From NCBI GenBank assembly GCA_020060775.1, contig JAGUZN010000220.1, positions 984-64,983 of the forward strand: a stretch of DNA of 64,000 nt. The letters run 5' to 3'. Below are positions 1-64,000 of this stretch, in pieces (positions within the stretch are counted from its first letter, which is position 1; each line of letters opens with the position of its first letter). The notes beneath the pieces are model-generated. The model searched no databases and was not told where the DNA came from. It saw only the letters and a program-made list of their open reading frames with translations. The position numbers were made by a program, and so were the translations under genes. This stretch comes from Armatimonadota bacterium (GTDB taxonomy: Bacteria > Armatimonadota > Hebobacteria > CAIYQO01).

Positions 1-2
1 AC

Positions 3-101
3 CAGGTAAGTCAGGTCGTAACCGAGTTCCAACGCTTCCTTGAGGGGCAACTCACAACAGATGACCCGGATGCATTGCCGGTGCTGCAGATCGAGAGGTA
101 A
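3..101 (+). CDS. 3' end of an upstream gene cut by the window edge (product unknown)
   Basis: Frame is open from the window edge (..QRFLEGQLTTDDPDALPVLQIER*) to TAA 99-101, 5 nt before the next ATG. No motif recognised. Confidence 0.3.
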   Translation, partial: QVSQVVTEFQRFLEGQLTTDDPDALPVLQIER

Positions 102-106
102 CTCGG

Positions 107-3016
107 ATGATTCAAGCCTGGGTCTTTTCAAAACTGGAACCAGTCAAAGATGACCCGATGGTGGTCGTGCGTGACCCGTTGGGATTGACGGAAGGCATGG
201 AGAACGCATTACATGCCTGGGGTAAAACACACACCTACGCTGTGATCCCTTGTGCGACTAACCTGCTCTTCCGATATAAATATGAAGAAGCACGGGCGGA
301 TGAAACCATTAAGAAAATACTCATCCTTGATCGTACTCCTTTGAGTCGGCGCACACGTCCTGATTATCATCGAGCAGCGGCGCCGTTCTATCCAGATATA
401 TTGGCGCAAACGCGCCCCGAGGCGTGTATCGAACTGGATCTGCGGCAGTTCTTGCGTGAACAAACAAACGATGCGTATTGGCCACAGGAAGTGAATGAGC
501 CACGCCTGGCCCGCCTGCTCATGAAATATCTCGATGGAGCTCTGCGTGCCCATGAGAATCTACGGGCGGCAAGCCCTGATCGTTTCACCGACCAGGATTT
601 AAAAACGATCATCGCTTTTGCGGCTCTCGGTGTACCGGAAGCTGCTTTTAAGAATCTTTCCGCCAGTGAGTATTGGAAGATCGGTCTGCGTGGTCATCAT
701 GAATTGCGCGGGTTGGAGCAGCTCATGCCTGAGATCACCGAGACGATCACCGGCAAACTGAAGAAGGCACCAGCCCCGTTCTGTTGGCTTGCTGATAAAT
801 ATGACCCAGACACGGTGATCCGGGCTTTTTACCTTTCCGTTGTGTTGGCACAGCATGTGACGCACTGGCAAACGCTGCCGGCGAATGTTGATCCGATCTT
901 TGGGCGTATGGGCGGCATCGCCCCCGAGACCTTGCAGGATGCTGCCCCCAAGCTGGTGAGCCTTGATCCGGCACGAGCGCAAAGCGACATTCGCGCGATG
1001 GAAGATAAGTTGACCGTTAAGAATTTGCATTTTCTGCTACTCGAACAGATGCAAATTGAGGCACGGTTCGCTGAGGTGATCGAGAAAGAGCAATACTCGG
1101 AATTATTCCGTTCCCTCTCGCTCATTCTCGCCCTTGATAATCTCTGCTCAACACACCCGACCCAGGAAGCGCAAAAGCGGGTGAGTGAGGCGTTACTGGC
1201 TAAACGTTCACAACGCGCGCTGGTTGACCTTCGCCCTTCAGCGACCTGGAAAATATTACGACAGGCATATCTCCGTGCCGTACGACTTCTCGCCTTGCGT
1301 GGGCAACTTGGCAAATTCGTCAAGGAGCTTGACCAATTGCCGGAAACTACGCAGGTGCTCTATCTGGCGCCCGGTCAAGAAAAAACCGTTGCCTTTCATG
1401 TGAAGCCGGATATTTCACTAGCCACCAATAGTGAGAGAGCTTCAGGGGAGATGCCATGGGCACTTCGGGTGTGCCCGGTATGTTATGAGCGTGGCTTAAT
1501 AGAAGAAATTAGTACGCGATCTGAAAAATTCGGATCGATCCCCGTCTTGGTTAGTTACATATGCGAAAACGGTTGCCAACCACAGAGTGGCGAACGCCTA
1601 CACAACGATCCAGATGACAAAAAGAGAGAGTATTTTAAGAAATATGATGTCGGTAAATTGGCCGAGATAGAAGAAATGGAAATACCATATTGGTATCCGA
1701 GAAATCGCATGATGAATGCCCCTGAAGATCAGGAATGTTGGGGAGTAAAATGGCGCGCTGGAACTAGTAACTTTCGAACTGTCGACGAGTTGTTTACAAA
1801 ACGAAATTTGTGGGCTCTCGCTGTACTCTTCAATGCAGCTTCTCAAGAGCAGACCAGCGATGTGCTTAGGTTTAGACTGGAAGCCATTTTACTAAATTTG
1901 TCTCGTATGCAAGGTAACACTACTGATCCTCGCTTCCCCAATAACATTATTCGAGGGACTTATTATACACCTCAAATTATGCGTGAATACTCAGTTTTGC
2001 CGTGGTATGCCGGTAAGATACGAAATCTAATTGATGGTTATTCTAAATTATACCCTTCATACCAGGGCTTTGGAGAGGTTTGCATTTCTACACAATCTGC
2101 ATGTTCAATGGATGCCATTCCAGATAATTCACTTGATTACATATTCACTGATCCACCGTATGGGGACAAGGTTCAGTATGGAGAACTCAACTTTGTATGG
2201 GAATCATGGATGGGGTGGAATACACTTTGGCATGATGATGAGATCATAATTAATGACGTCCGGGGCAAGACCGAGCTTGATTGGTCTGAAATGATGGAGT
2301 GTGTAATTAAGGAGTGTTACAGAGTCTTAAAGCCTGGTAGATGGCTCACTTTATGCTATCACGACACTTCGGAGGGAACTTGGGCACTTGTCCAGGACCT
2401 GATGAAAAACGCTGGTTTTATAGTGGACGTTTCAGGCAGTACTCTATTTATCGAGACAGAGCAGAAATCGTTCAACCAGCTTACGGCTGATATCGAAGAA
2501 ATGTTCTTTATGGCGCACCGCATCTCAGCGCTAACACACCGGCATCCCAGGAGCCAGATGGCATGCGGTCTCTACTGCATAATGGCAAAAGGCTTGCTGT
2601 ATGGATTGACGCCCGGAGAGGCCTACCGGTTTATGGTCGAACAGGGGCATCGGTGCTACAACGTCACCCCGTTTCAGCAGGAGATGTCCCATTTCGCGCG
2701 CATCCTCTCTGGCGAACTAATCGGTATGCCTATTAACGAGATTGCCTCCAGCGGCTATGTCATACATACGCTGGAGGCCAGTCTGTGGTGCCTGCTCACA
2801 ACAGGCTCATTCGAGGATGCTGTATTGACGGCGGTGAACCTGGGCGACGATACCGATACGACGGGATGCGTTGCCGGCGGGCTTGCTGGCGTGAGTTACG
2901 GAGATCATGCAATTAATGCTACCTGGTTATCAGTTATTGTCCGGTCATCTGATATGCGAGCGCTGTCGCAGCACTTTCTGGCAGTGATACCGCAAGAGAT
3001 CGGTATAGGAGTGTAG
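107..3016 (+). CDS. Mosaic 969-aa protein: unassigned N-terminal region, then a Zn-ribbon/DPPY DNA-methyltransferase module, then the C-terminal half of an ADP-ribosylglycohydrolase
   Basis: Cys ribbon at CPVC (aa 456-459) and CENGC (aa 486-490). Motif IV LDYIFTDPPYGDKVQYGELNFVW has DPPY at aa 682-685, as in N6A/N4C methylases, but I see no FxGxG/DPFxGSG motif I. From aa ~803 (nt ~2510) the sequence becomes ARH-like (ALTHRHP, GDDTDTTGCVAGGLAG). GC falls at ~1400-2490 and rises again after. Confidence 0.6.
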   Translation: MIQAWVFSKLEPVKDDPMVVVRDPLGLTEGMENALHAWGKTHTYAVIPCATNLLFRYKYEEARADETIKKILILDRTPLSRRTRPDYHRAAAPFYPDILAQTRPEACIELDLRQFLREQTNDAYWPQEVNEPRLARLLMKYLDGALRAHENLRAASPDRFTDQDLKTIIAFAALGVPEAAFKNLSASEYWKIGLRGHHELRGLEQLMPEITETITGKLKKAPAPFCWLADKYDPDTVIRAFYLSVVLAQHVTHWQTLPANVDPIFGRMGGIAPETLQDAAPKLVSLDPARAQSDIRAMEDKLTVKNLHFLLLEQMQIEARFAEVIEKEQYSELFRSLSLILALDNLCSTHPTQEAQKRVSEALLAKRSQRALVDLRPSATWKILRQAYLRAVRLLALRGQLGKFVKELDQLPETTQVLYLAPGQEKTVAFHVKPDISLATNSERASGEMPWALRVCPVCYERGLIEEISTRSEKFGSIPVLVSYICENGCQPQSGERLHNDPDDKKREYFKKYDVGKLAEIEEMEIPYWYPRNRMMNAPEDQECWGVKWRAGTSNFRTVDELFTKRNLWALAVLFNAASQEQTSDVLRFRLEAILLNLSRMQGNTTDPRFPNNIIRGTYYTPQIMREYSVLPWYAGKIRNLIDGYSKLYPSYQGFGEVCISTQSACSMDAIPDNSLDYIFTDPPYGDKVQYGELNFVWESWMGWNTLWHDDEIIINDVRGKTELDWSEMMECVIKECYRVLKPGRWLTLCYHDTSEGTWALVQDLMKNAGFIVDVSGSTLFIETEQKSFNQLTADIEEMFFMAHRISALTHRHPRSQMACGLYCIMAKGLLYGLTPGEAYRFMVEQGHRCYNVTPFQQEMSHFARILSGELIGMPINEIASSGYVIHTLEASLWCLLTTGSFEDAVLTAVNLGDDTDTTGCVAGGLAGVSYGDHAINATWLSVIVRSSDMRALSQHFLAVIPQEIGIGV

Positions 3017-3314
3017 GTCTGCCTCCGTTGATGTGGAACACTCATCGCTCTTATAGCGACAGCTTGCCCTTATTTATCCGTAGGGGGACGTCAATATCAA
3101 TTACTCGCGCTCGAAGACACTGCTCTGCATATGGTTGAAGATAGGCACGAATCGGTCATTTAGCTAATCCGACAGGCACTATAAACGACGTATCCATTGA
3201 TATTGCGGAGTCTCACGAAATCATTGCTGGTTTTGGACCTTAGGCGTATACTTGCTCTGTTGGGCAAGTAGCGTTTGGGTGCAAGCCATAGTAATCGGCT
3301 AATGGCGCTATTCT

Positions 3315-4388
3315 TTGAAAGGCGTGGAGCAGACCGTGGCAAAGTTGTTCATGAACGGCCTACAGCTAATTCTATCTTCCGATAGCTTCACTGCATACGA
3401 GGCAGAAATGCCCGAAGATGGTAGCTTGCGGAAACTGCGCGACCGATATGGCGACGGGTGGTTTTTCCATCGTCAAGGTAATAAGGTATATGGTTTTCCA
3501 CAAGTCGATCGTCCTACCATCCCATTTGGCACGTCCGTAGCATTAAAATGCCAAGAAAACCTTTCTATGCTAGCTGCGGTAGTCGGTGATATTATAGGAC
3601 GACGTCGATTCGGAGGCCAGGTATTATTCCGTCATCGTGGTGCGGAGTTCATCAGTAGTACAAAGGAACTCATCAGTGATGTCGCCAAACAAATGCCGGA
3701 TCTTCCCGACATAGTCAAGTTATTCAAAGCTTATCCACGTTTTACTTTAGAGGCAAAAGTCCTTGAGCTACGCGATGGCGATGGTGGGATCGGGTTATTC
3801 GTTACGTTGGGAAGCAGGTGGCGTATCGAAGCACCTCTCCACGATCTGTTGAGTAAAGGTATTGACCTTCAAGGTATGTACGTCGTTCGAAGGTATCCCG
3901 AGAAAGGCCAGCGGAGGCTTGTTGGTAGAATCTCCTGCATTGATAAAGGAACCGTCAAATTGCTAGAGTCATTCGACGGTACGGCTGAGATTGCGTGCGA
4001 CGACGTGTGGCTTGAAGGGAATAGAGAAAATTTTGCCTATTGCTTGAAGCACTTACTGAAGGCGCGTTACCTATCATTTGAGACTAAGCGTAGGGAAATA
4101 GAAGACCAGTTATTGTCGGGGCCTAAATTTCAGACAACGATACAAAGCATTGCACAGTCATTTACAAATAAGCCTCCCATGCAACTCACTCCTGATCTCC
4201 AGTGCATTGTTGGCGATATGATTTCCGTGAAAAATTTCGGCGGATACTGCACTGTGCGTGCCGCTTCTCCAGTGCAATGTTGCTATGATGCTGCACGGAC
4301 GCAACGGATGGAGTATCCCTGGAAAGGGATCGAAAATTTGGTCCGTTTAGTCGTGACACCTTTACAAGAAAATCACCGACGATACTAG
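3315..4388 (+). CDS. Prokaryotic Argonaute, N-terminal half (N/L1/PAZ-like/L2 region), separated from MID-PIWI by a frame change
   Basis: 357-aa ORF ends 2 nt before the MID-PIWI ORF and lies in another frame. Its length fits the N-terminal half of a long pAgo. No motif is readable by eye. Start is uncertain (TTG 3315 or ATG 3351). Confidence 0.55.
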   Translation: MKGVEQTVAKLFMNGLQLILSSDSFTAYEAEMPEDGSLRKLRDRYGDGWFFHRQGNKVYGFPQVDRPTIPFGTSVALKCQENLSMLAAVVGDIIGRRRFGGQVLFRHRGAEFISSTKELISDVAKQMPDLPDIVKLFKAYPRFTLEAKVLELRDGDGGIGLFVTLGSRWRIEAPLHDLLSKGIDLQGMYVVRRYPEKGQRRLVGRISCIDKGTVKLLESFDGTAEIACDDVWLEGNRENFAYCLKHLLKARYLSFETKRREIEDQLLSGPKFQTTIQSIAQSFTNKPPMQLTPDLQCIVGDMISVKNFGGYCTVRAASPVQCCYDAARTQRMEYPWKGIENLVRLVVTPLQENHRRY

Positions 4389-4390
4389 TT

Positions 4391-5605
4391 GTGTTCCCCG
4401 ATAGTGAACAAGGACCTGTTGAACGATTCCTTCGTTCGTTTCGCGACGGGATATCGTCGTCAGCCTTTGCATCTGGCTTTGTCAGGAACTTTTCTCTCGT
4501 CAACTTAAAGATTGAAAAGGTGCGAGTACCCTGGCTGGGGAAAGGGAGTCAGGCTCCTGCGCAAGCGTATAGAAAGGCGATAGATGATTACTTGGCATCC
4601 GCAGATTCGGTGCCAGATGCTGGGATCGTCATTCTCCTAGACGAACATGCCAAACTTCCCGATGCGGTAAACCCGTATCTACATGCTAAATCATCATTGC
4701 TCACGGCAGGTGTCCCGGTCCAGGAACTACGGGTGCCGACTATCAAGCAAGCTGACACATCGCTTTCCTATACCCTGCGTAACATCGCTCTCGCTCTGTA
4801 TGCAAAAATGGGGGGAACCCCATGGACAGTCGACCAGGATATGACGATCAGCGATGAACTGGTGATTGGCATGGGGAGCTGCGCACTCGCAGAGAGCCGT
4901 TTTATAGAGCGTGAAAGATATGTTGGCATCACTACCGTCTTTCGAGGAGATGGCAGCTACCTACTGGGGAACATCTCCAAAGAATGTCCGTACCGTGAAT
5001 ATCCGCAAGTTCTGGAGAGCGAAACTATATCTGTATTGAATGAAATCAAATATCGGAACGGTTGGCGTCCCGGTGATACCGTGCGGATCATATTTCACAC
5101 CTACAAACCATTAAAAAATATCGAGGTAGAAGCGATTGCTGCCAAGTGTGTGCAAGCTATCAGCGGTGAGCAGAATATCGAGTTTGCATTCCTCACGATT
5201 TCTCATGATCACCCTTTTAGACTTTTTGATATCGACCAGCAAGGTATCAAGGGTACGAAAGGCATCTATGTTCCCCAGAGGGGAATTATTATGCAGCTTG
5301 GACGATACACTAGGTTGCTTTGTACAACAGGACCAGAGTTAGTCAAACGTGAAGGATTGCCTTTGCCAGCACCTCTGCTTGTTCATCTGCATCCTGCATC
5401 AACCTACCGTTCATTAGATTACCTAGCTGAACAAGTATTGAAATTTACTGCGCTCTCGTGGCGTTCGACATTGCCTGCGCCGAAACCAGTAACAATCTTT
5501 TACTCTGACCTGATTGCGCAATTCCTGGGTCGCTTACAGCGTATTCCTGATTGGTCTCCGGCAACTCTAAACGCAAAATTACGTGCGAGTCGGTGGTTTC
5601 TATGA
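4391..5605 (+). CDS. Prokaryotic Argonaute MID-PIWI half, predicted catalytically inactive
   Basis: MID-like ILVVFPD strand and NPYLHAKSSLL..VPVQEL (Y-x3-K..Q 5'-end pocket). PIWI hallmarks LRNIALALYAKMGGTPWTV and PVTIFYSDLIAQ. The positions expected for DEDX aspartates read VIGMG and IIFHTYK. This frame is already open from 4289. Confidence 0.8.
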   Translation: MFPDSEQGPVERFLRSFRDGISSSAFASGFVRNFSLVNLKIEKVRVPWLGKGSQAPAQAYRKAIDDYLASADSVPDAGIVILLDEHAKLPDAVNPYLHAKSSLLTAGVPVQELRVPTIKQADTSLSYTLRNIALALYAKMGGTPWTVDQDMTISDELVIGMGSCALAESRFIERERYVGITTVFRGDGSYLLGNISKECPYREYPQVLESETISVLNEIKYRNGWRPGDTVRIIFHTYKPLKNIEVEAIAAKCVQAISGEQNIEFAFLTISHDHPFRLFDIDQQGIKGTKGIYVPQRGIIMQLGRYTRLLCTTGPELVKREGLPLPAPLLVHLHPASTYRSLDYLAEQVLKFTALSWRSTLPAPKPVTIFYSDLIAQFLGRLQRIPDWSPATLNAKLRASRWFL

Positions 5606-6843
5606 CGACGTATTTGTCAGGAGTATATGCTCAGCAACTTAGTACCCTAGCGACACATATCGCTGATGATGCAGTGTGGCCATCTCCGTACGCCGGGTTT
5701 CTTTACTATCTGTGTAACAAATACGATCAGCAGTTTCTGGCACCTTTGATTAACCCTTCACCGCCATGTGTTGAGCTCGGGCGGCTTTACGAGGCACCGA
5801 TTCTTGCATCAGCAGGATATTTATTCGCGCTTAACCATCCTGTAGTTCGTGCAAGTTCCGAAGCTTGGCATATTGGGTTTCAACGGCTTGCTGGGCGCGA
5901 TCCCTTCCCAATTGACCGCCAGTCATTCGTATATCGTCCAATAGAACTGCTTGGTATTACACTTGGAGTGAAGCACTGCCCTAATACTACGCAGGCAGAG
6001 ATTGATTGGCTTATAAATGTGCTACAGAGTGCTGAAAGCCGGCTGAAGAGTGCGTCCTGTTGGCAGTACCTGCTTGGTATGTATGCTTCACGACTACTGG
6101 GTAATTCCTGGGCAAAGCGTTCCTGGGATATTGGGCAATTCCCTGTGGATGACTTGAGCATCGTGGTATGGCTGTGCGCCAATACTCCTGATTTAGCGTT
6201 TGAATTCGGTGTAGACCAATTATACAAGCAAGCAGAGGAATCATTACTGACCCAGTGTGCAAAAACGGAGGTTACCATCCCAGATCCCGCACGTGCTGCA
6301 ATACTCTACTCTAGTCTTGACCGAGCTGTGAGCCGGAGTATTGAATCAGAGCACGAGCGCAATTGGCAAATAGGCCGTGATCAAGCCGATGCCCTCTCAA
6401 TCGTTATCACGTTATGCCGTAGATTTGATTTGTGTGTAAGGCAACTCCAACGTAGGCAGCGAAGTCGCAATCCTTTCACTGTACAAGATGAGTATGATGT
6501 CCAAGACCTGATGCATGCTTTGTTGAAGTTACACTTTGATGATGTTCGTCCCGAGGAGTGGACACCGTCATATGCTGGCAACGCATCACGCGTCGATTTT
6601 TTGCTTAAACGAGAGATGATCGTTGTTGAGGTAAAGATGACTCGCGATAGCCTAGCTCAACGTGAGCTAGCGGACCAATTAATTATTGATAAAGAGCGGT
6701 ATCGATCACATTCTGACTGCCGTATACTGGTGTGTTTTGTTTATGATCCGGAGCATCGCTGCACGAACCCGGCAGCATTGGAGAATGACCTCAGCGAGCA
6801 GATCGGTCTATTTAGGGTTGAAGCAATCGTCTCACCTGCGTAG
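5602..6843 (+). CDS. pAgo-associated protein with a C-terminal PD-(D/E)xK nuclease-like domain
   Basis: Its ATG overlaps the pAgo stop (ATGA at 5602-5605). The C-terminal ~110 aa read DEYDVQDLMH..RVDFLLKREMIVVEVKMTR, giving an E..D..E-x-K core. The N-terminal ~300 aa are unassigned. Confidence 0.65.
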   Translation: MTTYLSGVYAQQLSTLATHIADDAVWPSPYAGFLYYLCNKYDQQFLAPLINPSPPCVELGRLYEAPILASAGYLFALNHPVVRASSEAWHIGFQRLAGRDPFPIDRQSFVYRPIELLGITLGVKHCPNTTQAEIDWLINVLQSAESRLKSASCWQYLLGMYASRLLGNSWAKRSWDIGQFPVDDLSIVVWLCANTPDLAFEFGVDQLYKQAEESLLTQCAKTEVTIPDPARAAILYSSLDRAVSRSIESEHERNWQIGRDQADALSIVITLCRRFDLCVRQLQRRQRSRNPFTVQDEYDVQDLMHALLKLHFDDVRPEEWTPSYAGNASRVDFLLKREMIVVEVKMTRDSLAQRELADQLIIDKERYRSHSDCRILVCFVYDPEHRCTNPAALENDLSEQIGLFRVEAIVSPA

Positions 6844-7290
6844 GTCTGCGGAGCAATGTTATGCAAATGCAATTCGTCGTACATCCGAGAACGTATGAGA
6901 TCAACGGCTATTTCTTTCAAGTGCTGTCATGTTGCGCGTTGACTGATGGGCAGGCAGCTAATGCTGCCATGCATTTTTATCAAACACATAAGCTAAAGAA
7001 GAAAGACAAAGGAAAATTAATTAAAGTCATAACGAGCCCTGATACGGATACTGCAGGAATCTTTGGGTAGCACGGCTACCTATGACTACAGATACGCCAA
7101 CCTAAGTTATGCAACGTGATCTGAAGGAAGCATTCAGCAGTATTACCAGGTTACTCCTACATGAGCGTGAGGAGTATTCATTAGGTCGGTCCAAAGACCG
7201 TGCTGATATTTTAAGCGCAGGGTCTCCAATTCCCTCATGGCAGCCCCTGCGACCATTACCTATGTGGATGGTCCTTCACTTATTTGATAC

Positions 7291-8298
7291 TTACAGATCA
7301 AGCAATGATGCCGAATTCTCTTGAAACAACACCCCCATGCGGATATACCGCTGCACCATCACATTCGACCGATGACCGGTCTGCTGCATGATAGATCGCT
7401 CGTTTGCACCTGCACGGGCGGCGGCGGTGCAGTGGCCGGCGCGCAGGGAGTGACCGCTGTAGCGTTTCGGATCAAGGCCGATCTCTTTCACCATCTTCTT
7501 GATGAGATTGGCGACGGCACGATCCGATAAGCGCTCACTGCAGAGTTTGTCATGACGGTTGATGCCGCGGAAGAGGGCGCCGCCGGTAATCCCGCTGGAT
7601 TCCAGCCAGGATTTCAAGGCACGCACTGGACAGGTTTCTTCATGAGTGCCAAATGGTATGGCGACCCAACGCCCTTCACCTTCTTGATCTGTTTTTGATC
7701 GGCGGAGGCAGATAACGACTCCTTCCTCCCTGAAGGTCAGGTCGGCGACATCAAAGGCGACCAACTCGGAGCGCCGGAAGGCGCCAGCGTATCCCAGGAG
7801 TAGCAGTGCGCGGTCCCGCCGGCCTTTCAATGTCTCTGGTAATACCGCCATGATGCGTCTCATGTCATCGGTCATCAAGGCATCGACCTGGCGGGCGGTG
7901 ACGCCGATCCGCCGGCGAATGCCGCGCATGACGGCCCGCACGGCGGCGTGTTGGGTGGGGGAGGGGTGGCCAGCGTGTTGGTGGATGGCGCTGATGGCGG
8001 CCATATAGCGCGAGAGCGTGCTGTACTTGTGGTCGGTCGTCGCCATCGCCGTCATGTAGCAGGCAATCGTCTCAGGGCTGGCCGGCATCGACGGCAAGTG
8101 GTATTGTTCGCACCAGGCCACGAACTGCTGCCAATCCCGCTCGTAGGCCTCCCGCGTGTGTTGCGAGATACCTTCCTCGATGAACTCCTGGACTTGCTCG
8201 ATCAGTGGAACGAGAAGGGTGTGATCGGGGTGCTGGTTGGCACTGGGCCCGATCCGGGCAGGCAGTGATGCTGGCTGGGTGATGGGAGCCTGATCCAT
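7291..8298 (-). CDS. Tyrosine recombinase / phage-type integrase (XerC/D-like)
   Basis: N-terminal SAM-like domain (TREAYERDWQQFVAWC). C-terminal catalytic signature RRSELVAF..HSLRAGHCT..TGHRSNVMVQRYIR (R..HxxR..H..Y). Confidence 0.85.
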   Translation of the reverse strand: MDQAPITQPASLPARIGPSANQHPDHTLLVPLIEQVQEFIEEGISQHTREAYERDWQQFVAWCEQYHLPSMPASPETIACYMTAMATTDHKYSTLSRYMAAISAIHQHAGHPSPTQHAAVRAVMRGIRRRIGVTARQVDALMTDDMRRIMAVLPETLKGRRDRALLLLGYAGAFRRSELVAFDVADLTFREEGVVICLRRSKTDQEGEGRWVAIPFGTHEETCPVRALKSWLESSGITGGALFRGINRHDKLCSERLSDRAVANLIKKMVKEIGLDPKRYSGHSLRAGHCTAAARAGANERSIMQQTGHRSNVMVQRYIRMGVLFQENSASLLDL

Positions 8299-8301
8299 TA
8301 A

Positions 8302-8519
8302 CTGAGTCTTATCGGAAGCTAGAATAGCTTCGAGCTCAGAATAGAGTCAAGTCGCGCCAGTTCAATCCTAAATGTGTTCCCCCTCGGGCTGTCCCCAGCC
8401 GTCATCCTCTGCATTTTCTACCCGAAATGCCTCTAGGCGAGTACGTTTGGCTACACATTTTGCCCTGGAGGTGCCATGTGTTCACGACAGATCGGTTTCT
8501 AGCTTCCGTTAAGACTCAG
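8302..8519. repeat. 23-bp inverted repeat pair enclosing a 172-bp segment (candidate invertible element or MITE)
   Basis: 8302-8324 is CTGAGTCTTATCGGAAGCTAGAA. The reverse complement of 8497-8519 is CTGAGTCTTAACGGAAGCTAGAA, 22/23 identical. The left repeat begins 4 nt from the recombinase start codon. Confidence 0.7.
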
Positions 8520-8561
8520 ATATGAGCTACAACGTGTCTGGTAACACCGGTAGGGGGCAGG

Positions 8562-8927
8562 GTGCGTAATACGTTACTTTTAGTTGGTGGCGGCGAATTA
8601 TCAACGCTCATCTACAAGCCTGCCCTGGAGGACGCCAATTTTCAGGTAATCCTTACGCCTGATGCACGGGTGGCAGTGCAAATGGTCATACAGTACCATG
8701 CTCAAAGTATTCTCATTGATGATTCGATTCAGCCCAGTCAAGCTGAGGAAATCATCACCAATATCCATCAACTCACCCCAACAGTTAAGAGCATTTTGCT
8801 CTGTGATGGCGATAATATCAGTGATAATGCTCTCCAGTACCTGTTTGATGGCATATATCAGAAAAGCTGGCCATTACCAGTTTTAGTCACACTGGTTCGT
8901 TTTCTTCTGTGTCAGCAGGAGTCCTAA
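8562..8927 (+). CDS. CheY-like receiver-domain protein, probably a pseudo-receiver
   Basis: 121 aa with a GTG start after GGGGGCAGG. REC-like layout LLLVGGG..ILIDDSI..SILLCDG..YQKSWP, but the N-terminal acidic DD pair is replaced by GG. The gene is AT-rich relative to its flanks. Confidence 0.4.
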   Translation: MRNTLLLVGGGELSTLIYKPALEDANFQVILTPDARVAVQMVIQYHAQSILIDDSIQPSQAEEIITNIHQLTPTVKSILLCDGDNISDNALQYLFDGIYQKSWPLPVLVTLVRFLLCQQES

Positions 8928-8964
8928 GCAACCCGGCGTTTGCTAGAGTGGAAGAATGGGAAGC

Positions 8965-9144
8965 TTGACAATCCAAGCTGAAGAGCGTATCGTTTCACCA
9001 TATTAATGCATACCTCAACTATGTCCGAGATGCATATCGCCGTCTGCATTACCTGGGAGACATAACCGTCGCATCCGGGCACGCTGCGCTTTTTTCACCT
9101 CTTCCCGGATGCCGGGAAGGGGTTTTCTTTTTCAGGGGGTCCGT
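8965..9144 (+). promoter_or_regulatory. Leader cassette X1: promoter, 19-codon uORF and intrinsic terminator upstream of a nucleotidyltransferase gene
   Basis: TTGACA 8965-8970, 17-nt spacer, TATCGT 8988-8993. uORF 9006-9065 encodes MHTSTMSEMHIAVCITWET*. Terminator at 9098-9132. Blocks CCGTCTG, TGGG, ATAACCGTCG, CCGGG and the terminator are shared with the cassette at 22590-22769. Confidence 0.55.
9098..9132 (+). terminator. Rho-independent terminator / attenuator hairpin
   Basis: CCTCTTCCCGG-ATG-CCGGGAAGGGG forms an 11-bp stem with one G-U pair, followed by TTTTCTTTTT. Confidence 0.7.
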
Positions 9145-9939
9145 TTGATTGCGCTTCGAGGCGATACCCGCTTGTTGCCTTTGGTCTCATGGTGGCAGAC
9201 AGAAATCCATACCGTGTTAAGCGACAAGCTGCAAGCGGTGGTGCTGGGCGGCAGCACGGTGCTTGGCGATTTCCAGCCGGGGTGGAGCGATGTCGATGTC
9301 TGCGTGGTGCTGCGTACGCCGATCACGGAAGCCGAAGGCGCTGTTATCGGACAGGTGCACGACGCCATGCGTGCCCACTTCATCGACGGTGGGCAAGATG
9401 GCTGGCGATCAGGTCAGGCCATTGAAGGTGCCTATATCACCGGCGAGATGTTGCAGTATGGACACGCTGGCACCTGTTACGTCGCCGGCGGTAGCACGCG
9501 CTGGTGGGGTGTGAAAGATCCTATTTCGCCGTTCGACCGCCTGATATATGCCCAACACGGTTGCTGGTTGTTTGGTGAAGAAGTGCCTATTGCCCTGCCA
9601 GATGGAAAGGCTTTGCGGGCACAATCTATCCGCGATTCGCAGGAATTCATAAACCCACCAGCCGGGTGCCTGGAATCCGCCATCTGGCTGGCCGGCATCA
9701 TGCACTGGTTGTCCCGCACGCTGGTCTTCTGGCGGGATGGGGAACTGGTATCCAAAACCGCCGCGCTGGAGCGCGAGGTCGCCGCTGGTAGACCGCTGGC
9801 GAGCGCCTTCATCCTGCCCCTGGCCTTGCGGCGGGAGGGGAGTGCAGCGTGCCGGCAGCATGTTGATGATCTTCGGTATAATTACCAGGCGAATCTTGAT
9901 ACGGCTGTGCAGTCATTGGTCGAAGTCGGACTGCTGTAA
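9145..9939 (+). CDS. Nucleotidyltransferase-domain protein (aminoglycoside/small-molecule adenylyltransferase-like)
   Basis: VVLGGSTVLGDFQPGWSDVDVCVVL matches the GS-x(n)-D-x-D polymerase-beta-type NTase motif. The ATG at 9109 lies inside the terminator hairpin, so I moved the start to TTG 9145, 5 nt after AGGGGG. Confidence 0.6.
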   Translation: MIALRGDTRLLPLVSWWQTEIHTVLSDKLQAVVLGGSTVLGDFQPGWSDVDVCVVLRTPITEAEGAVIGQVHDAMRAHFIDGGQDGWRSGQAIEGAYITGEMLQYGHAGTCYVAGGSTRWWGVKDPISPFDRLIYAQHGCWLFGEEVPIALPDGKALRAQSIRDSQEFINPPAGCLESAIWLAGIMHWLSRTLVFWRDGELVSKTAALEREVAAGRPLASAFILPLALRREGSAACRQHVDDLRYNYQANLDTAVQSLVEVGLL

Positions 9940-9951
9940 TAGGGAGGCTAT

Positions 9952-10497
9952 ATGTCCGGATGGATCGAGACTATGAGCAACGTGCAACTGCTACACCCGA
10001 CCACTGATATTGAGCCGGAATACCGGGCGTTCATCGCCGAATTTATCGAGCAGCAGGAGCCAGAGATGTTTTATCGTCTGCCGGGAGACGACTTCGCTGA
10101 ATTCGTGGCGCAGTTGCACCGAGAGGCGCGAGGCGAGGGGCTGCCGGACTGGGCCGTGCCGCAAAATACCCTCTGGGCGGTGCGCGACGCACGGCTGGTT
10201 GGCGTGTTGAAGCTGCGCCATCGCCTCACCCCGGCGCTAGAGAGCCGTGGCGGGCACATCGGCTACTTCGTGCGTCCCTCGGCGCGCGGGCGCGGAATTG
10301 CCACCCGCATGCTGGCGATGGCGCTCGACAAGGCACGAGCCCTTGGCCTCACCCGCGTGCTACTCACCTGCGACATTGACAACCATGCCTCAGCCCGCGT
10401 AATGGTGAAGAACGGCGGCGTGCGCACCACCGACAGCGCGGACCCCGGCACCGGGTTGCCGCTGGCGCGATATTGGATCGATTTGGAGACAAGATGA
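9952..10497 (+). CDS. GNAT-family N-acetyltransferase
   Basis: GHIGYFVRPSARGRGIATRMLAMALDKARALG matches the acetyl-CoA-binding motif A (R/Q-x-x-G-x-G/A). Confidence 0.75.
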   Translation: MSGWIETMSNVQLLHPTTDIEPEYRAFIAEFIEQQEPEMFYRLPGDDFAEFVAQLHREARGEGLPDWAVPQNTLWAVRDARLVGVLKLRHRLTPALESRGGHIGYFVRPSARGRGIATRMLAMALDKARALGLTRVLLTCDIDNHASARVMVKNGGVRTTDSADPGTGLPLARYWIDLETR

Positions 10498-11126
10498 CGC
10501 AGACCCACTCGGCCATCCGCTGCACCCTCTTCGACTTCGCCGGCACGCTCAGCCCCACGCCGTACTTCTGGCCGCTGGGGGCCGACTTTTGCGCGGTGGT
10601 GACGGAGGCCATCTTTACCGGGGAGAACAAGGTACGCTGGGCCAGCCAGTGGTGCCGCGGTCAGCTCACTTCGTTGGATATCGCGAATTATCTCTCCGGG
10701 TTGACCGGTCTGTCGCCGGAACGCATCCTTACCGCATTAGACGAGGGCTGTGCCAAACTGCAGTTGCATCCGGCTATCTGGCGTTTTGCACAGGCTCAGC
10801 GGGCGCAGGGACGGCGTACTGCGCTGGTGACAATCAACATGGACGTCTTCACCCGCGTCGTCGCCCCCGCGCACGGCTTTAACCGGGTGTTCGATGTGGT
10901 GGTGAACTCGGCGGACTACGGCACGGAGGAGAAGAACGCGCTGTGCGAGATTGCCTTCGGTCAGTTGGATGGCTGCACCTTCGAGAACAGCCTGCTTATC
11001 GATGATATGCCAAAGTGTCTGGACGCCTTTCGGGCATGCGGGGGGATGGCGTACCAGTATACGACGGATGAGGCGTTTGCAGAATGGGCGCAAACTCTGG
11101 AGGAGAGTGGATATGTCCTGGCCTAA
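10494..11126 (+). CDS. HAD-superfamily hydrolase
   Basis: ATGA overlap with the GNAT stop. N-terminal CTLFDFAGTL is a DxxxT-type motif I, and a late LLIDDMP motif is present. Confidence 0.55.
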   Translation: MTQTHSAIRCTLFDFAGTLSPTPYFWPLGADFCAVVTEAIFTGENKVRWASQWCRGQLTSLDIANYLSGLTGLSPERILTALDEGCAKLQLHPAIWRFAQAQRAQGRRTALVTINMDVFTRVVAPAHGFNRVFDVVVNSADYGTEEKNALCEIAFGQLDGCTFENSLLIDDMPKCLDAFRACGGMAYQYTTDEAFAEWAQTLEESGYVLA

Positions 11127-11805
11127 AGCACTATTGCTGGATTTCTACGGGACGGTGGTACTGGATGACGATGCAGCGTTGACCGCTATTTGTGAAAAAG
11201 TGGCCTTGGTTGCCGCGCAGGACGTGTCAGCCAAAGACGTCGCCTCCTACTGGTGGAGGCAGTTTACCGAACTCTTCCAACAAAGTCACGGTGACGAATT
11301 TCGAACGCAAGTGGAACTCGACATTCTCTCCCTCGAGCGGGTACTGGACCATTTCTGTGCACCACTTGATGCCAAGGCGCTAATCTCACCGCTCTTTACG
11401 TACTGGGAAACACCGGAAATGTGGCCGGAAGCGCGTGAAGTATTAGAGCAATGTGATCTGCCAATTTGCCTGGTCTCGAACATCGACAATGCAGAACTCG
11501 CTATCGCGCTACAGAGGAACAATCTCACCTTTCAGTATATCGTCACCAGCGAGGATTGCCGCGCCTACAAGCCGCATCCGGCGCCTTTTATGCGCGCGCT
11601 GGAATTACTCGGATTGGAGCCACACGAGTTATTGCATGTAGGCGATTCGTTGACCAGTGACGTGCGGGGCGCACAGGCGCTGGGCATTCCGACGTTATGG
11701 ATTAACCGGACGGGGCGAAAGCTTCCGGAAGATTGTTCGCCTGAATATGTTGCGACTGATCTATATGGCCTACTTTCGGTATGCGTAACGGCGGTAACGC
11801 CATGA
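11113..11805 (+). CDS. HAD-superfamily hydrolase (haloacid dehalogenase-like)
   Basis: LLDFYGTVV (motif I), VSNID, YKPHPAPF and HVGDSLTSDVRGAQALG (motifs III/IV). Start taken at the internal ATG 11113. Confidence 0.7.
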   Translation: MSWPKALLLDFYGTVVLDDDAALTAICEKVALVAAQDVSAKDVASYWWRQFTELFQQSHGDEFRTQVELDILSLERVLDHFCAPLDAKALISPLFTYWETPEMWPEAREVLEQCDLPICLVSNIDNAELAIALQRNNLTFQYIVTSEDCRAYKPHPAPFMRALELLGLEPHELLHVGDSLTSDVRGAQALGIPTLWINRTGRKLPEDCSPEYVATDLYGLLSVCVTAVTP

Positions 11806-12647
11806 AGGTTGAACGGTTTGATGATCCTCACGCCTTTTGCGACCGGGTGCTCCCCCTGTTGCTGCGGCATGAGGCCGAGAACAACCTGATGATCAGCGTC
11901 GCTCTGCGCCTGGCAGACGGCACCGGCACGTGGGGTGATGCCCCACCCGTGCTGTATGCGGTGGAAGATGCCGGACAGATGATAGCTGCAGCGCTGCAGA
12001 CACCGCCGCATTACCTGCAACTGACGCGGATGGGGGAAGATGCGCTTGCGTGTCTCGTTGATGCGTTACGGGCTGGCAATCATGCACTGCCGGGCGTGTT
12101 GGGGCCCGTCGGGGTGGTAGAGACATTCGCAAAGCGCTGGGCAGATGGCCGTGAGCTACAGGCACAGGTTGAGAAAGGTATGGGCATCTACCAGTTGGAG
12201 CGTGTGGTACCGCCGGCGCATCCTGGCGGGCTACAGGCGTTAGCAACCGAAGACGATATCCCCCTGCTGCTGGAATGGCTGCGAGATTTCTTCCACGACA
12301 CCGGGCTCCCGGAGCAGGAGAACGAAGCGCTCATACGCAAGGCGCTGTCTGATGAACGCTTTTTTCTCTGGCAAGCTCCTGCCCCCGTCTCGCTGGCGGC
12401 CTGCTGCGGCCCGACGCCGCACGGCATGCGCATCAACTCCGTCTATACCCCGCCGGAGCAGCGGGGCAAGGGCTATGCCTCCGCCAACGTCGCCGCGCTC
12501 AGCCAGCACCTGCTGGACAACGGCTGCCTGTTCTGTTATCTGTTTACTGATCTCGACAACCCGACCTCGAACAGCATCTACCAGAAGATCGGGTACCGGC
12601 GGGTGTGCGAGTTTACGTCGGTGCGGTTTACCGATGTGCAGGGGTAA
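11802..12647 (+). CDS. GNAT-family acetyltransferase (two-domain type)
   Basis: ATGA overlap with the upstream stop. C-terminal YTPPEQRGKGYASANVAALSQHLLDNG is motif A. Confidence 0.65.
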   Translation: MKVERFDDPHAFCDRVLPLLLRHEAENNLMISVALRLADGTGTWGDAPPVLYAVEDAGQMIAAALQTPPHYLQLTRMGEDALACLVDALRAGNHALPGVLGPVGVVETFAKRWADGRELQAQVEKGMGIYQLERVVPPAHPGGLQALATEDDIPLLLEWLRDFFHDTGLPEQENEALIRKALSDERFFLWQAPAPVSLAACCGPTPHGMRINSVYTPPEQRGKGYASANVAALSQHLLDNGCLFCYLFTDLDNPTSNSIYQKIGYRRVCEFTSVRFTDVQG

Positions 12648-12686
12648 CGGATATTGCTTATCCCATCACGGGAAAGAATGTGTGAT

Positions 12687-14564
12687 ATGGAACGCTTCGC
12701 CCCGTATACCGAGAACATCCTTCGCATTGACCCGGCGCATCATGCGAAAGCTGCCTTGATTACGACCGGGAACCTGGACAACGCGTACCAGGAATACCGC
12801 CGTGATATTCAGCGGCGGACGCTCTGGTTGTGCCAGCACGGCCAGTGCGAACCCCGGTTCTTCGCTGGGGATGACGCTCATGCGCCGGCATGGGCGCCGT
12901 CTGATCGGTGGGTCGCCTATCTCTGCCGGGCGTCCGGCACGACACAACTCTGGGTCGCCCAGTCTGATGGTACGCAACCTCGTCAAGTGACAGCCTGGAT
13001 GCCGGACGAGGATAATGCGTTTCAAGGGGCACTGATCCTATGGACCCCCGATGAGCGCAGCATGGTCTTCACATCATCTACAGGAGATGGCATCCGTATC
13101 ACGGGGGTGGCGGTATCTGGTCGCGATCCATTTGTCGTTGCCGAACTCCCGTCACCGCAAGGCCATTTGTTGGGATGGGACCTCGATGCCACGCGATGCC
13201 TGGTCTCGACGAGAACGAGTATCGTGTCTCTCGCAGTCAAAAGCGGCACCTGCGAGACACGGTGCGCAGAACAGCATGATCATGCCTGGCTCGATCATGC
13301 TGGTGATCTCTGGCTTACCCGGATCATGGATCATGAACTCCATGTTGGCCTGGTTGCCGATGCCGGAATATGCGCATGGCAATGGACATTGCCATTTGAT
13401 ACGGTGGTCGACAACATCTATGCGTTCGATGCGCAACGGCGCGTGGTCTACCTGCTGCGCCATGCAGGAATGATGCGTCAGTTACTGGCATGGCACTTAC
13501 CCACGGGAGTCGTACGTGATTGCACGCCACCTGACACCGTGGTTGCGGCAGAATGTGAACGAGTTCCATCGCCAGCGATATACAGCAACGCTTGCTGGTT
13601 TTTCGCATCGACCTCAGTGCATGCGGCGGAAGTCTACCGCGTGACCCCTGACAGTGTCCCCATGAGAATGACCAGCCGGGTACCACAGATTCAGCCCGCC
13701 ACTCTGCCGGAAAGTCGGCGCATCACCTGGCAGAGTGCGGGGTGGGAGATCGAAGGCATCCTCGTGCTGCCGACCACCCAGCAGGAAGCTGCACCACCGT
13801 ACCCCACTGTCGTGTATTTGCACGGGGGGCCGGAACTTGAGGTGCAATATGCCTTTGAGACGCTGGCCAATCGTCGCGGGCAAAGTGCTGCGTATGACCT
13901 GGCCGCCGCAGGATTTGCCGTACTGTTGCCAAACGTCCGGGGCAGCCGCGGATACGGACGGGCTTTCATGGCCGAACTGGGAGATTACCACCTGTTTGAT
14001 CAGCCGTTCGCCGATGTCATGGCGGGGGTCGATACCTTGGTCGCTTCCGGGATTGCCGACCCGGCACGGTTGGGCATTTATGGATTCAGCTACGGCGCGG
14101 AGCTGGCCCTCTGGGCTATCGGTCACACCTCGCGCTTTGCCGGGGCTGTGGGTATCTGTGGGCGGTATGATCAGGAGCATCTTGCGCGCTGTTCCGGTGC
14201 CCCGTTTCACACCCTGAACGCGACACGATTAGGGGCCGCGGACCCCCAGGAGGTCTGGCAGAAGCCAGAGCTCTGGCAGCACCTGTCACCAATGCACCAT
14301 ATCGATAAGATACAAACGCCCGTGTTGTTAGTGGAAACAGCGGCGGAACGGCGTCCTGGCACGGAAGCGCAACCGCTACTGTCGGCGCTCCTGCAGCAGG
14401 GGGTCGAGTCGCACCTGCGGTATTATCCCGAGGCGTTTCATGGTGGAGGATGGCATCTCGGTTATCAGGAAGACTACTCGCGACGGTTGGTCGCCTGGTT
14501 CCGGCATATCCTGCTGGGGGAAGCATTGCCCGCAAGGTTTAGCGTGCAACAAGAGGGTATGTAA
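12687..14564 (+). CDS. S9-family serine peptidase (prolyl oligopeptidase / acylaminoacyl-peptidase-like) with an N-terminal beta-propeller region
   Basis: Nucleophile elbow GIYGFSYGAELAL (GxSxG) lies in the C-terminal alpha/beta-hydrolase part. VVYLHGGPE is also present. Start is uncertain between 12654 and 12687. Confidence 0.7.
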   Translation: MERFAPYTENILRIDPAHHAKAALITTGNLDNAYQEYRRDIQRRTLWLCQHGQCEPRFFAGDDAHAPAWAPSDRWVAYLCRASGTTQLWVAQSDGTQPRQVTAWMPDEDNAFQGALILWTPDERSMVFTSSTGDGIRITGVAVSGRDPFVVAELPSPQGHLLGWDLDATRCLVSTRTSIVSLAVKSGTCETRCAEQHDHAWLDHAGDLWLTRIMDHELHVGLVADAGICAWQWTLPFDTVVDNIYAFDAQRRVVYLLRHAGMMRQLLAWHLPTGVVRDCTPPDTVVAAECERVPSPAIYSNACWFFASTSVHAAEVYRVTPDSVPMRMTSRVPQIQPATLPESRRITWQSAGWEIEGILVLPTTQQEAAPPYPTVVYLHGGPELEVQYAFETLANRRGQSAAYDLAAAGFAVLLPNVRGSRGYGRAFMAELGDYHLFDQPFADVMAGVDTLVASGIADPARLGIYGFSYGAELALWAIGHTSRFAGAVGICGRYDQEHLARCSGAPFHTLNATRLGAADPQEVWQKPELWQHLSPMHHIDKIQTPVLLVETAAERRPGTEAQPLLSALLQQGVESHLRYYPEAFHGGGWHLGYQEDYSRRLVAWFRHILLGEALPARFSVQQEGM

Positions 14565-14642
14565 TGGCCTAGATAAGCGGTATGGCTCTCACCACATCGT
14601 GACGGGCCGGGTACAAGCATACCCGGCCCCCCCGATGACAGG

Positions 14643-15896
14643 TTACACCATCCGCACCAGCTTCCGCTGCTGGTTATCCCAACGCCATTCGGCTTGAGTA
14701 CCGTACAGGTGGACACCACCGAGCCAACGGTCGATGCCGTTGAGGGTGATCCAATCGGCCTGACCACGCATGACAGCTTCACCGTCGGAGGTAAGGGTAT
14801 ATGTTGTCTGAGTAATTGGCCAATCGCAGCGCGGAAGATCATGCGCGTGTTCGAGTCCACTGATAGTCAGAAGCGGATATTCGCGCGAAGCTAGCGGCTC
14901 GAGTTGATCAAATAGGTAGGAGAGACCGAAATAGGCAGGTTGCTCGAGGTCTGAGAGCCGGTGGAATATCTGATCATAACGATGATACCCATTGGCGACC
15001 AGTTCGAGGATCTCCTGCTCCATGCGATTCACCCCGTTTAGCAACGTGGGAAAGCGTTCCAGATGCTTCAGCAGCGCTGGGGCTAGATACGGGAGTGCAG
15101 AAGTGTCACCAGCAAGCACATGCTCAATCGAGGTCGGGTCCGCCGAACGGTAAGCCTGCCATGCTGCGACACCCAGGGTTGTTTGCACAGCGGACACCGG
15201 CTGTCGCTGCGGCAGCAAGCCGGCCAACTGCTCGTTGGATAGCTCACCCAGGCCATGGAAGACAGGTTTGCCCGGGTACTCGCCAATGCAGATGAGGCTG
15301 AGGGTAGTTCTGCCAAGCGTCTGGCGAGAGAACCAATCGAGTTGGCGGCAGAGCACGACCTGGTCGTATAAGCATGCGTCAAACCAGAGCACCACTTCCT
15401 GATACTCGGGAAACTCGGCTAATCGCCGGTCCATGTTCTGCAATGCCTGGATCGCCTGTGCGGGTGTCGGGAAGATTTCGGTGAGTTGCTGGGCACGCAA
15501 TTCCAGCCACTGCTGCTCCGTAACCCCGGAGGGAGTCGGCCCCTCGATCAGCGGGTCCAGCCAAGTCATGACGGTGCCAGGCACTCGGCTCTCGCGCAGA
15601 ACCAAGGCGGGCAGTTCGATGCAGAAGACGTGGAGATATCGCCGGGGGTCTTCCTGTTCGACATACTGCTTCAACGCACGCCAACTGGTGAAACCATAAT
15701 CTTGTGCAAGCGCAAATTGCATCTCCGTGAGTGTGACATCGGCTGATAGGATCTCATCCGGTGAGGCTGATGTAAATCGATGGAGATGCCGCAACACCGT
15801 ACAGACGGTCTGATCGCCCTGCTGGTGCGCGCGGAGGAGTGACTTGGCCTGCTTTTTGAGGTTTTCCAAGCTAGGCCGTGAAGGTAAGCTGGTCAT
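14643..15896 (-). CDS. Hypothetical protein (DUF1835/DUF3658-like layout)
   Basis: I trimmed the start to ATG 15896, which is preceded by AAAGGAGGT. N-terminal SLENLKKQAKSLLRAHQQGD helix motif, then YLHVFCIE..DPLIEGP. The family assignment is tentative. Confidence 0.4.
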   Translation of the reverse strand: MTSLPSRPSLENLKKQAKSLLRAHQQGDQTVCTVLRHLHRFTSASPDEILSADVTLTEMQFALAQDYGFTSWRALKQYVEQEDPRRYLHVFCIELPALVLRESRVPGTVMTWLDPLIEGPTPSGVTEQQWLELRAQQLTEIFPTPAQAIQALQNMDRRLAEFPEYQEVVLWFDACLYDQVVLCRQLDWFSRQTLGRTTLSLICIGEYPGKPVFHGLGELSNEQLAGLLPQRQPVSAVQTTLGVAAWQAYRSADPTSIEHVLAGDTSALPYLAPALLKHLERFPTLLNGVNRMEQEILELVANGYHRYDQIFHRLSDLEQPAYFGLSYLFDQLEPLASREYPLLTISGLEHAHDLPRCDWPITQTTYTLTSDGEAVMRGQADWITLNGIDRWLGGVHLYGTQAEWRWDNQQRKLVRMV

Positions 15897-16095
15897 ATGA
15901 CCTCCTTTCAACATTTGCCTGGCGTCTGCAATCACAGGCTGAAAGAAGGTGTCTTCATTCAGGGAACACGCATGGCAGGCTTGGCCCTTTCCGCAGACTG
16001 GAGGTGCCCATGACACACCTCTGTGGAGTATAATCAGTTGAACAGGTGCTGTCAACGGCAAGCGACAGCCGACAGCCTTTTCGAGGGAAGACCCG

Positions 16096-16941
16096 ATGCA
16101 CGCAGTGACTTATCACATCGCTCCGCCAAGCTGGACACACGAAGACCCGAATCCCTTCACTGCCGACGGCAGCTACGGGCCGGGTTGGAGCTGCTTTCGC
16201 ATTCGTGAGGAGACAGATAGCCGTGGGTGGAATGGTCGAGGAACAAACGGCCTTTTTGCCTATGTGGTGGGTCGCGGATGGAAGCGCAATCTGGCCGCTG
16301 ATCTGGCTGACTTCATCCGCTATGAATCCATCTACGGGCGGCAGTGCATCATCAGCGTGCCGGCAGATATGGGGTGCACCTTCGTCGAGCGAGCATTGGC
16401 TGAGACGCCGGACTGGTCGGTGGTGCGCCCGGATGACCCGAAATGGCTGGTGCATTCCACCACCGTACAGGGGTGGGCGGCCATTCAAGCCTGCGGCGAG
16501 TTGCGTGCGCAGGCCCGCTTGCGCCGAGAAGGTGTCGTCATGCCCAACCTGGGCGGCGACTGGCTGGGAGAGCCGGCGGATTACGCCGACTACATCATCC
16601 TGGCGACCGCTGGCGCCATGGCTCCCGAGTTCGTAGTGGCTTCCCGCAACGCCAACCGACTGCACACCGAACCGGACACCCCCTACACGCCGGGAGCGCG
16701 TCTCTTCTTCGACGGGCACCAGATGATTCGCGACGGCTTGATCGTCCGCGACGGCCTGCATGGGGCCAAGGTATACGACCATCTGCCACTCGATCCCTAC
16801 TTGGTCGCTGCGGTGACGTCACACGACCTTGACCCCGAGGGGGAAGTCACCGCCTGGACGCCAAAGTCATTCTGCTTAGCGGCGCTGGAATATTTTTCGT
16901 CGGTTGTGGGGGAGCCAGTGCCGTATGAGCATTGGGCGTGA
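16096..16941 (+). CDS. Hypothetical protein
   Basis: 281-aa ORF with coding-like composition in a co-directional context. No confident motif. Confidence 0.45.
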   Translation: MHAVTYHIAPPSWTHEDPNPFTADGSYGPGWSCFRIREETDSRGWNGRGTNGLFAYVVGRGWKRNLAADLADFIRYESIYGRQCIISVPADMGCTFVERALAETPDWSVVRPDDPKWLVHSTTVQGWAAIQACGELRAQARLRREGVVMPNLGGDWLGEPADYADYIILATAGAMAPEFVVASRNANRLHTEPDTPYTPGARLFFDGHQMIRDGLIVRDGLHGAKVYDHLPLDPYLVAAVTSHDLDPEGEVTAWTPKSFCLAALEYFSSVVGEPVPYEHWA

Positions 16942-16962
16942 TATTGAAGGCGGAGAGATCGC

Positions 16963-18009
16963 ATGCGGCAGACACCCTTCACACAGGAACAATGGGCCGA
17001 CATCCTGCAGCGAGTGGTGGGATGGACCGATACCCGCGTGACAACGATTGACGTATTACGGGGGCAACACCCGCCGTATACGTGTCGGCTGTCGCTCGTC
17101 GGGAGTCAGGCACCATGTCCGATCATTGCCAAGGTCGCCGTTCCCTATGGCCCGCGACCGGCGGATGTGGAAGGCCTGCTCCATGCGTGGTTGCTCGCCG
17201 TAGGGGCGCCGTTGCCGCGGCTGTTGTGGCATGGCATGATTGCTAATGACATGGCGCTGGTGTTGCTCGACGATCTCGCCATAACGCACCGACTGCACAC
17301 CCACGAACACCTGTGGTCGCCGGACGAGATACGCGCCGTAATGTCGGCCACGGCGCAATTCCATGCCGCCGGGATGCGCTTGCCTCTTGCGCAGCTGCGC
17401 CACCGGCATCCCTGGCTCGTGCCGGCCTCCTCGATATGGAGCTCCTGGTTGCCGGATATTTGCGCGCGCGCATCACGGCCGCCGTTACGGGTCACCGACC
17501 CCCATTCCCTGGAAGCGTTGCAGCGGCTGCATGACTGGATGCAGCGGTATCGCACACCACTCACTGCATGGGAAACGATCATCCATGCGGACATCTTTTG
17601 GGGCAATGTGGCACTCTATGATACGGTTGATGGTGTGCAGGCCACCCTCCTCGATCTCGGTTCGGCATCGATTGGACTTCCTCAGTATGACGCCGTTTAT
17701 CTCAGGCTGCGTGGTGGTTTCCCCACTGATGCCGGCGATGACATCTGGCCACACAGTGATCGCTGGTATGAAGACGTGCTGCGTCCGCTGCTCCCAGCGC
17801 GACACACGGATGGGCCGTCCTGGGACGTGGCACAGGCTGTTGCCGAGGTGCAAATGAATCTGGAATGGCATGCCCATATTATCGCACTGCTCGATAAAGG
17901 CGATCAGGCCACCCTACAAGACCGGGATCTCCTCGCCAGGCAAGTGCGCGGCCCGTTATTCGGTGAGACATTCATACACCTGTGCCAGCGACTTTTTACA
18001 TTTGTATAA
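16963..18009 (+). CDS. Phosphotransferase-family (APH/choline-kinase-like) protein
   Basis: Brenner motif IIHADIFWGNVAL (HxDxxxxN) followed by LLDLGSASIG (Mg-binding D). Confidence 0.7.
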   Translation: MRQTPFTQEQWADILQRVVGWTDTRVTTIDVLRGQHPPYTCRLSLVGSQAPCPIIAKVAVPYGPRPADVEGLLHAWLLAVGAPLPRLLWHGMIANDMALVLLDDLAITHRLHTHEHLWSPDEIRAVMSATAQFHAAGMRLPLAQLRHRHPWLVPASSIWSSWLPDICARASRPPLRVTDPHSLEALQRLHDWMQRYRTPLTAWETIIHADIFWGNVALYDTVDGVQATLLDLGSASIGLPQYDAVYLRLRGGFPTDAGDDIWPHSDRWYEDVLRPLLPARHTDGPSWDVAQAVAEVQMNLEWHAHIIALLDKGDQATLQDRDLLARQVRGPLFGETFIHLCQRLFTFV

Positions 18010-18136
18010 TGCGAGATTGAGAGCATGATGTCGTGAATCTCACGCAGAGTTGCGGGAGACGAAGCGAGAGCGGGAACGATAAAGACTTGTGTCCTGCGTC
18101 ATGGTTATTACGCGATCATGCTCTCGAATGCCAGGG

Positions 18137-20668
18137 CTAAATCACCACATTCACCACTCTTCCCAATACTACAATGACCTTCGCCGGCTCTCTGTCTGCC
18201 AGTGAGTATTGCACCTTCGGGCTGGCCAGCGCCAGGACCCTCACCGTGTCTTCATCGGCATCCGCCGGCACGGTCAGGCGGTCACGGACTTTGCCGTTGA
18301 CCTGGATGACCAGTATCACCTCCTCAACGCTGGCGACCGTTGCGTCTGGTGTTGGCCAGGGGTGGCGGTACAGAAAGCCCATCTGCCTCAGGCCCTCCCA
18401 CATCTCGTCGGCGATATGCGGCGCGAAAGGGGAGAGCAGCACCACCAGGTGCTCGATGGCCTCATCCAAGGCGGCAGAGCGCTGTCTATCCGGCAGGCGT
18501 TGGGACACTTCATACATCGCGTTAACCCATTCCATCAACGCCGCCAAGGCGGTGTTAAAACGGAAACTCTCCAGGTCTTCGGTGACTTTGGCGATGGTCT
18601 GGTGGGTTTTTCGGCGCAATGCCATCTCATCACCCTGCGCTTGGGCAATGCTTGTGCGCCAGACGGTGGCGTCAAAGCCCTCCGCGTGCCGGGCGACTAG
18701 CCGCCACACGCGTGCCAGAAAGCGTGCCGCACCGCGGATGCCCTCCTCGCTCCACAGCACCGTCTCCTCGAAGGGCGCGACGAACAGCTCATAGATGCGC
18801 AGCGCGTCGGCGCCGTACTGCGCGGCCATCTCGTCGGGGGTGACCACGTTGCCGTAGCTCTTGCTCATCTTCACCCAGCGCCACACCCACTGCTCCTCGG
18901 GAATGGTCGCACGCTCCTCCGGGCGCAATACCTTCCAATTCTCGATGGCGTCTTCGCCGCCCACCGTGCGGCCTGGCGTGCGCGTCAGCATCATGCCCTG
19001 GTTGCGCAGGGTGGTGAAGGGCTCGGTGAAGCCCACCAGGCCGGCATCATACAGCACCTTGGTCCAGAAGCGCGCATACAGCAGATGCATCACCGCATGC
19101 TCGGCGCCGCCCACGTACAGATCCACCGGCAGCCAGGCATCCACCGCTTCTCGTGAGAATGGTGCCTCTGTATTGTGTGGGTCTGCGAAACGCAGAAAGT
19201 ACCATGAGGAGCAGGCGAAGCCACCCATGGTATCCGTCTCGCGCCGTGCCGGACCGCCGCAGGTGGGGCAGGTCGTCTCGACGAACTCCGGGATACCCGC
19301 CAACGGTGATTCTCCGGTGCCAGTCGGCTGATACTGCTCAACCTCGGGCAGCAGCACGGGTAACTGGTCTTCGGGTACCGGCACCTCGCCGCACTGCGGG
19401 CAATGGATGATCGGAATGGGCGCTCCCCAGTAGCGCTGCCGGGAGATCAGCCAGTCGCGTAATTTGTAGGTGACCACCCCGCGGCCCAGCCCGCGTTCGT
19501 CCAACCAGCGAATGCTCTGCTGCACCAGTGCGGATGCCTCCGGTTCACCGGAGAAAGGGCCGGCGACGGTCATGCCGTCAGCATACACCGGTATCATGGG
19601 TAGGCCATAGGTCTCTGCAAACGCTGCATCGCGTGCATCATGCGCCGGTACCGCCATGATGGCGCCAGTGCCGTAGCCCATCACCACGTAATCGGCGATC
19701 CAGATGGGGATGAGGTCGCCGGTGGCCGGGTTGACGGCAGACGCGCCGGTCCACACCCCCGTCTTCTGCCGACCTTCCGCCAGCCGGTCGATTTCGCTGT
19801 GGCCCCGGGCATGGGCGATGTAGGCATCGACTTCTCTACGCTGGGTATCCGTGGTGATCTCGGCGACCAGCGGGTGCTCGGGCGCCAGCACGACAAAGGT
19901 GGCGCCCCACAGCGTATCCGGGCGTGTGGTGAAGACGCGCAAGGGTTCCGAGCGACCGACCACCGGGAAGGCGATCTCCGCGCCCTCACTGCGCCCAATC
20001 CAGTTCCGCTGCATCGCCTTGATGCCCTCCGGCCAGTCCAGGGTCTCCAGGTCGGCTAGCAGCCGGTCGGCATAGGCGGTGATGCGGAAGAACCACTGGG
20101 GCAGTTGCCGCTGTTCGATAGGCGTGTCACAGCGCCAGCAGCGGCCGTTTACCACTTCTTCATTAGCCAGCACCGTGCGATCCTGCGGGCACCAGTTCAC
20201 CGGCGCCTGCGCGCGATACGCCAACCCCATCCGATATAACAGCAGGAAAATCCATTGCGTCCAGCGGTAATACGACGGGTCGCTGGAGTTGACTTCTCTC
20301 GACCAGTCGTACGCCAGGCCGATCAGGTCCATCTGGTGGCGATAATTTGCGGCGAACTCCTGCACCATCGGTTGTGGGTGGCGCTGCAGGCGGATGGCTT
20401 CATTCTCTGCCGGCTGACCAAAGGCATCCCAGCCCATCGGATGCAGCACGTTGAACCCGCACATCGCTTTGTAGCGCAGGAAGGCATCGGTGGGCACGTA
20501 GTTCTTGAAATGCCCCACGGAAAGCCCCGCCCCGCTGGGGTAGGGGAAGAACTCCAGCCCATAATACTTCGGTCGGTCGTGGCATAATTCGGCTTCGAAC
20601 AGCCGCGCCTCGCGCCAGCGCTGCTGCCATTTTCGTTCTATCACTTGAAATTCATATCTTTCCAGCAT
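18137..20668 (-). CDS. leuS: Leucyl-tRNA synthetase
   Basis: MLERYEFQVIERKWQQRW N-terminus, PYPSGAGLSVGH (HIGH region), KMSKSYGNVV (KMSKS), and a CP1 editing insertion. Start is ATG 20668 after GGAGGAGG. Confidence 0.95.
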   Translation of the reverse strand: MLERYEFQVIERKWQQRWREARLFEAELCHDRPKYYGLEFFPYPSGAGLSVGHFKNYVPTDAFLRYKAMCGFNVLHPMGWDAFGQPAENEAIRLQRHPQPMVQEFAANYRHQMDLIGLAYDWSREVNSSDPSYYRWTQWIFLLLYRMGLAYRAQAPVNWCPQDRTVLANEEVVNGRCWRCDTPIEQRQLPQWFFRITAYADRLLADLETLDWPEGIKAMQRNWIGRSEGAEIAFPVVGRSEPLRVFTTRPDTLWGATFVVLAPEHPLVAEITTDTQRREVDAYIAHARGHSEIDRLAEGRQKTGVWTGASAVNPATGDLIPIWIADYVVMGYGTGAIMAVPAHDARDAAFAETYGLPMIPVYADGMTVAGPFSGEPEASALVQQSIRWLDERGLGRGVVTYKLRDWLISRQRYWGAPIPIIHCPQCGEVPVPEDQLPVLLPEVEQYQPTGTGESPLAGIPEFVETTCPTCGGPARRETDTMGGFACSSWYFLRFADPHNTEAPFSREAVDAWLPVDLYVGGAEHAVMHLLYARFWTKVLYDAGLVGFTEPFTTLRNQGMMLTRTPGRTVGGEDAIENWKVLRPEERATIPEEQWVWRWVKMSKSYGNVVTPDEMAAQYGADALRIYELFVAPFEETVLWSEEGIRGAARFLARVWRLVARHAEGFDATVWRTSIAQAQGDEMALRRKTHQTIAKVTEDLESFRFNTALAALMEWVNAMYEVSQRLPDRQRSAALDEAIEHLVVLLSPFAPHIADEMWEGLRQMGFLYRHPWPTPDATVASVEEVILVIQVNGKVRDRLTVPADADEDTVRVLALASPKVQYSLADREPAKVIVVLGRVVNVVI

Positions 20669-20845
20669 ATCGCCTCCTCCAGATACAAAAAGCCCAGGGG
20701 CAAATGCCTCTGGGCCTGGTCGCTTCGCTATTGGGCTGTTTTCTCGCGTCACCCAGCAGCAAACCGCCCAGACCCCTTGGTAAGAAGGAGTCCGGTCGTC
20801 TGCAGGCTAAGCTGGATGAACAGGATGCGCATAGATTGCTCCGTT
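20669..20845 (-). promoter_or_regulatory. leuS 5' leader with a terminator/antiterminator alternative (T-box-like attenuator candidate)
   Basis: On the minus strand, a T-box-like GCUGGGUGACGCGAG (20743-20756) can pair with GCCCAG, the 5' arm of the terminator. A CUU-A (Leu codon plus purine) lies in an upstream stem region. The terminator sits immediately before the RBS. Confidence 0.45.
20685..20715 (-). terminator. Intrinsic terminator inside the leuS leader
   Basis: Minus-strand GCCCAGAGGC-AUUU-GCCCCUGGGC pairs at 9 of 10 positions and is followed by UUUUUGU. Confidence 0.65.
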
Positions 20846-20850
20846 GACCG

Positions 20851-20879
20851 ATTATAACGAAACAGGGGGAGACTGTCCA
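20851..20879 (-). promoter_or_regulatory. Sigma70-type promoter for the leuS leader
   Basis: Minus strand reads TGGACA, 17-nt spacer, TATAAT (-10 at 20851-20856, -35 at 20874-20879). Confidence 0.6.
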
Positions 20880-21034
20880 TCACTACATCGGCCAGGTCTG
20901 TGCACTTGCCATTCATTAACTATCATTACCACTATTTATCATTGATACTTACGAATGCCATTGACGGATACTTTTGGGAGGGATATCGTGTGAGTGGAGC
21001 ACCGGTGATACTCCGGTACAAGAGGAGGGCGATC

Positions 21035-22504
21035 ATGAGCACTGAGATGGTTACAGCGGAGCAGGAATTGCTCTCACTCGAAGACGCCGCCGAGTTCTTA
21101 TGTGTGAGCAAGTCGACGATGTATCGGTTGCTCGATCAACGCAAGCTGACCGGCATGAAGGCGGGGAAGCAGTGGCGGTTTCGCAAAGAAGACCTTCTTG
21201 CGTATATGCAGCGCGGGCCTGCCGCTCAGGCGCTGGCCAAAGTGCCCATGCCGGTGCTGGATACCGAACTGGATTTCCTTGGAACGGAGTTGGCAAAGGC
21301 GGGCACCGAACCCGCGGCCTGCGATTATCCGATGCTGGAAGATGAAGCGGGAAGAATCACCCAGTATCTCCGCCGGCTCGTCTGGCTGCTGCATACGCTG
21401 CGTGGAAGCGATATCCATCTGAACCCCATCTGGCAGGCTGATGGCGCGGCCGTGCAACTCGTCCTGCGCGTTGATGGCGCGCTACGAGAGATTCGTCGCT
21501 TGCCATTCGTCATGTACGACGCGCTAGTGCTGGAATGGAAACGTCAGGCAGAGCTGCCGATCGAGGATACGCATCACCCGCATGAGGGACGCTCACAATT
21601 CGTCTTCGGAGAGATCATGCTTTCTCACCGCGTCGCCACGGTGTCGACCATTTATGGTGAAAAGGTCTCGGTGCGTCCTCTCCCGACTACCATCCCCACG
21701 CTGCAGGTGCTGGGCATCGACGACACACCGTTAGTGGCGTTGAGCAAGCGCCAGCGTGGATTGCTCATCTTTGCCGGTCCCACCGGCTCGGGCAAAGCCA
21801 CCACCATGTCGGCGTTCGTGCAGGAGATTCTCACCCATGGCCCCCGCAACATCATGACCGTGGTTGATCCGGTCGAGTATATCTTCATGCACGGCGTCAC
21901 CCATCTGAATCTGGCGCAGATGACGCCGGTCGAGGGACTGCGCGCCGTGTTGTACCACGATCCGGATGTCGTCATGCTCGGCGAGCTGCGGGACGATCCT
22001 GAACTTGCACAGCAGGCGATATGGACGGCGGAAACCGGTCATCTCGTCCTCACCTGCCAGCATGCCAGCGATCCTGTCGAACTGCTATACGAGATGCTCG
22101 CTATGGGCGTGAAGCGCGCCCTTTTCGCCAACAATCTGATCGGCGTGGTCTATCAACAGCTTGCCCCCAAGCTTTGCGCGCAATGCCGTATACCGGCCAC
22201 GCCGGAACCGGACACTCTGGAGAAGATGCGCCAGGCAGCGCGAGCGGGTGGGTATACGCTGCCGGAGGACGCGGTGTTTTACCAGCAGACGGGTTGCCCA
22301 TCGTGCGGCGGCCGTGTCGCCTTGCATGAGTTCATCCTCTTTACCCCCGAGGTGCGCCAGGCCTTTCTGCAGTGCGCCTCGAAAGAGGAATTTACGAAAG
22401 AGCTACGCGCGCAAGGACTGCTATCCTTCTTCGCGGCGCAGGTGCAACAGGCTGTATCGGGTAAAATCTCGCTGGAGACGCTACAGCGCTATATGCCGTA
22501 CTGA
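21035..22504 (+). CDS. GspE/PilB-family secretion ATPase fused to an N-terminal excisionase/MerR-type HTH
   Basis: HTH is LSLEDAAEFLCVSKSTMYRLLDQRKLTGMKAGKQWRFRKEDL. Walker A is FAGPTGSGKATTM, Walker B is DPDVVMLGELRD, plus a CAQC..CPSCGG zinc motif. Start is ATG 21035 after GGAGGG. Confidence 0.8.
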   Translation: MSTEMVTAEQELLSLEDAAEFLCVSKSTMYRLLDQRKLTGMKAGKQWRFRKEDLLAYMQRGPAAQALAKVPMPVLDTELDFLGTELAKAGTEPAACDYPMLEDEAGRITQYLRRLVWLLHTLRGSDIHLNPIWQADGAAVQLVLRVDGALREIRRLPFVMYDALVLEWKRQAELPIEDTHHPHEGRSQFVFGEIMLSHRVATVSTIYGEKVSVRPLPTTIPTLQVLGIDDTPLVALSKRQRGLLIFAGPTGSGKATTMSAFVQEILTHGPRNIMTVVDPVEYIFMHGVTHLNLAQMTPVEGLRAVLYHDPDVVMLGELRDDPELAQQAIWTAETGHLVLTCQHASDPVELLYEMLAMGVKRALFANNLIGVVYQQLAPKLCAQCRIPATPEPDTLEKMRQAARAGGYTLPEDAVFYQQTGCPSCGGRVALHEFILFTPEVRQAFLQCASKEEFTKELRAQGLLSFFAAQVQQAVSGKISLETLQRYMPY

Positions 22505-22589
22505 GGTTGGCGCCTGCTATAGAGAACTATTGCCAATATGAGGAACCGGTATTGAGCCCGCTTGTGATGGCGATTGCTCGAGCCAAACG

Positions 22590-22769
22590 TTGACACCTGC
22601 CGCTTGCCTCACTATACTGCGCATATGCTGTTCATTAATCCGGTCATCGAACATACCTTCCGTCTGTACGCGTGGGCTCCATAGCCGTCGTGCCGGGATG
22701 TATTGTATTCGCTTTCTCACCCCTCCCGGTACTCGGGAGGGGTTTTCGCTTTACCAGGAGGGCAACGCC
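22590..22769 (+). promoter_or_regulatory. Leader cassette X2: consensus promoter, leaderless 19-codon uORF and intrinsic terminator upstream of a methyltransferase gene
   Basis: TTGACA 22590-22595, 17-nt spacer, TATACT 22613-22618. uORF 22625-22684 encodes MLFINPVIEHTFRLYAWAP*. Terminator at 22720-22752. Paralogous to 8965-9144. Confidence 0.6.
22720..22752 (+). terminator. Rho-independent terminator / attenuator hairpin
   Basis: CCCCTCCCG-GTACT-CGGGAGGGG forms a 9-bp stem, followed by TTTTCGCTTT. Confidence 0.7.
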
Positions 22770-23606
22770 ATGGCAACCATAAAATATGATCCCCAATGGG
22801 TGCGTGACTTCTACGATGCCTACGGCATGCAGGAGTGGGAACGGTTTGACCGTCATCCCATGCTGCGCATCGCCTTCGCCATCCATCAGCACTACCTGCG
22901 GCAGTATCTGCAGCCGGGACAGCATATATTGGAGATCGGCGCGGGCGCCGGGCGCTTTACCCAGGTGCTGGCAGAGATGGGCATGCGGGTGACCGTGGCC
23001 GATATCTCACCGATCCAATTGGCGTTGAACCGGCAGCAGGCCGACACGCATGGCTTTGCGTCGGCAGTTGACCAGTGGGTCGAGTGTGATGCCTGCGATC
23101 TGCGCGGACAGTTTGCCGACAAGGCTTTCGACGCGGTGGTCGCCTATGGCGGCCTGCTCAGCTACGTCTTCGATCAGGCCGGCTTGGTGCTGACCGAGTT
23201 GCAGCGCGTGGTGATGCCGGGTGGTCCCATCTTTCTGGAAGTAATGAGCCTGTGGGGGGCGATCCATTGCTATCTGCCGCCGGTGTTGTCCATCGACCCG
23301 GCGGTGAACCGCCAGATCGTCGCCCGCGGTGATCTGGACCGGGAGTTGGCGATTTCCACGCACTATTGCCACATGTATCGTGCCAAGGAGTTCCGGCAAC
23401 TGATTGAGGAGTGCGGACTGACCATCGAGGTCATGAGCGCCAGCAATGCGCTCTCCACCAACTGGGAAGAGCAACTTCGCACCATCCATGAAGACAGCCC
23501 TGCCTGGCAGCACCTGCTGGAAATGGAACTGGAAGCCTGCCGCGAGCCGGGGTGTCTGGACATGGGCACGCATTTGATTGCGGTGTGCCGGAGGAGCACG
23601 ACATGA
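22770..23606 (+). CDS. Class I SAM-dependent methyltransferase
   Basis: Motif I is ILEIGAGAGRFTQVLAEMGMRVTVADIS. Start is ATG 22770 after CAGGAGGG. Confidence 0.75.
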   Translation: MATIKYDPQWVRDFYDAYGMQEWERFDRHPMLRIAFAIHQHYLRQYLQPGQHILEIGAGAGRFTQVLAEMGMRVTVADISPIQLALNRQQADTHGFASAVDQWVECDACDLRGQFADKAFDAVVAYGGLLSYVFDQAGLVLTELQRVVMPGGPIFLEVMSLWGAIHCYLPPVLSIDPAVNRQIVARGDLDRELAISTHYCHMYRAKEFRQLIEECGLTIEVMSASNALSTNWEEQLRTIHEDSPAWQHLLEMELEACREPGCLDMGTHLIAVCRRSTT

Positions 23607-24004
23607 ATGAACAGACTATTCCTGTGCCAACCCTCGCAGAGATGCGCGCACTGGAAGAAAGCCTACTGAAGCCTGATCTGCGCTCGTCACCAGAGGTGCT
23701 TCAGCGGATGCTGGCAGATGATTTTCTGGAGTTTGGTGCGTCGGGCCGTTCCTATGATAAACAACAGGTGATTGCAGGCCTACTCAATCAGGTCGAAGAA
23801 GAGTTTGTTATCGATGACTTCTGCATACGGCACTTGGCTCCGGGGGTGATATTAACGACATATCGGGTGACGCGTCGGCGTAACCCGTCTCATGTAGCGC
23901 CATACTCTTTGCGCAGCTCGGTCTGGAAATACCTGCTGGGGCACTGGCAAATGCTCTTTCATCAAGGCACGCCAACTGATCTGTCTACCAATGAGCATGG
24001 ATAA
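23603..24004 (+). CDS. NTF2-fold protein (DUF4440/SnoaL-like)
   Basis: ATGA overlap with the upstream stop. LLKPDLRSSPEVLQRMLADDFLEFGASGRSYDKQQV is typical of DUF4440. Confidence 0.5.
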   Translation: MNEQTIPVPTLAEMRALEESLLKPDLRSSPEVLQRMLADDFLEFGASGRSYDKQQVIAGLLNQVEEEFVIDDFCIRHLAPGVILTTYRVTRRRNPSHVAPYSLRSSVWKYLLGHWQMLFHQGTPTDLSTNEHG

Positions 24005-24025
24005 CGACAGCATGGCACCTGCAGT

Positions 24026-24931
24026 ATGCCAGAAGGCAGGGTCGTAATGAAAGAGATGAAGACGTTACACTGCCAACATTGGTCCTCGCGTGCGCGCCTC
24101 GACGCTCTCCTCCAGCGGCTCATCGCCTGCTTGCCAGGAGTGCCGGGCTTTCGGACCTTGTCGCTCTTCGGCTCGGTGGCGGAAGGGCGGGCCGACGGCT
24201 ACTCGGATATCGATATGATCCTGACCACCGACGATTTGCCGGCGGCGCAGCATGCCGTGCTTGATGTGTTGGAAGCGGGTGTCGGGCCGGTGGAGAGTTG
24301 CTGGGCCATCGCGCTGCGCCCGGATGAGTGGAATCCGACGATCATCTTCTCGGAGGAGGGCTATTACCACAAGCTCGACCTCGGGCTGGTGGCATCGACC
24401 GCCGTCACCCCTACTATCCCACCGGAGCAAACCACCGTGTTGGTGACACAACCGGTGGGGCATCAACGCGCTTCGGCACCGGAGAGCACGGCCTATCTGC
24501 CGCCATACGGCTCGGTCGGACATTTCTTGCTCGGGCAATTGCTTGGCGGCAACCGCTATTGTAAAGCGCGCAAGCGCGGGCAGCCGCTCACCTGCTACCG
24601 CTTCGTCTCCGCCGCGGCGGACTGGTGCCTGCGTGCCCTGCATGTGCGCTTAACTGGCAAAGTAATGTGGCAGGGCAAGCTGTCCACGGAGGAATACGCC
24701 GTCCTGGGTGGCCTTGATACCGGTGGCCGGGGCCGCACCATCCTCGCCGCCTTGGACTACTCGACCCCGGAGAAGATGGATCAGTCGCTCTGCGGCATCT
24801 TCCGGCACCTGTACGAACTCTGCGGGGAGATATCTGCCATGCAGAGCGAAGTATTACCGGTCGGCATGTTCGAGCGCATGCTGGATTTTATGAGGACTGA
24901 GTTGGACATTGCAGAAGGACACCAACCATGA
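24026..24931 (+). CDS. Nucleotidyltransferase-domain protein
   Basis: LSLFGSVAEGRADGYSDIDMILTTDD matches the GS..DxD motif. Start could instead be ATG 24047. Confidence 0.6.
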   Translation: MPEGRVVMKEMKTLHCQHWSSRARLDALLQRLIACLPGVPGFRTLSLFGSVAEGRADGYSDIDMILTTDDLPAAQHAVLDVLEAGVGPVESCWAIALRPDEWNPTIIFSEEGYYHKLDLGLVASTAVTPTIPPEQTTVLVTQPVGHQRASAPESTAYLPPYGSVGHFLLGQLLGGNRYCKARKRGQPLTCYRFVSAAADWCLRALHVRLTGKVMWQGKLSTEEYAVLGGLDTGGRGRTILAALDYSTPEKMDQSLCGIFRHLYELCGEISAMQSEVLPVGMFERMLDFMRTELDIAEGHQP

Positions 24932-25749
24932 CGAATGTCGCCGACTTCTACACCCAGGGTGCCGCCCGTGAATGGGAACGTCTGGAGCAGGCACCGTATC
25001 AGCACCTGGAATTCCAGGTGACCCTGCACTTCCTGCGCAAGCACCTGCCGCCGGAGGGCGTGATCCTCGACGCCGGTGGCGGGCCGGGGCGGTATGCGCT
25101 GGCGCTTAGCCGCGAAGGGCGTGAGGTTGTGCTGTGCGACCTGGCGCCGGGCAATATCGCCCTGGCACGGGAGCAGTTCACTGGGGAACCTGAAGCGGTG
25201 CGTGCCCGGCTGCGCGAGGCACAGGTGGCGGATATTCGTGCCCTACCGTATGCGGACAGCACGTATACCGCCGTGCTCTGCCTGGGTGGGCCGCTGTCGC
25301 ATCTGCCTGATCCAATGGATCGCGAGCAGGCGGTGCGGGAACTGGTGCGCGTGGCCGCGCCCGGCGGGCTGGTGGTGCTGACCGGCATCGGCGCCCTGGC
25401 GGTGTTGCGCACCATCATCATGATCTGTCCGCACGAACTGGTCGACGGCTCGCTGGACACCTTTTCCAATGACGGCAACTCCCCCGGCCCAGGCGGCATG
25501 CTCTGGCACTGGTTCCGTGCGGCAGAGTTGCGAGAACTGGCGGAGTCGGCCGGTTTGACCACCCTGGAGATGGCCGGCTGCCAGGGACTCTCCACCGGCC
25601 TGGAGGAGGCAACAAACCGACTCGCGGCGAACGAAGAGCAATGGCAGCGCTGGCTCGATATCCTGCTGGCCACCGCCACCGAGCCGCCGGTGGTCGATAT
25701 GGCGGAGCATCTGCTGTATGTTGGGCGCAAGGAGGGGATACGTGAATGA
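24928..25749 (+). CDS. Class I SAM-dependent methyltransferase
   Basis: VILDAGGGPGRYALALSREGREVVLCDLAPGNI. ATGA overlap with the upstream gene. Confidence 0.75.
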   Translation: MTNVADFYTQGAAREWERLEQAPYQHLEFQVTLHFLRKHLPPEGVILDAGGGPGRYALALSREGREVVLCDLAPGNIALAREQFTGEPEAVRARLREAQVADIRALPYADSTYTAVLCLGGPLSHLPDPMDREQAVRELVRVAAPGGLVVLTGIGALAVLRTIIMICPHELVDGSLDTFSNDGNSPGPGGMLWHWFRAAELRELAESAGLTTLEMAGCQGLSTGLEEATNRLAANEEQWQRWLDILLATATEPPVVDMAEHLLYVGRKEGIRE

Positions 25750-26573
25750 CGCACCAGCAGACCCCGACGATGCTTCGCGCAGCCATGGTCAGTTATCCTG
25801 TCGCTCTCGGTGATGTCGATGCCAATCGGCGGGTGATTGAGACGACATTGGCCGCGCATGATGGCATCGACCTGTTCGTCTTCCCCGAACTCTGCCTGTG
25901 CGGAAACCTGCCGCCAACCATTGAGGCGATGAGCCGTGTTGCTGAGGCCGTGCCAGCCGGACCATCCGCCCAGCACATGATCGCACTGGCACAACGCTAT
26001 CAGACCGTGCTCTGTGCCGGTATTATCGAGGTGGAGGACGGTGCGTATTATGCCACGCACTTCCTCTGTGGGCCACAGGGCTATCTCGGGAAGCAACGGA
26101 AACTGTTTCCCTCGCGCGGGGTGCCGCATACCGGAGATCTCTCCGGCGGGCGAAATGTCACCCAGATAGAGCTCTTTGGCGTGGGGTGTGCTATCCTCGC
26201 CTGTGCAGACTGGATGCTGCCGGAAGGGCCTTACCTGGCGAGTCTACAGGACGTGGCACTCATCCTTGCCCCGACAGACAGGTATGAATCATCACGGATG
26301 GACCTGCTCTGCCAAATCGGTCAGGCGCGGGTATTCGACAGTCACGCCTGCCTGGCTGTCGCCTTCGGGCGTGACGCGTCCTGTCACGACGACGCGCCCA
26401 CTGGTCTGGTCGTCCATGCGGATAGCACCGTACAGATGGAAGCCTGTGCCGACTCCGCTGTGCAGGTCATGGTATCCGAGTTGTGCCTTCAGCCTCCCCT
26501 GCACCGGTGGGGGAGGCCTGTTGATCGGGTGACGACCGTTTGGGAGGTTATAGGAGGATCACATGATCGATGA
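25746..26573 (+). CDS. Carbon-nitrogen hydrolase (nitrilase-superfamily) protein
   Basis: An E-K-C triad can be assigned from FVFPELCLCG (E), GKQRKLFP (K) and AILACADW (C). ATGA overlap with the upstream gene. Confidence 0.65.
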   Translation: MTHQQTPTMLRAAMVSYPVALGDVDANRRVIETTLAAHDGIDLFVFPELCLCGNLPPTIEAMSRVAEAVPAGPSAQHMIALAQRYQTVLCAGIIEVEDGAYYATHFLCGPQGYLGKQRKLFPSRGVPHTGDLSGGRNVTQIELFGVGCAILACADWMLPEGPYLASLQDVALILAPTDRYESSRMDLLCQIGQARVFDSHACLAVAFGRDASCHDDAPTGLVVHADSTVQMEACADSAVQVMVSELCLQPPLHRWGRPVDRVTTVWEVIGGSHDR

Positions 26574-27351
26574 CATCGCTGCCGTGAACCGCGAACGCTG
26601 GAATGCCATGGCCAGCGCCAAGGTGATGTTCTCACGACCGTTCTTCGACTTCACCCGAGAAGAGGCGGCTGCCTACATCCACTGCGATACCATGCTCGGT
26701 GATGTGGCAGGCAAAGACGTGCTGTGCCTGGCGAGTGGGGGCGGACAGGATTCGGCGGCGTTCGGTTTGCTGGGGGCCAGTGTCACGGTATTCGATCTGT
26801 CCGACGTGCAATTGTCTCGTGATCAGGATGCCGCCCGATCTCATGGCTACACGGTGCAGACCGTGCAAGGCGACATGCGCGACCTGTCCGCCTTCACAGC
26901 GAACACCTTCGACATTGTCTGGCAGCCCTATTCCATCAATTACAGCCCGACGGTCGAGCCGGTGATCGCCGAAGTGGCCCGCGTGCTGAAGCCCGGCGGC
27001 ATCTATCACCTGGCCTTCGCCAATCCGTTCGCGCTGGCGATGGACAACGGTTGGGACGGTAACGGCTATCCCCTGCGCGACCTGTATCGAGACGGCGAGG
27101 ACATTACACGGTTCTTCCCCATCTGGGAACTGGAGCAGGAGGACGGTACGGTTGTGACCGTCGAGCGCCCGCACGAATTCCGCCATACGCTGAGCACCAT
27201 GTTCAATACGCTCGCCCGGCAGGGGTTCCAGTTCATGCAGATGTCAGAATGGGTGCGTCCGGATATCGACCCGGAGCAGGGCTCCTGGGCCCATTTCACC
27301 CAGTGTTGCCCGCCGTATCTGCAGACGTTCTGGCGGTGGGGTGGTTCGTAA
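26563..27351 (+). CDS. Class I SAM-dependent methyltransferase
   Basis: VLCLASGGGQDSAAFGLLGASVTVFDLSDVQL and VLKPGGIYHL. Overlaps the upstream gene by 11 nt. Confidence 0.75.
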   Translation: MIDDIAAVNRERWNAMASAKVMFSRPFFDFTREEAAAYIHCDTMLGDVAGKDVLCLASGGGQDSAAFGLLGASVTVFDLSDVQLSRDQDAARSHGYTVQTVQGDMRDLSAFTANTFDIVWQPYSINYSPTVEPVIAEVARVLKPGGIYHLAFANPFALAMDNGWDGNGYPLRDLYRDGEDITRFFPIWELEQEDGTVVTVERPHEFRHTLSTMFNTLARQGFQFMQMSEWVRPDIDPEQGSWAHFTQCCPPYLQTFWRWGGS

Positions 27352-27504
27352 GTGCACGTCTGCTGCAGGTCGAAGTCGTAACCGGGTGCTTCGATGTCGA
27401 TTGCGCATGTGGCTGAGCATGCTTGAATATTGAATCTACACATGATGTCCCTGCCGCGCAACGATGCCGGCATGTGCTGACCTGATGCCGTCAGCATCTT
27501 TCGT

Positions 27505-29088
27505 ATGGAGGTGGATGACATGATGACACGCATTACACTGGTGCTGCTCCTGCTGGTCAGTCTCGTCGTCACGGTGCAGGCACAGGCACCGTTGAAGACC
27601 GAGGTATTGCATTGGCCGGAGGGGAAAGCCGCGGCGGTGGCGTTGACGTTCGACGACAATGTGCTCAGTCAACTCACCACTGCGATTCCGGAGTTGGAGA
27701 AACACGGCTACCGCGGCACCTTTTTCATCGTGGCACAATGGCTGGATCTCCCGGCGTCCGAGGAAGGGCTGGCGGTACAATGGCAGCAGGTGGCCCGGCG
27801 CGGGCATGAGATCGGCTGCCATACCTACTCGCACGCCTTTTTGACATCACTGCCCGAGGAAGCCCTTCAACGGCAAATCCAGGACGCAAAAGGAATCATT
27901 GAGCACTGGATCGGCGAGGGAAACTGCCGGATGTTCCGCGCGCCTTCGGCTACGAGTCCTGCGGCAGAGAAGCTGATCCGCGAACTCTTCCCGCTGAACG
28001 CCGTGAACCTGGGGCGGGACGACAAGGTGATTTGTACCGTGCCGCGCACCTATGGGGACGTCAAACGACAGATCGACCAGACGATCGCCGACCGCGGCAT
28101 CTATCTGCCCATCTGGCACGGCGTCGGGGCTGATTTCACGAAGATCTCCACCGAAGATTTCCAGCACGTGCTGCAGTATCTGGACGAGCGGCGTGCGGTT
28201 GTGTGGGTGGCCACCATGAGCGAGGTGGCACGCTATGTCGGCTTGCGCCAGCAGGCCGTGGTCTCATCGGAGGGGGGCATCCACCTGGTGCTGCCGCCGG
28301 GGATGGACATCAAACGGTTCAATGTGCCGTTGTGGCTGCGCACGACGGTACCGGCCGAGTGGACAACGGTCTGCCTGCGGCGCGGGCTGTCATGTGCCGT
28401 GGTTCCGACGGTAGCCGCGCCAGGGGGGCGCATAATTGATTACCTGGTGGCACCGGGCGAGACCTGGTCCATCGAACGCTATACCCCCATTGACACGACG
28501 GCGCTTAAGCTGACAAATGTCGCAACCGCATCGTTCGACACCCCGGAAACGCTCAAGACATGGACGGTGATCAGCGGGAAGGCGCAGGTTGCGGATGGAG
28601 TGGTGCGCCTGGAGAATGGCAGTGGTCTGCTGCTCAACGATTTACAGTTGGCGGATGGGCAACTGCGCGGTCGGTTCCGGTTGACTGATGATCCCGCGCT
28701 GCGGAAATATGCCTGCTGGGCCGGCCTGCTCTTCCGCGTGCGCGCCGTCTGGCCGGCGAACGGCTATACGGGACTATTTTACGAACTGGCGAACCAACCC
28801 GAATACAGCGATTTCCGTCCCAATCGGGTGTTGCTCTGGCAGCAATTAGGCTACAAAGAGCCGACGTGGCCCAACCGGCTCTGCGGTTCGGGAGCATCGG
28901 AACAGCCTTCCGGCGCCTGGCACACCTTCGAAGTCACCATCCAGGGTGACCGGCTGCGCTATTTGGTTGACGGCAAGCTCGTCTTCCACCTCGCGGGCCT
29001 GGACCCGGCCGCGGGCCAAGTAGGCCTACGGGCGATGAACTCGGCAGTAGAATTCGACGATATTGTCGTCTCGCGCATCGAGCCATAA
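27505..29088 (+). CDS. Secreted polysaccharide deacetylase (NodB domain) with a C-terminal DUF1080/lectin-like domain
   Basis: Signal-like TRITLVLLLLVSLVVTVQAQA. NodB motifs ALTFDDN and CHTYSH. C-terminal WHTFEVTIQGDRLRYLVDGKLVF..VEFDDIVV resembles 3-keto-disaccharide-hydrolase/DUF1080. Confidence 0.65.
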   Translation: MEVDDMMTRITLVLLLLVSLVVTVQAQAPLKTEVLHWPEGKAAAVALTFDDNVLSQLTTAIPELEKHGYRGTFFIVAQWLDLPASEEGLAVQWQQVARRGHEIGCHTYSHAFLTSLPEEALQRQIQDAKGIIEHWIGEGNCRMFRAPSATSPAAEKLIRELFPLNAVNLGRDDKVICTVPRTYGDVKRQIDQTIADRGIYLPIWHGVGADFTKISTEDFQHVLQYLDERRAVVWVATMSEVARYVGLRQQAVVSSEGGIHLVLPPGMDIKRFNVPLWLRTTVPAEWTTVCLRRGLSCAVVPTVAAPGGRIIDYLVAPGETWSIERYTPIDTTALKLTNVATASFDTPETLKTWTVISGKAQVADGVVRLENGSGLLLNDLQLADGQLRGRFRLTDDPALRKYACWAGLLFRVRAVWPANGYTGLFYELANQPEYSDFRPNRVLLWQQLGYKEPTWPNRLCGSGASEQPSGAWHTFEVTIQGDRLRYLVDGKLVFHLAGLDPAAGQVGLRAMNSAVEFDDIVVSRIEP

Positions 29089-29201
29089 CATGCCTGGAGG
29101 ATGAATATCGCGCCAGCGCCGGAGTCGGCGATTACACGGGGTGATGATGTGTTATTTTTTCTCGATATGGCGGAGTGCAACAAGCAGCGGGGAGATCAGC
29201 A

Positions 29202-30008
29202 GTGACCGAACATATCAACGCCAACATCGACCGCTTCAGCGGCTTTGCCGATTGCTATGACCGGTATCGCCCGCAGCCGCCGGCGGTGATTCCGGAGATC
29301 CTCGCGCAACTGCTGGGTGATCCGATGCCGACGCTGGTGGTCGACCTGGGCAGCGGCACGGGGCTCTCGACGCGCATCTGGGCCGGCAAGGCGCGGGAGG
29401 TGATCGGCATTGAGCCGAATGCTGACATGCGCCGGGTGGCGAAGGCGCAGACGCCGCCGGATGCCGGCATCCGGTACCAAAATGGCCTCTCGACGCAGAT
29501 GCACGTGCCGGATGCGAGCGCCGACATCATCTGCTGCTCGCAGGCCTTCCACTGGATGGCGCCGGAACCCACCCTCGCCGAAGTGGCGCGCGTGCTGCAT
29601 CCAGGTGGGGTATTCGCCGCCATCGACTGCGATTGGCCGCCGACGCTGCATTGGCAGGCGGAACAGGCTTATCGCGCCCTGATGCACCAGGTGGGCATGC
29701 TTGAGCACCAGCACGGCATCTACCACACGGTGAAGAAGTGGCCGAAAGATCGCCACCTCGCCAATATCCAGGCCAGCGGCCATTTCCGGTATACGAACGA
29801 AGTGATCGTTCATCATGTCGAGTCCGGCAATACCGACCGCCTCATCGGCCTGGCACTCAGTCAGGGAGGGGTAGAAGGCTTGCTGAAGCTTGGCCTGACA
29901 GAAGAGGAGATCGGCCTGACCGCCTTCCGCGCTACGGTGTATGCCTTGTTAGGCGACACCCCCTGTCCCTGGTATTTCGGGTACCGTGTGCGGTTAGGGG
30001 TGAGGTAG
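29202..30008 (+). CDS. Class I SAM-dependent methyltransferase
   Basis: LVVDLGSGTGLSTRIWAGKAREVIGIEPNADM. I chose the start at GTG 29202, 7 nt after GGGGAG. The ORF is open from 29175. Confidence 0.7.
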   Translation: MTEHINANIDRFSGFADCYDRYRPQPPAVIPEILAQLLGDPMPTLVVDLGSGTGLSTRIWAGKAREVIGIEPNADMRRVAKAQTPPDAGIRYQNGLSTQMHVPDASADIICCSQAFHWMAPEPTLAEVARVLHPGGVFAAIDCDWPPTLHWQAEQAYRALMHQVGMLEHQHGIYHTVKKWPKDRHLANIQASGHFRYTNEVIVHHVESGNTDRLIGLALSQGGVEGLLKLGLTEEEIGLTAFRATVYALLGDTPCPWYFGYRVRLGVR

Positions 30009-30307
30009 AGATATCTGGCATGTTGAATCAGGCAGACGATAATCGAAGAGTGACGCTCGGAAATTTTCATCGCTACGGCCACTTCCCACGCCGTCAAGTG
30101 ACCGCGTGATTCACGCAGGAGTACGATAGTGATGAGACGGTAGCCATGTCGTGATATCCCAGGTGGCAGGGATACAATATATGTGCGGTATCGTGCACTT
30201 AACAGAAATTGAGCTCGTCTTGCCAACTCTCATGTCTCTATTGACAGATTGAGCTGCATGATGCAATATCATATGCGAAAGTCCCCGCTACACTGGGTTA
30301 TTTGCAT

Positions 30308-31093
30308 ATGAGAGTGTCAACTGCAAGTGAATATGTGCGCACACTCCTCCAACGTGGCCGCTATACCTTCAGCCGCGATGAAGCCGAAGCCGCGCTGGGG
30401 AGTCCGCGTGCGACGATGAAGGCGTTACACCGGCTCGAAAACCAGGGATGGCTGGTCTCACCGAGCCAGTGCTTCTACGTCATCCAGGACCCCCTGCATC
30501 AAGTTGCCGGGTTACCTGTCGAATGGTTCCTGGATGATTGGGCGCGACACCTCGGCGTGAAGTATTATGTCGGACTGCTCACCGCGGCGATGTATCATGG
30601 CGCCGCCCATCAAAAGCCGCAGCAGTTTCAGGTGATCGTCGACCGGCAACTCAGACCGGTGGTTCGCGGTCCGTATCATATTCACTTCTTTTATAAGAAG
30701 CGCATTGCTGATGCCGCCTGGGAGACGCGGCAGTCACCTGCCGGCTACTACCGGATCAGCACCCCGGAAATGACCGCCTACGATCTCCTGCGGTATCCGA
30801 AGGCGTGCCCGACCCGTGATATGGCGGCCACCATCCTTGCGGAACTCGGCGAGATGATCCTGGACGACCGTTTGGCAGATCTCCTGGAGCAGGAAGCAGA
30901 GATTGCCACCCTCCAACGGCTGGGGTGGATGCTGGATGCGGTCGGCTGGTCAGCGAAGACCGAGGCGTTGGCCAGTGCATTACACTCCCATCGTCGGCTC
31001 TGGCAACCCTTGCGGCCTGATCTTCCAGCCGATGGCCCTCGCGACCCACGCTGGCGCATCATCGTGAATGAAACGATTGAGGTTGAGATATGA
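30308..31093 (+). CDS. abiEi: AbiEi-family antitoxin / transcriptional regulator (type IV TA, abortive infection)
   Basis: Sits immediately upstream of, and overlaps by ATGA, an AbiEii-type nucleotidyltransferase. The N-terminal winged-helix-like RTLLQRGRYTFSRDEAEAALG and the size (~260 aa) fit AbiEi. Confidence 0.6.
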   Translation: MRVSTASEYVRTLLQRGRYTFSRDEAEAALGSPRATMKALHRLENQGWLVSPSQCFYVIQDPLHQVAGLPVEWFLDDWARHLGVKYYVGLLTAAMYHGAAHQKPQQFQVIVDRQLRPVVRGPYHIHFFYKKRIADAAWETRQSPAGYYRISTPEMTAYDLLRYPKACPTRDMAATILAELGEMILDDRLADLLEQEAEIATLQRLGWMLDAVGWSAKTEALASALHSHRRLWQPLRPDLPADGPRDPRWRIIVNETIEVEI

Positions 31094-31917
31094 TCCCCGA
31101 GGCATTTCTCGCCGAGTGGCGAGTCACCAGCGCACCATGGCAGCAACTGGCCATGGTCGAACAGGACCTGGTCATCAGCCGGGCACTCCTGAATATCTAC
31201 GACGATGACTACCTCCGGGACCGATTGGCCTTTCGTGGAGGGACCGCGCTCTACAAGCTCTACCTGGTGCCGCCGGCACGGTATTCCGAAGACATTGATC
31301 TGGTGCAAATCAACGCCGAGCCCATTCGCGAGACCGTCGTTCACCTGCAAGCGGCACTCGACCCCTGGCTGGGGCAGCCGCGGTATACCGCAACCGCACA
31401 ATCGGTCAAACTGCTCTATCGCTTCGCGGCAGAAGCGACGCCAGGTCTGCAGCAGCGCCTGAAGATCGAGATCAATACGCGGGAGCACCTTCCGGCATTT
31501 GGCTTGGTCAATAGACCGTTCACTGTGCAATCCCGATGGGTCGACGGCACGGTTATGATCCCCACTTATGCCATCGATGAACTACTGGGCACGAAGCTGC
31601 GCGCGCTCTATCAACGCAAGAAAGGCCGTGATCTCTTTGACGTGGATTATGCCATGCGGCAAGGGGAGGTCGATGGGCAACGGGTGCTCACAGCCTTCAT
31701 GCATTATGTGTCTCGGCAGGGATTGCGCATCACCACCGGGCAGTACCAGGCCAACCTGCGGGAGAAGATGACGGACCCCCGGTTCGGCGCCGACATTGCC
31801 CCACTGCTGCGTGATGGGATTGCCTTCTCACTCGATGAGGCATTAGCCCGAGTGGAGGAGCAGTTCCTGCGTCACCTTGACGCCGCCTGGTCACAGGTGG
31901 CGGAGCCTGTCCCGTAA
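31090..31917 (+). CDS. abiEii: AbiEii/AbiGii-family nucleotidyltransferase toxin (DUF1814)
   Basis: LAFRGGTALYKLYLVPPARYSEDIDLV (GG-T-x-L .. S-E-D-I-D NTase core) and KLRALYQRKKGRDLFD. Confidence 0.8.
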   Translation: MIPEAFLAEWRVTSAPWQQLAMVEQDLVISRALLNIYDDDYLRDRLAFRGGTALYKLYLVPPARYSEDIDLVQINAEPIRETVVHLQAALDPWLGQPRYTATAQSVKLLYRFAAEATPGLQQRLKIEINTREHLPAFGLVNRPFTVQSRWVDGTVMIPTYAIDELLGTKLRALYQRKKGRDLFDVDYAMRQGEVDGQRVLTAFMHYVSRQGLRITTGQYQANLREKMTDPRFGADIAPLLRDGIAFSLDEALARVEEQFLRHLDAAWSQVAEPVP

Positions 31918-31919
31918 GA

Positions 31920-32830
31920 TCAGCAGCCATGTTGTTGCTGGTAACAGCCACTTAACGGAAGCCAGCCATTAACACCACTGGGATCGAGCACGAAGGCGAC
32001 CGCGTCGGTGCTGGTAAATACCCAGAGCCACCAGCGCAATTTCGTCTTGTCGTTGAAGTGGAGCCACCACGTTTCATCCGCGTGCCAGTGGTCGGCCATA
32101 CGCAGATGGAGGAGGGTGGCATCATAGAGCGACGGAGCAGCGCGCCGACGGTGTCTTGCACCCTGAAGAGTGTGCTGGAGGCGAAGCGCACGCCGCAACA
32201 CAGGGTCAGTGCGTACAGTTAGCGGTAGACGGTTGGCCGTGGAGGAATTTGTTGACGACCAGGTGCGCAATGGCGCCGGTTCGGGATGAGTTTCGGCGGC
32301 GCAAGCGCGGGCAATTGCACCGTGGAGCCCGGCAGGTGGTACTTTCGCCGCATATGGATGACGCGCCGTATCCTGGCCTCCCCGTTTGAGGTTGGTGGCG
32401 TCTTTCGTGCCAGCGGTGGTGAGTAGTACTTCCCAAAGATGGGGCATTGGCGTGCCTCCTCGGGGAGGTTATGGAGCACCTCGCTGGGCGGCAACTATTG
32501 GTAGAGCCGACAGCCATGGCCGGGAGTGCCGTGCCGTTGCCCGCTCTGACCATGCGGCGCGTCGGTGGGCGCATCAGCCGACGGGATTGGCTGGAGTCGG
32601 GGGCGTCTGCGGCGGCACCGCGGAGGCTCTGCTCGGATTTTCGCCAAACAGCATCGTCTATTATTGCGGATGAGGGCATATTGCTTGGCGACCATCTCGC
32701 GCAAGGCGGCGTTGTCGGAGAGCAACTGTTCGACGGTCTCCTGCAGCGAGACGACGGTGGTCTCCAGCGTCTGGAGGCGCGCCAGCAGGGACGCGATGTC
32801 ATAGGCGGTGGGTGCAATGGACATTCCTCT
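31920..32830 (-). pseudogene. Decayed, 3'-truncated IS66-family transposase
   Basis: IS66 landmarks are spread over three minus-strand frames. These are an N-terminal coiled coil (LQTLETTVVSLQETVEQLLSDNAALREMV), a WRKSEQ box, the zinc-finger region LPEEARQCPIFGKYY..RRKYHLP, and HADETWW..WLWVF (first DDE Asp). The sequence ends before the rest of the DDE domain. Confidence 0.65.
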
Positions 32831-33086
32831 CCAGATTCACGAGAGGAGAGACACAGTCCTTTCAGAGAAGGCACCTTTCAGAGAAGGCGCTTGACGTGCA
32901 GGGGGGGGCAGTATTATGATGGTATCGGTGAACTCATCTGAAAGGGAAAGGGGTTCACCGAATACTTATCTTCACGAATTCACGGTCGACCTGTGTGGTG
33001 CGAAGGCTCATCTAGAATTCCCGTGATGCGACAACGTGCTCCTGCGTGGCAATATCCGCCTCACAGGTCTCGAGAACAGTTGGCGT

Positions 33087-33335
33087 TCACGGGCACTTGG
33101 GTAAGTGCGTAATCGGGTCGAATAGGACACGACCTTTCTTGCGTTGATACAAGGCGCGTAGTTTGCTCACAAGCAATTCTTCCAGTGAGAAGTTGATGAC
33201 GGAGACGTTATCCTGTACCCATCGCGAGTCGACGGCAAATGGTCTAGCAGCCTGTTGCACAACCACGGCCGATTTTCTGTCAACCGACAGAGCGCAAGCC
33301 GATGATTGCACTGAAATGGCTGTTAAGATGAACAT
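33087..33335 (-). pseudogene. Fragment of a second, inverted AbiEii-type gene
   Basis: RPFAVDSRWVQDNVSVINFSLEELLVSKLRALYQRKKGRVLFD aligns with RPFTVQSRWVDGTVMIPTYAIDELLGTKLRALYQRKKGRDLFD of 31090-31917. Only ~45 aa are retained. Confidence 0.7.
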
Positions 33336-33659
33336 CTCGGTTTGGTAAGGTTGGACCCTGTTACGTTATTGAGCTCGAATGCTTACCTGTAGACCAAGGG
33401 CACGTCCTTGCTCAACAGGCTGCTAGGCACCAGCACGGTCTGTTCAATATGCGCACGGGTAATCGTCCCCTTGGAGAAGTGACGGTATACCCATGCGCGC
33501 TTTTCATTCCCGCTCGGTCAGGTGAGTCACGGCGTCCAGCCGGCCCGGCACTATATGGGGGAGCCGAGCCTTATGGCTTATAATCGGTTGTGGACGTGGC
33601 AATGAGAATACGATCAGTACCGATACCACTATTTTGGGGGAAGGAAGGAATCCGCTGCT

Positions 33660-35342
33660 TTGCACCAAATACACTATTTGTGTGCCATCATGCCGATTAG
33701 GACTGATAATATGAGTTTGTCAACAAAAACTCCTCAAAATCCAGATCTGGCAAATCCTAGCAGTTGCCATTCCAGTTTAGGACCCCTTAGGCTGCCGCAG
33801 TCATTTTATGGCGATGCGTTCACGACGTTTCTATATGGAGCGGCGATATGCTGTATCGTTACGAAGGTCGATGCTGGTTATTCATGGTCTAATTTCGGTC
33901 TGTTGGCAATCATCTATATATTTTTTGATTGGGTTAGCAGAATTCTTTTACCATCATGTTTGCCCAATGACGACTTAGCTGTGAGAAATCGCATATACTT
34001 GAATGTGCTAAAAGCACTACTGGAAGCTGCAGGTTTATACTTGCTTACCGCTTTCCTTCTATCTGTTTTCACAACACCATTATACGGGTTATTTGCAGGA
34101 TTTTTGATCGTCAATTTATTGTGGAATTTGTTGTTGTTGTATATTATGGGTGGCCTTGGATGGAGGGACTTACAAGATGTTTGTTTTAAAGGTAATGGAA
34201 TGGATAACGAAGCTATAGCATTACATTCGTCGACCATTACGGAAATCGAAGCTCTAATAGAGAAGGCTGATATCTCTACTGACAATGCAAACACTAGTAG
34301 TCAAGTCATAAAAACGTATAATAATCACATAAAGCTTCGTAGTAGTATCAATTCAATAGGCGCAATCTACCGGATGCTCATACAATTGTTCGCATTTCAT
34401 GTTCGATATGGATATGTAGTTATTGTAATATTTGTTGCCAAGATGCTATTGGAGAGTACAACGAATACTTGGGGAAGTTTTCTGTTGAAAAAAACATATT
34501 TTTCTGTAGTGCTTGATTTCGCACAAGTCACAACAATGCACATAAGCATTTTTTGTGATAATGGCTATTTGGATGAGATATTTCTTACTGTATTAATATT
34601 AATACTTTGTGGTTTTGTTTTACGCTCTGTTAATATCAGTAATGTTTTTCAGAGTGATTGGTGGAAAAGTTACATTGCTAGTATTAAAGATAAAAACTAT
34701 GAAATGCTTGTCCCGTGGATGAAGATAATATGCAGTGTACCACTTTTCTTTGCTTGTTTGTACATATTATATATAATATGTTTTGTTGTATACACTTATT
34801 ACCCGCAGTTGTTCGCAGGTATTGATAGTGAAGGTGTAGGCATTGGCTTCCCAATCTTACTTTTTATTTATATTTTGTTGTTTTTCATACCTTTCTTATT
34901 TTTTAAATACGCACAACTTAATAAAATTATGAAAAAATCAATTGCTTCAAATGGAGATAACCATAAGAATCACGCCTCTATTTCTTGCTCATGCCCTCCT
35001 TCCAAAATCCAAGGAGAGGAGGAGAATAAAGCGATTGTCATTGAGAATTTACGATTTCAACAGGCTTGTAGAAATGGGTCATTATCACTTTATATCATTC
35101 TATTACTACTTTACTTCGCGTTGCCGATAAAAGACTTTGCAATATTTATTGCATTCCAGCAGGCCTGTGTTACGCTATTCCTATGTATCGCCGTATCTTG
35201 TCCACTTGAACAGAGAGATGAACCTATTGGCAACTTATGTCGAATGAACTCCCCGAGACCGACTTCGTGCCCTCCAAATATTAACGACGGGCTTGATGAT
35301 ACAACATCAGTGACGCCGAAAGAACAGGTAACAAGTTCATAG
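33660..35342 (+). CDS. Polytopic membrane protein of unknown function (about 11 hydrophobic segments)
   Basis: 560-aa ORF in an AT-rich segment (~36-40% GC). Repeated 18-25-residue hydrophobic stretches such as LYGLFAGFLIVNLLWNLLLLYIMGG and IGFPILLFIYILLFFIPFLFF. No family motif recognised and the start is uncertain. Confidence 0.6.
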   Translation: MHQIHYLCAIMPIRTDNMSLSTKTPQNPDLANPSSCHSSLGPLRLPQSFYGDAFTTFLYGAAICCIVTKVDAGYSWSNFGLLAIIYIFFDWVSRILLPSCLPNDDLAVRNRIYLNVLKALLEAAGLYLLTAFLLSVFTTPLYGLFAGFLIVNLLWNLLLLYIMGGLGWRDLQDVCFKGNGMDNEAIALHSSTITEIEALIEKADISTDNANTSSQVIKTYNNHIKLRSSINSIGAIYRMLIQLFAFHVRYGYVVIVIFVAKMLLESTTNTWGSFLLKKTYFSVVLDFAQVTTMHISIFCDNGYLDEIFLTVLILILCGFVLRSVNISNVFQSDWWKSYIASIKDKNYEMLVPWMKIICSVPLFFACLYILYIICFVVYTYYPQLFAGIDSEGVGIGFPILLFIYILLFFIPFLFFKYAQLNKIMKKSIASNGDNHKNHASISCSCPPSKIQGEEENKAIVIENLRFQQACRNGSLSLYIILLLLYFALPIKDFAIFIAFQQACVTLFLCIAVSCPLEQRDEPIGNLCRMNSPRPTSCPPNINDGLDDTTSVTPKEQVTSS

Positions 35343-35384
35343 TTAATGGTATATAAGTGATCATCAGATTGGAGTGACCAAGCG

Positions 35385-36842
35385 ATGTCTATGATTGATC
35401 TAGTCATAATAGGAGTTTATTTGATGGCGTTGTTCTGCTGGGCTATTTATATTGGCCTGCGAGAAAACGCCCAAGATTTTTTGGTTTTCTCGCGGCGTGC
35501 TCCTTTTGTGCTGGTATTGTTTTCTATTGTAGCTACCTGGGTTGGCGTTGGCACGACCGTAGTGACAGCGGCATCGGCATACGAATCCGGTATCTCACTA
35601 GGATTGATCGCCTGCCTTGGGGGCGTGTTGGGGTCTATCGGTGCCGCAATCTTTGCCCCTCGTCTGAAAGCGTTTGGAGACCGTTTCAACGCGCATACCA
35701 TCGGAGACTTCTTCCTGATCCGGTATTCAAACGGTGGACGCTTGATGGCTGGTGCACTGATAACAATCGTCTATTCACTGCTGACCGCCGCGCAACTCGT
35801 AGGGCTTGCAACGCTCTTGAAGGTTTGGACTGGGCTTCCTGTGGAGGTCGTCATCATTTTTGCTGCGTTTTCCACCGTAGCCTATACGGCGTTCGCTGGG
35901 ATCAAAAGCGATTTTTATACCGACATCATACATTTTATAGTTATGGCAATTGTTCTCTTTGTTATCCTATTGCCATTGACACTGGATAAAATTGGCGGAT
36001 TACATGGATTGCTGCGATTACCTCATACTTATTTCGATCCCTTCTCCTACGGAGGGCCAGCTCTATTCATCGCTGGAATGATCTTTGGCGCAGGCAGTGT
36101 TTTCGTGACCATGGAGCTTTGGCAACGCGTCTACGCATCAACAACCGGACGTGCCGCACGTATCTCGCTTGCAGTTGCCATCCTTCTTATCGTTCTCTTT
36201 TACGCGGTATCCACTGTGTTGGGTATGTCAGCAAAGCTACTATTACCGAATCTGCCGAATCGTGATTTTGCCTTGTTTGCGATGATGAAAGAGTATTTAC
36301 CTACAGGTATGCTGGGGCTAGGGATGTCAGGATTCATGGCGATTATTCTGTCTACCTTAAACTCAACACTGATGGTAACCTCTGCGACCTTCACCAAGGA
36401 TTTCTGGTGTGGAGCTCTTAATAAATCCGCTGATGACCAAAAGGCATTGTTATCTGTGGGCCGAATTTCTACATTTGTGAGCGGAGCTATTGGTCTGGGG
36501 ATTGCCTTGATACTACCTGATCTGGTTGCCTTAAGTGTCAATGGCATGTTCATGTTGCTGATCATCCTTCCAGCCATCGCTGGGGGATTCTTCTGGCGAC
36601 GTGCTACTGCCACGGCTGCAACGCTTTCCGTCTTCGCAGGAGCGCTTGTGACAGTGATTTTCTTGAAAATCGATGCTGGTATCGCGTTTGTGCCTGGTTT
36701 TCTCACAAGCCTTCTAGTTTTCGTTATTGGCTCTCTTGTCACTGAGCACTCTATAGAAGAAAATATTGGAGTTGTTTCTATGTGGCGAGGGAAAGCGGAA
36801 ATCCCGTCGATGCATGAAGGAGATGTTCATGACTTACGTTAA
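35385..36842 (+). CDS. Sodium:solute symporter family (SSF) transporter
   Basis: IIGVYLMALFCWAIYIGLRENAQDFLVFSRRAPFVLVLFSIVATWVGVGT is the typical SSF N-terminus. About 13 TM segments. Confidence 0.75.
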   Translation: MSMIDLVIIGVYLMALFCWAIYIGLRENAQDFLVFSRRAPFVLVLFSIVATWVGVGTTVVTAASAYESGISLGLIACLGGVLGSIGAAIFAPRLKAFGDRFNAHTIGDFFLIRYSNGGRLMAGALITIVYSLLTAAQLVGLATLLKVWTGLPVEVVIIFAAFSTVAYTAFAGIKSDFYTDIIHFIVMAIVLFVILLPLTLDKIGGLHGLLRLPHTYFDPFSYGGPALFIAGMIFGAGSVFVTMELWQRVYASTTGRAARISLAVAILLIVLFYAVSTVLGMSAKLLLPNLPNRDFALFAMMKEYLPTGMLGLGMSGFMAIILSTLNSTLMVTSATFTKDFWCGALNKSADDQKALLSVGRISTFVSGAIGLGIALILPDLVALSVNGMFMLLIILPAIAGGFFWRRATATAATLSVFAGALVTVIFLKIDAGIAFVPGFLTSLLVFVIGSLVTEHSIEENIGVVSMWRGKAEIPSMHEGDVHDLR

Positions 36843-37932
36843 TACTGTGGAGCAAGTAAGCGATAAGCTGATGGCTGCTACCGATTCTGCGAATTGTTCT
36901 GCGATGTCAGCCTTACTCCACCAGGTGTGCCAATCGCTTCAAGAGTCTGACGCATCATTCTTGCGTCATTGGTATAATAGTCGGCTTACACGCGCCTGCG
37001 AAAACCCTATGCTTGGCGAAAAAGCCGTTACCATCTTCGCAGATTTGCTAGGAATTACCGTCGAGACGGCACAATGCGTTGAGAAGCCATGGATGCTTCT
37101 ATACATCCATGCACTCTTATTAGATGACATGATTGATTATATCCCTAGAGAAGAATCAAAAAAAGTTCAATCATTATGCAGCGCTTTCGATAGGGAACAC
37201 AATAAAGTATGTGAGCTGCTATTGAATGAAAATTTTGTGGTGTATTCACATCACCATCAGCGCTTCAATGCTGAAGCATGGGCAGCTATAACTTACGAGA
37301 TTGAATGGTCAAAAGGAACTAGATTCACATCACATAATGAAGCGCCACGTCAGCAAGGCCTCAAAGCCGCTCTCGCAAAGTCGTGTGCTACCATGCTTAT
37401 GCTTGCTGAACGTGGTATACCTCTTTCATCAGAACAGGAAGAGGGCATTATTACATTATGCGAAGGTATTCAACTTCTAGACGATTTTGCTGATATGACA
37501 GAAGATTATATGCAAGGACGTATGAATAGGTTGTTGAATACAACATATCGATGGATAAGGAGAAATCTGCCATGCATAGATATAGCTTATCTGGGCAAAT
37601 ACCAGCTACTCGTCTCTGCGATTCTTTCTTCTGCGATTACCTGCACATGGATTGATGCGGCAAATCGATATGAGCAGACATTGCAGATATTTAAACCCTC
37701 TAGTGAGTGCTGGACTGCTCAATATTTTTTGCAACAATCAGTGGAATGTCGACTATGCAGCACTGCATTAACTGATTTACTCACGCAAAATCGTTGCCTG
37801 TTGGATCAACTCATCACAGCTCTGAGTGTGAACGAAGAAGAATTAGCGTGTAAGTTAACAACCGGATGCCTAGCCGGTTTATGGCAAGATATTCGCTATA
37901 TTATTGGGACAGGACCAAAAGCAAGTAATTGA
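36829..37932 (+). CDS. Isoprenoid-synthase-fold protein (polyprenyl synthetase/terpene-synthase-like) with two Asp-rich motifs
   Basis: IHALLLDDMIDY is a first DDxxD motif. CEGIQLLDDFADMTEDY matches the second G-x-x-Q-x-x-DDxxD motif. Start is ATG 36829, 6 nt after GAAGGAG, overlapping the symporter 3' end. Confidence 0.5.
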   Translation: MTYVNTVEQVSDKLMAATDSANCSAMSALLHQVCQSLQESDASFLRHWYNSRLTRACENPMLGEKAVTIFADLLGITVETAQCVEKPWMLLYIHALLLDDMIDYIPREESKKVQSLCSAFDREHNKVCELLLNENFVVYSHHHQRFNAEAWAAITYEIEWSKGTRFTSHNEAPRQQGLKAALAKSCATMLMLAERGIPLSSEQEEGIITLCEGIQLLDDFADMTEDYMQGRMNRLLNTTYRWIRRNLPCIDIAYLGKYQLLVSAILSSAITCTWIDAANRYEQTLQIFKPSSECWTAQYFLQQSVECRLCSTALTDLLTQNRCLLDQLITALSVNEEELACKLTTGCLAGLWQDIRYIIGTGPKASN

Positions 37933-38309
37933 CCGTGGGCAATTCCATCATCGCCTGGGCAATATAGACACTTTTTTCTGAATTAGGTGACAGTATGGGC
38001 AAACTGAAGTGTTCTCAGGAGGCGCGTTTTTTCTTCCGGCATTTTGCCCGGCGTCGTCGCATCTCCTCATAATCGGGTAACGCGTATGCCGGTTCTTCCC
38101 CCTGTGCCCTGGCAGCTTTAGCGACTTGGCACCTGAGTACCCCACGTGCGAAGATATCGACGAGTTCCGCCAGGCGGGCCTCGGGGGTCATCTTGGTCGG
38201 GTCGATGGTGGTATTGAACATGGGACACACCCCTTTCATGAACGTATGACGGACAATACCTCAACATCGGCTGACATGGGAAGGGGATGGCGGAAGATTG
38301 TTTTTGAGG

Positions 38310-39698
38310 ATAACGTAGGATATTTTTCGCACTTTCACCGAGGGGTTGCGGTGTAGCCCTTTCGCTGAGTAGAGTGTAAGCGCCAACTTACCATACTCAC
38401 GAAAGGGACTACACACGATGAACACTACGACAATCACTGGTGAGAGTCAAGCCCAAGCCGGGCTGGTGACGATCAATGAGGGGGAGCTGCGGGCGCATCT
38501 CGACCAGATCGTCACCGGCGCGGTGGAAGAGACGCTGAACCAATTGCTTGACGCGGAAGCGGAGGCGTTGTGCCAGGCGCGACGCTATGAGCGGACGGCG
38601 ACGCGGCAAGATACGCGGGCCGGGCATTACGCGCGTAAGCTCCAGACGCGGGCGGGCGAGGTGACGCTGAAGGTGCCGAAACTGCGGCAGCTGACCTTTG
38701 AGACGGCGATCATCGAGCGCTACCAGCGCCGGGAAGCCTCGGTGGAAGAGGCGCTGATCGAGATGTACCTCGCCGGGGTGAGCGTCCGGCGGGTGGAAGA
38801 CATCACCGAGGCGCTGTGGGGCACGAAGGTGAGCGCCTCGACGGTGAGTGACTTGAATCAGAAGCTCTACCTGCGCCTGGACGACTGGTTGGCCCGTCCG
38901 TTGACCGGGGACTTTGCCTACGTCTATCTGGACGGGCTCTGGCTGAAGAAGAGTTGGGGCGGCGAGGTGCAGACGGTCTCGGTGCTGGTGGCGGTGGGGG
39001 TGAGCGCCGACGGCTACCGGGAGATCCTGGGAGTCGCCGAAGGCATGAAGGAGGATACCGCAAGTTGGCGGGACTTCCTGCGGGGGATGAGGGCGCGGGG
39101 ATTGCAGGGTATCCGGCTGGTGGTCTCCGATTGCTGCCTGGGGCTGGTGGAGGCGCTGGGCGAGGTCTTCCCCGAGGCTGCTTGGCAGCGGTGCGTGGTG
39201 CACTTCTACCGCAATGTGCTGGGACAGGTGCCGCGGGGTAAGAGCCGGGAGGTGGCGACGATGCTGAAGGCGATTCATGCCCAGGAGGATCGCACGGCTG
39301 CCCTGCAGAAAGCAGAGGATGTCGCCGGGAAACTCCGGGGGCTGAAGCTGGAGAAGGCGGCCAAGGTGCTCCAAGCGGGCATCGCCGATACGCTGGCGTA
39401 CTATGCCTTCCCGAGTGAGCACTGGCGGAGTCTGCGTACGAATAATCCGTTGGAACGACTGAATCGAGAGATCCGTCGGCGGACCCGCGTGGTGGGCTGT
39501 TTCCCCGATGGCCGCTCGGCGGTGATGCTGGTGACCGCGCGCCTGCGGTATCTGGCCAGTAAAGACTGGGGGACCAAGCGGTATTTGAACATGCAACGCC
39601 TCTGGGACGCGGCGCCTTCCGGGGAGGAGGGCGCGTAGCGCGGAGGACAATCAGGCGCTCATACTCTACAAAAAGTGCGAAAAACTCTGGACACTACC
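38310..39698 (+). mobile_element. IS256-family insertion sequence (~1.39 kb) with a target-site duplication
   Basis: Single mutator-type transposase gene. Imperfect terminal inverted repeats share a perfect 13-bp core TTTTTCGCACTTT (38323-38335 and the reverse complement of 39672-39684). Flanked by the direct repeat TTTTTGAGG at 38301-38309 and 39699-39707. Confidence 0.85.
38418..39638 (+). CDS. IS256-family (mutator-type) transposase
   Basis: LNQLLDAEAEALCQARRYERT..RAGHYARKLQTRAGEVTLKVPKLR..IERYQRRE..MYLAGVSVRRVEDI..YLDGLWLK matches the canonical IS256 Tnp pattern. Confidence 0.9.
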   Translation: MNTTTITGESQAQAGLVTINEGELRAHLDQIVTGAVEETLNQLLDAEAEALCQARRYERTATRQDTRAGHYARKLQTRAGEVTLKVPKLRQLTFETAIIERYQRREASVEEALIEMYLAGVSVRRVEDITEALWGTKVSASTVSDLNQKLYLRLDDWLARPLTGDFAYVYLDGLWLKKSWGGEVQTVSVLVAVGVSADGYREILGVAEGMKEDTASWRDFLRGMRARGLQGIRLVVSDCCLGLVEALGEVFPEAAWQRCVVHFYRNVLGQVPRGKSREVATMLKAIHAQEDRTAALQKAEDVAGKLRGLKLEKAAKVLQAGIADTLAYYAFPSEHWRSLRTNNPLERLNREIRRRTRVVGCFPDGRSAVMLVTARLRYLASKDWGTKRYLNMQRLWDAAPSGEEGA

Positions 39699-39914
39699 TT
39701 TTTGAGGTGGTTTTCGCTGGTCGTGGGGGAGGGGGGAACGGAAATATAACCGAGAGAGGAACATGGCAAAGAACATGTACGGTAAACCCGGAACTGACCG
39801 CCAAAAGAGGAACAATTTTATACTCAGCGGCTTGATGTGTTAATCGGCGTTTCGGGGTTAGGCCCCTGCGGAGCCACACCCCTTTCGCCAGCCAACTGCT
39901 TATAGCATTAGGTT

Positions 39915-39947
39915 AACCGACCGTCGGAGATCATCCGGCGGTTTTTT
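39915..39947 (+). terminator. Possible orphan intrinsic terminator
   Basis: AACCG(A)CCG..CGGCGGTT forms an 8-bp stem with one bulge, followed by TTTTTT. No obvious upstream plus-strand gene apart from the IS. Confidence 0.3.
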
Positions 39948-40242
39948 CGTGTTTGTGAGCACGAATTCTCTCTCGGCGAGAGATTTCAGGTACTTACCTT
40001 AGCACTACACGCGCCCCCCATCGCCACCCCATCTCTCCGAAATTGCCCACTTCTCTCTGCCGCTCTGAGAGGTTCTCTCTGTCCGGTTAACAGCATGCGG
40101 AAATGATTTTCAAAATGCGGAAAAAGTGTATACCGGGGTGGAAAAGTTGTAAAACAAGGGTGGAGAAACTGCTGACTGTTGAGTCATCGACGATGTCTAC
40201 TGTCCTACTTAAGCATATGCGTATTTTGGGAGAAGGGGTGAC

Positions 40243-41010
40243 ATGGGATGGAAGCGAAAGTATAATGATCTTATCGTGAAATCACCTACCTTGTTGAGGT
40301 ATTATGCTTCATCGAAGGGTATATCAATGTCACCAACTATTGGGCATCATTCAGAATTACCGCTTACGACCGAGCAAGTATTAGCGCTGACGCGCATAGT
40401 GTTTCTCGATCCAGTCGACCCTGTGCCGTGCGACTTGATTTTCATTTTCGGTGGAACGCATCCTGGGGCGTGGGAGGCAGGAGCCGAAGCTTACTTTAAC
40501 GGATTAGGGCAGCAAATCTTTGTGGTTGGCGGTATTCCCCGAAATCCGAAAGCACCGCATGTTTCCTGGACGGGCGAGGACCGCTTCGTCCCTAATTGCC
40601 GGCGAATTGCGACTAATCTGATTCGCCTTGGTGTCCCAGAACATGTCATCAGTTGCGACGAGCGTCCATTGAATTCCTACGAAGAGGCAATGTGCCTCCG
40701 TGCATTCATTGGTACTCACCCGGAAATCGTCAGTGTGCTCTTTATCTCAAAAGGCTGGGGAATCGGTCGGCAATTTCGTACGTTACACCACAACCTGCCT
40801 GGTGACATTGTATTGGTGCCATACCCCTTTGAAACTAACCTTGGTGAGGGTGAAGCTGTCACACGGGAAAATTGGGCTGACAGCCCACAGGGTAGAGCGA
40901 TGGTTATTGCAGAATACAACCGCATACTAACTTATGGAAAACAGGGCGGTCTCACACCGTTGGCGTCTCCGGTTGTTGGGTTAGAAGACATAAGACTATC
41001 GCATCTGTAG
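40243..41010 (+). CDS. DUF218/YdcF-like (ElyC/SanA family) protein
   Basis: CDLIFIFGGTHPGAWEAGAEAYFNGLGQQIFVVGG resembles the DUF218 core. Start may be ATG 40327. Confidence 0.4.
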   Translation: MGWKRKYNDLIVKSPTLLRYYASSKGISMSPTIGHHSELPLTTEQVLALTRIVFLDPVDPVPCDLIFIFGGTHPGAWEAGAEAYFNGLGQQIFVVGGIPRNPKAPHVSWTGEDRFVPNCRRIATNLIRLGVPEHVISCDERPLNSYEEAMCLRAFIGTHPEIVSVLFISKGWGIGRQFRTLHHNLPGDIVLVPYPFETNLGEGEAVTRENWADSPQGRAMVIAEYNRILTYGKQGGLTPLASPVVGLEDIRLSHL

Positions 41011-41459
41011 ATACACCCCAATTCCGTACAGGTTAGATGGTGATAGAATGGTACAAGCTTGATACCTGATGCGATATGTTGCCACTGCTGCCGTTGCATT
41101 GCCCAGTCTGGGATCATGGCAATCCGTCGCAACTCCTTTTCGCTCATCGGGTCTTTCCCGTGCTGCATCGGTAGCTCTGTCAGTTGCTCCTGAATCTCCG
41201 GTGCCAGGAATTTCAGCGTGAGAATCTGCGCGACCCGTGCTCGCGACATCTGTGCCAGCCGGGCGATCTCCGCATAGTCCTTTACGGCGCCTTGCGCGAT
41301 CAAGTCATCAAAGTGATGCGCCAGCGCCAGCACGCGCGCTACGCGGGGTATGCGTCCGACGGGCTGGGGCTTCTCGCCTTGTCGCAATACCTTCCGTCCC
41401 TTTGCTTGTGTGGCGAAATGCACAGTGTATTCCATGCGGAGTGGGGTCTCGGTGCTCAT
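40932..41459 (-). CDS. HTH protein of the type found downstream of large serine recombinases
   Basis: IPRVARVLALAHHFDDLIAQGAVKDYAEIARLAQMSRARVAQILTLKFLAPEIQEQL. This is the pattern I recall from accessory genes that follow serine recombinases. The 3' end overlaps the convergent gene by 79 nt. Confidence 0.45.
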   Translation of the reverse strand: MSTETPLRMEYTVHFATQAKGRKVLRQGEKPQPVGRIPRVARVLALAHHFDDLIAQGAVKDYAEIARLAQMSRARVAQILTLKFLAPEIQEQLTELPMQHGKDPMSEKELRRIAMIPDWAMQRQQWQHIASGIKLVPFYHHLTCTELGCIYRCDSLMSSNPTTGDANGVRPPCFP

Positions 41460-41462
41460 AGC

Positions 41463-41657
41463 TTATGCCTCCTCAATGTGTTGTGCGGCCAGTTGTTGGG
41501 CGCTGGTCATCTCATCGTATAATGCGGCGATGCCGGTGGGGCGGAAGGTGATGCCGATCTTCCCGGTGCTCGCGGTGAAGTCGATCTGCTCAATGAGCAA
41601 ACGCAGGATGCGTGCGCGCTCGACGCGGTAGAGGACATCCCAGACCGGATCGAACAA
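41463..41657 (-). pseudogene. C-terminal remnant of a large serine recombinase
   Basis: FDPVWDVLYRVERARILRLLIEQIDFTASTGKIGITFRPTGIAALYDEM matches the conserved extreme C-terminus of recombinase-family proteins. The catalytic N-terminal part is absent, and the upstream sequence is replaced by the repeat array at 41680. Confidence 0.5.
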
Positions 41658-41679
41658 TTCCAGCGCGGCGCGGAAGTCC

Positions 41680-41798
41680 GTAATACGGTGACACGTAATA
41701 CGGTGACAGGTTAGTAATACTGTGACAGGTTATGTATTTCGCGTAATACGGTGACAGGTTATGTATTTCGCAATAATAGCTAACCTGTCATCGTATTC
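41680..41798. repeat. Iteron-like array: four direct copies and one inverted copy of GTAATACGGTGACAGGTTA
   Basis: Direct copies lie at 41680-41693 (14 bp), 41695-41713 (19 bp), 41714-41742 and 41743-41771. The last two are a 29-bp tandem pair with one mismatch. An inverted copy TAACCTGTCATCGTATTC lies at 41781-41798. Confidence 0.8.
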
Positions 41799-41952
41799 TA
41801 TGGCGACGCGAATTATGTAAGTTCTCGACCTTTAATGTTATGGTATGCCTCGACGATATAGAGATGATGGTTGACATGAGAGAAGAGAAAAGCGTATATC
41901 TTCTTGTTTGGCCGTGACCGAATCTATTCACACCATGAGGAGATTTCCCGAA

Positions 41953-42699
41953 ATGGACATTCCCCGGATCTTCAATATCACTGAAAGCGCTCACCGCATC
42001 CATAACCCGTTTACACCCGACAAGCTCGCTAGGCTCGGCGAGGCGCTGCGTCTGGAAAGGGGGACCCGCGTGCTCGACCTCGGCAGCGGTTCGGGGGAGA
42101 TGCTGTGCACCTGGGCACGTGATCACGGAGTCATCGGCACCGGCATCGACATGAGCCAATTGTTCACGGAGCACGCGAAAATCCGCGCTAAAGAACTCGG
42201 CGTCGCCGATCAAGTCCAGTTCATCCATGACGATGCTGCCGGCTACGTCGCCGACGAAAAGGTCGATGTGGCAGCCTGTGTCGGCGCCACGTGGATCGGC
42301 GGTGGAGTCCCCGGCACGATCGAGCTGCTGGCACAGAGCCTCAGCACCGGAGGGATCATCCTCATCGGCGAGCCCTACTGGCGGCAGTTACCGCCGACGG
42401 ACGATGTTGTCAAAGGGTGTCATGCCCATTCAATCTCCGACTATCTCATACTGCCTGAACTACTCGCGTCGTTCGGCCGCCTTGGCTATGATGTCGTGGA
42501 AATGGTGCTGGCTGACCAGGATGCCTGGGACAGATACGAGGCGGCCAAATGGCTCACCATGCGCCGATGGCTTGATGCCAATCCCGACGATGAGCTCGCG
42601 AACGATGTCCGAGTCCAACTGACCTCGGAACCTGAGCGCTACGCCACGTACACGCGTGAATATATGGGCTGGGGCGTGTTCGCACTGATGGCGCGGTGA
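41953..42699 (+). CDS. Class I SAM-dependent methyltransferase
   Basis: VLDLGSGSGEMLCTWARDHGVIGTGIDMS. Start chosen at ATG 41953, after GAGGAG. The ORF is open from 41908. Confidence 0.7.
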   Translation: MDIPRIFNITESAHRIHNPFTPDKLARLGEALRLERGTRVLDLGSGSGEMLCTWARDHGVIGTGIDMSQLFTEHAKIRAKELGVADQVQFIHDDAAGYVADEKVDVAACVGATWIGGGVPGTIELLAQSLSTGGIILIGEPYWRQLPPTDDVVKGCHAHSISDYLILPELLASFGRLGYDVVEMVLADQDAWDRYEAAKWLTMRRWLDANPDDELANDVRVQLTSEPERYATYTREYMGWGVFALMAR

Positions 42700-42762
42700 T
42701 GCGTTGTGGCATCCAGCGGGTTGTCACTGACACCGCGTCCTGACTATAACCGGAGGGTAGCT

Positions 42763-43404
42763 ATGCCGAACGTTGTCATTTTTGGAGCGAATGGGCTGAC
42801 TGGCCAGCAGCTCATCACACAGATGCTGGCCAAGGGGTGGAGCGTCACGGGAGCCGTACGTCGGCCGGAAACGCTGGAAGCCTTTGGCTCGCAGATTACT
42901 GTCAAGCAGATCGCTTTTAATAACGATGACAGTATTCGGAGTGCCGTCTCCGGACAGGATGTCGTCGTTTCTGCACTTGGATCTGGAGGACTCCGCGAGT
43001 CAGCGCGACCCACCAATCTATATAGCACGTCGATCAAAGCAATCACCAACGCCATGCTGGAGCAACGTATCTCTCGCGTGTATACGATCTCTTCCGGGGG
43101 CGTCGAGTATGATGCGGGTGCCCCCTGGTACTTCCGAGCTTTGCTTAGGCCGTACTTGATTAACAACTACCTCGACATGATGAAGATGGAGACGATCCTC
43201 GAAGAATCCCCATCGCTGATCGAGTGGACTATTGTCCGTCCAACTTATCTGCTGGATGGCCCGTCCAGACAGTATCTGGTGAGCGACCGGACACTTGGTA
43301 CAGGGTCATTCAAAATTCACCGGGTGGACGTGGCAGCCTTTATTATCCAGGATATCGAACGCGGGGAATGGATCCGTAAGCATCCCGTGCTTGGATACCC
43401 GTGA
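42763..43404 (+). CDS. NAD(P)H-binding (NmrA/atypical SDR-like) oxidoreductase
   Basis: MPNVVIFGANGLTGQQLITQMLAKGWSVTGAVRRPE is a Rossmann GxxGxxG. Start is ATG 42763 after GGAGGG. Confidence 0.7.
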   Translation: MPNVVIFGANGLTGQQLITQMLAKGWSVTGAVRRPETLEAFGSQITVKQIAFNNDDSIRSAVSGQDVVVSALGSGGLRESARPTNLYSTSIKAITNAMLEQRISRVYTISSGGVEYDAGAPWYFRALLRPYLINNYLDMMKMETILEESPSLIEWTIVRPTYLLDGPSRQYLVSDRTLGTGSFKIHRVDVAAFIIQDIERGEWIRKHPVLGYP

Positions 43405-43604
43405 TCTTCATTGGGAAATGCTTGCATCAGCGAGTGGCTGTGACAGCGGATGGTCGGAGCGTTTTCGCATGCATGCTCGATTAGGACCCTGATACCGTTG
43501 CCGCCAAGCGAGAGACCCTATTCTCTACAATCTGAATACTGATCAGGTTAACTGCCGACGCGGGCAAGGTGTGGAACGATGGTGGTTTTAGGTGACCCCA
43601 GTGT

Positions 43605-43776
43605 CCTAAAAACTGTTTTGAAAGTCTCTATCCGGTCTCGCTTGATCTTTTCGCGGCGGTCCCTGCCGGGCCTCCTCACCCTATCGGCCCTGGATAGTAC
43701 CTCGTCGTCCCGGCAGGGACCGCCGCGAACATCTACGGCGCGATCCGCGAACAGATCCTTTCAAAACAATTTCTAA
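43605..43776. repeat. 172-bp hairpin-forming, TIR-bounded repeat element, copy 1 (MITE-like or structured RNA)
   Basis: ~85% identical to 62200-62372. Terminal inverted repeats are (G)AAACTGTTTTGAAAG and CTTTCAAAACAATTTC. TAA is present on both flanks. The internal perfect 20-bp stem pairs 43651-43670 with 43709-43728. Confidence 0.8.
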
Positions 43777-44151
43777 GATATGCGAGAAGAGCCCCGAGCA
43801 GTTGGATGTCAAGACGATTTTCAGCGGCAGGTCTCTTGGACATGTTATCGGCAATGATGGGCGGCGAGTTGCGGCCGTGGAGATCTGGTCGAAATATGGC
43901 GATTTGGTCGGGAAGAGGTGCGAGAGATGCGCTCACGAGCCCGGCGCAATATGCCCCTTCCACTCTTTCGTGCAATCAATCATGTCATTTCATCGATGCC
44001 ACCTACTTGACAGGGAAGAGGGATCGTGATTCAATATAAGTGTAGTTTACACCTATGGGTGAGTAACATCACGTTCGACAAGACGTGAATGCCCTGCCCA
44101 GCCATGTAGAGCATTCCAGACGGATTCGGCTGGAATGGAAAGGAGCAGACA

Positions 44152-44484
44152 ATGCCAGGTGGAGATGGAACAGGCCCAGCGGGAGTGGGCCCGATGACGG
44201 GGCGAGGAGCCGGCTACTGCGCCGGCGCCGGTGTTGCGGGAAGCGCATCGCTGATCCCCGGTCGCGGACGCGGCATGGGGCTTGGCCGGGGTTTCGGTCG
44301 TGGCGTGTGTCGCGGTCTCGGATGGATTGGCGTCCTTGCGGCCGGCGGCTTGCTCGCTCGCACATTGTTCGGTTCGGCATCGAGAGCCGATGAAAAGGCC
44401 CTGTTGACCGAACAGGCCAGGAATATGGAAGGCGCGCTCGCCAATATCAAGCAGCGCCTGAGTGAACTTGACAAAGACGAGTGA
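44152..44484 (+). CDS. DUF5320-family protein
   Basis: MPGGDGTGPAGVGPMTGRGAGYCAG N-terminus, a Gly/Arg-rich middle, and a C-terminal coiled coil (LTEQARNMEGALANIKQRLSEL). Confidence 0.7.
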   Translation: MPGGDGTGPAGVGPMTGRGAGYCAGAGVAGSASLIPGRGRGMGLGRGFGRGVCRGLGWIGVLAAGGLLARTLFGSASRADEKALLTEQARNMEGALANIKQRLSELDKDE

Positions 44485-44547
44485 TCCCCGTGCTGCCTGA
44501 CCGGCAGTTCTGGCTGGTCAGGCAGCGTGACACCAGGAGTGCCAGTT

Positions 44548-45393
44548 ATGCGCATCGCCATCGCCAGCGGGAAAGGCGGCACCGGAAAGACCACGGTGGC
44601 CGTCAATCTTGCGCGCATCCTCTGCCGCCGGGAGGCGGTGCAATACGTGGATTGCGATGTCGAGGAACCTAATGGTCATCTTTTCCTCACGCCGTCGATC
44701 ACGCAGACGGCACCGGTGACGATCCCTGTCCCCGACGTGCGCGACGATCGCTGTACGCATTGTGGGGCGTGCAGTCAACTCTGCCAGTATCATGCCATCG
44801 CCGTGCTCAATCACATGACGCTGGTGTTCCCGGAGCTCTGTCACGGCTGCGGCGGGTGCGCCCGCGTCTGCCCGGAGCAGGCCATCAGCGAGGTGGGGCG
44901 TCCCATCGGGGTTGTCGAACGTGGGATGGCCGGCAGCGTGGCGTTTGTGCACGGGCGGCTGAATGTGGGCGAAGCGATGAGCCCGCCGCTGATACGGGCG
45001 GTGCAGGCGTTGGCGGACCCACAGGCGACCGTCATTCTCGATGCGCCGCCGGGTACCTCCTGTCCGGTCATCGCCGCGATTCGCCCGAGCGACGCGGTGG
45101 TGCTGGTCACCGAGCCGACCGCCTTCGGTCTGCATGACCTGACGCTGGCGGTGGAGATGGTGCGCGTGCTCTCTCGTCCCATGGGTGTGGTGCTCAACCG
45201 CGCGGATATGGGTGATGACCGTGTCGAGCAGTTTTGCGCGCGGGAAGGCATTCCCATTTGGGGGCGCATTCCGCATGACCGGCGGATTGCCGAGGCCTAC
45301 TCGCGAGGGGAGATCGCCGTTGATGTCCTTCCGGACACCATACCCTTTTTTGCGGCCGTTATCGATGCCATCCGAAGTGAGGTGCCGGCATGA
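44548..45393 (+). CDS. MinD/Mrp-like P-loop ATPase with a 4Fe-4S ferredoxin-type insert
   Basis: MRIAIASGKGGTGKTTVAVNLA is a deviant Walker A. CTHCGACSQLCQYHAI and CHGCGGCARVCPEQAI are Cys motifs. Confidence 0.8.
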   Translation: MRIAIASGKGGTGKTTVAVNLARILCRREAVQYVDCDVEEPNGHLFLTPSITQTAPVTIPVPDVRDDRCTHCGACSQLCQYHAIAVLNHMTLVFPELCHGCGGCARVCPEQAISEVGRPIGVVERGMAGSVAFVHGRLNVGEAMSPPLIRAVQALADPQATVILDAPPGTSCPVIAAIRPSDAVVLVTEPTAFGLHDLTLAVEMVRVLSRPMGVVLNRADMGDDRVEQFCAREGIPIWGRIPHDRRIAEAYSRGEIAVDVLPDTIPFFAAVIDAIRSEVPA

Positions 45394-46298
45394 GAGAGAT
45401 TGTGATCATCAGCGGCAAGGGGGGCACGGGGAAAACGAGCGTGACGGCAGCCTTTGCCAGTATAGCCCCACGTGCTGTGCTGGTGGACTGCGATGTCGAT
45501 GCCGCCGACCTGCACCTCATTCTCACCCCCACCGTGCAGGAGACGCATGAATTTTATGGCGGCAACACCGCACGCATCGCACAGGAGCGTTGCCGGCGGT
45601 GCGGGATATGCGTTGACGTGTGCCGCTTCGGCGCGGTCTTCACTGACTCTCGTGAGACTGACGATGATCGAGCTGCGGTGTACGCGATCGATCCGATCGC
45701 CTGTGAGGGGTGCGGTGTCTGTGCACATCTGTGTCCCCATCAGGCCATTGCCTTTACCGAGGCCCTCAACGGCCACTGGTTCCACTCTGACACCCGCATG
45801 GGCCCCATGGTGCATGCGCGGCTGGGCGTGGCGGAAGAGAACTCGGGAAAGCTGGTGACGCTCATTCGGCGTGAAGCGCGCGCCCTGGCCGAGGCCCAGG
45901 GGCATGATCTGATCCTGGTGGACGGCCCGCCGGGCATCGGGTGTCCGGTGATCGCTTCACTGTCAGGCGCCGATCACGTGGTGATTGTGACCGAGCCGAC
46001 GGTTTCCGGCAGTCACGATATGGCACGCGTGGTCTCGCTGGCTGCACACTTCAACGTGCCGGCCAGCGTCATCATCAATAAAGCGGATCTCAATCGGGAT
46101 AAAGCCGCGGAGATTGTGCACTATGCACTGGCGCACCGGATCGGCGTACTGGGTGAGATTCCGTATGATTCGGTGATCACGCGCGCGCAACTCGCCGGCC
46201 TCAGTGTGATCGAGTATGGCGATAATCCGGCGAGTGATGCATTGCGCACGATCTGGAGCCGGCTGCAGCAGCATATGGCAACAGAATGTGTTCGATGA
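45390..46298 (+). CDS. MinD/Mrp-like P-loop ATPase with a 4Fe-4S ferredoxin-type insert (paralogue)
   Basis: MREIVIISGKGGTGKTSVTAAFA. CRRCGICVDVCRFGAV and CEGCGVCAHLCPHQAI. ATGA overlap with the upstream gene. Confidence 0.8.
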   Translation: MREIVIISGKGGTGKTSVTAAFASIAPRAVLVDCDVDAADLHLILTPTVQETHEFYGGNTARIAQERCRRCGICVDVCRFGAVFTDSRETDDDRAAVYAIDPIACEGCGVCAHLCPHQAIAFTEALNGHWFHSDTRMGPMVHARLGVAEENSGKLVTLIRREARALAEAQGHDLILVDGPPGIGCPVIASLSGADHVVIVTEPTVSGSHDMARVVSLAAHFNVPASVIINKADLNRDKAAEIVHYALAHRIGVLGEIPYDSVITRAQLAGLSVIEYGDNPASDALRTIWSRLQQHMATECVR

Positions 46299-46386
46299 GG
46301 AATTTGCCGCACGGATTGGCATGCAGGCAGGGTATCTGACGTCGGTGATCGGGTAGTCCCTCTGGCCATCAGCCCTCTGGGTGGGC

Positions 46387-46773
46387 TTACTGCACCGCCC
46401 GCACATCATCGACAAACGCGGCCATGGCCTGGGAGAGCTTTTCGAGGACCACGCTCCACTCGCGGAGATGTTCGTCGCCACTCTCGGTCAATCGATAGAC
46501 ATGGCGCGCGGGACCACTGCCGCTCACATCCCACTCGGAAACCACATGGCCATTCATCTCGAGTTGTTTCAGCGTGCGGTAGAGCGCGGCCCGTTCGATC
46601 TCGGCGTCCGTGAGCGCATGCTCATTCAGCGCCGTCGCCAATTCGTAGCCATACGACGGACCATGTTTCTTGAGCAACAGGAGCACGACCGGCTCAACGA
46701 ACCGGTAGAGATTTCCCATCGCGCAGGTGCATGGACGATCGGCGCCATGACGATGACACTGGCCTCTTGGCAT
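46387..46773 (-). CDS. PadR-family transcriptional regulator with a Cys/His-rich N-terminal extension
   Basis: VVLLLLKKHGPSYGYELATAL..LYRTLKQLEMNGHVVSEW..RHVYRLTESG is a PadR winged helix. N-terminal CHRHGADRPCTC. Confidence 0.7.
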   Translation of the reverse strand: MPRGQCHRHGADRPCTCAMGNLYRFVEPVVLLLLKKHGPSYGYELATALNEHALTDAEIERAALYRTLKQLEMNGHVVSEWDVSGSGPARHVYRLTESGDEHLREWSVVLEKLSQAMAAFVDDVRAVQ

Positions 46774-46905
46774 AGAATAATTTCTCCCTATGTGTGAAAT
46801 GCGGATATAGACAATAATTATACCATGCCACGCCGGCCTTGTCGCATCGGGCGGTGGGTAGAGCTTGTTTGATTTCGCACCTGCAATCTGTCGTGTAGTA
46901 CCCGC

Positions 46906-47265
46906 CTACCAGTGCCCGGCAACATCCGCTGACGCAGCCGGTTGCAGCGTTCCAGCGTGATACGCCGCTAACGCATCTTCGGCGGTACCACTGGCGCCCA
47001 GGTAGACAGTCACTCCGGCTGCCTGCAAGACGCGAAAGGCTTTCGGGCCGCAATGGGGAGCCAGTACCGCCGATACTCCCTCGCGTACGAGCGTCTCTGA
47101 CGATTGAATGCCGGCACCCTGCACGGCCTGCAGGTTCGGGGTGTTCTCCACCGCCTGCCAGGCGCCGGTTTCCGTGTCAAACAGGAGAAACCAGGGAGCA
47201 CGGCCAAAACGGGCGTCAATCATGGCGGTGGGTGTATTACCAACGGTCGGGATGGCGATCTTCAC
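46906..47265 (-). CDS. NifB/NifX-family (dinitrogenase Fe-Mo cofactor-binding-like) domain protein
   Basis: KIAIPTVGNTPTAMIDARFGRAPWFLLFDTETG..GAGIQSSETLVREGVSAVLAPHCGPKAFRVLQAAGVTVY. Start is GTG 47265, 6 nt after GGAGGA. Confidence 0.7.
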   Translation of the reverse strand: MKIAIPTVGNTPTAMIDARFGRAPWFLLFDTETGAWQAVENTPNLQAVQGAGIQSSETLVREGVSAVLAPHCGPKAFRVLQAAGVTVYLGASGTAEDALAAYHAGTLQPAASADVAGHW

Positions 47266-47445
47266 GGTGTATCCTCCGTACGCAAATGCGTTGTGCATAT
47301 AGGTGTAAAGTACACCATATTCTCCGTGAAACAACCCGTTCTGTCAATAGACGTGCAACATGGCGGGAAAGAGCGCAGGGGGAGAAGGCAGCCTCTCCCC
47401 CTGCAGTGTGAGCATCGCGGCATCCGCGGACTCTGCCACCGGCCG

Positions 47446-47943
47446 TTATGCGGCTTTGCGGTTGATGCTCTCTTGGGCAAGGCTGGTCAGCAGTTCATCG
47501 GTCTGCGATTCTTGCTGCAGTGTCGTTTGCAGCAAATCGGCGACATCGTTGCGGCCGAGCGTGCGGGCATACGTGCGCAGCGTGCCATAGCTGGAGATCT
47601 CGTAATGTTCGACCTTTTGGGCTGCGGCGATCAGGGCGGCATCAATGGCGGCGGCGTTGCCCTTGGCCTTCAGCACTTTCTCGCCGTCACGCAGGATGCC
47701 CTTCATTCCTTTGCACTCTTCTTCCGTCGGCGTGATGCCGAGCATCGTAAAGACCTGGTGCAGGCGATTGATCTGATCGTGTGTTTGTTTCAGATGCGCC
47801 TCGAACTTGGCTTTCAGGCGCGGTGAGGAGGCGTGATCGATCATCTCCGGCATGACCTTCACGATCTGTTGCTCGGCGTCGAGTATATCATTGAGTTCCG
47901 TGACGAATACATCGTGCAGGGAATCGAGCGATTGGTGGCTCAT
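47446..47943 (-). CDS. Ferritin-like DUF892 (YciE/YciF-family) protein
   Basis: LHDVFVTELNDILDAEQQIVKVMPEMIDHASSPRLKAKFEAHLKQT..KVEHYEISSYGTL. Confidence 0.7.
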   Translation of the reverse strand: MSHQSLDSLHDVFVTELNDILDAEQQIVKVMPEMIDHASSPRLKAKFEAHLKQTHDQINRLHQVFTMLGITPTEEECKGMKGILRDGEKVLKAKGNAAAIDAALIAAAQKVEHYEISSYGTLRTYARTLGRNDVADLLQTTLQQESQTDELLTSLAQESINRKAA

Positions 47944-48111
47944 AGCGCATCACTCCTTTGCGTACATGCCATCCCGCAATTTCCCACAATTGGTAGCTGC
48001 GGCGATGTCTGCAGGTTCTGTACCCGGCCCGTCGCGACGTAAATTACGGGAGGTGTGCGCGCCACCTCACAGCCGTCGCCGGCACGCATCGTGTACAGCC
48101 GTGGAGTGATA

Positions 48112-49803
48112 TCAGCGTGACAACACGGCCTGTGTCGGGTTGATCGGTGGACGTACGACCCAATCCGTGTCAGGAACGACGTGAAAGAGCCGATTCAGTT
48201 CGCTGAAACCTTCGAGGCAAGCGGGCGTGGGTGCGCCCCCGTTGGTTTTTAACTCGCTGTCCATCATCGCCCGTATGTAGAGGATGCGCCAGCGCCATGA
48301 GGCGCGCACCGACTCCGACAGTAGGCGATCGATATGCTGCATTGCAGCGAAGGCATCCTCGGCTCCGGGGTCGGGCTGAGGCGCGAGGCCTTGCGAGGGG
48401 AACCAGGGAAGCTTCACACCATCCAATTTTCCCGGCCACCAGCGGAAATGATGATTCTGCTCAAGGGTGTATATAACTGAACGCACATCAGCAACAGCTT
48501 CCGGTGAGAAGTAGTATGCGATGTACTCTCCTAGAATCTCGTCCACGGTGGCGTCCGGGTTCCAGTAGAGTTGCGTCCAGAGCACCTTGTTGATATCTTC
48601 GAAGATGCCTTCCGAATAGGGGAACCCCCCGGCGAGGGCATCACTCACGCGAATCCATTCACGATGAAAACGCTTGGGCTGCGGATTGGCGCCAAAGCCG
48701 CCCCAGGGAAACATGCCCCACATGCTGATTTCGGGGAAGCCCACAACCGGCAACCCGAGGGCTGCCCCTTCATGAACGGGAACCTGCTGCTCATCAGGGA
48801 AGAAATGCTCCATAAGGAGCCCATCCACTAATTCCGGTCGCTCCTGCAGGATACGGGCCACGTCACGCCATTCTGCCTGGTTGAAATACCAGGTCGACAG
48901 GATGACCTTGACTCCGGGCAACTTGCGGCGAGCGAGACTGCTCACGGATTCGACACAGCGCATGAATCCGTTGGAACCCCAGGGACGGCACTGTTCGCAG
49001 CCGCATCCTCCCTGGTCGTACGGCCAAATGCCAATATGGCTCGGTTCGACCTCGCGCGCCCAATCGAATTCATCGCCGAGCACCTGCAGAATGTAGTCCA
49101 TGCCGCTGGGAGTGGATGGGCATACCGCCACATCGTAATAGCCGCCACGTTTCGCGGTGGCGTCAGCACGAAGCTCAAGCGGACTATTCGCATACGCCTC
49201 ATTGCCCACGGCGAGCAACATGGTGTCCAATCCGAGCCGTCTGGCTGCCGCCAGCATCTGCCGGAGGCGCTCGCGAAACGCGACGGCTTCGGGGTGATCG
49301 CTGTGCTCGAAATGGTGCATATCGTACCAGACGGCCAGCGTATTCATCCCCCACAGGGCGAGTTCTTCGATGTAACGAATAACCTCATCGATGGGCGCGG
49401 TCTGATAGAAGTTGTAGTAATGTGTCGCAAAGTAGATGCCCCGCAATTTTTTTACCGGTTTGGAAGCGCCGCGCCAGTCGCCCGGGGTGAAGACGCCGGG
49501 GGCAAAGCGCGATGTGCGAAGAAACTTGCCGATGCCGTACAGCACGCCGCGCGCGTCACCGCCAGCGATGCGAACCGTCTCGCATGGGCCATCCTCGATC
49601 GCATACCCCTCAGCATCCAGTTCGGGTAGGATGGATAACTCAATGGTGCAGCTGTGATTGTCAGCACAGCGCACGACTGTGCCGCAGCGTGCAGCGACCT
49701 GCCGGTGAAGCAGATCGGCAAGCGCCTGCAGCAACGGCGACGCATCTGCCGGGACGATGACCCGGATATCCGGTGCATCGGTTGAATATTCTTGCATACT
49801 CAT
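48112..49803 (-). CDS. Putative glycoside hydrolase-like TIM-barrel protein
   Basis: The N-terminal module EGYAIEDGPCETVRIAGGDARGVLYGIGKFLR is typical of GH N-terminal alpha/beta domains. A barrel-like region with NEAY and a CGCEQC motif follows. The start ATG overlaps the upstream stop (ATGA at 49800-49803). Family is uncertain. Confidence 0.35.
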   Translation of the reverse strand: MSMQEYSTDAPDIRVIVPADASPLLQALADLLHRQVAARCGTVVRCADNHSCTIELSILPELDAEGYAIEDGPCETVRIAGGDARGVLYGIGKFLRTSRFAPGVFTPGDWRGASKPVKKLRGIYFATHYYNFYQTAPIDEVIRYIEELALWGMNTLAVWYDMHHFEHSDHPEAVAFRERLRQMLAAARRLGLDTMLLAVGNEAYANSPLELRADATAKRGGYYDVAVCPSTPSGMDYILQVLGDEFDWAREVEPSHIGIWPYDQGGCGCEQCRPWGSNGFMRCVESVSSLARRKLPGVKVILSTWYFNQAEWRDVARILQERPELVDGLLMEHFFPDEQQVPVHEGAALGLPVVGFPEISMWGMFPWGGFGANPQPKRFHREWIRVSDALAGGFPYSEGIFEDINKVLWTQLYWNPDATVDEILGEYIAYYFSPEAVADVRSVIYTLEQNHHFRWWPGKLDGVKLPWFPSQGLAPQPDPGAEDAFAAMQHIDRLLSESVRASWRWRILYIRAMMDSELKTNGGAPTPACLEGFSELNRLFHVVPDTDWVVRPPINPTQAVLSR

Positions 49804-50894
49804 ACCACTCCTTGCGTGTATAGTTGCGATGTCCACTTCACGCAGTGATCCAGTAACTGTTCGCCCTCATCGCGGCTGGCGCACCAGACCTGCAGCATCA
49901 GCAATGCTGGATCCAGCGAACGCACCAGTGGCTCGACATTGGACAGCGGCACATCGATGTGGACAATTTTCCCCGCGGCCTGAATGTGCTGATACATCTC
50001 CAGGTGCGCTGGCCCATTCGGCGGTTCGCTCGGCGTGGGTATGTACTGGATCACCCTGAGATACGGCAACGACAACAGGCGGGGCAAGTGTTGCCGGGCA
50101 TCGCCGCCATCCAGGTGATACCACAATGCTGAAAACGCCTCGGCATACACCTCGAGTTCCGGTAACACAAACTGGTCGAACTGCTCTGGGGAGAGCATGC
50201 AGGAGACATCCGATTGCGTGACTTTGAATGGTTCGGGCGCCCAAAAACGCATCCATCCAGCATTGCCGTACCAGTAGTGGTGTCCTGCTTCGCGCATGAA
50301 CGCCTGCAACTCATGCTGCACTTGCGCTTGGTCCCGTGCTCCGGTAACCACGGCCTCAGCCATCCACTCGGGATGATCCATCAACCCGAGCATGAAGGCT
50401 TCTGTGCCCATATGCATCGACAACAAGTCGCTGGCAGGCAGCCCGACGGGTTGGCCGAGAAGAAAATTATCTTCGGCGGCCATGGCGCACAGCGCCCGCA
50501 ACAGCGTGCGGTATCGGTGCATCCAGGGGCTGTCCGGGTCGTGCCGAAACGGTGATGGCCGAGAGAAGTCGACCTCCTGCGTGGCAAACCAGATCGTATC
50601 CGGCGCGAATTGCGGCGTGCCGCCCAGGCAGGCCATCCAATTCGCCATCGTCAAACAGGACGGCGCGGCCTCGCCCCCCCACCAGGTCGTCTCCAATTTG
50701 TGGCGAAAGGCGGGGAGCAGGTACTCAGGATCAAGCCAGCGCGCTTCATCATCGGCCGGCTCAGGCACAGCCAATGGACGCATTGTCGGCTGTGGAGCCA
50801 TGACCGCCATGCATGGGCGGTCCAGCCGCTCGCCGTGCCAGAGGGCGGTCAACCGATACTGTGCCTCCGGCCAATCTGCTTTGTACTGCATCAC
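49800..50894 (-). CDS. Hypothetical protein, possibly uroporphyrinogen-decarboxylase-like fold
   Basis: N-terminal LTALWHGERLDRPCMAVMAP resembles URO-D-family proteins found in sugar-utilisation clusters. This is a weak call by eye. Confidence 0.3.
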   Translation of the reverse strand: MMQYKADWPEAQYRLTALWHGERLDRPCMAVMAPQPTMRPLAVPEPADDEARWLDPEYLLPAFRHKLETTWWGGEAAPSCLTMANWMACLGGTPQFAPDTIWFATQEVDFSRPSPFRHDPDSPWMHRYRTLLRALCAMAAEDNFLLGQPVGLPASDLLSMHMGTEAFMLGLMDHPEWMAEAVVTGARDQAQVQHELQAFMREAGHHYWYGNAGWMRFWAPEPFKVTQSDVSCMLSPEQFDQFVLPELEVYAEAFSALWYHLDGGDARQHLPRLLSLPYLRVIQYIPTPSEPPNGPAHLEMYQHIQAAGKIVHIDVPLSNVEPLVRSLDPALLMLQVWCASRDEGEQLLDHCVKWTSQLYTQGVV

Positions 50895-51096
50895 ATACCC
50901 TTTATCACAGCGGTAACTGTGAAGTGAGAATCACATTGCTACGTTGGTGAAATTCATCGCCGGCAACCTTGTGAAAATATCGCTACTCGTTTTACAGCAT
51001 GGAAATGAGTACGATGGGTGTGCGGCTATTGATCTCTACAGCCGAACAGGCGATAATCACGAACATCGTTCCCCCGGGCCTGGAAGGAGACCGCAG

Positions 51097-52389
51097 ATGG
51101 CCAACCTCCATATTCGTAATGTCACCGCCGTCATCATGGACGAGCACCATACCATCCTGGAACAGGCCGCCATCGTCACGGATGGGGCGCATATACATTT
51201 TGTCGGTCCACTGGCGCAAGCTCCCGACCCCGCTGCGGATGATGCCGTTATCGATGCCGATGGCATGGTGGCCATCCCCGGGCTGATCAATGCCCATACG
51301 CACCTGGCGATGACGCTCTTCCGGGGGGCGGCTGACGACCTCCCGCTGATGACCTGGCTGCAGGAGAAGATCTGGCCGGTCGAGGCGCATATCACCCGTG
51401 ACGATGTCTACTGGGCCTCGCTGCTGGGCATTGCCGAGATGCTGCGCGCCGGCGTCACCACCTTCAACGACATGTATTGGCATGTCGAAGCGGTGGCCGA
51501 TGCCGTGCGCGAAAGCGGCATCCGCGCCGGCCTGTCGGCCGTGGTCATCGGCGTGGTGCCGCACGCTGAGGCATTGCTGCACGAGGCCGAGGCGCGCGTG
51601 CAAGCGTTTATTGCTGAAGGCCATCCGCGCATCGTGCCCTTCTTTGGCCCGCATGCGCCCTATACGGTGCCGGAAGCGATGATGCGCAAGATTGTTGCGT
51701 TGGCGCACACGTACGGCGTGCGTATGCACACCCACCTGTCGGAAACTGCCGGAGAAGTGGAGTCGAGCCGGAATCTGAGCGGGATGACCCCCATTGCGCT
51801 CATGGACGCCTATGAACTGTTTACCAGGCCAACCACCGTGGCGCATGGCGTGCATGCCACCGACCACGACATTGCCGTGCTGGCGCATCGCGGCGTTGGG
51901 GTGGCGCACTGCCCCAGCAGCAACATGAAGCTCGGCTCGGGCATTGCTCCGGTGCCGGACATGTTGCGGGCCGGCATTGCCGTTGGCCTGGGCACCGACG
52001 GCGCCGGCAGCAATAACACCCTCGATGTGCTGCGCGAGGTGCGGCAGGCGGCGTTGCTGCACAAGGTTGGGGGTGATGCCACCGCCGTGCGTGCAGCAAC
52101 CGCGTTGGCCATGGCCACGCGGCAAGGTGCCGCCGCCATGCACCTGGAGCACCTTGGCATGCTGGCGCCCGGCTACCTCGCTGATATCGCCCTGCTCGAT
52201 TTCCAACAACCGCACCTCACGCCCGGCGGTCGCGTGGTGTCGCATCTGGCCTATGCCGCATACGCCGGCGATGTTGATACCGTGATTGTGCATGGGAAGG
52301 TGTTGATGCGTGGGCGGCAATTCGCTACGCTGGATATAGAGCGTATCCGGGCGCGCGTGCGCGAGAGTGCCGATCGATTGTTTTCGTGA
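51097..52389 (+). CDS. mtaD: Amidohydrolase: 5-methylthioadenosine/S-adenosylhomocysteine deaminase-like
   Basis: IDADGMVAIPGLINAHTHLAMTLFRGAADDLPLMTWLQEKIWPVE, HTHLSET and GLGTDGAGSNN. Start is ATG 51097 after GGAAGGAG. Confidence 0.75.
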   Translation: MANLHIRNVTAVIMDEHHTILEQAAIVTDGAHIHFVGPLAQAPDPAADDAVIDADGMVAIPGLINAHTHLAMTLFRGAADDLPLMTWLQEKIWPVEAHITRDDVYWASLLGIAEMLRAGVTTFNDMYWHVEAVADAVRESGIRAGLSAVVIGVVPHAEALLHEAEARVQAFIAEGHPRIVPFFGPHAPYTVPEAMMRKIVALAHTYGVRMHTHLSETAGEVESSRNLSGMTPIALMDAYELFTRPTTVAHGVHATDHDIAVLAHRGVGVAHCPSSNMKLGSGIAPVPDMLRAGIAVGLGTDGAGSNNTLDVLREVRQAALLHKVGGDATAVRAATALAMATRQGAAAMHLEHLGMLAPGYLADIALLDFQQPHLTPGGRVVSHLAYAAYAGDVDTVIVHGKVLMRGRQFATLDIERIRARVRESADRLFS

Positions 52390-52441
52390 GAGGTACAGCC
52401 AACACCGTGCTGCGCGCTGCGGACGGAAAGGAACCCCTGTC

Positions 52442-53278
52442 ATGAAGCTGGCCTTCAGCACCTTGGGTTGTCCAGCGTGGACGCTGGCGCAAGTCATCGA
52501 GGCGGCGCAGCGCGATGGCTACGACGGTGTCGAGTTTCGCGGGCTGCGGGAGACGATTGAACTCACCGAAGCTCCCGACTTTTCCCCTGCCCACATCGCT
52601 GATACGCGCGCTCGCCTGGCGGATGCCGGCGTGGCGGTGGCGTGTGTGTCCACCGGACTGCGCGTGGTGTCGGCGACGACCACGCGCATCGACCGCCATA
52701 CCCTGGTCGAGCATGCCCGCCGTTATGTCGACCTGGCGAAAGAGGTCAACGCGCCCTACATTCGCCTGTTTTGCGGCGAGGTGCCGGAGCATCACCCGCG
52801 CGCCATCGCCCTGGAACAGGCCGTGGATGCTCTGCAGCAGATCGGTGACTTTGCGCAGGGGCGTGAGGTCATCGCCCTGTTGGAGACGCACGACGCCTTT
52901 GTGAGCAGCGGCGAGCTCATGGACCTGCTTCGCCTCACCCATCATCCTGCGGTGCAGGTCCTCTGGGATATCCATCATCCCTACCGCCTGGCCGGTGAGA
53001 CGATTGCCCAGACCATGCGCAACCTGCACGGTCATATCCGCAGCACCCATGTGAAAGACTCGGTGTTGCATGAGGATGGGGAACAGTACACCTTTGTGCC
53101 GGTAGGGCAGGGGGATGTGCCGATCCCCGCGGCCCTGCGCGTGCTGCACGACACCGGATACGACGGTTACCTCACCTTCGAGTGGGAACAGCGCTGGCAC
53201 CCCCACCTCGCCGCGCCCGAGATCGTCTTCCCGCAGTATGTCCGGCAGATGCGCGCCTGGCTCGCGGAACTGCAGTAG
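52442..53278 (+). CDS. Sugar phosphate isomerase/epimerase (xylose-isomerase-like TIM barrel)
   Basis: MKLAFSTLGCPAWTLAQVIEAAQRDGYDGVEFRG, LLETHD and YDGYLTFEWE. Confidence 0.75.
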   Translation: MKLAFSTLGCPAWTLAQVIEAAQRDGYDGVEFRGLRETIELTEAPDFSPAHIADTRARLADAGVAVACVSTGLRVVSATTTRIDRHTLVEHARRYVDLAKEVNAPYIRLFCGEVPEHHPRAIALEQAVDALQQIGDFAQGREVIALLETHDAFVSSGELMDLLRLTHHPAVQVLWDIHHPYRLAGETIAQTMRNLHGHIRSTHVKDSVLHEDGEQYTFVPVGQGDVPIPAALRVLHDTGYDGYLTFEWEQRWHPHLAAPEIVFPQYVRQMRAWLAELQ

Positions 53279-53295
53279 ACCGGATGATGGCACAC

Positions 53296-53339
53296 GCCAG
53301 GCCCCGCGCTTTCCGCATCTCGGTGGGGCGGGGCCTGGC
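53296..53339 (+). terminator. Strong hairpin downstream of the isomerase gene (no U-tract)
   Basis: GCCAGGCCCCGC (53296-53307) pairs with GCGGGGCCTGGC (53328-53339), a 12-bp perfect stem with a 20-nt loop. Confidence 0.4.
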
Positions 53340-53407
53340 GGTTGCAGTCATCCGCCCCCAACTCCCCCTGCCTGCGGAATTTGCACAGCTTAACCGCCAT
53401 CCCCGCC

Positions 53408-53480
53408 GTTCTCAAGAAAAGTGTCGTAAAGCTGCACATATTCCCTTGACAAGAGGTGCAACACTGGAGGCGATCACTGT
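53408..53480 (+). promoter_or_regulatory. Conserved upstream block (promoter/operator candidate) of secreted-protein gene A
   Basis: Shares TCAAGAAAGTG, CTGCACATAT, CCTTGACAA and GGCGATCA blocks with 54795-54868. TTGACA lies at 53446-53451, 150 nt before the ATG. Confidence 0.5.
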
Positions 53481-53595
53481 CCACGCTGTCGTTTCGCCGG
53501 TCATGTACCTGGTCGCGCGGGGATCGGTTACACACAGCGTGCGCTCGGTGAACATACGAGAACACTGTCACAGGGAACAAAAGGAGGATCTCCCT

Positions 53596-54630
53596 ATGCT
53601 TAGGATGATGGCCGTTCTCGCGGTGGGGGGCGCGATGCTCATCAGCAGCCTCGCGTACGCTGCCCCGAGGGAGCTTTCGAGTGGTGACCTGGACACCGTC
53701 GCGGCTGGTGCGTACATCGACCAGTTCATTCCGACGATGCCGAATTCCGTGAATACCAATGCCGAATTCGCCTATGGCGACATTGCCGAAGCCGTGGGCG
53801 GCGCGGCGATCGTGGGTGATGCCAACGAAGTGACGTTGGCCGGCGCGACATGCGATGGCATTGCCGTGATTGGTAATGACAACATTACCGCTGACAACTC
53901 CAATGTGGTGGACGACGGCGCCGAGGTGGCGATCGCCGGCAATCACAACTCTGCCCTGCGCATCGATCAGGAAGATGCCGTGGCTGCGCTGGTGATTGGC
54001 CCCAATGCCACGTTCGATATCACCTTCAACGATGTTGAAGGCCTGATCGACGACGGTTCCGCCGTCGTCATCGGCGACAATAACCTGGTGGACGTGTACA
54101 TGGATGACACGGACGTCTATGGCACCATTGGCGGTAATTTCAGCCTTGTCGATACGAATACGGCAACTGCGACGATTGCGCAAACCAATACCGCCAACGC
54201 GAGTGGCGAAAGCAGTGCCGATATCACGCAGGCCAACATCGCCAACATCACCATCAACCAGAATGGCGATAACGACGATGCCTATGGCGTCATTGCGAAG
54301 GAAGCCAAGGTCGATCACGCCTTCAACGTGGATGAGCTCTACGTTGACGTGTCAGCGGATATCTGTGGTTCCTTCAACAAGGAAGACACCGCGATTAGCA
54401 TCTGCGGGCAGAATGGCGTATCCACCAATGTGAACGGCAATGCGGCCGGCCTGCAGGAAATCGGCTCATTGCTCAACACCACGAACGCCGCTGCCTCCGG
54501 CACCGGCGCGTTGGCCGATAACGGCTCGAGCATCTCGGCTGATGCCTTTGCGGACACCGCCGCCACCCAGATCGTGTTGAACGGCGTGTGCGTGGGGATC
54601 GGCATCTTCGTCGATGGTGGTGCTCGATAG
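53596..54630 (+). CDS. Secreted acidic repeat protein A (beta-solenoid-like) with a post-signal double-glycine-type propeptide
   Basis: AAGGAGGA RBS. Signal peptide MLRMMAVLAVGGAMLISSLAYA, then APRELSSGDLDTVAAG. Six repeats of the type hhhG(D/N)xN (AAIVGDAN, IAVIGNDN, VAIAGNHN, LVIGPNAT, AVVIGDNN, GTIGGNFS). Four Cys. C-terminal QIVLNGVCVGIGIFVDGG. Confidence 0.7.
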   Translation: MLRMMAVLAVGGAMLISSLAYAAPRELSSGDLDTVAAGAYIDQFIPTMPNSVNTNAEFAYGDIAEAVGGAAIVGDANEVTLAGATCDGIAVIGNDNITADNSNVVDDGAEVAIAGNHNSALRIDQEDAVAALVIGPNATFDITFNDVEGLIDDGSAVVIGDNNLVDVYMDDTDVYGTIGGNFSLVDTNTATATIAQTNTANASGESSADITQANIANITINQNGDNDDAYGVIAKEAKVDHAFNVDELYVDVSADICGSFNKEDTAISICGQNGVSTNVNGNAAGLQEIGSLLNTTNAAASGTGALADNGSSISADAFADTAATQIVLNGVCVGIGIFVDGGAR

Positions 54631-54663
54631 ACCATCGCGGCTGATAACAGGTGAAACCAGGTG

Positions 54664-54697
54664 TGCGCACCCCGGGCATGCAATGGCTCGGGGTGCG
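54664..54697 (+). terminator. Hairpin after gene A (weak U-tract)
   Basis: GCGCACCCCG (54664-54673) pairs with CGGGGTGCGT (54688-54697), followed by TGCTTAGTGTTG. Confidence 0.4.
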
Positions 54698-54794
54698 TTG
54701 CTTAGTGTTGATACCCTGCGGAGCCCCGGAAGAGGGAGTGGATGAGAAAGTTGACAGATGCTCGGTTTTGCACAGGTTCTCCACCAGACGGCTT

Positions 54795-54868
54795 GTTCGT
54801 CAAGAAAGTGACGCCACTCCTGCACATATCTCCTTGACAATCGGTGTGATACTGAGGGCGATCATCGT
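54795..54868 (+). promoter_or_regulatory. Conserved upstream block (promoter/operator candidate) of secreted-protein gene B
   Basis: Paralogous to 53408-53480. TTGACA lies at 54834-54839, 136 nt before the ATG. Confidence 0.5.
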
Positions 54869-54969
54869 ACCGCCAACCCGCATGGCTGGTCGGGGTACTT
54901 CCCGCGCGACGACCCAGACAGGGACGCCGGAACGGTGAGACTATCACTGGGAAGTAAGGAGGATCTCCC

Positions 54970-55857
54970 ATGAAGACGAATGTGGGCGCGTTGCTGGTGG
55001 CAGGGCTTTTCCTCTGCAGCAGCATCGCAATCGCCGCACCGAAAGCACTTTCGAGTGCCGAGCTGGATGGCGTGGCGGCCGGGTTTGGTAACTGGGCCCC
55101 CCCGTCGACGAACAATACCCCGCAAAACATCCCCTTTATGGTGACCGAGGATGTCGCGGTGGCTGAACTCGGTGGACTGGCGATTGACGGTAACGAGAAC
55201 GAATACAAAGAGGCCTTTGCATCTGAAGATGCTATTGCCGTGATCGGCAATGACAACGAGACGATCGATGGCAGCAATTTCGTTGATGGTGATGGTGACT
55301 GCGAGATTGCCATCGCCGGCGAGATGAACGAAGCCATCTCGATCGAGCAGGATGCCGACTTCGCGCTGGTGGCCGGTGAGAACCTGTCGCTGAACGCGAC
55401 CTATAACGAAATCGGCAGTGTGGACGAGTCGGCGGTCGTGCTCGGCACCAACAATCACGTGACGGTGACGCAGGACGACACCTATATCGATGGTTTCATC
55501 GGCAACGGTGGCTACGGTGTGATTGCCAAGGAAGCCTGTGTCGTAGATTCCTTCAACACCAGCATCGTCGAGACCTATGTCACGGTGACCATTGAAGATT
55601 CGTTCAACTGCATTTCCAACACCCTGGACATCTCCGGCCAGAACAACATGACCGCGCTGGTGAATGCCAATACGTTGGGCGATCAGTACATCGGCGTGGC
55701 CGTGAACGTGACTAACGCGGCTGCGACCTCGAGTGCGCCTGGTCCGTCGGCGCCGGTGGTGGCGACCGCGCAAACGGCGGTTACCCAGGTTGTGGTCAAC
55801 GGCTCCTGCTTCTTCGGCATCGGAGTCATTGATCTCTTCCCTGGTAATGGCGGTTAA
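54970..55857 (+). CDS. Secreted acidic repeat protein B (paralogue of A)
   Basis: Same RBS context (AAGGAGGATCTCCC-ATG). Signal MKTNVGALLVAGLFLCSSIAIA, then APKALSSAELDGVAAG. Repeats IAVIGNDN, IAIAGEMN, AVVLGTNN. The shared YGVIAKEA box, four Cys and C-terminal QVVVNGSCFFGIGVIDLF are all present. Confidence 0.7.
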   Translation: MKTNVGALLVAGLFLCSSIAIAAPKALSSAELDGVAAGFGNWAPPSTNNTPQNIPFMVTEDVAVAELGGLAIDGNENEYKEAFASEDAIAVIGNDNETIDGSNFVDGDGDCEIAIAGEMNEAISIEQDADFALVAGENLSLNATYNEIGSVDESAVVLGTNNHVTVTQDDTYIDGFIGNGGYGVIAKEACVVDSFNTSIVETYVTVTIEDSFNCISNTLDISGQNNMTALVNANTLGDQYIGVAVNVTNAAATSSAPGPSAPVVATAQTAVTQVVVNGSCFFGIGVIDLFPGNGG

Positions 55858-55910
55858 GTCGCCGCAGTCGGTTCGAACGCAAGGCGGAAGGCTTTGTCGT
55901 TCGTCTGCAC

Positions 55911-55934
55911 GGGGGCCGGGCTCACCCGGCCCCC
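55911..55934 (+). other. Intercistronic GC hairpin between genes B and C
   Basis: GGGGGCCGGG-CTCA-CCCGGCCCCC forms a perfect 10-bp stem with a 4-nt loop and no U-tract. It lies 20 nt before the start of gene C. Confidence 0.6.
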
Positions 55935-55953
55935 ACCGAGATAGGAGGGAGTG

Positions 55954-56484
55954 ATGACCACGAAGATTCTGCGATGGATGCTGCTCGGTGTCCTGAGCAT
56001 CCTGTGCATCAGCATCGTGGCTGCGGCGACTCCCCGCCCGTTGGCCGACCACCAGTTGGATGACGTGTACGCTGCGGGGTTCGATGTACAGGTCGATTTT
56101 AACATGGATGTTGCGGCGGAACGGCCGGAATCGGTCATTTTGCTATCCGGCGATCAACAAGCGTTGGAGTCGCTCGCCGGTCAGGGGATCACCCTGACGC
56201 GCACCATGGGCGGCGGGCGCAACACCGCCGGGCTCGACCCGAACGGCACCTATGTGCCGAATTTGCAAAACCTGACCAATAACACGATCAATCTCTCTGG
56301 AAACGCGTTGCAGAACGCGACGAGCCTGCTCAACATTTTTGCGTTGGAAGGCGATGTCGCGGTCGGTCTGAACCTGAACGTGGTGGTAAACCCGGTGAAC
56401 AGTCCGGTGAATGTGTCACAAATGAACCTAAACTGGGGCACACTCAATCTTTCGAATGCGTTGCCGACATTCGCTTCCCCGTGA
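55954..56484 (+). CDS. Secreted Asn/Leu-rich protein C with the same post-signal propeptide motif
   Basis: Signal MTTKILRWMLLGVLSILCISIVAA, then ATPRPLADHQLDDVYAAG. The C-terminal half is N-rich (NLQNLTNNTINLSGNALQNATSLLN..LNLNVVVNPVNSPVNVSQMNLNWG). Confidence 0.6.
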   Translation: MTTKILRWMLLGVLSILCISIVAAATPRPLADHQLDDVYAAGFDVQVDFNMDVAAERPESVILLSGDQQALESLAGQGITLTRTMGGGRNTAGLDPNGTYVPNLQNLTNNTINLSGNALQNATSLLNIFALEGDVAVGLNLNVVVNPVNSPVNVSQMNLNWGTLNLSNALPTFASP

Positions 56485-56524
56485 AACGAGTAGACTAGAG
56501 GAGAAGCGTAACCCCGGAGGACGT

Positions 56525-57247
56525 ATGCGAAAGTTGAACCATCTGGTCACGATGACCGTGTTGGTATGGTGGGTTCTACTGCGAACCTCACCCGCGCTCG
56601 CGGGTGAGGTTCGCGTCCCCACCTCATCGTTTGGCGCCGGCATTTCGGTGAGCGTTGAGGTGAAGAGCATCAAAGAGATGCGCGAGGACGAGATGGTGCT
56701 GCAGCGGCTGGACTACAGTTGCGGGTCAGCCGCCCTCTCCACGATGTTCACGTCCTACCTGCACCAGGCCTACACGGAGGAGGAGATCATCGACTTTCTC
56801 CTGCAGAGCGGCAATATGCAAAAGTTTCTGGCGCGCAAAGGGTTTTCCATGCTTGACCTGAAACGCTTTGCGGAAGCGCATGGGGTCAAGGCGATCGGCT
56901 ATGAACTGGACCTGGAGAGCCTGGCAGAACTGAACCAGCCGGTGCTCATCCCGCTCTTCCGCAAAGCACAGGATATGCGTCACTTTGTGATCTTCCGTGG
57001 CATGCATGATGGCCGTGTCTTCCTGGCAGACCCGGCGGTGGGGCGTACGGTTATTCCCGTTGCGCAGTTTGAAGAGGAATGGACGCCGCGCGTCGGCATG
57101 GTCTTCCAGCGCCCGGGCTGGCCGACATGCGACGTGCATGCGCTGGCGGTTGAGGATCGCGATCGCATTTATCTGGATACCGAGCAAGTACGCGCCTTGA
57201 TTACCAATACCGTGGCGGACGTCTTCCACCAGGCGAATGAGTTTTAA
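56525..57247 (+). CDS. Stand-alone, signal-peptide-bearing C39-family cysteine peptidase
   Basis: Signal MRKLNHLVTMTVLVWWVLLRTSPALAGE. Catalytic context is VLQRLDYSCGSAALSTMF (Q..C), HFVIFRG (H) and FLADPAVG (D). No ABC-transporter domains are attached. Confidence 0.75.
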   Translation: MRKLNHLVTMTVLVWWVLLRTSPALAGEVRVPTSSFGAGISVSVEVKSIKEMREDEMVLQRLDYSCGSAALSTMFTSYLHQAYTEEEIIDFLLQSGNMQKFLARKGFSMLDLKRFAEAHGVKAIGYELDLESLAELNQPVLIPLFRKAQDMRHFVIFRGMHDGRVFLADPAVGRTVIPVAQFEEEWTPRVGMVFQRPGWPTCDVHALAVEDRDRIYLDTEQVRALITNTVADVFHQANEF

Positions 57248-57363
57248 ATTTACCGTGTGAACCGTCAACATATACCGATGGCATCCCACTGTGATGGGAT
57301 CGGCAGTCGAGAGAAAACGATCGAAGAGTGATTAAAAACACGAGCTGAGAGGAGAAGATATCC

Positions 57364-58458
57364 GTGCGTATCACACCGGTTTTTGTTGCAGTGCTGGCAG
57401 CGCTGTGGTGCTGCCTGATGTCTGCCGCTACGGCACAGGTCACGCAATTACCCGGCATTCCTGCGGAAACCAGCCCGTTGCCCGTGGAAGACACGGCACC
57501 TGCCCCCCTACCCACCGGCGAGGGAGAGGACGAGGTGGCGCCACCGCCGGCCGAAGAGGCGGCGTTACCCTCGCAGGTACGGCGGGCGGACCTGATGATC
57601 AAGCGCGGCGAAGCTGAGTTGGAATGGCGCGTGTCCTACTCGCATTTCTCCTCCAACACCCTGTTTATCGATGGCGTGGCCATGTTGCCGATCATGGTTA
57701 TCGGCAATGTGGCGGTCGAACGCGTGCGGCGCGACCTGATCATCACGTCGGCGGCGGTGCGCTACGGGTTGCAGGACAATCTGGAGGGCGAGGTTCGCCT
57801 CCCCTTCCGCTACCAGTTCGAACGCCGGGCTGTTCCCGATGCCTCGCCCCCGCAGGAAGATACGCTCAACGGCTTCGGCCTGGGTGATATCGAAGGGGCA
57901 CTGTATTACCAACTTCCCAAGACACCGCAGAGCACCGTGCGGTGGATCGTCAGCGCCGGGGTGAAAACCGCTACCGGCAAGGATATCTTCGAAATCGATA
58001 CCAACGAGGAAGTCCCACTGGGCTCGGGGTTCTGGAGTTCGAAGTTCGGCATCACCGGCATGAAGATCGCCGATCCCGCCGCGATCTACTGGAACGCGGG
58101 CTTCACCTATAACTGGCTGCGGGAGAATATCCGCATCGTCTCGACAGATCAGACGACCGGCGACACCGTAGTCAGTTACGTCAATATCAAACCGGGCAAC
58201 ACTATCGATTTCGGCGGCGGCGTGGCCTATGCGCTGAATCCCAAACTCTCCCTCAACATGGGCGTGTCCGCCAGCTTTAGCGGTTCGACCACCTCAAACG
58301 ACCGGCGCGTGCCCAACACCGCGGTGACCAGCGCCACCCTCCGGTTAGGGGCGGTGTGGGTAGGGGAAGTCCTGCCGGTTGATCTCTCGCTCGGCATCGG
58401 GCTCACGGAAGACTCTCCGGACTTCACGCTCGAATTCCGTCAGAACTATCGATTTTGA
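57364..58458 (+). CDS. Outer-membrane beta-barrel protein (MetA-pathway/transporter-like family)
   Basis: Signal MRITPVFVAVLAALWCCLMSAATAQ, then a Pro/Glu/Ala-rich linker. Alternating beta-strand pattern with GFGLGDIEG and KTATGKD..PLGSGFWS motifs. The C-terminal LEFRQNYRF ends in an aromatic residue, a beta-signal. Confidence 0.7.
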   Translation: MRITPVFVAVLAALWCCLMSAATAQVTQLPGIPAETSPLPVEDTAPAPLPTGEGEDEVAPPPAEEAALPSQVRRADLMIKRGEAELEWRVSYSHFSSNTLFIDGVAMLPIMVIGNVAVERVRRDLIITSAAVRYGLQDNLEGEVRLPFRYQFERRAVPDASPPQEDTLNGFGLGDIEGALYYQLPKTPQSTVRWIVSAGVKTATGKDIFEIDTNEEVPLGSGFWSSKFGITGMKIADPAAIYWNAGFTYNWLRENIRIVSTDQTTGDTVVSYVNIKPGNTIDFGGGVAYALNPKLSLNMGVSASFSGSTTSNDRRVPNTAVTSATLRLGAVWVGEVLPVDLSLGIGLTEDSPDFTLEFRQNYRF

Positions 58459-58567
58459 GCATGCCGGCAGCAGCCCGGATATCAATGGTACGGTATGGTT
58501 GAGTGGGGGAGGGCATGCCATGCATCCTTCCCCCCGCATCTTCTGACCGCTCGAATCTCGCCTGACC

Positions 58568-58596
58568 TTGCCAGAACCGGCGTTGATCCGTATACT
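58568..58596 (+). promoter_or_regulatory. Sigma70-type promoter upstream of smc
   Basis: TTGCCA (58568-58573), 17-nt spacer, TATACT (58591-58596), 35 nt before the smc ATG. Confidence 0.55.
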
Positions 58597-58631
58597 GTGG
58601 GCATTCCGGCATCCCCGCCTGACGACCGCCC

Positions 58632-61600
58632 ATGTTTCTCAAACGATTAGAGTTGTACGGATTCAAAACCTTTGCCGACCGCACCGAGCTGGAACTGGGT
58701 CCCGGCATCACGGCGATCGTGGGCCCCAATGGCTCAGGCAAAAGCAATATCAGCGATGCCATCCTCTGGGTGCTCGGCGAGCAAAGCACCAAAGCCCTGC
58801 GCAGCGCGCGGTCGACCGATGTCATCTTCAAGGGGTCGGAGTCGCGCAAGGCGCTGGGCATGGCCGAGGTCAACCTCACGCTCGACAACGAGCACGGCGA
58901 TCTCCCCATCGATTATAACGAGGTCACCGTCACCCGCTGCGTCTTCCGCTCCGGCGAGTCCGAGTACCTGATCAACCGCACCCCGGTGCGCCTGCGCGAT
59001 GTCCATGAACTGTTTATGGACACCGGCATCGGCAAGCACTCGTATTCCATCATCAGCCAGGGTGAAGTGGATGCCGTGCTTTCTTCGCGCTCGGAAGACC
59101 GTCGCGCGCTCTTTGAAGAGGTGGCGGGCATCACGAAGTACAAGCACCGCAAAAAGGAAGCCCTGCGCAAGCTCGAGCAAACACAGCAGAACCTGTTGCG
59201 CGTGAGCGATATCATCAACGAACTGGAATCACAGCTCGAGCCCATGGCCGCGCAATCGGAAAAAGCCAGGCAGTATCAGGTGCTCAACGCCGAACTCACC
59301 GACCTCCACCTTTCGCTGGTCGTCGCACAGTACCAGGGGTTGCAGGGCAGCCTGGCGCGTTCGCGCGAACGGGAAGCCGAACTGCACCAGGAACTCGAGC
59401 AGTTGCGCCATACCCTGCAGCAGGCTGAAGTGAAAGAGACGACCTTGCGCGCCGCGTTGCAGCAACTCGAGGACGAGTTGGAGGAACGGCGCGGCGTGGA
59501 GAATCGCCTGGCGGCAGCCGTGCAGGGCACGGAGAGCAAGCTTGCGTTGCTCAAACAACAGGAAGATGTCGCGCGTAAAGAGTGTGAACGCATTGAGCGC
59601 GAACGCGGCGAGGGCGAGCAACAGGCCGAAGCGCTGCAGTGCGAAATTGACACCGCCGAGCAGGAGCAGGCGCGTTTGCAGGAGATCATCGCCGGCCTCG
59701 AGGGGGAAATCGCCGCGGCGGATGATACGCTGAAAGAGGCCACTGCCGCGGTGGAAGCGGTCGCGCAACAACTCCATGAGCGGCGCGGCGCTTACCTCGA
59801 CGCCCTTGACCAGGTGGCGAAAGTGCGCAATGAACTGGCGCGCCTGGATTCGATGCTGAAAACCTCAGACGGGCGTTTGACGCGCATTGCCGAGGAACGT
59901 CGTGAAGTCGACGGCAAACTCGCTGCCCGGCGAGCAGAGAAGCAGACCGCCGATGCCCGCGTCCACGCGTGTAAAACCGCGCGCGAGTCCCTCATCGCCA
60001 GGCGTAATGAAGTGAATGCTGCCCGCCAGGCTGCCGTGGAACAGCAGGCAGAAGCGCGACAGCAGGAACATCGCCTGCGCGAAGGATTGGCCGGCTTGCG
60101 CGAGCGCCAGCGCACCCTGCAGGAATTGGAAGATTCGCTGGAAGGTTACTTTCCCGGCGTACGCGCGGTGATGGCGGCCGCACAGTCGGGCACGTTGGCC
60201 GGCTGGTATGCGCCGGTTACCGAATTGATCAATGTGCCCGCCGAGCTGGAGACGGCCGCGGAAGTCGCGCTCGGCGCGAATTTACAAGACGTGGTGACCG
60301 ATGGCGAGCAATCCGCGAAAGCGGCGATTTCCCTGCTGAAGCGCGCCAACGCGGGGCGCGCGACGTTCCTGCCGATGGATCTGATCTCCCCCGCTCCCCG
60401 GGCGACCGTGCCGGACATGGATGGCGTACTCGGTCTGTTCATGGATTTAGTGGGCTACGACCACCAGCATGAGCGCGTGGTGCAGCATATTATGGGGCGC
60501 GTGATCGTCGCGCGTGATCTGGATGCCGCGCTCGCCGCCGCCAAATCGCCGCACGCCAGCGGGTGGAATCGCATCGTCACGCTGGAAGGCGAGGTTGTCC
60601 ATCCCTCGCGCGCCATGACCGGTGGTTCGAAGGGACGGGGCAGCGGGCTGCTCACGCGCAAACGCGAACTGCAGGAACTCACCGAGCAACTGGAGACGCT
60701 GGAGCGCAAAGCGCAACAGGCGCACACGCGATATCAGGAGATTACCGCCGAGCTGCAGCGCCTGGAGGGCGAGGTGGTCCGCGTTGCCAAGCAGAGCGAA
60801 CAGGCGGCAGCGCAGCAAGCGGAGGCCGAACGCGCGGTGGCGACCGTGCAGCGCGACGTGCAGGCGCTGGATGAACGCCTCGGCGCTCTCGATGAAGAGA
60901 CCGCGTGGATCACGCGGGAGGTGGAGGAAACCCGCGCCGACCATCAGCGCTTGCTCGAGTCGCTGGCCGAAACCGAGGGACGCCAACGCGAGGCCGAGCA
61001 GGCCATTGCCGAGGCGGAGGGGACACTGGCGGCAGAACAGCGCGAGCGCGATACGGTGACCGAGCGGTTTGCCGCGCTGCGCTTAACACTGACCGAAGTG
61101 CGCGGACAGTGGCAAACCCAGCAGGCGGCAGCACGTCGGGCATCGGAGCAACGCGAAGCCCTGCACCAGCGGCTGCAGCAGCATGACAGCACGACCGCGC
61201 GGTTAGCCGAGGAGATCGCCCAACTGTGCGCGAAGCACACCGACGCCGCGGCTGAACTCGAGCGCCAGCGCGCTGCCCTGCAGAAAAGCGGGACGGATCT
61301 GGAGGGGGCGCGGGGACGGCGCACCGCCATGCTCGAGGCCATCGCCGCCAGCCTGGAAGCGCAGAAGGCCCTGCGCGAACAGGTGGAGGGCTGCCAGGAC
61401 CGCGTGCACCGCACGGATTTGCGCACCACGCAGATCGAGACGGAGCTCGGCTTCCTGGAGACGCAGTTCTTCGAGGATTACCGCCTCACCACCGAACAGG
61501 CGATTGTCCGCGCGAAACCGGTGGAACACCGCGGCGTGGCCATCGCCCGCATGAAGGAATTGCAGGCCGCCGTCGATGAGTTGGGCACCGTCAATTTGGG

Positions 61601-62204
61601 GGCCATCGAGGAGTACGACCGCATCTGCGAGCGCTTATCCTTTCTCACCGCCCAGCGCACTGATCTGGAAGAAGGGCGCGCCAGCCTGCTGAAGGTGATT
61701 GTCGAGATCGACACGACGTGCAAGGAAAAATTCCTCGAGGCCTTTGCCGCGATCGCCCGCGAGTTTCAGGACCTGTTTGCGCAACTCTTCGGCGGCGGCA
61801 CGACGCAACTCACCCTGGAAGACCCGGCGAACGTGTTGGAGAGCGGCATCGAGATTCATGTCACCATCCCGGGAAAGCGCAATCAGCATCTCCTGCAGCT
61901 CTCCGGGGGGGAGCGGGCGCTCACTGCGCTGGCGTTGCTGTTTGCCATGTTGCGCGTGAAGCCCAGCCCCTTCGTGGTGCTCGACGAGATCGACGCGCCT
62001 CTCGACGAAGCCAATGTCGGGCGCTATTGCGATGTACTGCTCGGCTTCACCGACCGCACCCAGTTCCTGGTGGTGACCCACAACAAGGGCACCATGGAGG
62101 CTGCCGACGTCCTGTACGGCGTCACCATGGAAAAGGCCGGGGTGTCCAAGATCATCGGCGTCCGCCTGTCCGACGGCCAGCAGACCCTGCCCGTCACTGC
62201 CTAA
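58632..62204 (+). CDS. smc: Chromosome segregation protein SMC
   Basis: MFLKRLELYGFKTFADRTELELGPGITAIVGPNGSGKSNISDAILWVLGEQS is the Walker A head. Long coiled coils and a hinge (GWYAPVTELINV). C-terminal LSGGERALTALALLFA (signature motif) and FVVLDEIDAPLD (Walker B). Confidence 0.95.
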   Translation: MFLKRLELYGFKTFADRTELELGPGITAIVGPNGSGKSNISDAILWVLGEQSTKALRSARSTDVIFKGSESRKALGMAEVNLTLDNEHGDLPIDYNEVTVTRCVFRSGESEYLINRTPVRLRDVHELFMDTGIGKHSYSIISQGEVDAVLSSRSEDRRALFEEVAGITKYKHRKKEALRKLEQTQQNLLRVSDIINELESQLEPMAAQSEKARQYQVLNAELTDLHLSLVVAQYQGLQGSLARSREREAELHQELEQLRHTLQQAEVKETTLRAALQQLEDELEERRGVENRLAAAVQGTESKLALLKQQEDVARKECERIERERGEGEQQAEALQCEIDTAEQEQARLQEIIAGLEGEIAAADDTLKEATAAVEAVAQQLHERRGAYLDALDQVAKVRNELARLDSMLKTSDGRLTRIAEERREVDGKLAARRAEKQTADARVHACKTARESLIARRNEVNAARQAAVEQQAEARQQEHRLREGLAGLRERQRTLQELEDSLEGYFPGVRAVMAAAQSGTLAGWYAPVTELINVPAELETAAEVALGANLQDVVTDGEQSAKAAISLLKRANAGRATFLPMDLISPAPRATVPDMDGVLGLFMDLVGYDHQHERVVQHIMGRVIVARDLDAALAAAKSPHASGWNRIVTLEGEVVHPSRAMTGGSKGRGSGLLTRKRELQELTEQLETLERKAQQAHTRYQEITAELQRLEGEVVRVAKQSEQAAAQQAEAERAVATVQRDVQALDERLGALDEETAWITREVEETRADHQRLLESLAETEGRQREAEQAIAEAEGTLAAEQRERDTVTERFAALRLTLTEVRGQWQTQQAAARRASEQREALHQRLQQHDSTTARLAEEIAQLCAKHTDAAAELERQRAALQKSGTDLEGARGRRTAMLEAIAASLEAQKALREQVEGCQDRVHRTDLRTTQIETELGFLETQFFEDYRLTTEQAIVRAKPVEHRGVAIARMKELQAAVDELGTVNLGAIEEYDRICERLSFLTAQRTDLEEGRASLLKVIVEIDTTCKEKFLEAFAAIAREFQDLFAQLFGGGTTQLTLEDPANVLESGIEIHVTIPGKRNQHLLQLSGGERALTALALLFAMLRVKPSPFVVLDEIDAPLDEANVGRYCDVLLGFTDRTQFLVVTHNKGTMEAADVLYGVTMEKAGVSKIIGVRLSDGQQTLPVTA

Positions 62205-62372
62205 GAAACTGTTATGAACGTCTCTGTCCGGTCTCGCGTGATCTGTTCGCGCCAGTCCGTATCGGGACTCCTCACCCTATCGGTCTTGGAGAGTACCTCG
62301 GCGTCCCGATACGGACGGCTACGAACATCCACGGCGCGATCCGCGAACAGATCCTTTCACAACAATTTCTAA
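62200..62372. repeat. Hairpin-forming TIR-bounded repeat element, copy 2, abutting the smc stop codon
   Basis: Aligns end to end with 43605-43776. The left flanking TAA (62202-62204) is the smc stop codon, and TAA is repeated at 62370-62372. The central stem 62255-62266 / 62305-62316 differs from copy 1 by three compensated base pairs. Confidence 0.8.
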
Positions 62373-62427
62373 CACAGAGGCGCCGCTCAACGCGACGCCT
62401 CAGAATCATTCCGCCTGCCGCAGCGCC

Positions 62428-63282
62428 CTATACCCGCGCGCCAGCCACCCGCTCGTAGAGCGCCATGAAGCGCCGCCCGTACTCGAGGTAGCTGTCGAAG
62501 AGCAACTGCTCGCGCTCCTCGCCACCGATGTCGCCGGTATGCACCACTGCAGCGATATGCGGTTCGATCGAATACCCGCCGTCATAGCCGTGCTCGAGCA
62601 GGATGCGCACCGAGTCCTCTACGCGGCAACTGCCCTCGCCCGGGTAGGTGAAGATCGGCTTGTGGTCCTCACTCATGTAACCGTCCTTGATGTGGACATG
62701 CACGACGTGATCGATTACTTTACGCAGGTAGTCCTGGGCATCCTGTTGGTGGATGAAGGTATTTCCGGTATCGAACACCAGCTTCAGCGCCGGGCTGTCC
62801 ACCCGCTCCAGCAGTTCCAGCGTGTTCTCCGGCGATTCGCCACCCCAGCCGGTGCAGTTTTCGTGCAGCAGGGTGATGCCGCCATCTTCCGCCATTGTCG
62901 CCAGTTCGCGAATGCGGCGCACCGCTTCATCGCGCCAGGCCTCATCGGACAAGCCATCGTTCTCGAACGACATGATGCGGATGAATGACGTGCCGCTGCG
63001 CTGCATGCGCGGGATCGCCTGGCGCAACTCGTTGACATCCCGTGCGAAATCACCGCTGATCTTGCGGCTCCAGTTCGCCAGCGCTGAGGCAAAGCAGCAG
63101 ATGGTCATCCCGGCTTCCTCGATGGCCTCGAGCGCACGGTCGAAGGTGGCGTCATCGACCAGTGTCGCATTCGTGCCTTCGATCAAACGCAGTTCCAGTT
63201 GTTGCCAGCCCAGTGCCTTGTGCGCGGCGATTTGCTGCGCGACTTTACCGCCGGCTTCATCGGAAATCCCAGTGAAATACAT
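62428..63282 (-). CDS. Sugar phosphate isomerase/epimerase (xylose-isomerase-like TIM barrel)
   Basis: MYFTGISDEAGG..GWQQLELR..ITLLHENCTGWGG..VHVHIKDG..YDGGYSIEPH. Confidence 0.7.
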   Translation of the reverse strand: MYFTGISDEAGGKVAQQIAAHKALGWQQLELRLIEGTNATLVDDATFDRALEAIEEAGMTICCFASALANWSRKISGDFARDVNELRQAIPRMQRSGTSFIRIMSFENDGLSDEAWRDEAVRRIRELATMAEDGGITLLHENCTGWGGESPENTLELLERVDSPALKLVFDTGNTFIHQQDAQDYLRKVIDHVVHVHIKDGYMSEDHKPIFTYPGEGSCRVEDSVRILLEHGYDGGYSIEPHIAAVVHTGDIGGEEREQLLFDSYLEYGRRFMALYERVAGARV

Positions 63283-63382
63283 GGTTGCACTCCTTGAATG
63301 TGCGGGTGACAGTGTTATCCAGTGTGTATGGTTTGACGAGGCAGTAACGCATTCCTGCCCCAGATGGATAAAGTGGAATGCG

Positions 63383-63772
63383 TTAGTCGACCAATACGCT
63401 GATCAGCAGGATGATGCCGAGCATGACGACAATCATGCTCGACAGGACGACGGCGGTGACGATGCGGGTAAAGGTGCGCAACTGCTGTGCGATGGAGTCG
63501 GCGCGCTCGCGGCACTCGACCAATACGGCCGCCGGAACCATGCGCAACGCCAGCGCAATGCCCACGGGCACGATCACCAGGTCATCGAGGTAGCCGAGTA
63601 GGGGAAGCGAATCGGGGATGAGATCGATCGGACTGAGGAGGTAGGCGAGCACCAACAGCACTACCGCCCGGGCTTTCCATGGCGTCTGCTGATGCCGGAA
63701 CGCCAGGTACAACGTGGCGCTCTCACGATTCAGTCGGTGCGCCCAGGTGCGCCACCCTTTCCACGAGGCCAT
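63383..63772 (-). CDS. DUF1232 (YkvA-like) membrane protein
   Basis: YLLSPIDLIPDSLPLLGYLDDLVIVPVGIALA is the DUF1232 signature, followed by a C-terminal TM segment. Confidence 0.7.
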   Translation of the reverse strand: MASWKGWRTWAHRLNRESATLYLAFRHQQTPWKARAVVLLVLAYLLSPIDLIPDSLPLLGYLDDLVIVPVGIALALRMVPAAVLVECRERADSIAQQLRTFTRIVTAVVLSSMIVVMLGIILLISVLVD

Positions 63773-63775
63773 ACT

Positions 63776-64000
63776 TCAATACCCCAACGCTTGCAGGCGT
63801 TCCAACGTGAGCCCACCGGATGACTCCCGGGCGGTGAGCAGTCGGTCGATATAGCGGGCGAGGAGATCGACTTCGATATTCACACGGTCACCCACAGCAC
63901 GCAGGCTCAGCGTGGTCGCCTGCAAGGTGTGGCGGATCAGCGATACGGCGAAGGTCTCTGCGGTCACCGATACCACCGTCAAGCTGATGCCGTCCACGGC
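63776..64000 (-). CDS. ribE: Riboflavin synthase (alpha chain), 3' portion; the gene continues beyond the window
   Basis: VDGISLTVVSVTAETFAVSLIRHTLQATTLSLRAVGDRVNIEVDLLARYIDRLL is the second lumazine-binding repeat of riboflavin synthase. Confidence 0.8.
   Translation of the reverse strand, partial: AVDGISLTVVSVTAETFAVSLIRHTLQATTLSLRAVGDRVNIEVDLLARYIDRLLTARESSGGLTLERLQALGY

Follow-up and report, generated by a model that had tools for sequence, protein, structure and literature searches.

[quoted passage not shown] Tandem clusters of REPs are likewise known, with the mechanism behind them unexplained (PMC3337134, PMC5581495), and in some RAYT groups the 16-mers flanking the gene are present in only about 12-14 copies per replicon (PMC5581495). 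A short repeat array located between a serine recombinase-like open reading frame (ORF) and a methyltransferase gene in the window, that is, the entire 64 kb stretch of DNA analysed here, shares features with these elements. As its features match the published REP/REPIN/RAYT description, the array is read as a gene-less REP/REPIN-like cluster, belonging to a family which in other genomes brackets RAYT-like Y1 transposase genes, and we place the probability of this reading at roughly 0.6.

Organization of the repeat array

The array extends from 41680 to 41799 (120 bases) and comprises five copies of GTAATACGGTGACAGGTTA, namely one truncated, three direct and one inverted copy. The first of these, c1 (41680..41694, plus strand), is a truncated copy of 14-15 nt, GTAATACGGTGACAc, which lacks the full 19-mer and, together with base 41679, gives a perfect 15-bp tandem duplication (41679-41708). 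It is followed by c2 (41695..41713, plus strand), an exact 19-mer made up of GTAATAC and the core GGTGACAGGTTA, and by two 29-nt plus-strand units which differ from one another at a single base. In c3 (41714..41742) the 19-mer contains one mismatch (G>T), in c4 (41743..41771) it is exact, and in both units it is followed by TGTATTTCGC. The fifth copy, c5 (41775..41799, minus strand), is inverted and more diverged, with three mismatches in its 19-mer part (41781-41799) and a likeness to c4 that reaches as far as 41775 (20/25 positions). The core approximates the dimer of a heptamer; in the window it terminates in GGTTAG or GGTTAT and not in GGTTAC.

When up to three mismatches are allowed, the 19-mer is matched five times in the window, each time within the array, against 0.00 matches expected from shuffled sequences; a single doubtful core-like copy lies outside the array, at 14634. 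The five-copy array first noticed in a reading of the sequence alone (hereafter the sequence-only reading) is thus present as described, including the last two direct copies as 29-bp tandem units with one mismatch and the inverted copy that completes a stem with a 19-nt loop. That reading had also counted four head-to-tail copies of the 19-mer, and four direct copies do exist, but the first is limited to the 14-15 nt of c1.

The direct copies are all prefixes (15, 19 and 29 nt) of one sequence and share a common start base, and the junction of the array with the neighbouring ORF falls on that same copy boundary. Tandem Repeats Finder resolves them into three chained two-copy duplications in a single register, of 15 bp (41679-41708; 100% match), 19 bp (41695-41732) and 29 bp (41714-41771), which make up three of the six tandem duplications of the entire window. 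The direct copies differ by 0-1 nt, while the inverted copy diverges at 5/25 positions, a difference that fits an older doublet followed by a recent expansion.

Copies c4 and c5 constitute a REPIN-like inverted doublet (41745..41797), of which they form the left and right arms, respectively; the arms are 23 nt long and 87% complementary, and are separated by a 7-nt centre. Folded as single-stranded DNA, the doublet reaches −14.7 kcal/mol (z = −7.8) with a stem of 17 bp, a fold matched by none of 200 shuffled sequences. The shorter stem TGACAGGTTA/TAACCTGTCA with its 19-nt loop lies within this more extensive complementarity. The core is furthermore enclosed in c3 and c4 by the short inverted flanks AATAC/GTATT, although hairpins formed by single units are weak (−2.6 to −4.3 kcal/mol). 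Across the motif family, the core is closed by a stem of 4 bp or more in 15/21 units, compared to 11% when the flanks are shuffled, and by one of 5 bp or more in 9/21 units, compared to 8% when flanks are paired across loci.

The array is extragenic, being located between a minus-strand ORF, in which 41657 is the position of the first start codon, and the methyltransferase gene that starts at 41953. It nevertheless abuts the end of homology in the former.

The array core and RAYT-like transposase genes in other genomes

Scanning one genome of each species for pairs of core copies lying close together yielded 66 loci. Most of these proved to be cyanobacterial heptamer arrays or plain tandem arrays and were set aside as unrelated, and five (L026, L031, L033, L066 and L072) were informative. 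The L066 locus harbors a gene coding for a 223-amino acid Y1 (IS200-like) transposase (Pfam Y1_Tnp; E = 9.6e-11), which is bracketed by AATTGGTGACAGGTTAC, with two copies upstream and two inverted copies downstream. A further locus, L097, was chosen by protein similarity only, through a homologue (P0316) sharing 62% identity with the L066 transposase. The exact 13-mer GGTGACAGGTTAC surrounds the P0316 gene at positions 1403 and 1445 (plus strand) and 2160 and 2203 (minus strand), and one L097 copy, GGAATACGGTGACAGGTTAC, has 17 contiguous nucleotides, AATACGGTGACAGGTTA, in common with the window unit. This gene occupies one conserved site in 16 contigs. The search that led to L066 used the core itself, which introduces a selection bias, and only L097 represents an independent test of the association. 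The sole NCBIfam match of both proteins is 'REP-associated tyrosine transposase' (E = 1e-18 to 1e-19), with scores of 67-71 bits that fall below the 80-bit NCBIfam cut-off. More distant, plasmid-borne Y1 homologues (31-38% identical) share the direct-upstream and inverted-downstream layout with different motifs, while a scan of viral contigs for further Y1 transposase loci yielded none.

Gene-less clusters of the core occur in three other genomes, where direct and inverted copies are mixed. A Dehalococcoidia chromosome (L033) contains two direct and two inverted copies with a 19-nt spacing within pairs, just upstream of a small CopG/HTH-like gene, and a single Eubacteriales metagenome-assembled genome (MAG) contains three intergenic core loci just past gene ends (L026/L072). 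In a Rhodospirillales MAG (L031), a truncated 19-nt copy precedes two full 37-nt copies, forming a staircase like that of the window. The core, 12-13 nt in length, is constant across these genomes, which are labelled as different phyla. REP families are usually lineage-specific, and as such the sharing of a core among differently labelled phyla is unusual. Exact look-ups of the proteins encoded in the window gave no match. In the metagenome collection, which like the genome collection does not include the source contig, the exact 19-mer was matched only by two single occurrences, one of them inside a coding region, and both were judged to be due to chance. In the literature, the core sequence appeared only within unrelated sequences.

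Several observations count against a REP-like reading. Firstly, the cluster sits between divergent genes, which is not the commonest position of REPs. Secondly, the core is also present in arrays unrelated to the family, among them the heptamer repeats of cyanobacteria. Finally, the 64-kb window contains no gene for a Y1 transposase, and the end of the core differs there from GGTTAC. If the array does belong to the REP/REPIN type, it would constitute ordinary selfish DNA rather than a regulatory or replication element, despite its iteron-like appearance, and annotation of the locus as transposon end, origin or recombinase site should therefore be avoided.

Under the REP/REPIN-like reading, the autonomous form of the element would be the one found in other genomes, with two direct copies, a transposase gene and two inverted copies, and the array in the window would be a gene-less derivative. 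By analogy with TnpA-REP of E. coli and TnpA of IS608, we infer that a cognate Y1 (HUH) enzyme encoded elsewhere in this genome would recognise the folded single-stranded unit and would cut and rejoin DNA next to it. The c4+c5 pair would then represent the older REPIN-like doublet and c1-c3 recent partial duplications of its left arm, multiplied through the chained 15-, 19- and 29-bp tandem duplications. Such a staircase of partial copies could arise by strand transfer from a fixed 5′ cut made by the enzyme, or by stuttering of a polymerase at the foot of the hairpin, and the same process would account for the junction with the adjacent ORF and for the loss of the 5′ part of this ORF. The fixed 5′ boundary may accordingly reflect either the joining of an HUH 5′-phosphotyrosine to varied 3′ ends or polymerase stuttering, two origins which are not told apart here.

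A more far-reaching proposal is that a cross-phylum RAYT-like Y1 lineage exists, with the near-invariant 12-13-nt core GGTGACAGGTTAC held in a small hairpin and its two direct and two inverted copies always arranged alike, and that the staircases starting on the same base, with copies of 15, 19 and 29 nt in the window and 19, 37 and 37 nt in L031, are in-vivo footprints of a fixed 5′ cut joined to varied 3′ ends, one such event having also cost the neighbouring ORF its 5′ part. We put this forward tentatively and consider it rather doubtful in its entirety. If the footprint reading were true, genome sequences would directly reveal where an uncharacterised HUH enzyme cleaves and joins DNA, and the partial copies, anchored on one base, provide a testable guess at the position of the cut.

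The array could also be a pure rearrangement scar, for which a quasi-palindrome would have stalled replication or been cut, with serial template switching or slippage producing the copies, no transposase taking part and the match with the RAYT-associated repeats being coincidental. The chained two-copy duplications, with their different periods, single register and large share of the tandem duplications in the window, would be expected from such a process, as would the irregular spacing of 15, 19 and 29 nt and the near identity of the direct copies beside a diverged inverted copy, which would reflect an old palindrome and a recent expansion. A possible 5/7 microhomology at the gene junction (GTATTAC compared to GTATGAA) and the lack of both array and motif in the relatives of either flank point in the same direction. 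We consider this origin unlikely, however, since the 17 contiguous nucleotides are shared with a copy that flanks a RAYT-like gene found by protein homology alone, the same core recurs in the same direct and inverted layout around two RAYT-like genes and in several gene-less clusters, and L031 contains an equivalent staircase. These observations disfavor only the absence of a relation to REPs and RAYTs, and slippage may still have multiplied the copies.

Genes flanking the array

The minus-strand ORF to the left of the array (41463..41681) shows homology to the C-terminal ~70 amino acids of large serine recombinases. Its coding region spans 41463-41657, with a TTG at 41657 as the sole start codon, while the frame remains open to 41681. 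The translated product can be aligned with residues 430-492 of a large serine recombinase ORF of 493 codons on a Shinella replicon (38% identity; E = 9e-9), the alignment beginning at 41678. Homology possibly begins at 41686, where 12/15 nt match in frame with the related locus L082, and the DNA similarity to this locus may therefore run 7 nt into c1, as a possible junction microhomology. The closest database relatives (67-85% identity) all code for short products of 59-121 amino acids, and the nearest kin of the ORF in the window are stand-alone ORFs coding for 108-127 amino acids, relative to which it is missing ~45-55 N-terminal codons. Neither this ORF nor its closest relatives contain the catalytic resolvase, recombinase or zinc-ribbon domains, and no other recombinase parts and no DUF2924 gene are found within the 64-kb window.

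At least one of the short relatives has its own ribosome-binding site, and several adjoin phage tail genes while carrying start signals of their own. In L082, a Shine-Dalgarno-like AAGGGAG and an ATG directly follow a baseplate-wedge gene, and in L003-L006 the relative is divergently oriented with respect to a tape-measure and tube operon which ends, on the opposite strand, in DUF2924 and a recombinase N-terminus. The homology of the short relatives to the recombinase starts at varied residues (about 390, 392, 399, 401 and 425). An exhaustive search identified the domain as the C-terminus of full-length recombinases of 380-580 amino acids, the best of which (P0136) shares 52% identity with the short relative P0004. 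Judged by these sequence comparisons, the left-flank ORF is recombinase-C-terminal-like and 5′-shortened. The sequence-only reading had proposed a serine recombinase gene cut off exactly at the array. The C-terminal homology, the shortening and its end at the array hold, but the nearest relatives are short stand-alone ORFs, and a complete recombinase body need not have been present at this site. A recombinase gene carrying its own attachment site and split upon integration was also considered; it fits neither L082, where phage DNA lies upstream and host-like genes downstream, nor L005, with a recombinase gene at a distance of 3 kb on the other strand.

The HTH-type partner gene which that reading had placed downstream is present, as in the relatives (40932..41459, minus strand; PHROG 14161; E = 1.5e-20), and the location of this partner 3′ of the recombinase-like ORF is syntenic in six loci. 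Its translated product matches those of the relatives to about residue 128 (about 41075-41100), beyond which an unrelated 45-amino acid extension overlaps a DUF218 gene. The recombinase-C-terminal-like ORF and its HTH partner thus recur as a two-gene module that lacks the recombinase body. The motif is absent from the related loci L001-L009, L082 and L083, including L001, which carries an intact recombinase, and relatives of the left module have no array of any kind at the corresponding position.

To the right of the array, an AT-rich orphan spacer (41800..41906; 40% G+C compared to about 60% in the flanks) shows no match to the relatives of either the left or the right module, and the complete 227 bp separating the two modules likewise have a G+C content of 40%, against about 60% on either side. 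The spacer is followed by a class I SAM-dependent methyltransferase block (41907..42699, plus strand), with the gene itself at 41953-42699, confirming the start position given in the sequence-only reading. More than 7,900 homologues, 85-88% identical, occur in genomes labelled as many different phyla, where they adjoin IS elements, integrases and conjugation genes in cassette-like neighbourhoods. The shared block starts 41-46 nt before the ATG (41907-41912) in all relatives, and both the motif and the array are absent from all methyltransferase relatives examined. The methyltransferase block is not part of the repeat element. An integron cassette boundary was considered and rejected, given that the polarity of the array (GGTTA ... 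TAACC) is the reverse of that of attC/attI sites (RYYYAAC ... GTTRRRY), no attC follows the methyltransferase gene, which is directly succeeded by the next gene, and the sole tyrosine recombinase gene is located 34 kb away.

The location of the array between divergently oriented ORFs would also suit an operator, in which the 19-mers would be bound by the HTH partner or by a regulator of the methyltransferase operon and would control divergent promoters located within the AT-rich spacer. Operators often combine direct with inverted sites, a weak minus-strand promoter-like site (41841 to 41812) is directed into the array, and the related L033 cluster likewise lies directly in front of a small regulator-like gene (CopG/HTH-like). 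The relatives, however, lack the motif, making an operator for either protein improbable. L008 and L082 share an almost identical HTH segment with the window, yet contain neither an array nor the 12-mer core (≤2 mismatches), and the methyltransferase block begins at the same point in every relative and is never accompanied by the motif. The regulator-binding array for the methyltransferase gene that had been suggested from the sequence alone is unlikely for the same reason. Furthermore, spacings of 15, 19 and 29 nt would place the sites on different helical faces, and the one promoter-like site found compares with 1.3 expected in shuffled sequences.

The gene content of the window bears on the two remaining explanations. 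As far as 58 kb, the ORFs to the right of the array comprise metabolic genes, MinD-like genes and genes without assigned function, and no DDE transposase, Tns/Tni (TnsABC/TniABQ), rep or relaxase genes occur among them; likewise, partition, rep and relaxase genes and tyrosine integrases are absent from the vicinity of the array. The presence of smc in the window indicates a chromosomal context. Comparison of the region 41650-41950 yielded no phage or Rfam matches. The sole transposase gene to the left of the array is of the IS256 family and its ends are unrelated to the array, on which account a likeness of the junction to IS256 ends was also rejected. Mobile-DNA remnants, comprising IS256, AbiE and IS66-like pieces, were observed around the array.

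The ends of Tn7, Mu and Tn402 contain several direct sites of 19-22 bp, and direct sites are packed in the window precisely where gene homology stops abruptly, as would be expected if the array were the end of such a DDE-type transposon, or of another element, inserted into a full-length serine recombinase gene. This is very improbable. No matching inverted end is present in 64 kb (19-mer, ≤3 mismatches), the transposase and TnsABC/TniABQ genes are missing as detailed above, neither the remainder of the recombinase nor DUF2924 is found, the exact 19-mer has only its two chance matches in the metagenome collection, nested truncated copies are atypical of these ends, and the ORF has short ORFs, not interrupted recombinases, as its closest kin. 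Of the transposase-binding array envisaged in the sequence-only reading, the link with a transposase is retained, in the form of a RAYT-like Y1/HUH motif family, while the Tn7/Mu type and the matching opposite end are not supported. Replication iterons, which that reading had also entertained, an oriT or a serine-recombinase res/att site left by a plasmid, ICE or prophage would be in keeping with a 120-bp AT-rich region of direct repeats and an inverted repeat that adjoins a recombinase-related ORF amid mobile-DNA remnants, but are highly improbable in view of the absence of a nearby rep, relaxase or partition gene, the irregular spacing, the chromosomal context with smc, the lack of the motif in recombinase-family loci, including that with an intact recombinase (L001), and a palindrome centre of 7 nt, an odd number, where serine-recombinase sites have a 2-nt centre.

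Comparison with described systems

Among known systems, the DUF2924-associated large serine recombinases with their PHROG 14161 partner resemble the left flank, in that the window ORF aligns to their last ~70-110 residues and has the same HTH-type partner downstream; this ORF and its kin differ from them in being short (59-127 amino acids) and in lacking the catalytic, recombinase and zinc-ribbon domains. The iterons of theta plasmids share with the array the direct repeats of ~19 bp in an AT-rich stretch, but the locus has no rep gene, no DnaA boxes were noted, its phasing is irregular and its context is chromosomal. Similarly, the ends of Tn7, Mu and Tn402 resemble the array in the close packing of several direct sites of ~19-22 bp accompanied by an inverted partner, whereas the array has no DDE transposase, accessory genes or opposite end, its copies are nested truncations with irregular spacing, and its inverted copy lies 19 nt away and not at the far end of an element.

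The IS200/IS605 family, with TnpA of IS608 as its model, is closer, since the family transposases belong to Pfam Y1_Tnp and hairpin-forming sites lie beside their genes. IS608 cuts after the tetranucleotide TTAC, and the core ends in TTAC in the relatives of the window array. A fixed 5′ boundary together with variable 3′ ends is furthermore what 5′-phosphotyrosine chemistry would give. In contrast, the ends of IS608 are not mutual inverted repeats and its hairpins are formed on one strand, while IS200/IS605 elements are multicopy together with their gene, where the L097 gene is confined to its one conserved locus in 16 contigs.

The nearest counterparts are the REP/REPIN sequences and their RAYTs, such as the REP/BIME sequences with TnpA-REP of E. 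coli and the REPINs of Pseudomonas fluorescens SBW25. Shared with these systems are the short, extragenic units with their imperfect palindrome, the hairpin doublet built from two inverted units and the local clusters that include tandem copies, and in other genomes (L066 and L097) the units bracket a single-locus Y1/HUH gene. The family of the window array departs from them in the identity of its core across labelled phyla, in the two direct copies on each side of its transposase genes, in a GTAG head, typical of classical REPs, not being evident, and in transposases that score below the NCBIfam RAYT cut-off (67-71 compared to 80 bits), and the window array itself amplifies one arm only, through nested partial duplications. 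Elements of the REP/REPIN kind are thus already known, and what is possibly unusual in the present family is the conservation of its core across genomes labelled as different phyla and the anchoring of its partial copies on a common base.

The recombinase-C-terminus-like module left of the array

The two-gene module that forms the left flank of the repeat array (window 40932-41681) recurs without a recombinase body at several other loci (L003-L006, L007, L008/L009, L082 and L083). Its first gene is a short ORF of 59-127 aa which resembles the C-terminus of large serine recombinases, while the second encodes the HTH-type partner of PHROG 14161. The flanks of the module change from locus to locus, with phage tail genes often adjoining it, and at L005 a DUF2924-recombinase pair is located 3 kb away on the opposite strand. 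The short ORFs could be relics, or they could form a family in their own right with a role in modulating the recombinase. In the window, the similarity of the partner ORF to its relatives ends at approximately residue 128 (window 41010-41100), beyond which 45 unrelated codons follow and overlap the 3′ end of a DUF218/YcdF-like gene (40243-41010). This loss of similarity represents a second rearrangement junction, and the relic is therefore confined to approximately 41075-41686.

Mobile remnants and a cargo-like gene beside the array

To the right of the array lies a class I SAM-dependent methyltransferase block (window 41907-42699; gene 41953-42699), for which more than 7,900 homologues were found. 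Homologues sharing 85-88% identity occur in genomes labelled Syntrophales, Competibacteraceae, Nitrospira, Armatimonadota, Geomonas and others, and a DNA identity of 70-81% is seen on Azospirillum, Methylocystis and enterobacterial replicons. The block that the relatives have in common has sharp limits, one lying 41-46 nt before the ATG and the other at the stop codon (loci L084-L096), and its neighbours include IS3 and IS256 elements, tyrosine integrases and a TraG-like gene. Its behaviour is that of highly mobile cargo.

Remnants of mobile elements and defence systems are clustered to the left of the array (window 30302-40000). This patch includes an AbiEi/AbiEii pair (30302-31917), fragments judged by eye to be IS66-like (approximately 32-33 kb), a stretch of low G+C content (33.6-38 kb; 34-48% G+C) whose large ORFs match no Pfam family, and an IS256-family transposase gene (38418-39638) with TTTTTCGCACTTT-type ends. 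The IS66-like remnant contains a perfect 16-bp tandem duplication, CCTTTCAGAGAAGGCA (32858-32888), which is among the few tandem duplications in the window besides the array. A tyrosine recombinase gene with Phage_integrase and N-terminal SAM-like domains is furthermore found at 7291-8298 on the minus strand, 34 kb from the array, with which no connection was seen.

A possible further REP-like copy and comparable clusters

A single GATGACAGGTTAC at window 14634-14646, differing by one mismatch from the 13-mer of the repeat family, may be a second REP-like copy; chance alone would account for approximately 0.08 such matches. It has the same G>A variant as the inverted copy c5 of the array and is located between convergent genes, directly past a terminator-like hairpin, where it overlaps the stop codon of an ORF (14643-16061, minus strand).

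Gene-less clusters of the core motif were observed in other genomes as well. In a Rhodospirillales MAG (L031, 3722-3815), two complete 37-nt units come after a copy truncated to 19 nt, GGGAAAGCGGTGACAGGTT, all with an identical start base, a staircase like that of the window, where partial copies of 15, 19 and 29 nt share one start base. In the cluster on a Dehalococcoidia chromosome (L033, 7378-7489), GGTGACAGGTTA is present twice in direct and twice in inverted orientation, with the copies 19 nt apart within each pair and a 30-nt G+C-rich spacer between the pairs. A 51-aa CopG/HTH-like gene starts 42 nt downstream, and proline-rich and unknown proteins are encoded in this region.

Y1 transposase homologues of only 31-35% identity are encoded on plasmids of Skermanella, Pseudomonas aeruginosa and Iodobacter (L107, L108 and L109). 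Their genes are flanked in a like manner, direct copies preceding the gene and an inverted copy following it, and the flanking motifs, GGGGTCAGAG and AAAGGGGACAGAT, are different, yet reminiscent.

Follow-up and report, generated by a model that had tools for sequence, protein, structure and literature searches.

A TAA-flanked foldback MITE family with co-varying arms in an uncultured lineage of Armatimonadota

Two similar hairpin-forming repeats occur in the window, the stretch of 64,000 nucleotides of Armatimonadota DNA (contig JAGUZN010000220.1) that was analysed here as a whole, and they raise the questions of what kind of element they represent and why their arms stay complementary. An earlier note on this DNA had described them as repeats that align end to end and possess terminal inverted repeats, with TAA on both flanks of each. 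This description is correct: copies A and B are 86.2% identical over 167 nt by blastn (E 3.7e-46), both are bounded by TAA, and both have terminal inverted repeats, which measure 16-24 bp across the family to which the two copies belong. Their features are as follows:

43607..43609, no strand: left TAA flank of copy A, preceded by C at 43606
43610..43773, + strand: body of copy A, 164 bp, an imperfect palindrome over its whole length (RNA minimum free energy -83.4 kcal/mol, z -9.2; model R1, 181.6 bits)
43610..43626, + strand: left terminal inverted repeat of copy A, (G)AAACTGTTTTGAAAGTC, pairing with 43756-43773
43650..43729, + strand: central module of copy A, a perfect 21-bp stem (43650-43670 with 43709-43729) around a 38-nt type I tip that contains CCTCACCCTA, a 5-bp mini-stem (43681-43685 with 43693-43697) and CCTCG
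43756..43773, - strand: right terminal inverted repeat of copy A, reverse complement GAAATTGTTTTGAAAGGA
43774..43776, no strand: right TAA flank of copy A
62202..62204, + strand: left TAA flank of copy B, which is the smc stop codon, preceded by C
62205..62369, + strand: body of copy B, 165 bp (RNA minimum free energy -75.0 kcal/mol, z -7.3; model R1, 194.4 bits)
62205..62222, + strand: left terminal inverted repeat of copy B, GAAACTGTTATGAACGTC
62255..62316, + strand: central stem and type I tip of copy B, 14 bp perfect (62255-62268 with 62303-62316)
62352..62369, - strand: right terminal inverted repeat of copy B
62370..62372, no strand: right TAA flank of copy B

The alignment of A and B differs in 25 columns and has a mean column identity of 88% with a few flanking bases included, and the similarity ends exactly at the TAA flanks. 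The junction of copy A reads TAA/AAACTG instead of TAA/GAAACTG, as the first base of the element, which is G in all other copies, is missing. The two copies lie 18.6 kb apart with housekeeping genes such as smc between them, and copy B sits between the convergent smc (+, 58632-62204) and AP_endonuc_2 (-, 62428-63282) genes. Copy A is followed by about 375 bp in which no gene was recognised and then, at 44152-46298, by a DUF5320 gene and two genes for MinD-type P-loop ATPases with inserted 4Fe-4S ferredoxin domains. No third copy, complete or partial, was found in the window, also when the covariance model was run without filters. A weak covariance-model match at 41696-41798 was rejected as a MITE, being a different repeat cluster that is matched by its palindromy. 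This cluster (41680-41797) consists of four direct repeats of GTAATACGGTGACAGGTTA(TGTATTTCGC) and one inverted copy at 41775-41797 (87-94% complementary); it is located in a low-GC stretch among ORFs without a Pfam match and looks like iterons or an operator array.

Each copy folds into one long hairpin, and none of 200 shuffles folded as well as either copy A or copy B. Three base pairs of the central stem, for which the earlier note had claimed compensation, are indeed changed on both sides with pairing retained in the central module of copy B relative to copy A (C-G to G-C, G-C to A-U and C-G to U-A). When 24 random substitutions were placed on the fold of copy A, at least three Watson-Crick-compensated pairs arose in 0.4% of 200,000 trials (P ~0.004). 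Two more pairs are changed on both sides with loss of pairing (U-A to A.C and G-C to A.G), and the same simulation gave 1.1 expected pairs with changes on both sides for the five observed (P 0.0013). The outer part of the central stem, which is perfect over 21 bp in A, is degraded or shifted in B (14 bp), while the outer arms of A and B keep the same bulges and mismatches. The compensation signal between A and B is real but not absolute.

The search for further copies that the earlier note had proposed yielded three more full copies (C, D and E) and one truncated end, all in Armatimonadota metagenome contigs, which brings the family to five distinct full copies and a solo end, spread over unrelated loci. 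A degenerate pattern that matches both terminal repeats, scanned over JGI metagenome contigs, gave 13 loci, 12 of which were chance matches in AT-rich contigs and the real one of which is the contig L014. The species-representative genomes and JGI metagenome contigs that were scanned are sets without the window's own contig, and together they yielded this one extra copy. The other copies are in L020, the crcB locus of the metagenome-assembled genome GCA_054642535.1, to which the Logan contig L021 is identical. The newly found features are:

L014 465-626: copy C, in a 1.2-kb contig, flanked by TTT and TCA
L020 7658-7845: body of copy D, TAA on both flanks, fold z -11.1
L020 9815-9977: body of copy E, TAA on both flanks, fold z -12.7
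L020 9346-9378: truncated solo end
Element ends: GAAACTGTTTTGAAAG-type

The bodies of the full copies measure 162-188 bp, and all five of these copies form hairpins, with z from -7.3 to -12.7. Terminal inverted repeats of the consensus GAAACTGTTTTGAAAGTC are found on both sides of copies A-D, while copy E has a co-varied pair of ends, GAGTGTGTTTACAAAGCT and AGCTTTGTAAATACACTC, that pairs over 24 bp; the perfect stems of copy E are 24, 15 and 8 bp long. Copy C is 93% identical to A in its left 46 nt and about 70% identical in the right arm; its centre is unrelated in sequence to that of A, yet it also forms a hairpin (-76.3 kcal/mol, z -7.4). Copy C is located between crcB and a NiCo riboswitch with its cation-efflux gene. 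Such nickel/cobalt riboswitches are present upstream of the cation-efflux gene in both lineages, at L014 125-222 (-) and L020 8993-9088 (-), with 44-45 bits against a gathering score of 37, and no fluoride riboswitch was found at permissive thresholds upstream of the neighbouring crcB genes in L014 and L020.

One database entry, on a 65-kb contig, is 100% identical to the window's SMC; beyond it, the SMC proteins of uncultured Armatimonadota are at most 69% identical, and the closest is that of GCA_054642535.1 (69%). The CrcB of L014, too, has its closest relative in GCA_054642535.1 (61%). This shared closest relative places L014 and the window in one lineage and possibly in one organism. Other Armatimonadota relatives have no copy at smc or crcB (L002, L017, L018, L022, L023, L025 and L028-L033), and about 370 kb of loci from other relatives are free of copies; the terminal-repeat-like matches in L018 and L025 proved to be a lone motif and a small unrelated hairpin. 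An exact 20-mer of the right arm matched the 185,579 species-representative genomes once, in a contig of a Nostoc metagenome-assembled genome, by chance. Distant blastn against the plasmid collection and the left-arm pattern against viral contigs gave no match, and the translated-arm peptide pattern GAIREQIL gave no confirmed copy in metagenome contigs. Within the sequences covered, the family is confined to one lineage of uncultured Armatimonadota.

Of the five full copies, A, B, D and E have TAA on both flanks, and in each of these four clear cases the left site reads CTAA. With A and T at about 21% each, we calculate the chance of TAA on both sides of a single copy to be about 1e-4. Copy C is the exception, with a right flank that is one substitution from TAA. 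In copies B and E, the left TAA is also the stop codon of the upstream gene (smc and ORF133, respectively). For copy E, a filled and an empty site can be compared. In L020, copy E, another TAA and 20 nt of spacer separate the end of ORF133 (...D M I TAA) from the ATG of crcB, while in L025 nothing but a 20-nt spacer lies between the orthologous ORF (63% identical, with the same last residue) and the ATG of crcB. As removal of copy E and one TAA leaves the 20-nt spacer of L025, the insertion consists of the element plus 3 bp. Likewise, L028 has the convergent smc and AP_endonuc_2 genes in the same order without the element, and L002 has no element after smc.

Other hairpins occupy the same spacers. 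In L028, an unrelated perfect 28-bp hairpin (13640-13708; GGGACGGATAAGACGGATGGGACCGATG and its complement) stands in the place of the MITE between smc and the AP_endonuc_2 gene, and in L022, from another Armatimonadota metagenome-assembled genome, a different palindromic element of GTGACTAGTGGCTAGTG-type units (9870-10000) fills the same ORF-crcB spacer, which seems to collect hairpin insertions. The solo end of L020 starts exactly where the similarity to L025 ends, after ...GCCTTA, and L020 9343-9378 (compared with L025 8190-8215) consists of TTA followed by GAAACTGTTTCAAAAGG and a small hairpin. Given this position at a synteny breakpoint, a former copy may have mediated a deletion or rearrangement.

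The small size, the terminal inverted repeats, the fixed 3-bp flank, the dispersed copies and the filled and empty sites identify the repeats as MITEs, the reading that the earlier note had put forward and that now gains copies at unrelated loci, TAA flanks in four of five copies and the comparison of copy E with an orthologous empty site. These results support a MITE family with TAA target duplication at (C)TAA sites, which are often stop codons. Six-frame translations of A and B matched no protein at E <= 1 among 5.8 billion proteins, and the elements thus have no recognisable coding capacity. Copy C, however, has no TAA pair, and strict TAA at both ends would by itself also fit an element that ends in TAA and is inserted 3' of TAA. 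In this G+C-rich genome, TAA is found mostly in stop codons or spacers, so that the copies land directly behind genes, which remain undamaged.

The covariation first noticed in the central stem extends to the new copies. In an alignment of A, B and E, 19 of 55 consensus pairs are changed on both sides and still paired, compared with 6.3 +/- 2.1 pairs when the 3' partners were shuffled (none of 500 shuffles reached 19) and 0-4 pairs when the partners were slid by 1-3 columns. The covariation spans the terminal repeats, the internal stems and the 5-bp mini-stem of the tip, and an alignment of all five copies has the same pattern in the outer arms. The arms, which are 62-86% identical between copies, thus stay complementary while they diverge, with both sides changing together. 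The conserved loop reported by the earlier note is found in part of the family: the type I tip motif CCTCACCCTA ... CCTCG is common to A, B and E, but C and D have an unrelated hairpin tip. The centres of copies of different type are about 49% identical, and by our own estimate chance alone, at 62% identity, would produce a longest exact run of about the 10 nt that match between the loops of A and B and that of E. Each of the two lineages has both types of tip, so that the tip behaves like a module that can be exchanged.

We consider it probable that the two repeats of the window are two copies of one MITE, a non-autonomous DNA transposon about 160-190 bp long. A DDE transposase of the IS5 or PIF-Harbinger type, encoded elsewhere in the genome, would mobilise such an element in trans. 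The whole-length hairpin of the element would follow from its two arms being inverted copies of one transposon end, and complementarity is most likely kept because only those element lineages that retain the foldback continue to transpose, which would be selection on the element. The REPIN proposal invokes the same kind of selection on the element. Templated correction from arm to arm during replication may add to this selection. With read-through from an upstream gene, the 3' untranslated region would gain a long stem-loop.

Subgroups of IS5 make 3-bp TNA duplications. Canonical Harbinger elements, which are relatives of the IS5 family, make 3-bp duplications (PMC12730594). A single feature, the TAA duplication, leads us to infer an IS5/Harbinger-type enzyme from the sequence. 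For the IS5/Harbinger mobilisation that the earlier note had suggested, the 3-bp TAA flanks fit, but neither a parent element nor a matching transposase was found: the 64-kb window and the approximately 370 kb of related loci contain no autonomous element with the ends of the MITE. The paired internal stems also have no explanation in this type of enzyme, as a DDE transposase needs the terminal repeats only. An enzyme that duplicates TA (IS630/mariner) does not fit the right flanks. The sole transposase among the scanned ORFs of the window is of the IS256 type and unfit as a mobiliser of the MITE. The gene for this IS256-family (Mutator-type) transposase is located at 38418-39638 (Pfam E 1e-114), in a region of atypical composition, and is unrelated to the hairpin element.

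Additional stretches of low GC content were observed in the window. An island of 48-51% GC at 107-8298 looks like a defence cluster. Its products include an ADP-ribosylglycohydrolase-domain protein of 969 aa, a short Argonaute-like protein of 404 aa with a Piwi domain and a protein of 430 aa that has a DpnII/MboI restriction-endonuclease domain; the island also contains a 357-aa ORF without a Pfam match, and a tyrosine integrase (7291-8298, -) follows. The lowest GC content (about 40-45%) is found at 33660-37932, where a sodium:solute symporter gene lies between two large ORFs (560 and 388 aa) without a Pfam match.

Why the arms remain paired can also be explained without selection. Quasi-palindrome templated mutagenesis, in which a nascent strand folds back and copies the other arm, is established from studies of E. 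coli. Under such a process, a change in one arm would be either erased or transferred to the other arm, and the repeats would still be MITEs, with the covariation as an unselected by-product. The five pairs of A and B with changes on both sides where 1.1 are expected, two of them unpaired, are in line with this process, as are the long perfect stems (21 bp in A; 24, 15 and 8 bp in E) and the complete strand symmetry without RNA signals. Against it, the bulges and mismatches of the outer arms are common to A and B and have not been perfected, and the central stem of B is decaying rather than being corrected. The excess of unpaired changes on both sides thus hints at templated correction, while the shared bulges and the decaying stem of B hint at selection on the element, and the evidence from five copies is mixed. 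As the main source of the covariation, templated mutagenesis is in our judgement possible, although we do not think it likely.

A further proposal makes the foldback itself the replicating unit: a hairpin replicator that is long-lived and passed on vertically, much like REPINs, but that inserts between TAA flanks and has terminal repeats and a tip that can be exchanged. A dedicated, possibly domesticated transposase that reads structure would have kept it across a family-level divergence of Armatimonadota. We offer this proposal as speculation with a rather low probability; if it is true, bacteria have a second class of persistent hairpin replicators that is independent of the first.

An alternative of low probability is a REPIN-like single-strand hairpin transposon, in which an HUH tyrosine transposase (RAYT or IS200/IS605-like) would act on the foldback formed in single-stranded DNA. 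The enzyme would cut 3' of TAA at the target and at the end of the element, the apparent duplication would consist of the target and the element's own terminus, and the covariation of the stems would reflect direct selection on the substrate. Whole-length hairpins in all five copies and strong covariation that reaches into internal stems, for which a DDE enzyme would have no use, are consistent with such a substrate. So are the lack of strand preference, as expected of a DNA structure, and the presence in A, B, D and E of an invariable TAA rather than a variable TNA. The occurrence of the family in two lineages about 31% apart in SMC protein also recalls the long-lived REPINs (PMC3116915). However, the ends of REP/REPIN and IS200/IS605 elements are subterminal hairpins and lack perfect terminal inverted repeats that extend to the tips, whereas here the tips of the element pair (over 24 bp in E), a GTAG-type REP head is not visible, the length of 160-190 bp is about twice that described for REPINs, and the scanned ORFs of the window, a minority of its ORFs, include no Y1 transposase. 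REP/REPIN membership was rejected because of the TAA flanks, the terminal repeats that reach the tips and the result of this ORF scan.

The structured RNA that the earlier note had entertained lacks support. Such a structured non-coding or cis-regulatory RNA family would be duplicated in the genome and selected for its fold and for a sequence-specific loop. The stems do covary while the loop motif is common to A, B and E, the mini-stem has one compensated change (CUAUC/GAUAG compared with CUAGC/GCUAG), and four of five copies are oriented as their neighbouring genes. Nevertheless, the loop sequences of C and D are unrelated to it, the neighbouring genes are unrelated from copy to copy, and terminal inverted repeats, TAA flanks and orthologous sites that are empty mark insertions rather than a conserved gene. 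Rfam had no match to the window at gathering score, only chance microRNA-like matches (E > 1) around copy A at permissive thresholds and, around D and E, only the NiCo riboswitch, which is located elsewhere. No promoter or intrinsic terminator was found. The minus strand gives the better RNA fold in A, B and D, so that the RNA of the strand opposite to the proposed one is more stable there, while the strands are about equal in C and E; a test of G-U strand asymmetry gave no consistent signal for RNA. Without an Rfam match, a promoter or terminator, or strand asymmetry, an RNA gene is unlikely, and the constraint resembles one on DNA symmetry; we regard the RNA reading as a whole as very improbable. 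That A and B resemble each other by chance or by segmental duplication can virtually be dismissed, for although the window holds only two copies, a similarity of E 3.7e-46 that stops at the TAA flanks excludes a segmental duplication, and related copies at unrelated loci on other contigs dispose of the case, only two copies that lie in a segmental duplication, that the earlier note had named as contrary to its reading.

Returning to the MITE reading, the repeats are a new MITE family of an uncultured Armatimonadota lineage with an unusually strong maintenance of the foldback, and no description of repeat families for Armatimonadota was found in the literature searched. The element can serve as a marker for genome plasticity in this lineage and shows how a TAA-seeking element can settle harmlessly on the stop codons of a G+C-rich genome. 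The position of its truncated copy, at a breakpoint of synteny, is a hint that rearrangements, too, are driven by the family. It is also a further case of strong co-variation of the arms in a mobile foldback. Covariation by itself is often taken to prove that an RNA is functional; here, a transposon gives the same signal.

Like integron attC sites, the copies are imperfect palindromes that lie directly behind stop codons and conserve structure more than sequence. They are not attC sites: the core sites RYYYAAC (R'') and GTTRRRY (R') are absent, the ends reading AAGAAAC and GTTTCTA, and unlike attC sites the copies form no cassette array, with the integrase of the window (7291-8298) 35 kb away.

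The target duplication of Harbinger and Tourist elements is TAA/TWA. With IS5-family insertion sequences and with eukaryotic PIF/Harbinger elements and their Tourist MITEs, the Armatimonadota element shares a T-A-rich duplication of 3 bp (PMC12730594 for the 3 bp) and short terminal inverted repeats; it differs in that neither a transposase nor a full-length partner with matching ends was found in the searched loci, and its site reads CTAA in four of four cases.

Correia/NEMIS of Neisseria and ERIC of enterobacteria are bacterial MITEs that are imperfect palindromes and duplicate TA. The Armatimonadota element is similar to both in being non-coding, 100-200 bp long and intergenic near gene ends, in its terminal inverted repeats and short AT-only target duplication, and in the long hairpin that is possible when it is co-transcribed. 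It differs from both in its host phylum and in its duplication of TAA instead of TA, shares no sequence similarity with them, and is a foldback over its whole length, in which the perfect stems are very long and the tip can be exchanged.

The compensated divergence of the arms is a pattern already described for REPIN hairpin repeats, small mobile palindromes in which compensatory changes across the hairpin have been reported (PMC3116915). Like REPINs (PMC3116915), the Armatimonadota element is small and non-autonomous, its halves are inverted into a hairpin, compensatory changes are common, its ends are more conserved than its spacer, and its lineage may be long-lived. REPINs, which measure about 70-110 bp, are mobilised by RAYT, have a conserved REP head and possess neither a target duplication nor perfect terminal repeats, while the Armatimonadota element is 160-190 bp long, with TAA on both sides and terminal repeats that reach the tips.

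What the first reader, a model, noticed from the sequence alone, without database searches (positions are those of the whole stretch)
53596..58458. Candidate new secreted-fibre/export system: Sec-signal proteins with a post-signal double-glycine-type propeptide, a periplasmic stand-alone C39 peptidase and a beta-barrel OMP
Seen directly: three consecutive genes encode proteins in which a normal Sec signal peptide (ending AYA/AIA/VAA) is immediately followed by a ~15-residue segment. These segments are PRELSSGDLDTVAAG, PKALSSAELDGVAAG and RPLADHQLDDVYAAG. They match the LSxxELxxIxGG leader-end consensus that C39 peptidases cleave in bacteriocin, NHLP and lanthipeptide precursors. In those systems the leader replaces a Sec signal, and the C39 domain is fused to an ABC exporter. 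Here the C39 peptidase (Q..C, H, D present) has its own Sec signal and no transporter domains, and it is followed by an OMP with a signal peptide, a Pro/Glu-rich linker and a terminal ..YRF beta-signal. Cargo proteins A and B are paralogues. They are strongly acidic and nearly free of Lys/Arg. Each is built from six hhhG(D/N)xN rungs (IAVIGNDN, AVVIGDNN ...) suggestive of a beta-solenoid. Each has four conserved Cys and a conserved hydrophobic C-terminus (Q[IV]V[LV]NG.C..IG[IV]). Protein C is Asn/Leu-rich. Established knowledge: the Pseudomonas Fap amyloid operon likewise combines secreted repeat subunits, a periplasmic C39-type peptidase (FapD) and an OM barrel (FapF). Inference: this is an analogous but sequence-distinct two-step pathway. 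Sec export would be followed by periplasmic removal of the AAG propeptide and then OMP-mediated surface export or assembly. I know of no description of a GG-type propeptide placed behind a Sec signal.
Basis: partly seen in the sequence, partly recalled or inferred. Interest (0 to 1): 0.85.

Follow-up and report, generated by a model that had tools for sequence, protein, structure and literature searches.

The report
Fap/Fil-type fibre secretion operon, Armatimonadota variant
This five-gene operon is a divergent relative of the Pseudomonas Fap amyloid and Acinetobacter Fil pilus export systems, and its three cargo proteins carry a microcin-like "double-glycine" leader directly behind an ordinary Sec signal, a tag that turns out to be shared across this whole family of systems and points to what their periplasmic protease cuts.

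Summary
Window 53596-58458 (+) encodes three Sec-signal proteins (A, B, C) with a 15-17-residue segment of double-glycine-leader spacing after the signal. A 240-aa signal-bearing C39 peptidase (D) and a beta-barrel OMP (E) follow.

The system is not sequence-distinct from Fap. D is homologous to FapD and FilB, and E to FapF (PDB 5O65, E 5e-21) and FilC. All scores fall far below the equivalog cut-offs, so this is a third, Armatimonadota branch. Its cargo families are lineage-specific (35 clusters among 1.84 billion representatives).

The post-signal leader is general:
- A leader matrix gives 140 hits against 1 decoy in 84 D-containing sequences. 129 hits sit directly after a signal-peptide core, in 54 loci.
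- It occurs in FilA/DUF6160 pilins.
- It occurs in genuine FapE (73 of 80 Fap loci), but not in FapB or FapC.
- A natural DUF6160 pilus structure (PDB 9XFV) starts at the residue right after the leader.

Most likely mechanism: Sec export, leader removal by D, then export through E. No cleavage has been shown.

Both structure predictions failed, so a beta-solenoid or fibre is unproven. Two side claims are wrong: there are five rungs, not six, and the four Cys are not conserved.

This is a new variant of a known kind. It makes FapD-family substrate recognition testable.

The parts
53366..53595 (+). Conserved upstream region of gene A (probable promoter plus 5' leader). Includes TTTGCACAG (53380), CTGCACATAT (53432), CCTTGACAA (53444) and the SD AAGGAGGATCTCCC (53581).
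   Evidence: Aligns with the region upstream of B and with upstream regions of cargo genes in L081, L001 and L082. No Rfam match and only a weak consensus fold. Function is inferred.
53596..54630 (+). Cargo A, 344 aa. Sec-type signal at residues 1-22 (53596-53661). Leader APRELSSGDLDTVAAG at residues 23-38 (53662-53709). Then an acidic repeat region with five hhhGxxN rungs and a conserved C-terminal domain (GVIAKE...SFN...GQN...TQIVLNG).
   Evidence: No Pfam or NCBIfam family. Homologues occur only in Armatimonadota.
54753..54969 (+). Conserved upstream region of gene B, a duplicate of the region before A. Includes TTTGCACAG (54767), CTGCACATAT (54820), CCTTGACAA (54832) and the SD (54956).
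54970..55857 (+). Cargo B, 295 aa, a paralogue of A. Signal at residues 1-22 (54970-55035). Leader APKALSSAELDGVAAG at residues 23-38 (55036-55083).
55951..56484 (+). Protein C, 177 aa, Asn/Leu-rich. Signal at residues 1-26. Leader TPRPLADHQLDDVYAAG at residues 27-43 (56029-56079). Single-copy accessory subunit, always directly upstream of the peptidase. The start may be GTG 55951 or ATG 55954.
   Evidence: Conserved at 40-53% identity in L001, L081, L082 and L083. It shares only the signal plus leader with A/B and with FapE. Its mature domain was found only in Armatimonadota loci.
56525..57247 (+). D, a periplasmic stand-alone C39 cysteine peptidase, 240 aa. Signal ...TSPALA|GEV. Catalytic Q60, C66, H153, D169.
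   Evidence: Pfam PF03412, E 3.4e-20. NCBIfam FilB 122.9 bits and FapD 99.9 bits, both below cut-off. Invariant catalytic residues. Nearest solved relatives are LahT150 (6MPZ) and PCAT1.
57364..58458 (+). E, a FapF-type outer-membrane beta-barrel channel, 364 aa. Signal, then a roughly 50-aa Pro/Glu-rich linker with no coiled coil, a plug-helix region and the barrel. Ends ...NYRF.
   Evidence: phmmer to FapF PDB 5O65 gives E 5e-21 over residues 75-363. NCBIfam FapF 99.8 bits and FilC 65.1 bits. Pfam Phenol_MetA_deg 23.1 bits. An E-like gene lies next to a D-like gene in 79 of 84 sequences.

Best explanation
The operon encodes a two-step secretion and assembly system of the FapD/FapF (Fap amyloid) and FilB/FilC (Fil pilus) type, in a divergent Armatimonadota form.

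Proposed steps:
1. A, B and C cross the inner membrane by Sec, and signal peptidase I cuts after AxA. This is inferred from the sequence.
2. Each then starts with a 16-17-residue double-glycine-type leader. The periplasmic C39 peptidase D recognises it and removes it. Predicted cuts are VAAG|AYIDQF in A and VAAG|FGNW in B. In C the cut is VYAA|GFDV or VYAAG|FDV. This is inferred from motif spacing, comparative genomics and PDB 9XFV.
3. The still-unfolded, acidic, Lys/Arg-poor cargo passes through the FapF-like barrel E. This is inferred from homology: FapF is the demonstrated Fap channel, and the FapD catalytic Cys is required for FapC secretion (PMC5557850).
4. Outside the cell, A and B form the bulk surface structure, either a fibre or an adhesin built from repeats about 20 residues long. 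C is single-copy and better conserved. It would act as a minor subunit in a FapE-like role such as initiator, anchor or nucleator. This step is speculative.
For: - D is a C39 peptidase with all catalytic residues and its own signal.
- E is a FapF homologue.
- D-like and E-like genes are adjacent in 79 of 84 sequences. In 50 the E-like gene is directly downstream on the same strand, and in 22 it is convergent.
- The gene order [1-3 cargo]-C-D-E is conserved in four other Armatimonadota contigs, with shared flanking genes.
- The leader is the best conserved part of the cargo family, and conservation stops right after AG.
- The leader is shared by proteins whose mature parts show no detectable similarity: A/B against C, DUF6160/FilA and FapE.
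- The leader matrix gave 140 hits against 1 decoy. 129 hits follow a signal-peptide core, in 54 of 84 sequences. About 11 further loci have FapE-like ..RGG|F proteins just downstream of the peptidase.
- The leader has the same length and spacing as the CvaB-cleaved microcin V leader.
- PDB 9XFV is a natural DUF6160 pilus. Its chain starts at DGVSIAG.., the residue immediately after ..ALSQVSGQ in the L007 precursor (PMC12956863).
- The literature fits. [quoted passage not shown]
Against: - No cleavage has been shown for any member.
- 9XFV holds only modelled residues, so the leader could be present but disordered.
- The residues at the cut site are AG here, not GG.
- HMM scans did not link the leader to curated GG-leader families.
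- In Fap only FapE carries the leader, although FapB and FapC are also exported. The 1448-aa cargo of L083 also lacks it. So the leader is not a universal export requirement.
- E lacks the periplasmic coiled coil that is essential in FapF.
- The fold and fibre nature of A and B are unknown (pLDDT 41 and 43).
- The leader matrix was trained on the same loci it scored. The decoy and position controls mitigate this circularity but do not remove it.
Confidence: 0.6

Rival explanations
1. The leader is a docking or targeting tag that binds D or E, and most cargo is not cleaved. D would cut only one activating substrate (C here, FapE in Fap), or the linker of E, to open the channel. This is the model Rouse et al. 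proposed for Fap.
For: - In genuine Fap operons only FapE carries the leader.
- The L083 giant cargo lacks it while its C homologue keeps it.
- C and FapE are both single-copy, adjacent to the peptidase and better conserved than the main cargo.
- Rouse et al. suggest that FapE or FapF processing activates secretion.
Against: - In the window and in 33 of 35 family representatives the major cargo also keeps a strongly conserved leader.
- The major subunit of the 9XFV pilus starts right after its leader.
- D retains a complete catalytic set.
Confidence: 0.2
2. The conserved post-signal segment is a structural part of the mature subunits, for example an N-terminal extension used for polymerisation. 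It is not a propeptide. D would have another substrate or a housekeeping role.
For: - N-terminal extensions drive assembly in chaperone-usher pili (established knowledge).
- No cleavage data exist for this family.
Against: - The segment is shared by proteins whose mature parts show no detectable similarity.
- It is absent from the ordered subunit in the 9XFV filament.
- Its spacing is that of a helical GG leader, not an alternating beta-strand.
- It co-occurs with a C39 peptidase gene.
Confidence: 0.1
3. This is a Nap-like or bacteriocin-like toxin export locus. A, B and C would be secreted antimicrobial or autolysis factors processed by a C39 peptidase and released through a FapF-like pore, as proposed for the Neisseria nap island.
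For: The nap island combines GG-motif peptides with a stand-alone C39 peptidase (NapP) and a FapF homologue (NapF) (PMC11798529).
Against: - A and B are about 30 kDa, strongly acidic repeat proteins, not cationic peptides under 10 kDa.
- No immunity-like or regulator gene lies in the operon.
- The locus sits in conserved chromosomal synteny rather than on an island.
Confidence: 0.05
4. E is an uptake channel for hydrophobic compounds (COG4313 / MetA-pathway family), and its position next to D and the cargo genes is incidental.
For: The Pfam Phenol_MetA_deg hit scores 23.1 bits, just above the cut-off of 22. FapF is structurally related to COG4313 channels (PMC6173800).
Against: - The match to FapF is much stronger (E 5e-21; NCBIfam FapF 99.8 bits).
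- E-like genes accompany D-like genes in 79 of 84 sequences.
- The five genes are tightly spaced on one strand and the order is conserved in relatives.
Confidence: 0.03

Closest known systems
Pseudomonas Fap functional-amyloid system (fapABCDEF)
   Same: - A periplasmic Sec-exported C39 peptidase (FapD) paired with a plugged OM beta-barrel (FapF). D and E are their homologues.
- All components carry Sec signals.
- A minor subunit next to the peptidase (FapE) has the same post-signal leader, FKPIE[LI]KDxE[LM]AxLRGR|[YF], in 73 of 80 Fap loci.
- FapC and FapE have C-terminal Cys residues (PMC3684753). A and B also have a Cys near the C-terminus.
   Different: - D and E score far below the FapD and FapF equivalog cut-offs (99.9 against 330, and 99.8 against 700).
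- There are no FapA, FapB, FapC or FapE homologues (hhalign of C against FapE gives 12% probability, over the leader only).
- E lacks the FapF coiled coil.
- All three cargo proteins carry the leader here, whereas only FapE does in Fap.
- The gene order differs: cargo-C-D-E against A-B-C-D-E-F.
- The host is Armatimonadota rather than Proteobacteria.
Acinetobacter Fil fimbriae / FilA-F 'putative pilus system' (Pfam DUF6160, NCBIfam FilA/FilB/FilC)
   Same: - FilB-type C39 peptidase plus FilC-type OMP. The best NCBIfam hit for D is FilB at 122.9 bits.
- Several subunit genes per locus, each with a Sec signal followed by L-D-D-x-E-L-S-x-V-S-G-[QGR].
- A natural filament of this family has been solved (PDB 9XFV), and its subunit starts right after the leader.
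   Different: - A, B and C do not match DUF6160 or FilA.
- They lack the family's C-terminal ..W.H motif.
- The leader ends in AG rather than G-[QGR].
- D and E are below the FilB and FilC cut-offs (475 and 630).
Double-glycine leader / C39-ABC (PCAT) bacteriocin export, e.g. microcin V with CvaB
   Same: - C39 fold with the Q/C/H/D catalytic set. The nearest solved relatives are LahT150 and PCAT1.
- The leader has the same length and spacing. MRTLTLNELDSVSGG against PKALSSAELDGVAAG shares 6 of 15 residues.
   Different: - The leader follows a Sec signal instead of replacing it.
- The peptidase is a free periplasmic protein, not the cytoplasmic domain of an ABC exporter.
- Export across the outer membrane uses a FapF-type barrel, not TolC.
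- The cargo is 17-35 kDa structural protein, not small peptides.
- No HMM-level link connects the leader to curated GG-leader families.
Neisseria nap island (NapA-C peptides, NapP C39 peptidase, NapF FapF homologue)
   Same: GG-motif cargo is combined with a stand-alone C39 peptidase and a FapF-like channel, with periplasmic cleavage proposed (PMC11798529).
   Different: - Nap cargo are small cationic lytic peptides.
- Their route across the inner membrane is unclear; a holin has been proposed.
- Here the cargo are large acidic repeat proteins with clear Sec signals.

Membership tests
Fap functional amyloid system | FapD: periplasmic C39 cysteine peptidase with a Sec signal and catalytic Cys/His | tested here: met
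   Pfam C39 E 3.4e-20. Signal-like N-terminus, with Q60/C66/H153/D169 invariant. However, the NCBIfam FapD equivalog score is only 99.9 bits against a cut-off of 330. D is a homologue, not an orthologue.
Fap functional amyloid system | FapF: plugged 12-stranded OM barrel | tested here: met
   phmmer to the FapF structure 5O65 gives E 5e-21 over residues 75-363. The NCBIfam FapF score is 99.8 bits against a cut-off of 700. Strand number and trimer state were not tested.
Fap functional amyloid system | FapF periplasmic N-terminal coiled coil, essential for secretion | tested here: not met
   Between the signal and the barrel, E residues 25-74 are Pro/Glu/Ala-rich (about 11 Pro) and cannot form a coiled coil. 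The requirement is described in PMC6173795. This was judged by inspection only.
Fap functional amyloid system | FapB/FapC amyloid subunits with Asn/Gln-rich imperfect repeats, and the FapA chaperone | tested here: not met
   A, B and C give no hit to the FapA, FapB, FapC or FapE NCBIfam models at E <= 1. Genuine Fap proteins pass those cut-offs. No FapA-like gene is in the operon.
Fap functional amyloid system | FapE-type minor subunit next to the peptidase | tested here: inconclusive
   C shares position, copy number and the post-signal leader with FapE. hhalign aligns only the signal plus leader (probability 12%, E 0.0024).
Fil pilus system (FilA-F / DUF6160) | FilA/DUF6160 pilin subunits | tested here: not met
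   A, B and C have no DUF6160 or FilA hit. Neighbours of D homologues in Proteobacteria and Desulfobacterota do have such hits.
Fil pilus system (FilA-F / DUF6160) | FilB peptidase and FilC OMP above the NCBIfam cut-offs | tested here: not met
   FilB scores 122.9 against 475, and FilC scores 65.1 against 630. A Pseudomonas Fil-like locus scores 293 and 320.
Fil pilus system (FilA-F / DUF6160) | Sec signal followed by the conserved L..xEL..V.G. segment on the subunits | tested here: met
   A, B and C score 23-29 bits with the leader matrix and are the only hits in the 64-kb window.
Double-glycine leader / C39 processing (PCAT type) | Leader consensus with hydrophobic -12, -7 and -4, acidic -8, and small residues at -2/-1 | tested here: met
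   A and B have L(-12), D/E(-8), L(-7), V(-4), A(-2), G(-1). They share 6 of 15 residues with the microcin V leader. The -2 residue is Ala, not Gly. There is no significant hit to curated GG-leader HMMs.
Double-glycine leader / C39 processing (PCAT type) | Leader sits at the extreme N-terminus and replaces a Sec signal; peptidase is fused to an ABC exporter | tested here: not met
   The leader follows a signal peptide. D is 240 aa with its own signal and no transmembrane or ATPase domains.
Double-glycine leader / C39 processing (PCAT type) | Proteolytic removal of the leader by the C39 enzyme | not testable with these tools
   Only indirect support exists. The PDB 9XFV subunit begins right after the leader of a related family.
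COG4313 / MetA-pathway hydrophobic-compound uptake channels | Pfam Phenol_MetA_deg membership without an associated C39 peptidase | tested here: not met
   The Pfam hit is borderline (23.1 against 22). E sits directly downstream of a C39 peptidase, as in 79 of 84 related sequences. COG4313 operons are reported to lack C39 peptidases (PMC6173800).

The most novel reading that the evidence does not exclude
A microcin-V-like double-glycine leader placed directly behind a Sec signal is the common maturation and export tag of a phylum-spanning two-step secretion pathway. The pathway runs Sec, then a periplasmic FapD/FilB-type C39 peptidase, then a FapF/FilC-type channel. It includes Fap amyloid (through FapE), Fil/DUF6160 pili and this Armatimonadota system. 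Here all three substrates are cleaved after AG, and A and B assemble into a previously undescribed class of acidic repeat surface fibre.
Probability: 0.4. Interest if true: 0.75.

Novelty: new variant of a known kind. Interest (0 to 1): 0.6.

Why it matters
What FapD-type periplasmic C39 peptidases cut has been open since 2013-2017. Reviews up to December 2025 still say only that FapD is 'thought to' process FapE. I found no description of the tag in the papers I could search.

The tag seen in this window gives a concrete, conserved candidate recognition site. It recurs in FapE, in FilA/DUF6160 pilins and in other cargo families, and it fits the first residue of a natural pilus structure. Peptide cleavage assays and N-terminal proteomics can now test this directly, including for the medically relevant Pseudomonas Fap and Acinetobacter Fil systems.

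The result also extends this secretion type to Armatimonadota, with two new cargo families. It shows that the leader is a portable module, which could help predict secreted fibre proteins in genomes and help engineer export.

Tried and rejected
- **Structure prediction.** AlphaFold2 of B with a 12-sequence alignment gave pLDDT 41 and pTM 0.25. C as a single sequence gave pLDDT 43. Both are unusable, so no fold search was run and the beta-solenoid idea stays untested.
- **Family scans of cargo.** Pfam and NCBIfam scans of A, B and C gave nothing meaningful. A PDB sequence search with the A/B profile gave no hit.
- **Leader against GG-leader HMMs.** Scanning leader peptides against NCBIfam GG-leader models gave only one non-significant bacteriocin-like hit (E 0.13), for a DUF6160 leader.
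- **Profile comparisons.** hhalign of C against A/B and against FapE aligned only the signal plus leader. Homology of the mature domains is rejected for lack of evidence.
- **Other PDB searches.** Searches with two other leader-bearing subunit types found no structures.
- **Papers not available.** The paper with Edman data for FilA of Acinetobacter Tol 5 (Hori 2011) is not held. The supplement of the 9XFV paper is not held.
- **Literature searches.** Searches for FapD/FapE and for 'FapF-like' were mostly swamped by unrelated terms.
- **Regulatory scans.** The promoter and terminator scan was at chance level. The Rfam scan gave nothing. The consensus fold of the conserved upstream region was weak.
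- **Mobile island.** I considered and rejected this: GC content matches the neighbourhood, and the flanking amidohydrolase, AP_endonuc_2 and SMC genes are syntenic in relatives.

Full report
**1. What is in the window**

Five genes lie head to tail on the + strand:
- A: 53596-54630
- B: 54970-55857
- C: 55951-56484
- D: 56525-57247
- E: 57364-58458

Each has a Shine-Dalgarno site. A and B share the identical AAGGAGGATCTCCC-ATG.

Each has a positively charged start, a hydrophobic core and an AxA-type signal-peptidase site. Then come APRELSSGDLDTVAAG (A), APKALSSAELDGVAAG (B) and TPRPLADHQLDDVYAAG (C). Signal peptides were judged from the sequence and a simple hydrophobicity rule, since no SignalP was available.

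A and B are paralogues of about 40% identity. Both are acidic and nearly free of Lys/Arg, and C is Asn/Leu-rich.

Two side details are wrong:
- There are five, not six, hhhGxxN rungs per protein. They are spaced 19-25 residues apart and are significant against shuffles (P <= 0.0005).
- The Cys residues are not positionally conserved, except the one near the C-terminus.

**2. The machinery is homologous to Fap and Fil, not merely analogous**

D is Pfam Peptidase_C39 (E 3.4e-20). Its best NCBIfam matches are the Fil pilus peptidase FilB (122.9 bits) and the Fap peptidase FapD (99.9 bits).

E matches FapF (99.8 bits) and FilC (65.1 bits). It aligns to the FapF crystal structure sequence 5O65 over residues 75-363 with E 5e-21.

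All four scores are far below the curated cut-offs (475, 330, 700 and 630). Genuine Fap proteins fetched later pass theirs, and a Pseudomonas Fil-like locus scores about 300. So the window holds a third branch of the same superfamily.

In an alignment of 25 D homologues, Q60, C66, H153 and D169 are invariant. All are proteins of 195-320 residues with a signal-like N-terminus and no transporter domains. The nearest solved relatives are the double-glycine proteases LahT150 and PCAT1.

Unlike FapF, E has no periplasmic coiled coil. It has only a Pro/Glu-rich linker of about 50 residues. The FapF literature states that the coiled coil is essential and present in all Fap homologues (PMC6173795).

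**3. Lineage and conservation**

The closest D homologues (50-57% identity) come from Armatimonadota metagenome-assembled genomes.

Four related contigs (L001, L081, L082, L083) have the same order: one to three cargo genes, a 178-aa C homologue, the peptidase and the OMP. L081 shares the upstream amidohydrolase and AP_endonuc_2 genes with the window. L082 shares the downstream SMC gene. Together with unremarkable GC content, this argues for vertical inheritance rather than a mobile island.

The A/B family is rare. A word-indexed search of 5.8 billion proteins found only A and B. A profile search found 12 proteins, all Armatimonadota where named. An exhaustive HMM search of 1.84 billion cluster representatives found 35.

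Family members have the conserved signal plus leader, a variable repeat region (244 to over 570 aa in total) and a conserved C-terminal domain of about 110 residues. The mature domain of C was found only in the Armatimonadota loci.

**4. The post-signal leader is real, specific and general**

Within the A/B family the leader holds the densest run of invariant columns (A22 A23 P24 L27 D33 V35 A37 G38 of B). Similarity collapses immediately after AG.

I fetched 80 genomic loci with the D alignment, three more by exact look-up, and added the window.

- *Strict regex.* A strict regex for the motif, run on the window and the first 80 loci, hit 10 times in six-frame translations. Every hit was directly after a signal peptide.
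- *Looser search.* A looser search showed that many loci encode several proteins of the form signal - (M/L)xP - [LIM]-D-D-x-[EDA]-L-[SA]-x-V-[ST]-G-[QGR]-D-G-[VI]-S.
- *Known families.* These proteins are Pfam DUF6160 and NCBIfam FilA.
- *Leader matrix.* An 18-column matrix built from 91 distinct instances gave 140 hits at 14 bits or more in the 84 sequences, against 1 in reversed decoys. 129 of the hits follow a signal-peptide core, in 54 sequences. The only hits in the 64-kb window are A, B and C.
- *Circularity.* The matrix was trained on the same loci, so the counts are partly circular. The decoy, position and window-wide controls speak for specificity.
- *FapE-like class.* About 11 of the 30 matrix-negative loci carry a FapE-like protein just downstream of the peptidase, with ..[DE]xxLxxxRGG|F.
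- *OMP adjacency.* E-like OMP genes accompany D-like genes in 79 of 84 sequences. 50 are directly downstream and 22 are convergent.
- *Taxa.* The leader-bearing loci include Armatimonadota, Aquificales, Omnitrophota, Desulfobacterota, Burkholderiales, Pseudomonas and Halomonadaceae.

**5. Link to canonical double-glycine leaders**

Aligned on the conserved Val at -4, the consensus is L(-12) D D x E/D(-8) L(-7) S x V(-4) S/T G/A(-2) Q/G/A/R(-1). This is the spacing of class II bacteriocin and microcin leaders, as far as I know from the literature.

The microcin V leader MRTLTLNELDSVSGG is 15 residues long and is cut by the C39 domain of CvaB (PMC10231218). It shares 6 of 15 positions with PKALSSAELDGVAAG of B.

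HMM scans did not give a significant link to curated GG-leader families. The link therefore rests on spacing, on this comparison and on co-occurrence with a C39 peptidase.

**6. Genuine Fap operons**

I read the FapF barrel sequence from the alignment and used it to fetch 80 Pseudomonas-type fap loci from metagenomes. Their FapA to FapE proteins pass the NCBIfam equivalog cut-offs.

FapB and FapC have no leader. FapE reads signal - FKPIE-[LI]-K-D-x-E-[LM]-A-x-L-R-G-R-[YF]-VMPGRI in 73 of 80 loci. That is the same spacing, directly after the signal.

The literature I could search does not describe this:
- Rouse et al. 2017 state that Fap proteins lack canonical C39 sequences, that the FapD target is unclear, and that no peptides were seen from the first 70 or so residues of FapE (PMC5557850).
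- A 2018 review notes co-localised fapD/fapF homologues in five further phyla and an undetermined substrate (PMC6173800).
- The Neisseria nap island (2025) combines GG peptides, a C39 peptidase and a FapF homologue, but does not describe a Sec signal before the leader (PMC11798529).

**7. Structural cross-check**

A PDB sequence search with a DUF6160 protein found 9XFV, 'bacteria pilus (like)'. With the closer homologue from L007 the match is E 5.9e-50. Chain residue 1 aligns to residue 38 of the precursor. The chain therefore starts at DGVSIAGDL.., immediately after ..MTAIDDSALSQVSGQ, and runs to the C-terminal ..WMWAH.

9XFV is a 2.9-3.4 A cryo-EM model of a filament from cave drip water. 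Its sequence was identified from the density (PMC12956863).

This shows two things. DUF6160/FilA proteins do form helical pili, and neither the signal nor the leader is part of the ordered subunit. The second point is exactly what cleavage at -1/+1 predicts. It is not proof, because only modelled residues were deposited and a disordered leader cannot be excluded.

By the same register the predicted cuts in the window are:
- A: VAAG|AYIDQF
- B: VAAG|FGNW
- C: VYAA|GFDV, with VYAAG|FDV as the alternative

**8. Mechanism and its limits**

| Step | Status |
|---|---|
| Gene content, homology of D and E, catalytic residues | Shown by sequence |
| Conservation and modularity of the leader, co-occurrence with D/E pairs | Shown by sequence |
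| FapD catalytic Cys needed for FapC secretion; FapF is the channel | Shown elsewhere |
| Sec export and signal peptidase cleavage | Inferred |
| Leader removal by D; export through E | Inferred |
| Extracellular assembly of A/B; FapE-like accessory role for C | Inferred |

Points against a simple 'every substrate needs the leader' model:
- FapB and FapC lack it.
- So does the 1448-aa cargo of L083, whose C homologue keeps it.

The main rival is therefore that cleavage of one leader-bearing subunit gates the channel.

Both structure predictions failed (pLDDT 41 and 43). This could reflect shallow alignments or natively unfolded secretion substrates. It settles nothing about a beta-solenoid.

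**9. Verdict**

- This is not a new export system. It is a new, lineage-specific variant of the FapD/FapF and FilB/FilC type, with novel cargo families, a channel without a coiled coil, and leaders on all three substrates.
- The more interesting result goes beyond the window. The post-signal double-glycine-type leader is a shared hallmark of this superfamily and a concrete candidate for the long-sought recognition site of FapD-family peptidases.

Noticed in passing
window 53366-53595 and 54753-54969; also L081, L001 and L082 upstream of cargo genes: About 230 nt upstream of every major cargo gene is conserved, within the window and across genomes whose cargo proteins are only 30-35% identical. 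It is not conserved upstream of C. Shared blocks are TTTGCACAG, CAAGAAAGTG, GGTGCGAGACTGG, CGC.GCG and AAGGAGGATCTCCCGATG. The SD lies in a small GGAG-GAT-CTCC hairpin. There is no Rfam match and only a weak consensus fold. This is probably a promoter or regulator site plus a long 5' leader.
   Followed up: partly
L084-L163 (genuine Pseudomonas-type fap operons), e.g. L085 5860-6609: FapE carries a Sec signal followed by FKPIE[LI]KDxE[LM]AxLRGR[YF]VMPGRI in 73 of 80 loci. FapB and FapC have no such segment. This predicts a FapD cleavage site in FapE.
   Followed up: yes
L007 3576-4211 versus PDB 9XFV: A cryo-EM pilus from cave water (PDB 9XFV, 'pilus-like-alpha') is a DUF6160/FilA homologue. 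Its chain starts at the residue immediately after the ..SQVSGQ leader. The depositors did not link it to a C39/FapF-type secretion system.
   Followed up: yes
L083 5018-9364 and 9428-9967: In this Armatimonadota relative the single giant cargo (1448 aa) has a signal but no leader. The adjacent C homologue keeps its leader. This parallels Fap, where only FapE has it.
   Followed up: partly
proteins P0162, P0163, P0164: Three 81-91-aa proteins share the same signal plus leader (..AAPVSLSNAQMDTVAAG..) but have short, unrelated mature parts. This suggests the leader is a portable module that is also used on small peptides. Their genomic context was not examined.
   Followed up: no
L023 6371-12041 and similar loci (L043, L047, L051, L074, L078): A further branch in Halomonadaceae and others has the FapF-like OMP convergent to the peptidase and a FapE-like ..EEMRGG|F protein in between. 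It also has a Gly/Asp-rich 380-aa signal-bearing protein upstream. An adjacent ORF contains a GESGTGKE motif, which is typical of sigma-54 activators as far as I know, but I did not verify this. The branch is neither Fap nor Fil by the NCBIfam cut-offs.
   Followed up: partly
alignment A1 (D homologues), C-terminal 50 residues; window 57098-57247: Beyond the C39 domain, D has a tail of about 50 residues. It ends in a clade-specific conserved motif with a terminal aromatic residue..HQANEF in Armatimonadota and ..ADLF in Burkholderiales. Its function is unknown.
   Followed up: no
window 33600-39650: There is a low-GC stretch (0.40-0.45, against about 0.60 elsewhere). It holds a sodium:solute symporter (35385-36842) and two ORFs without Pfam hits. 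An IS256/Mutator-family transposase lies next to it (38418-39638). This is probably horizontally acquired DNA and is unrelated to the finding.
   Followed up: partly
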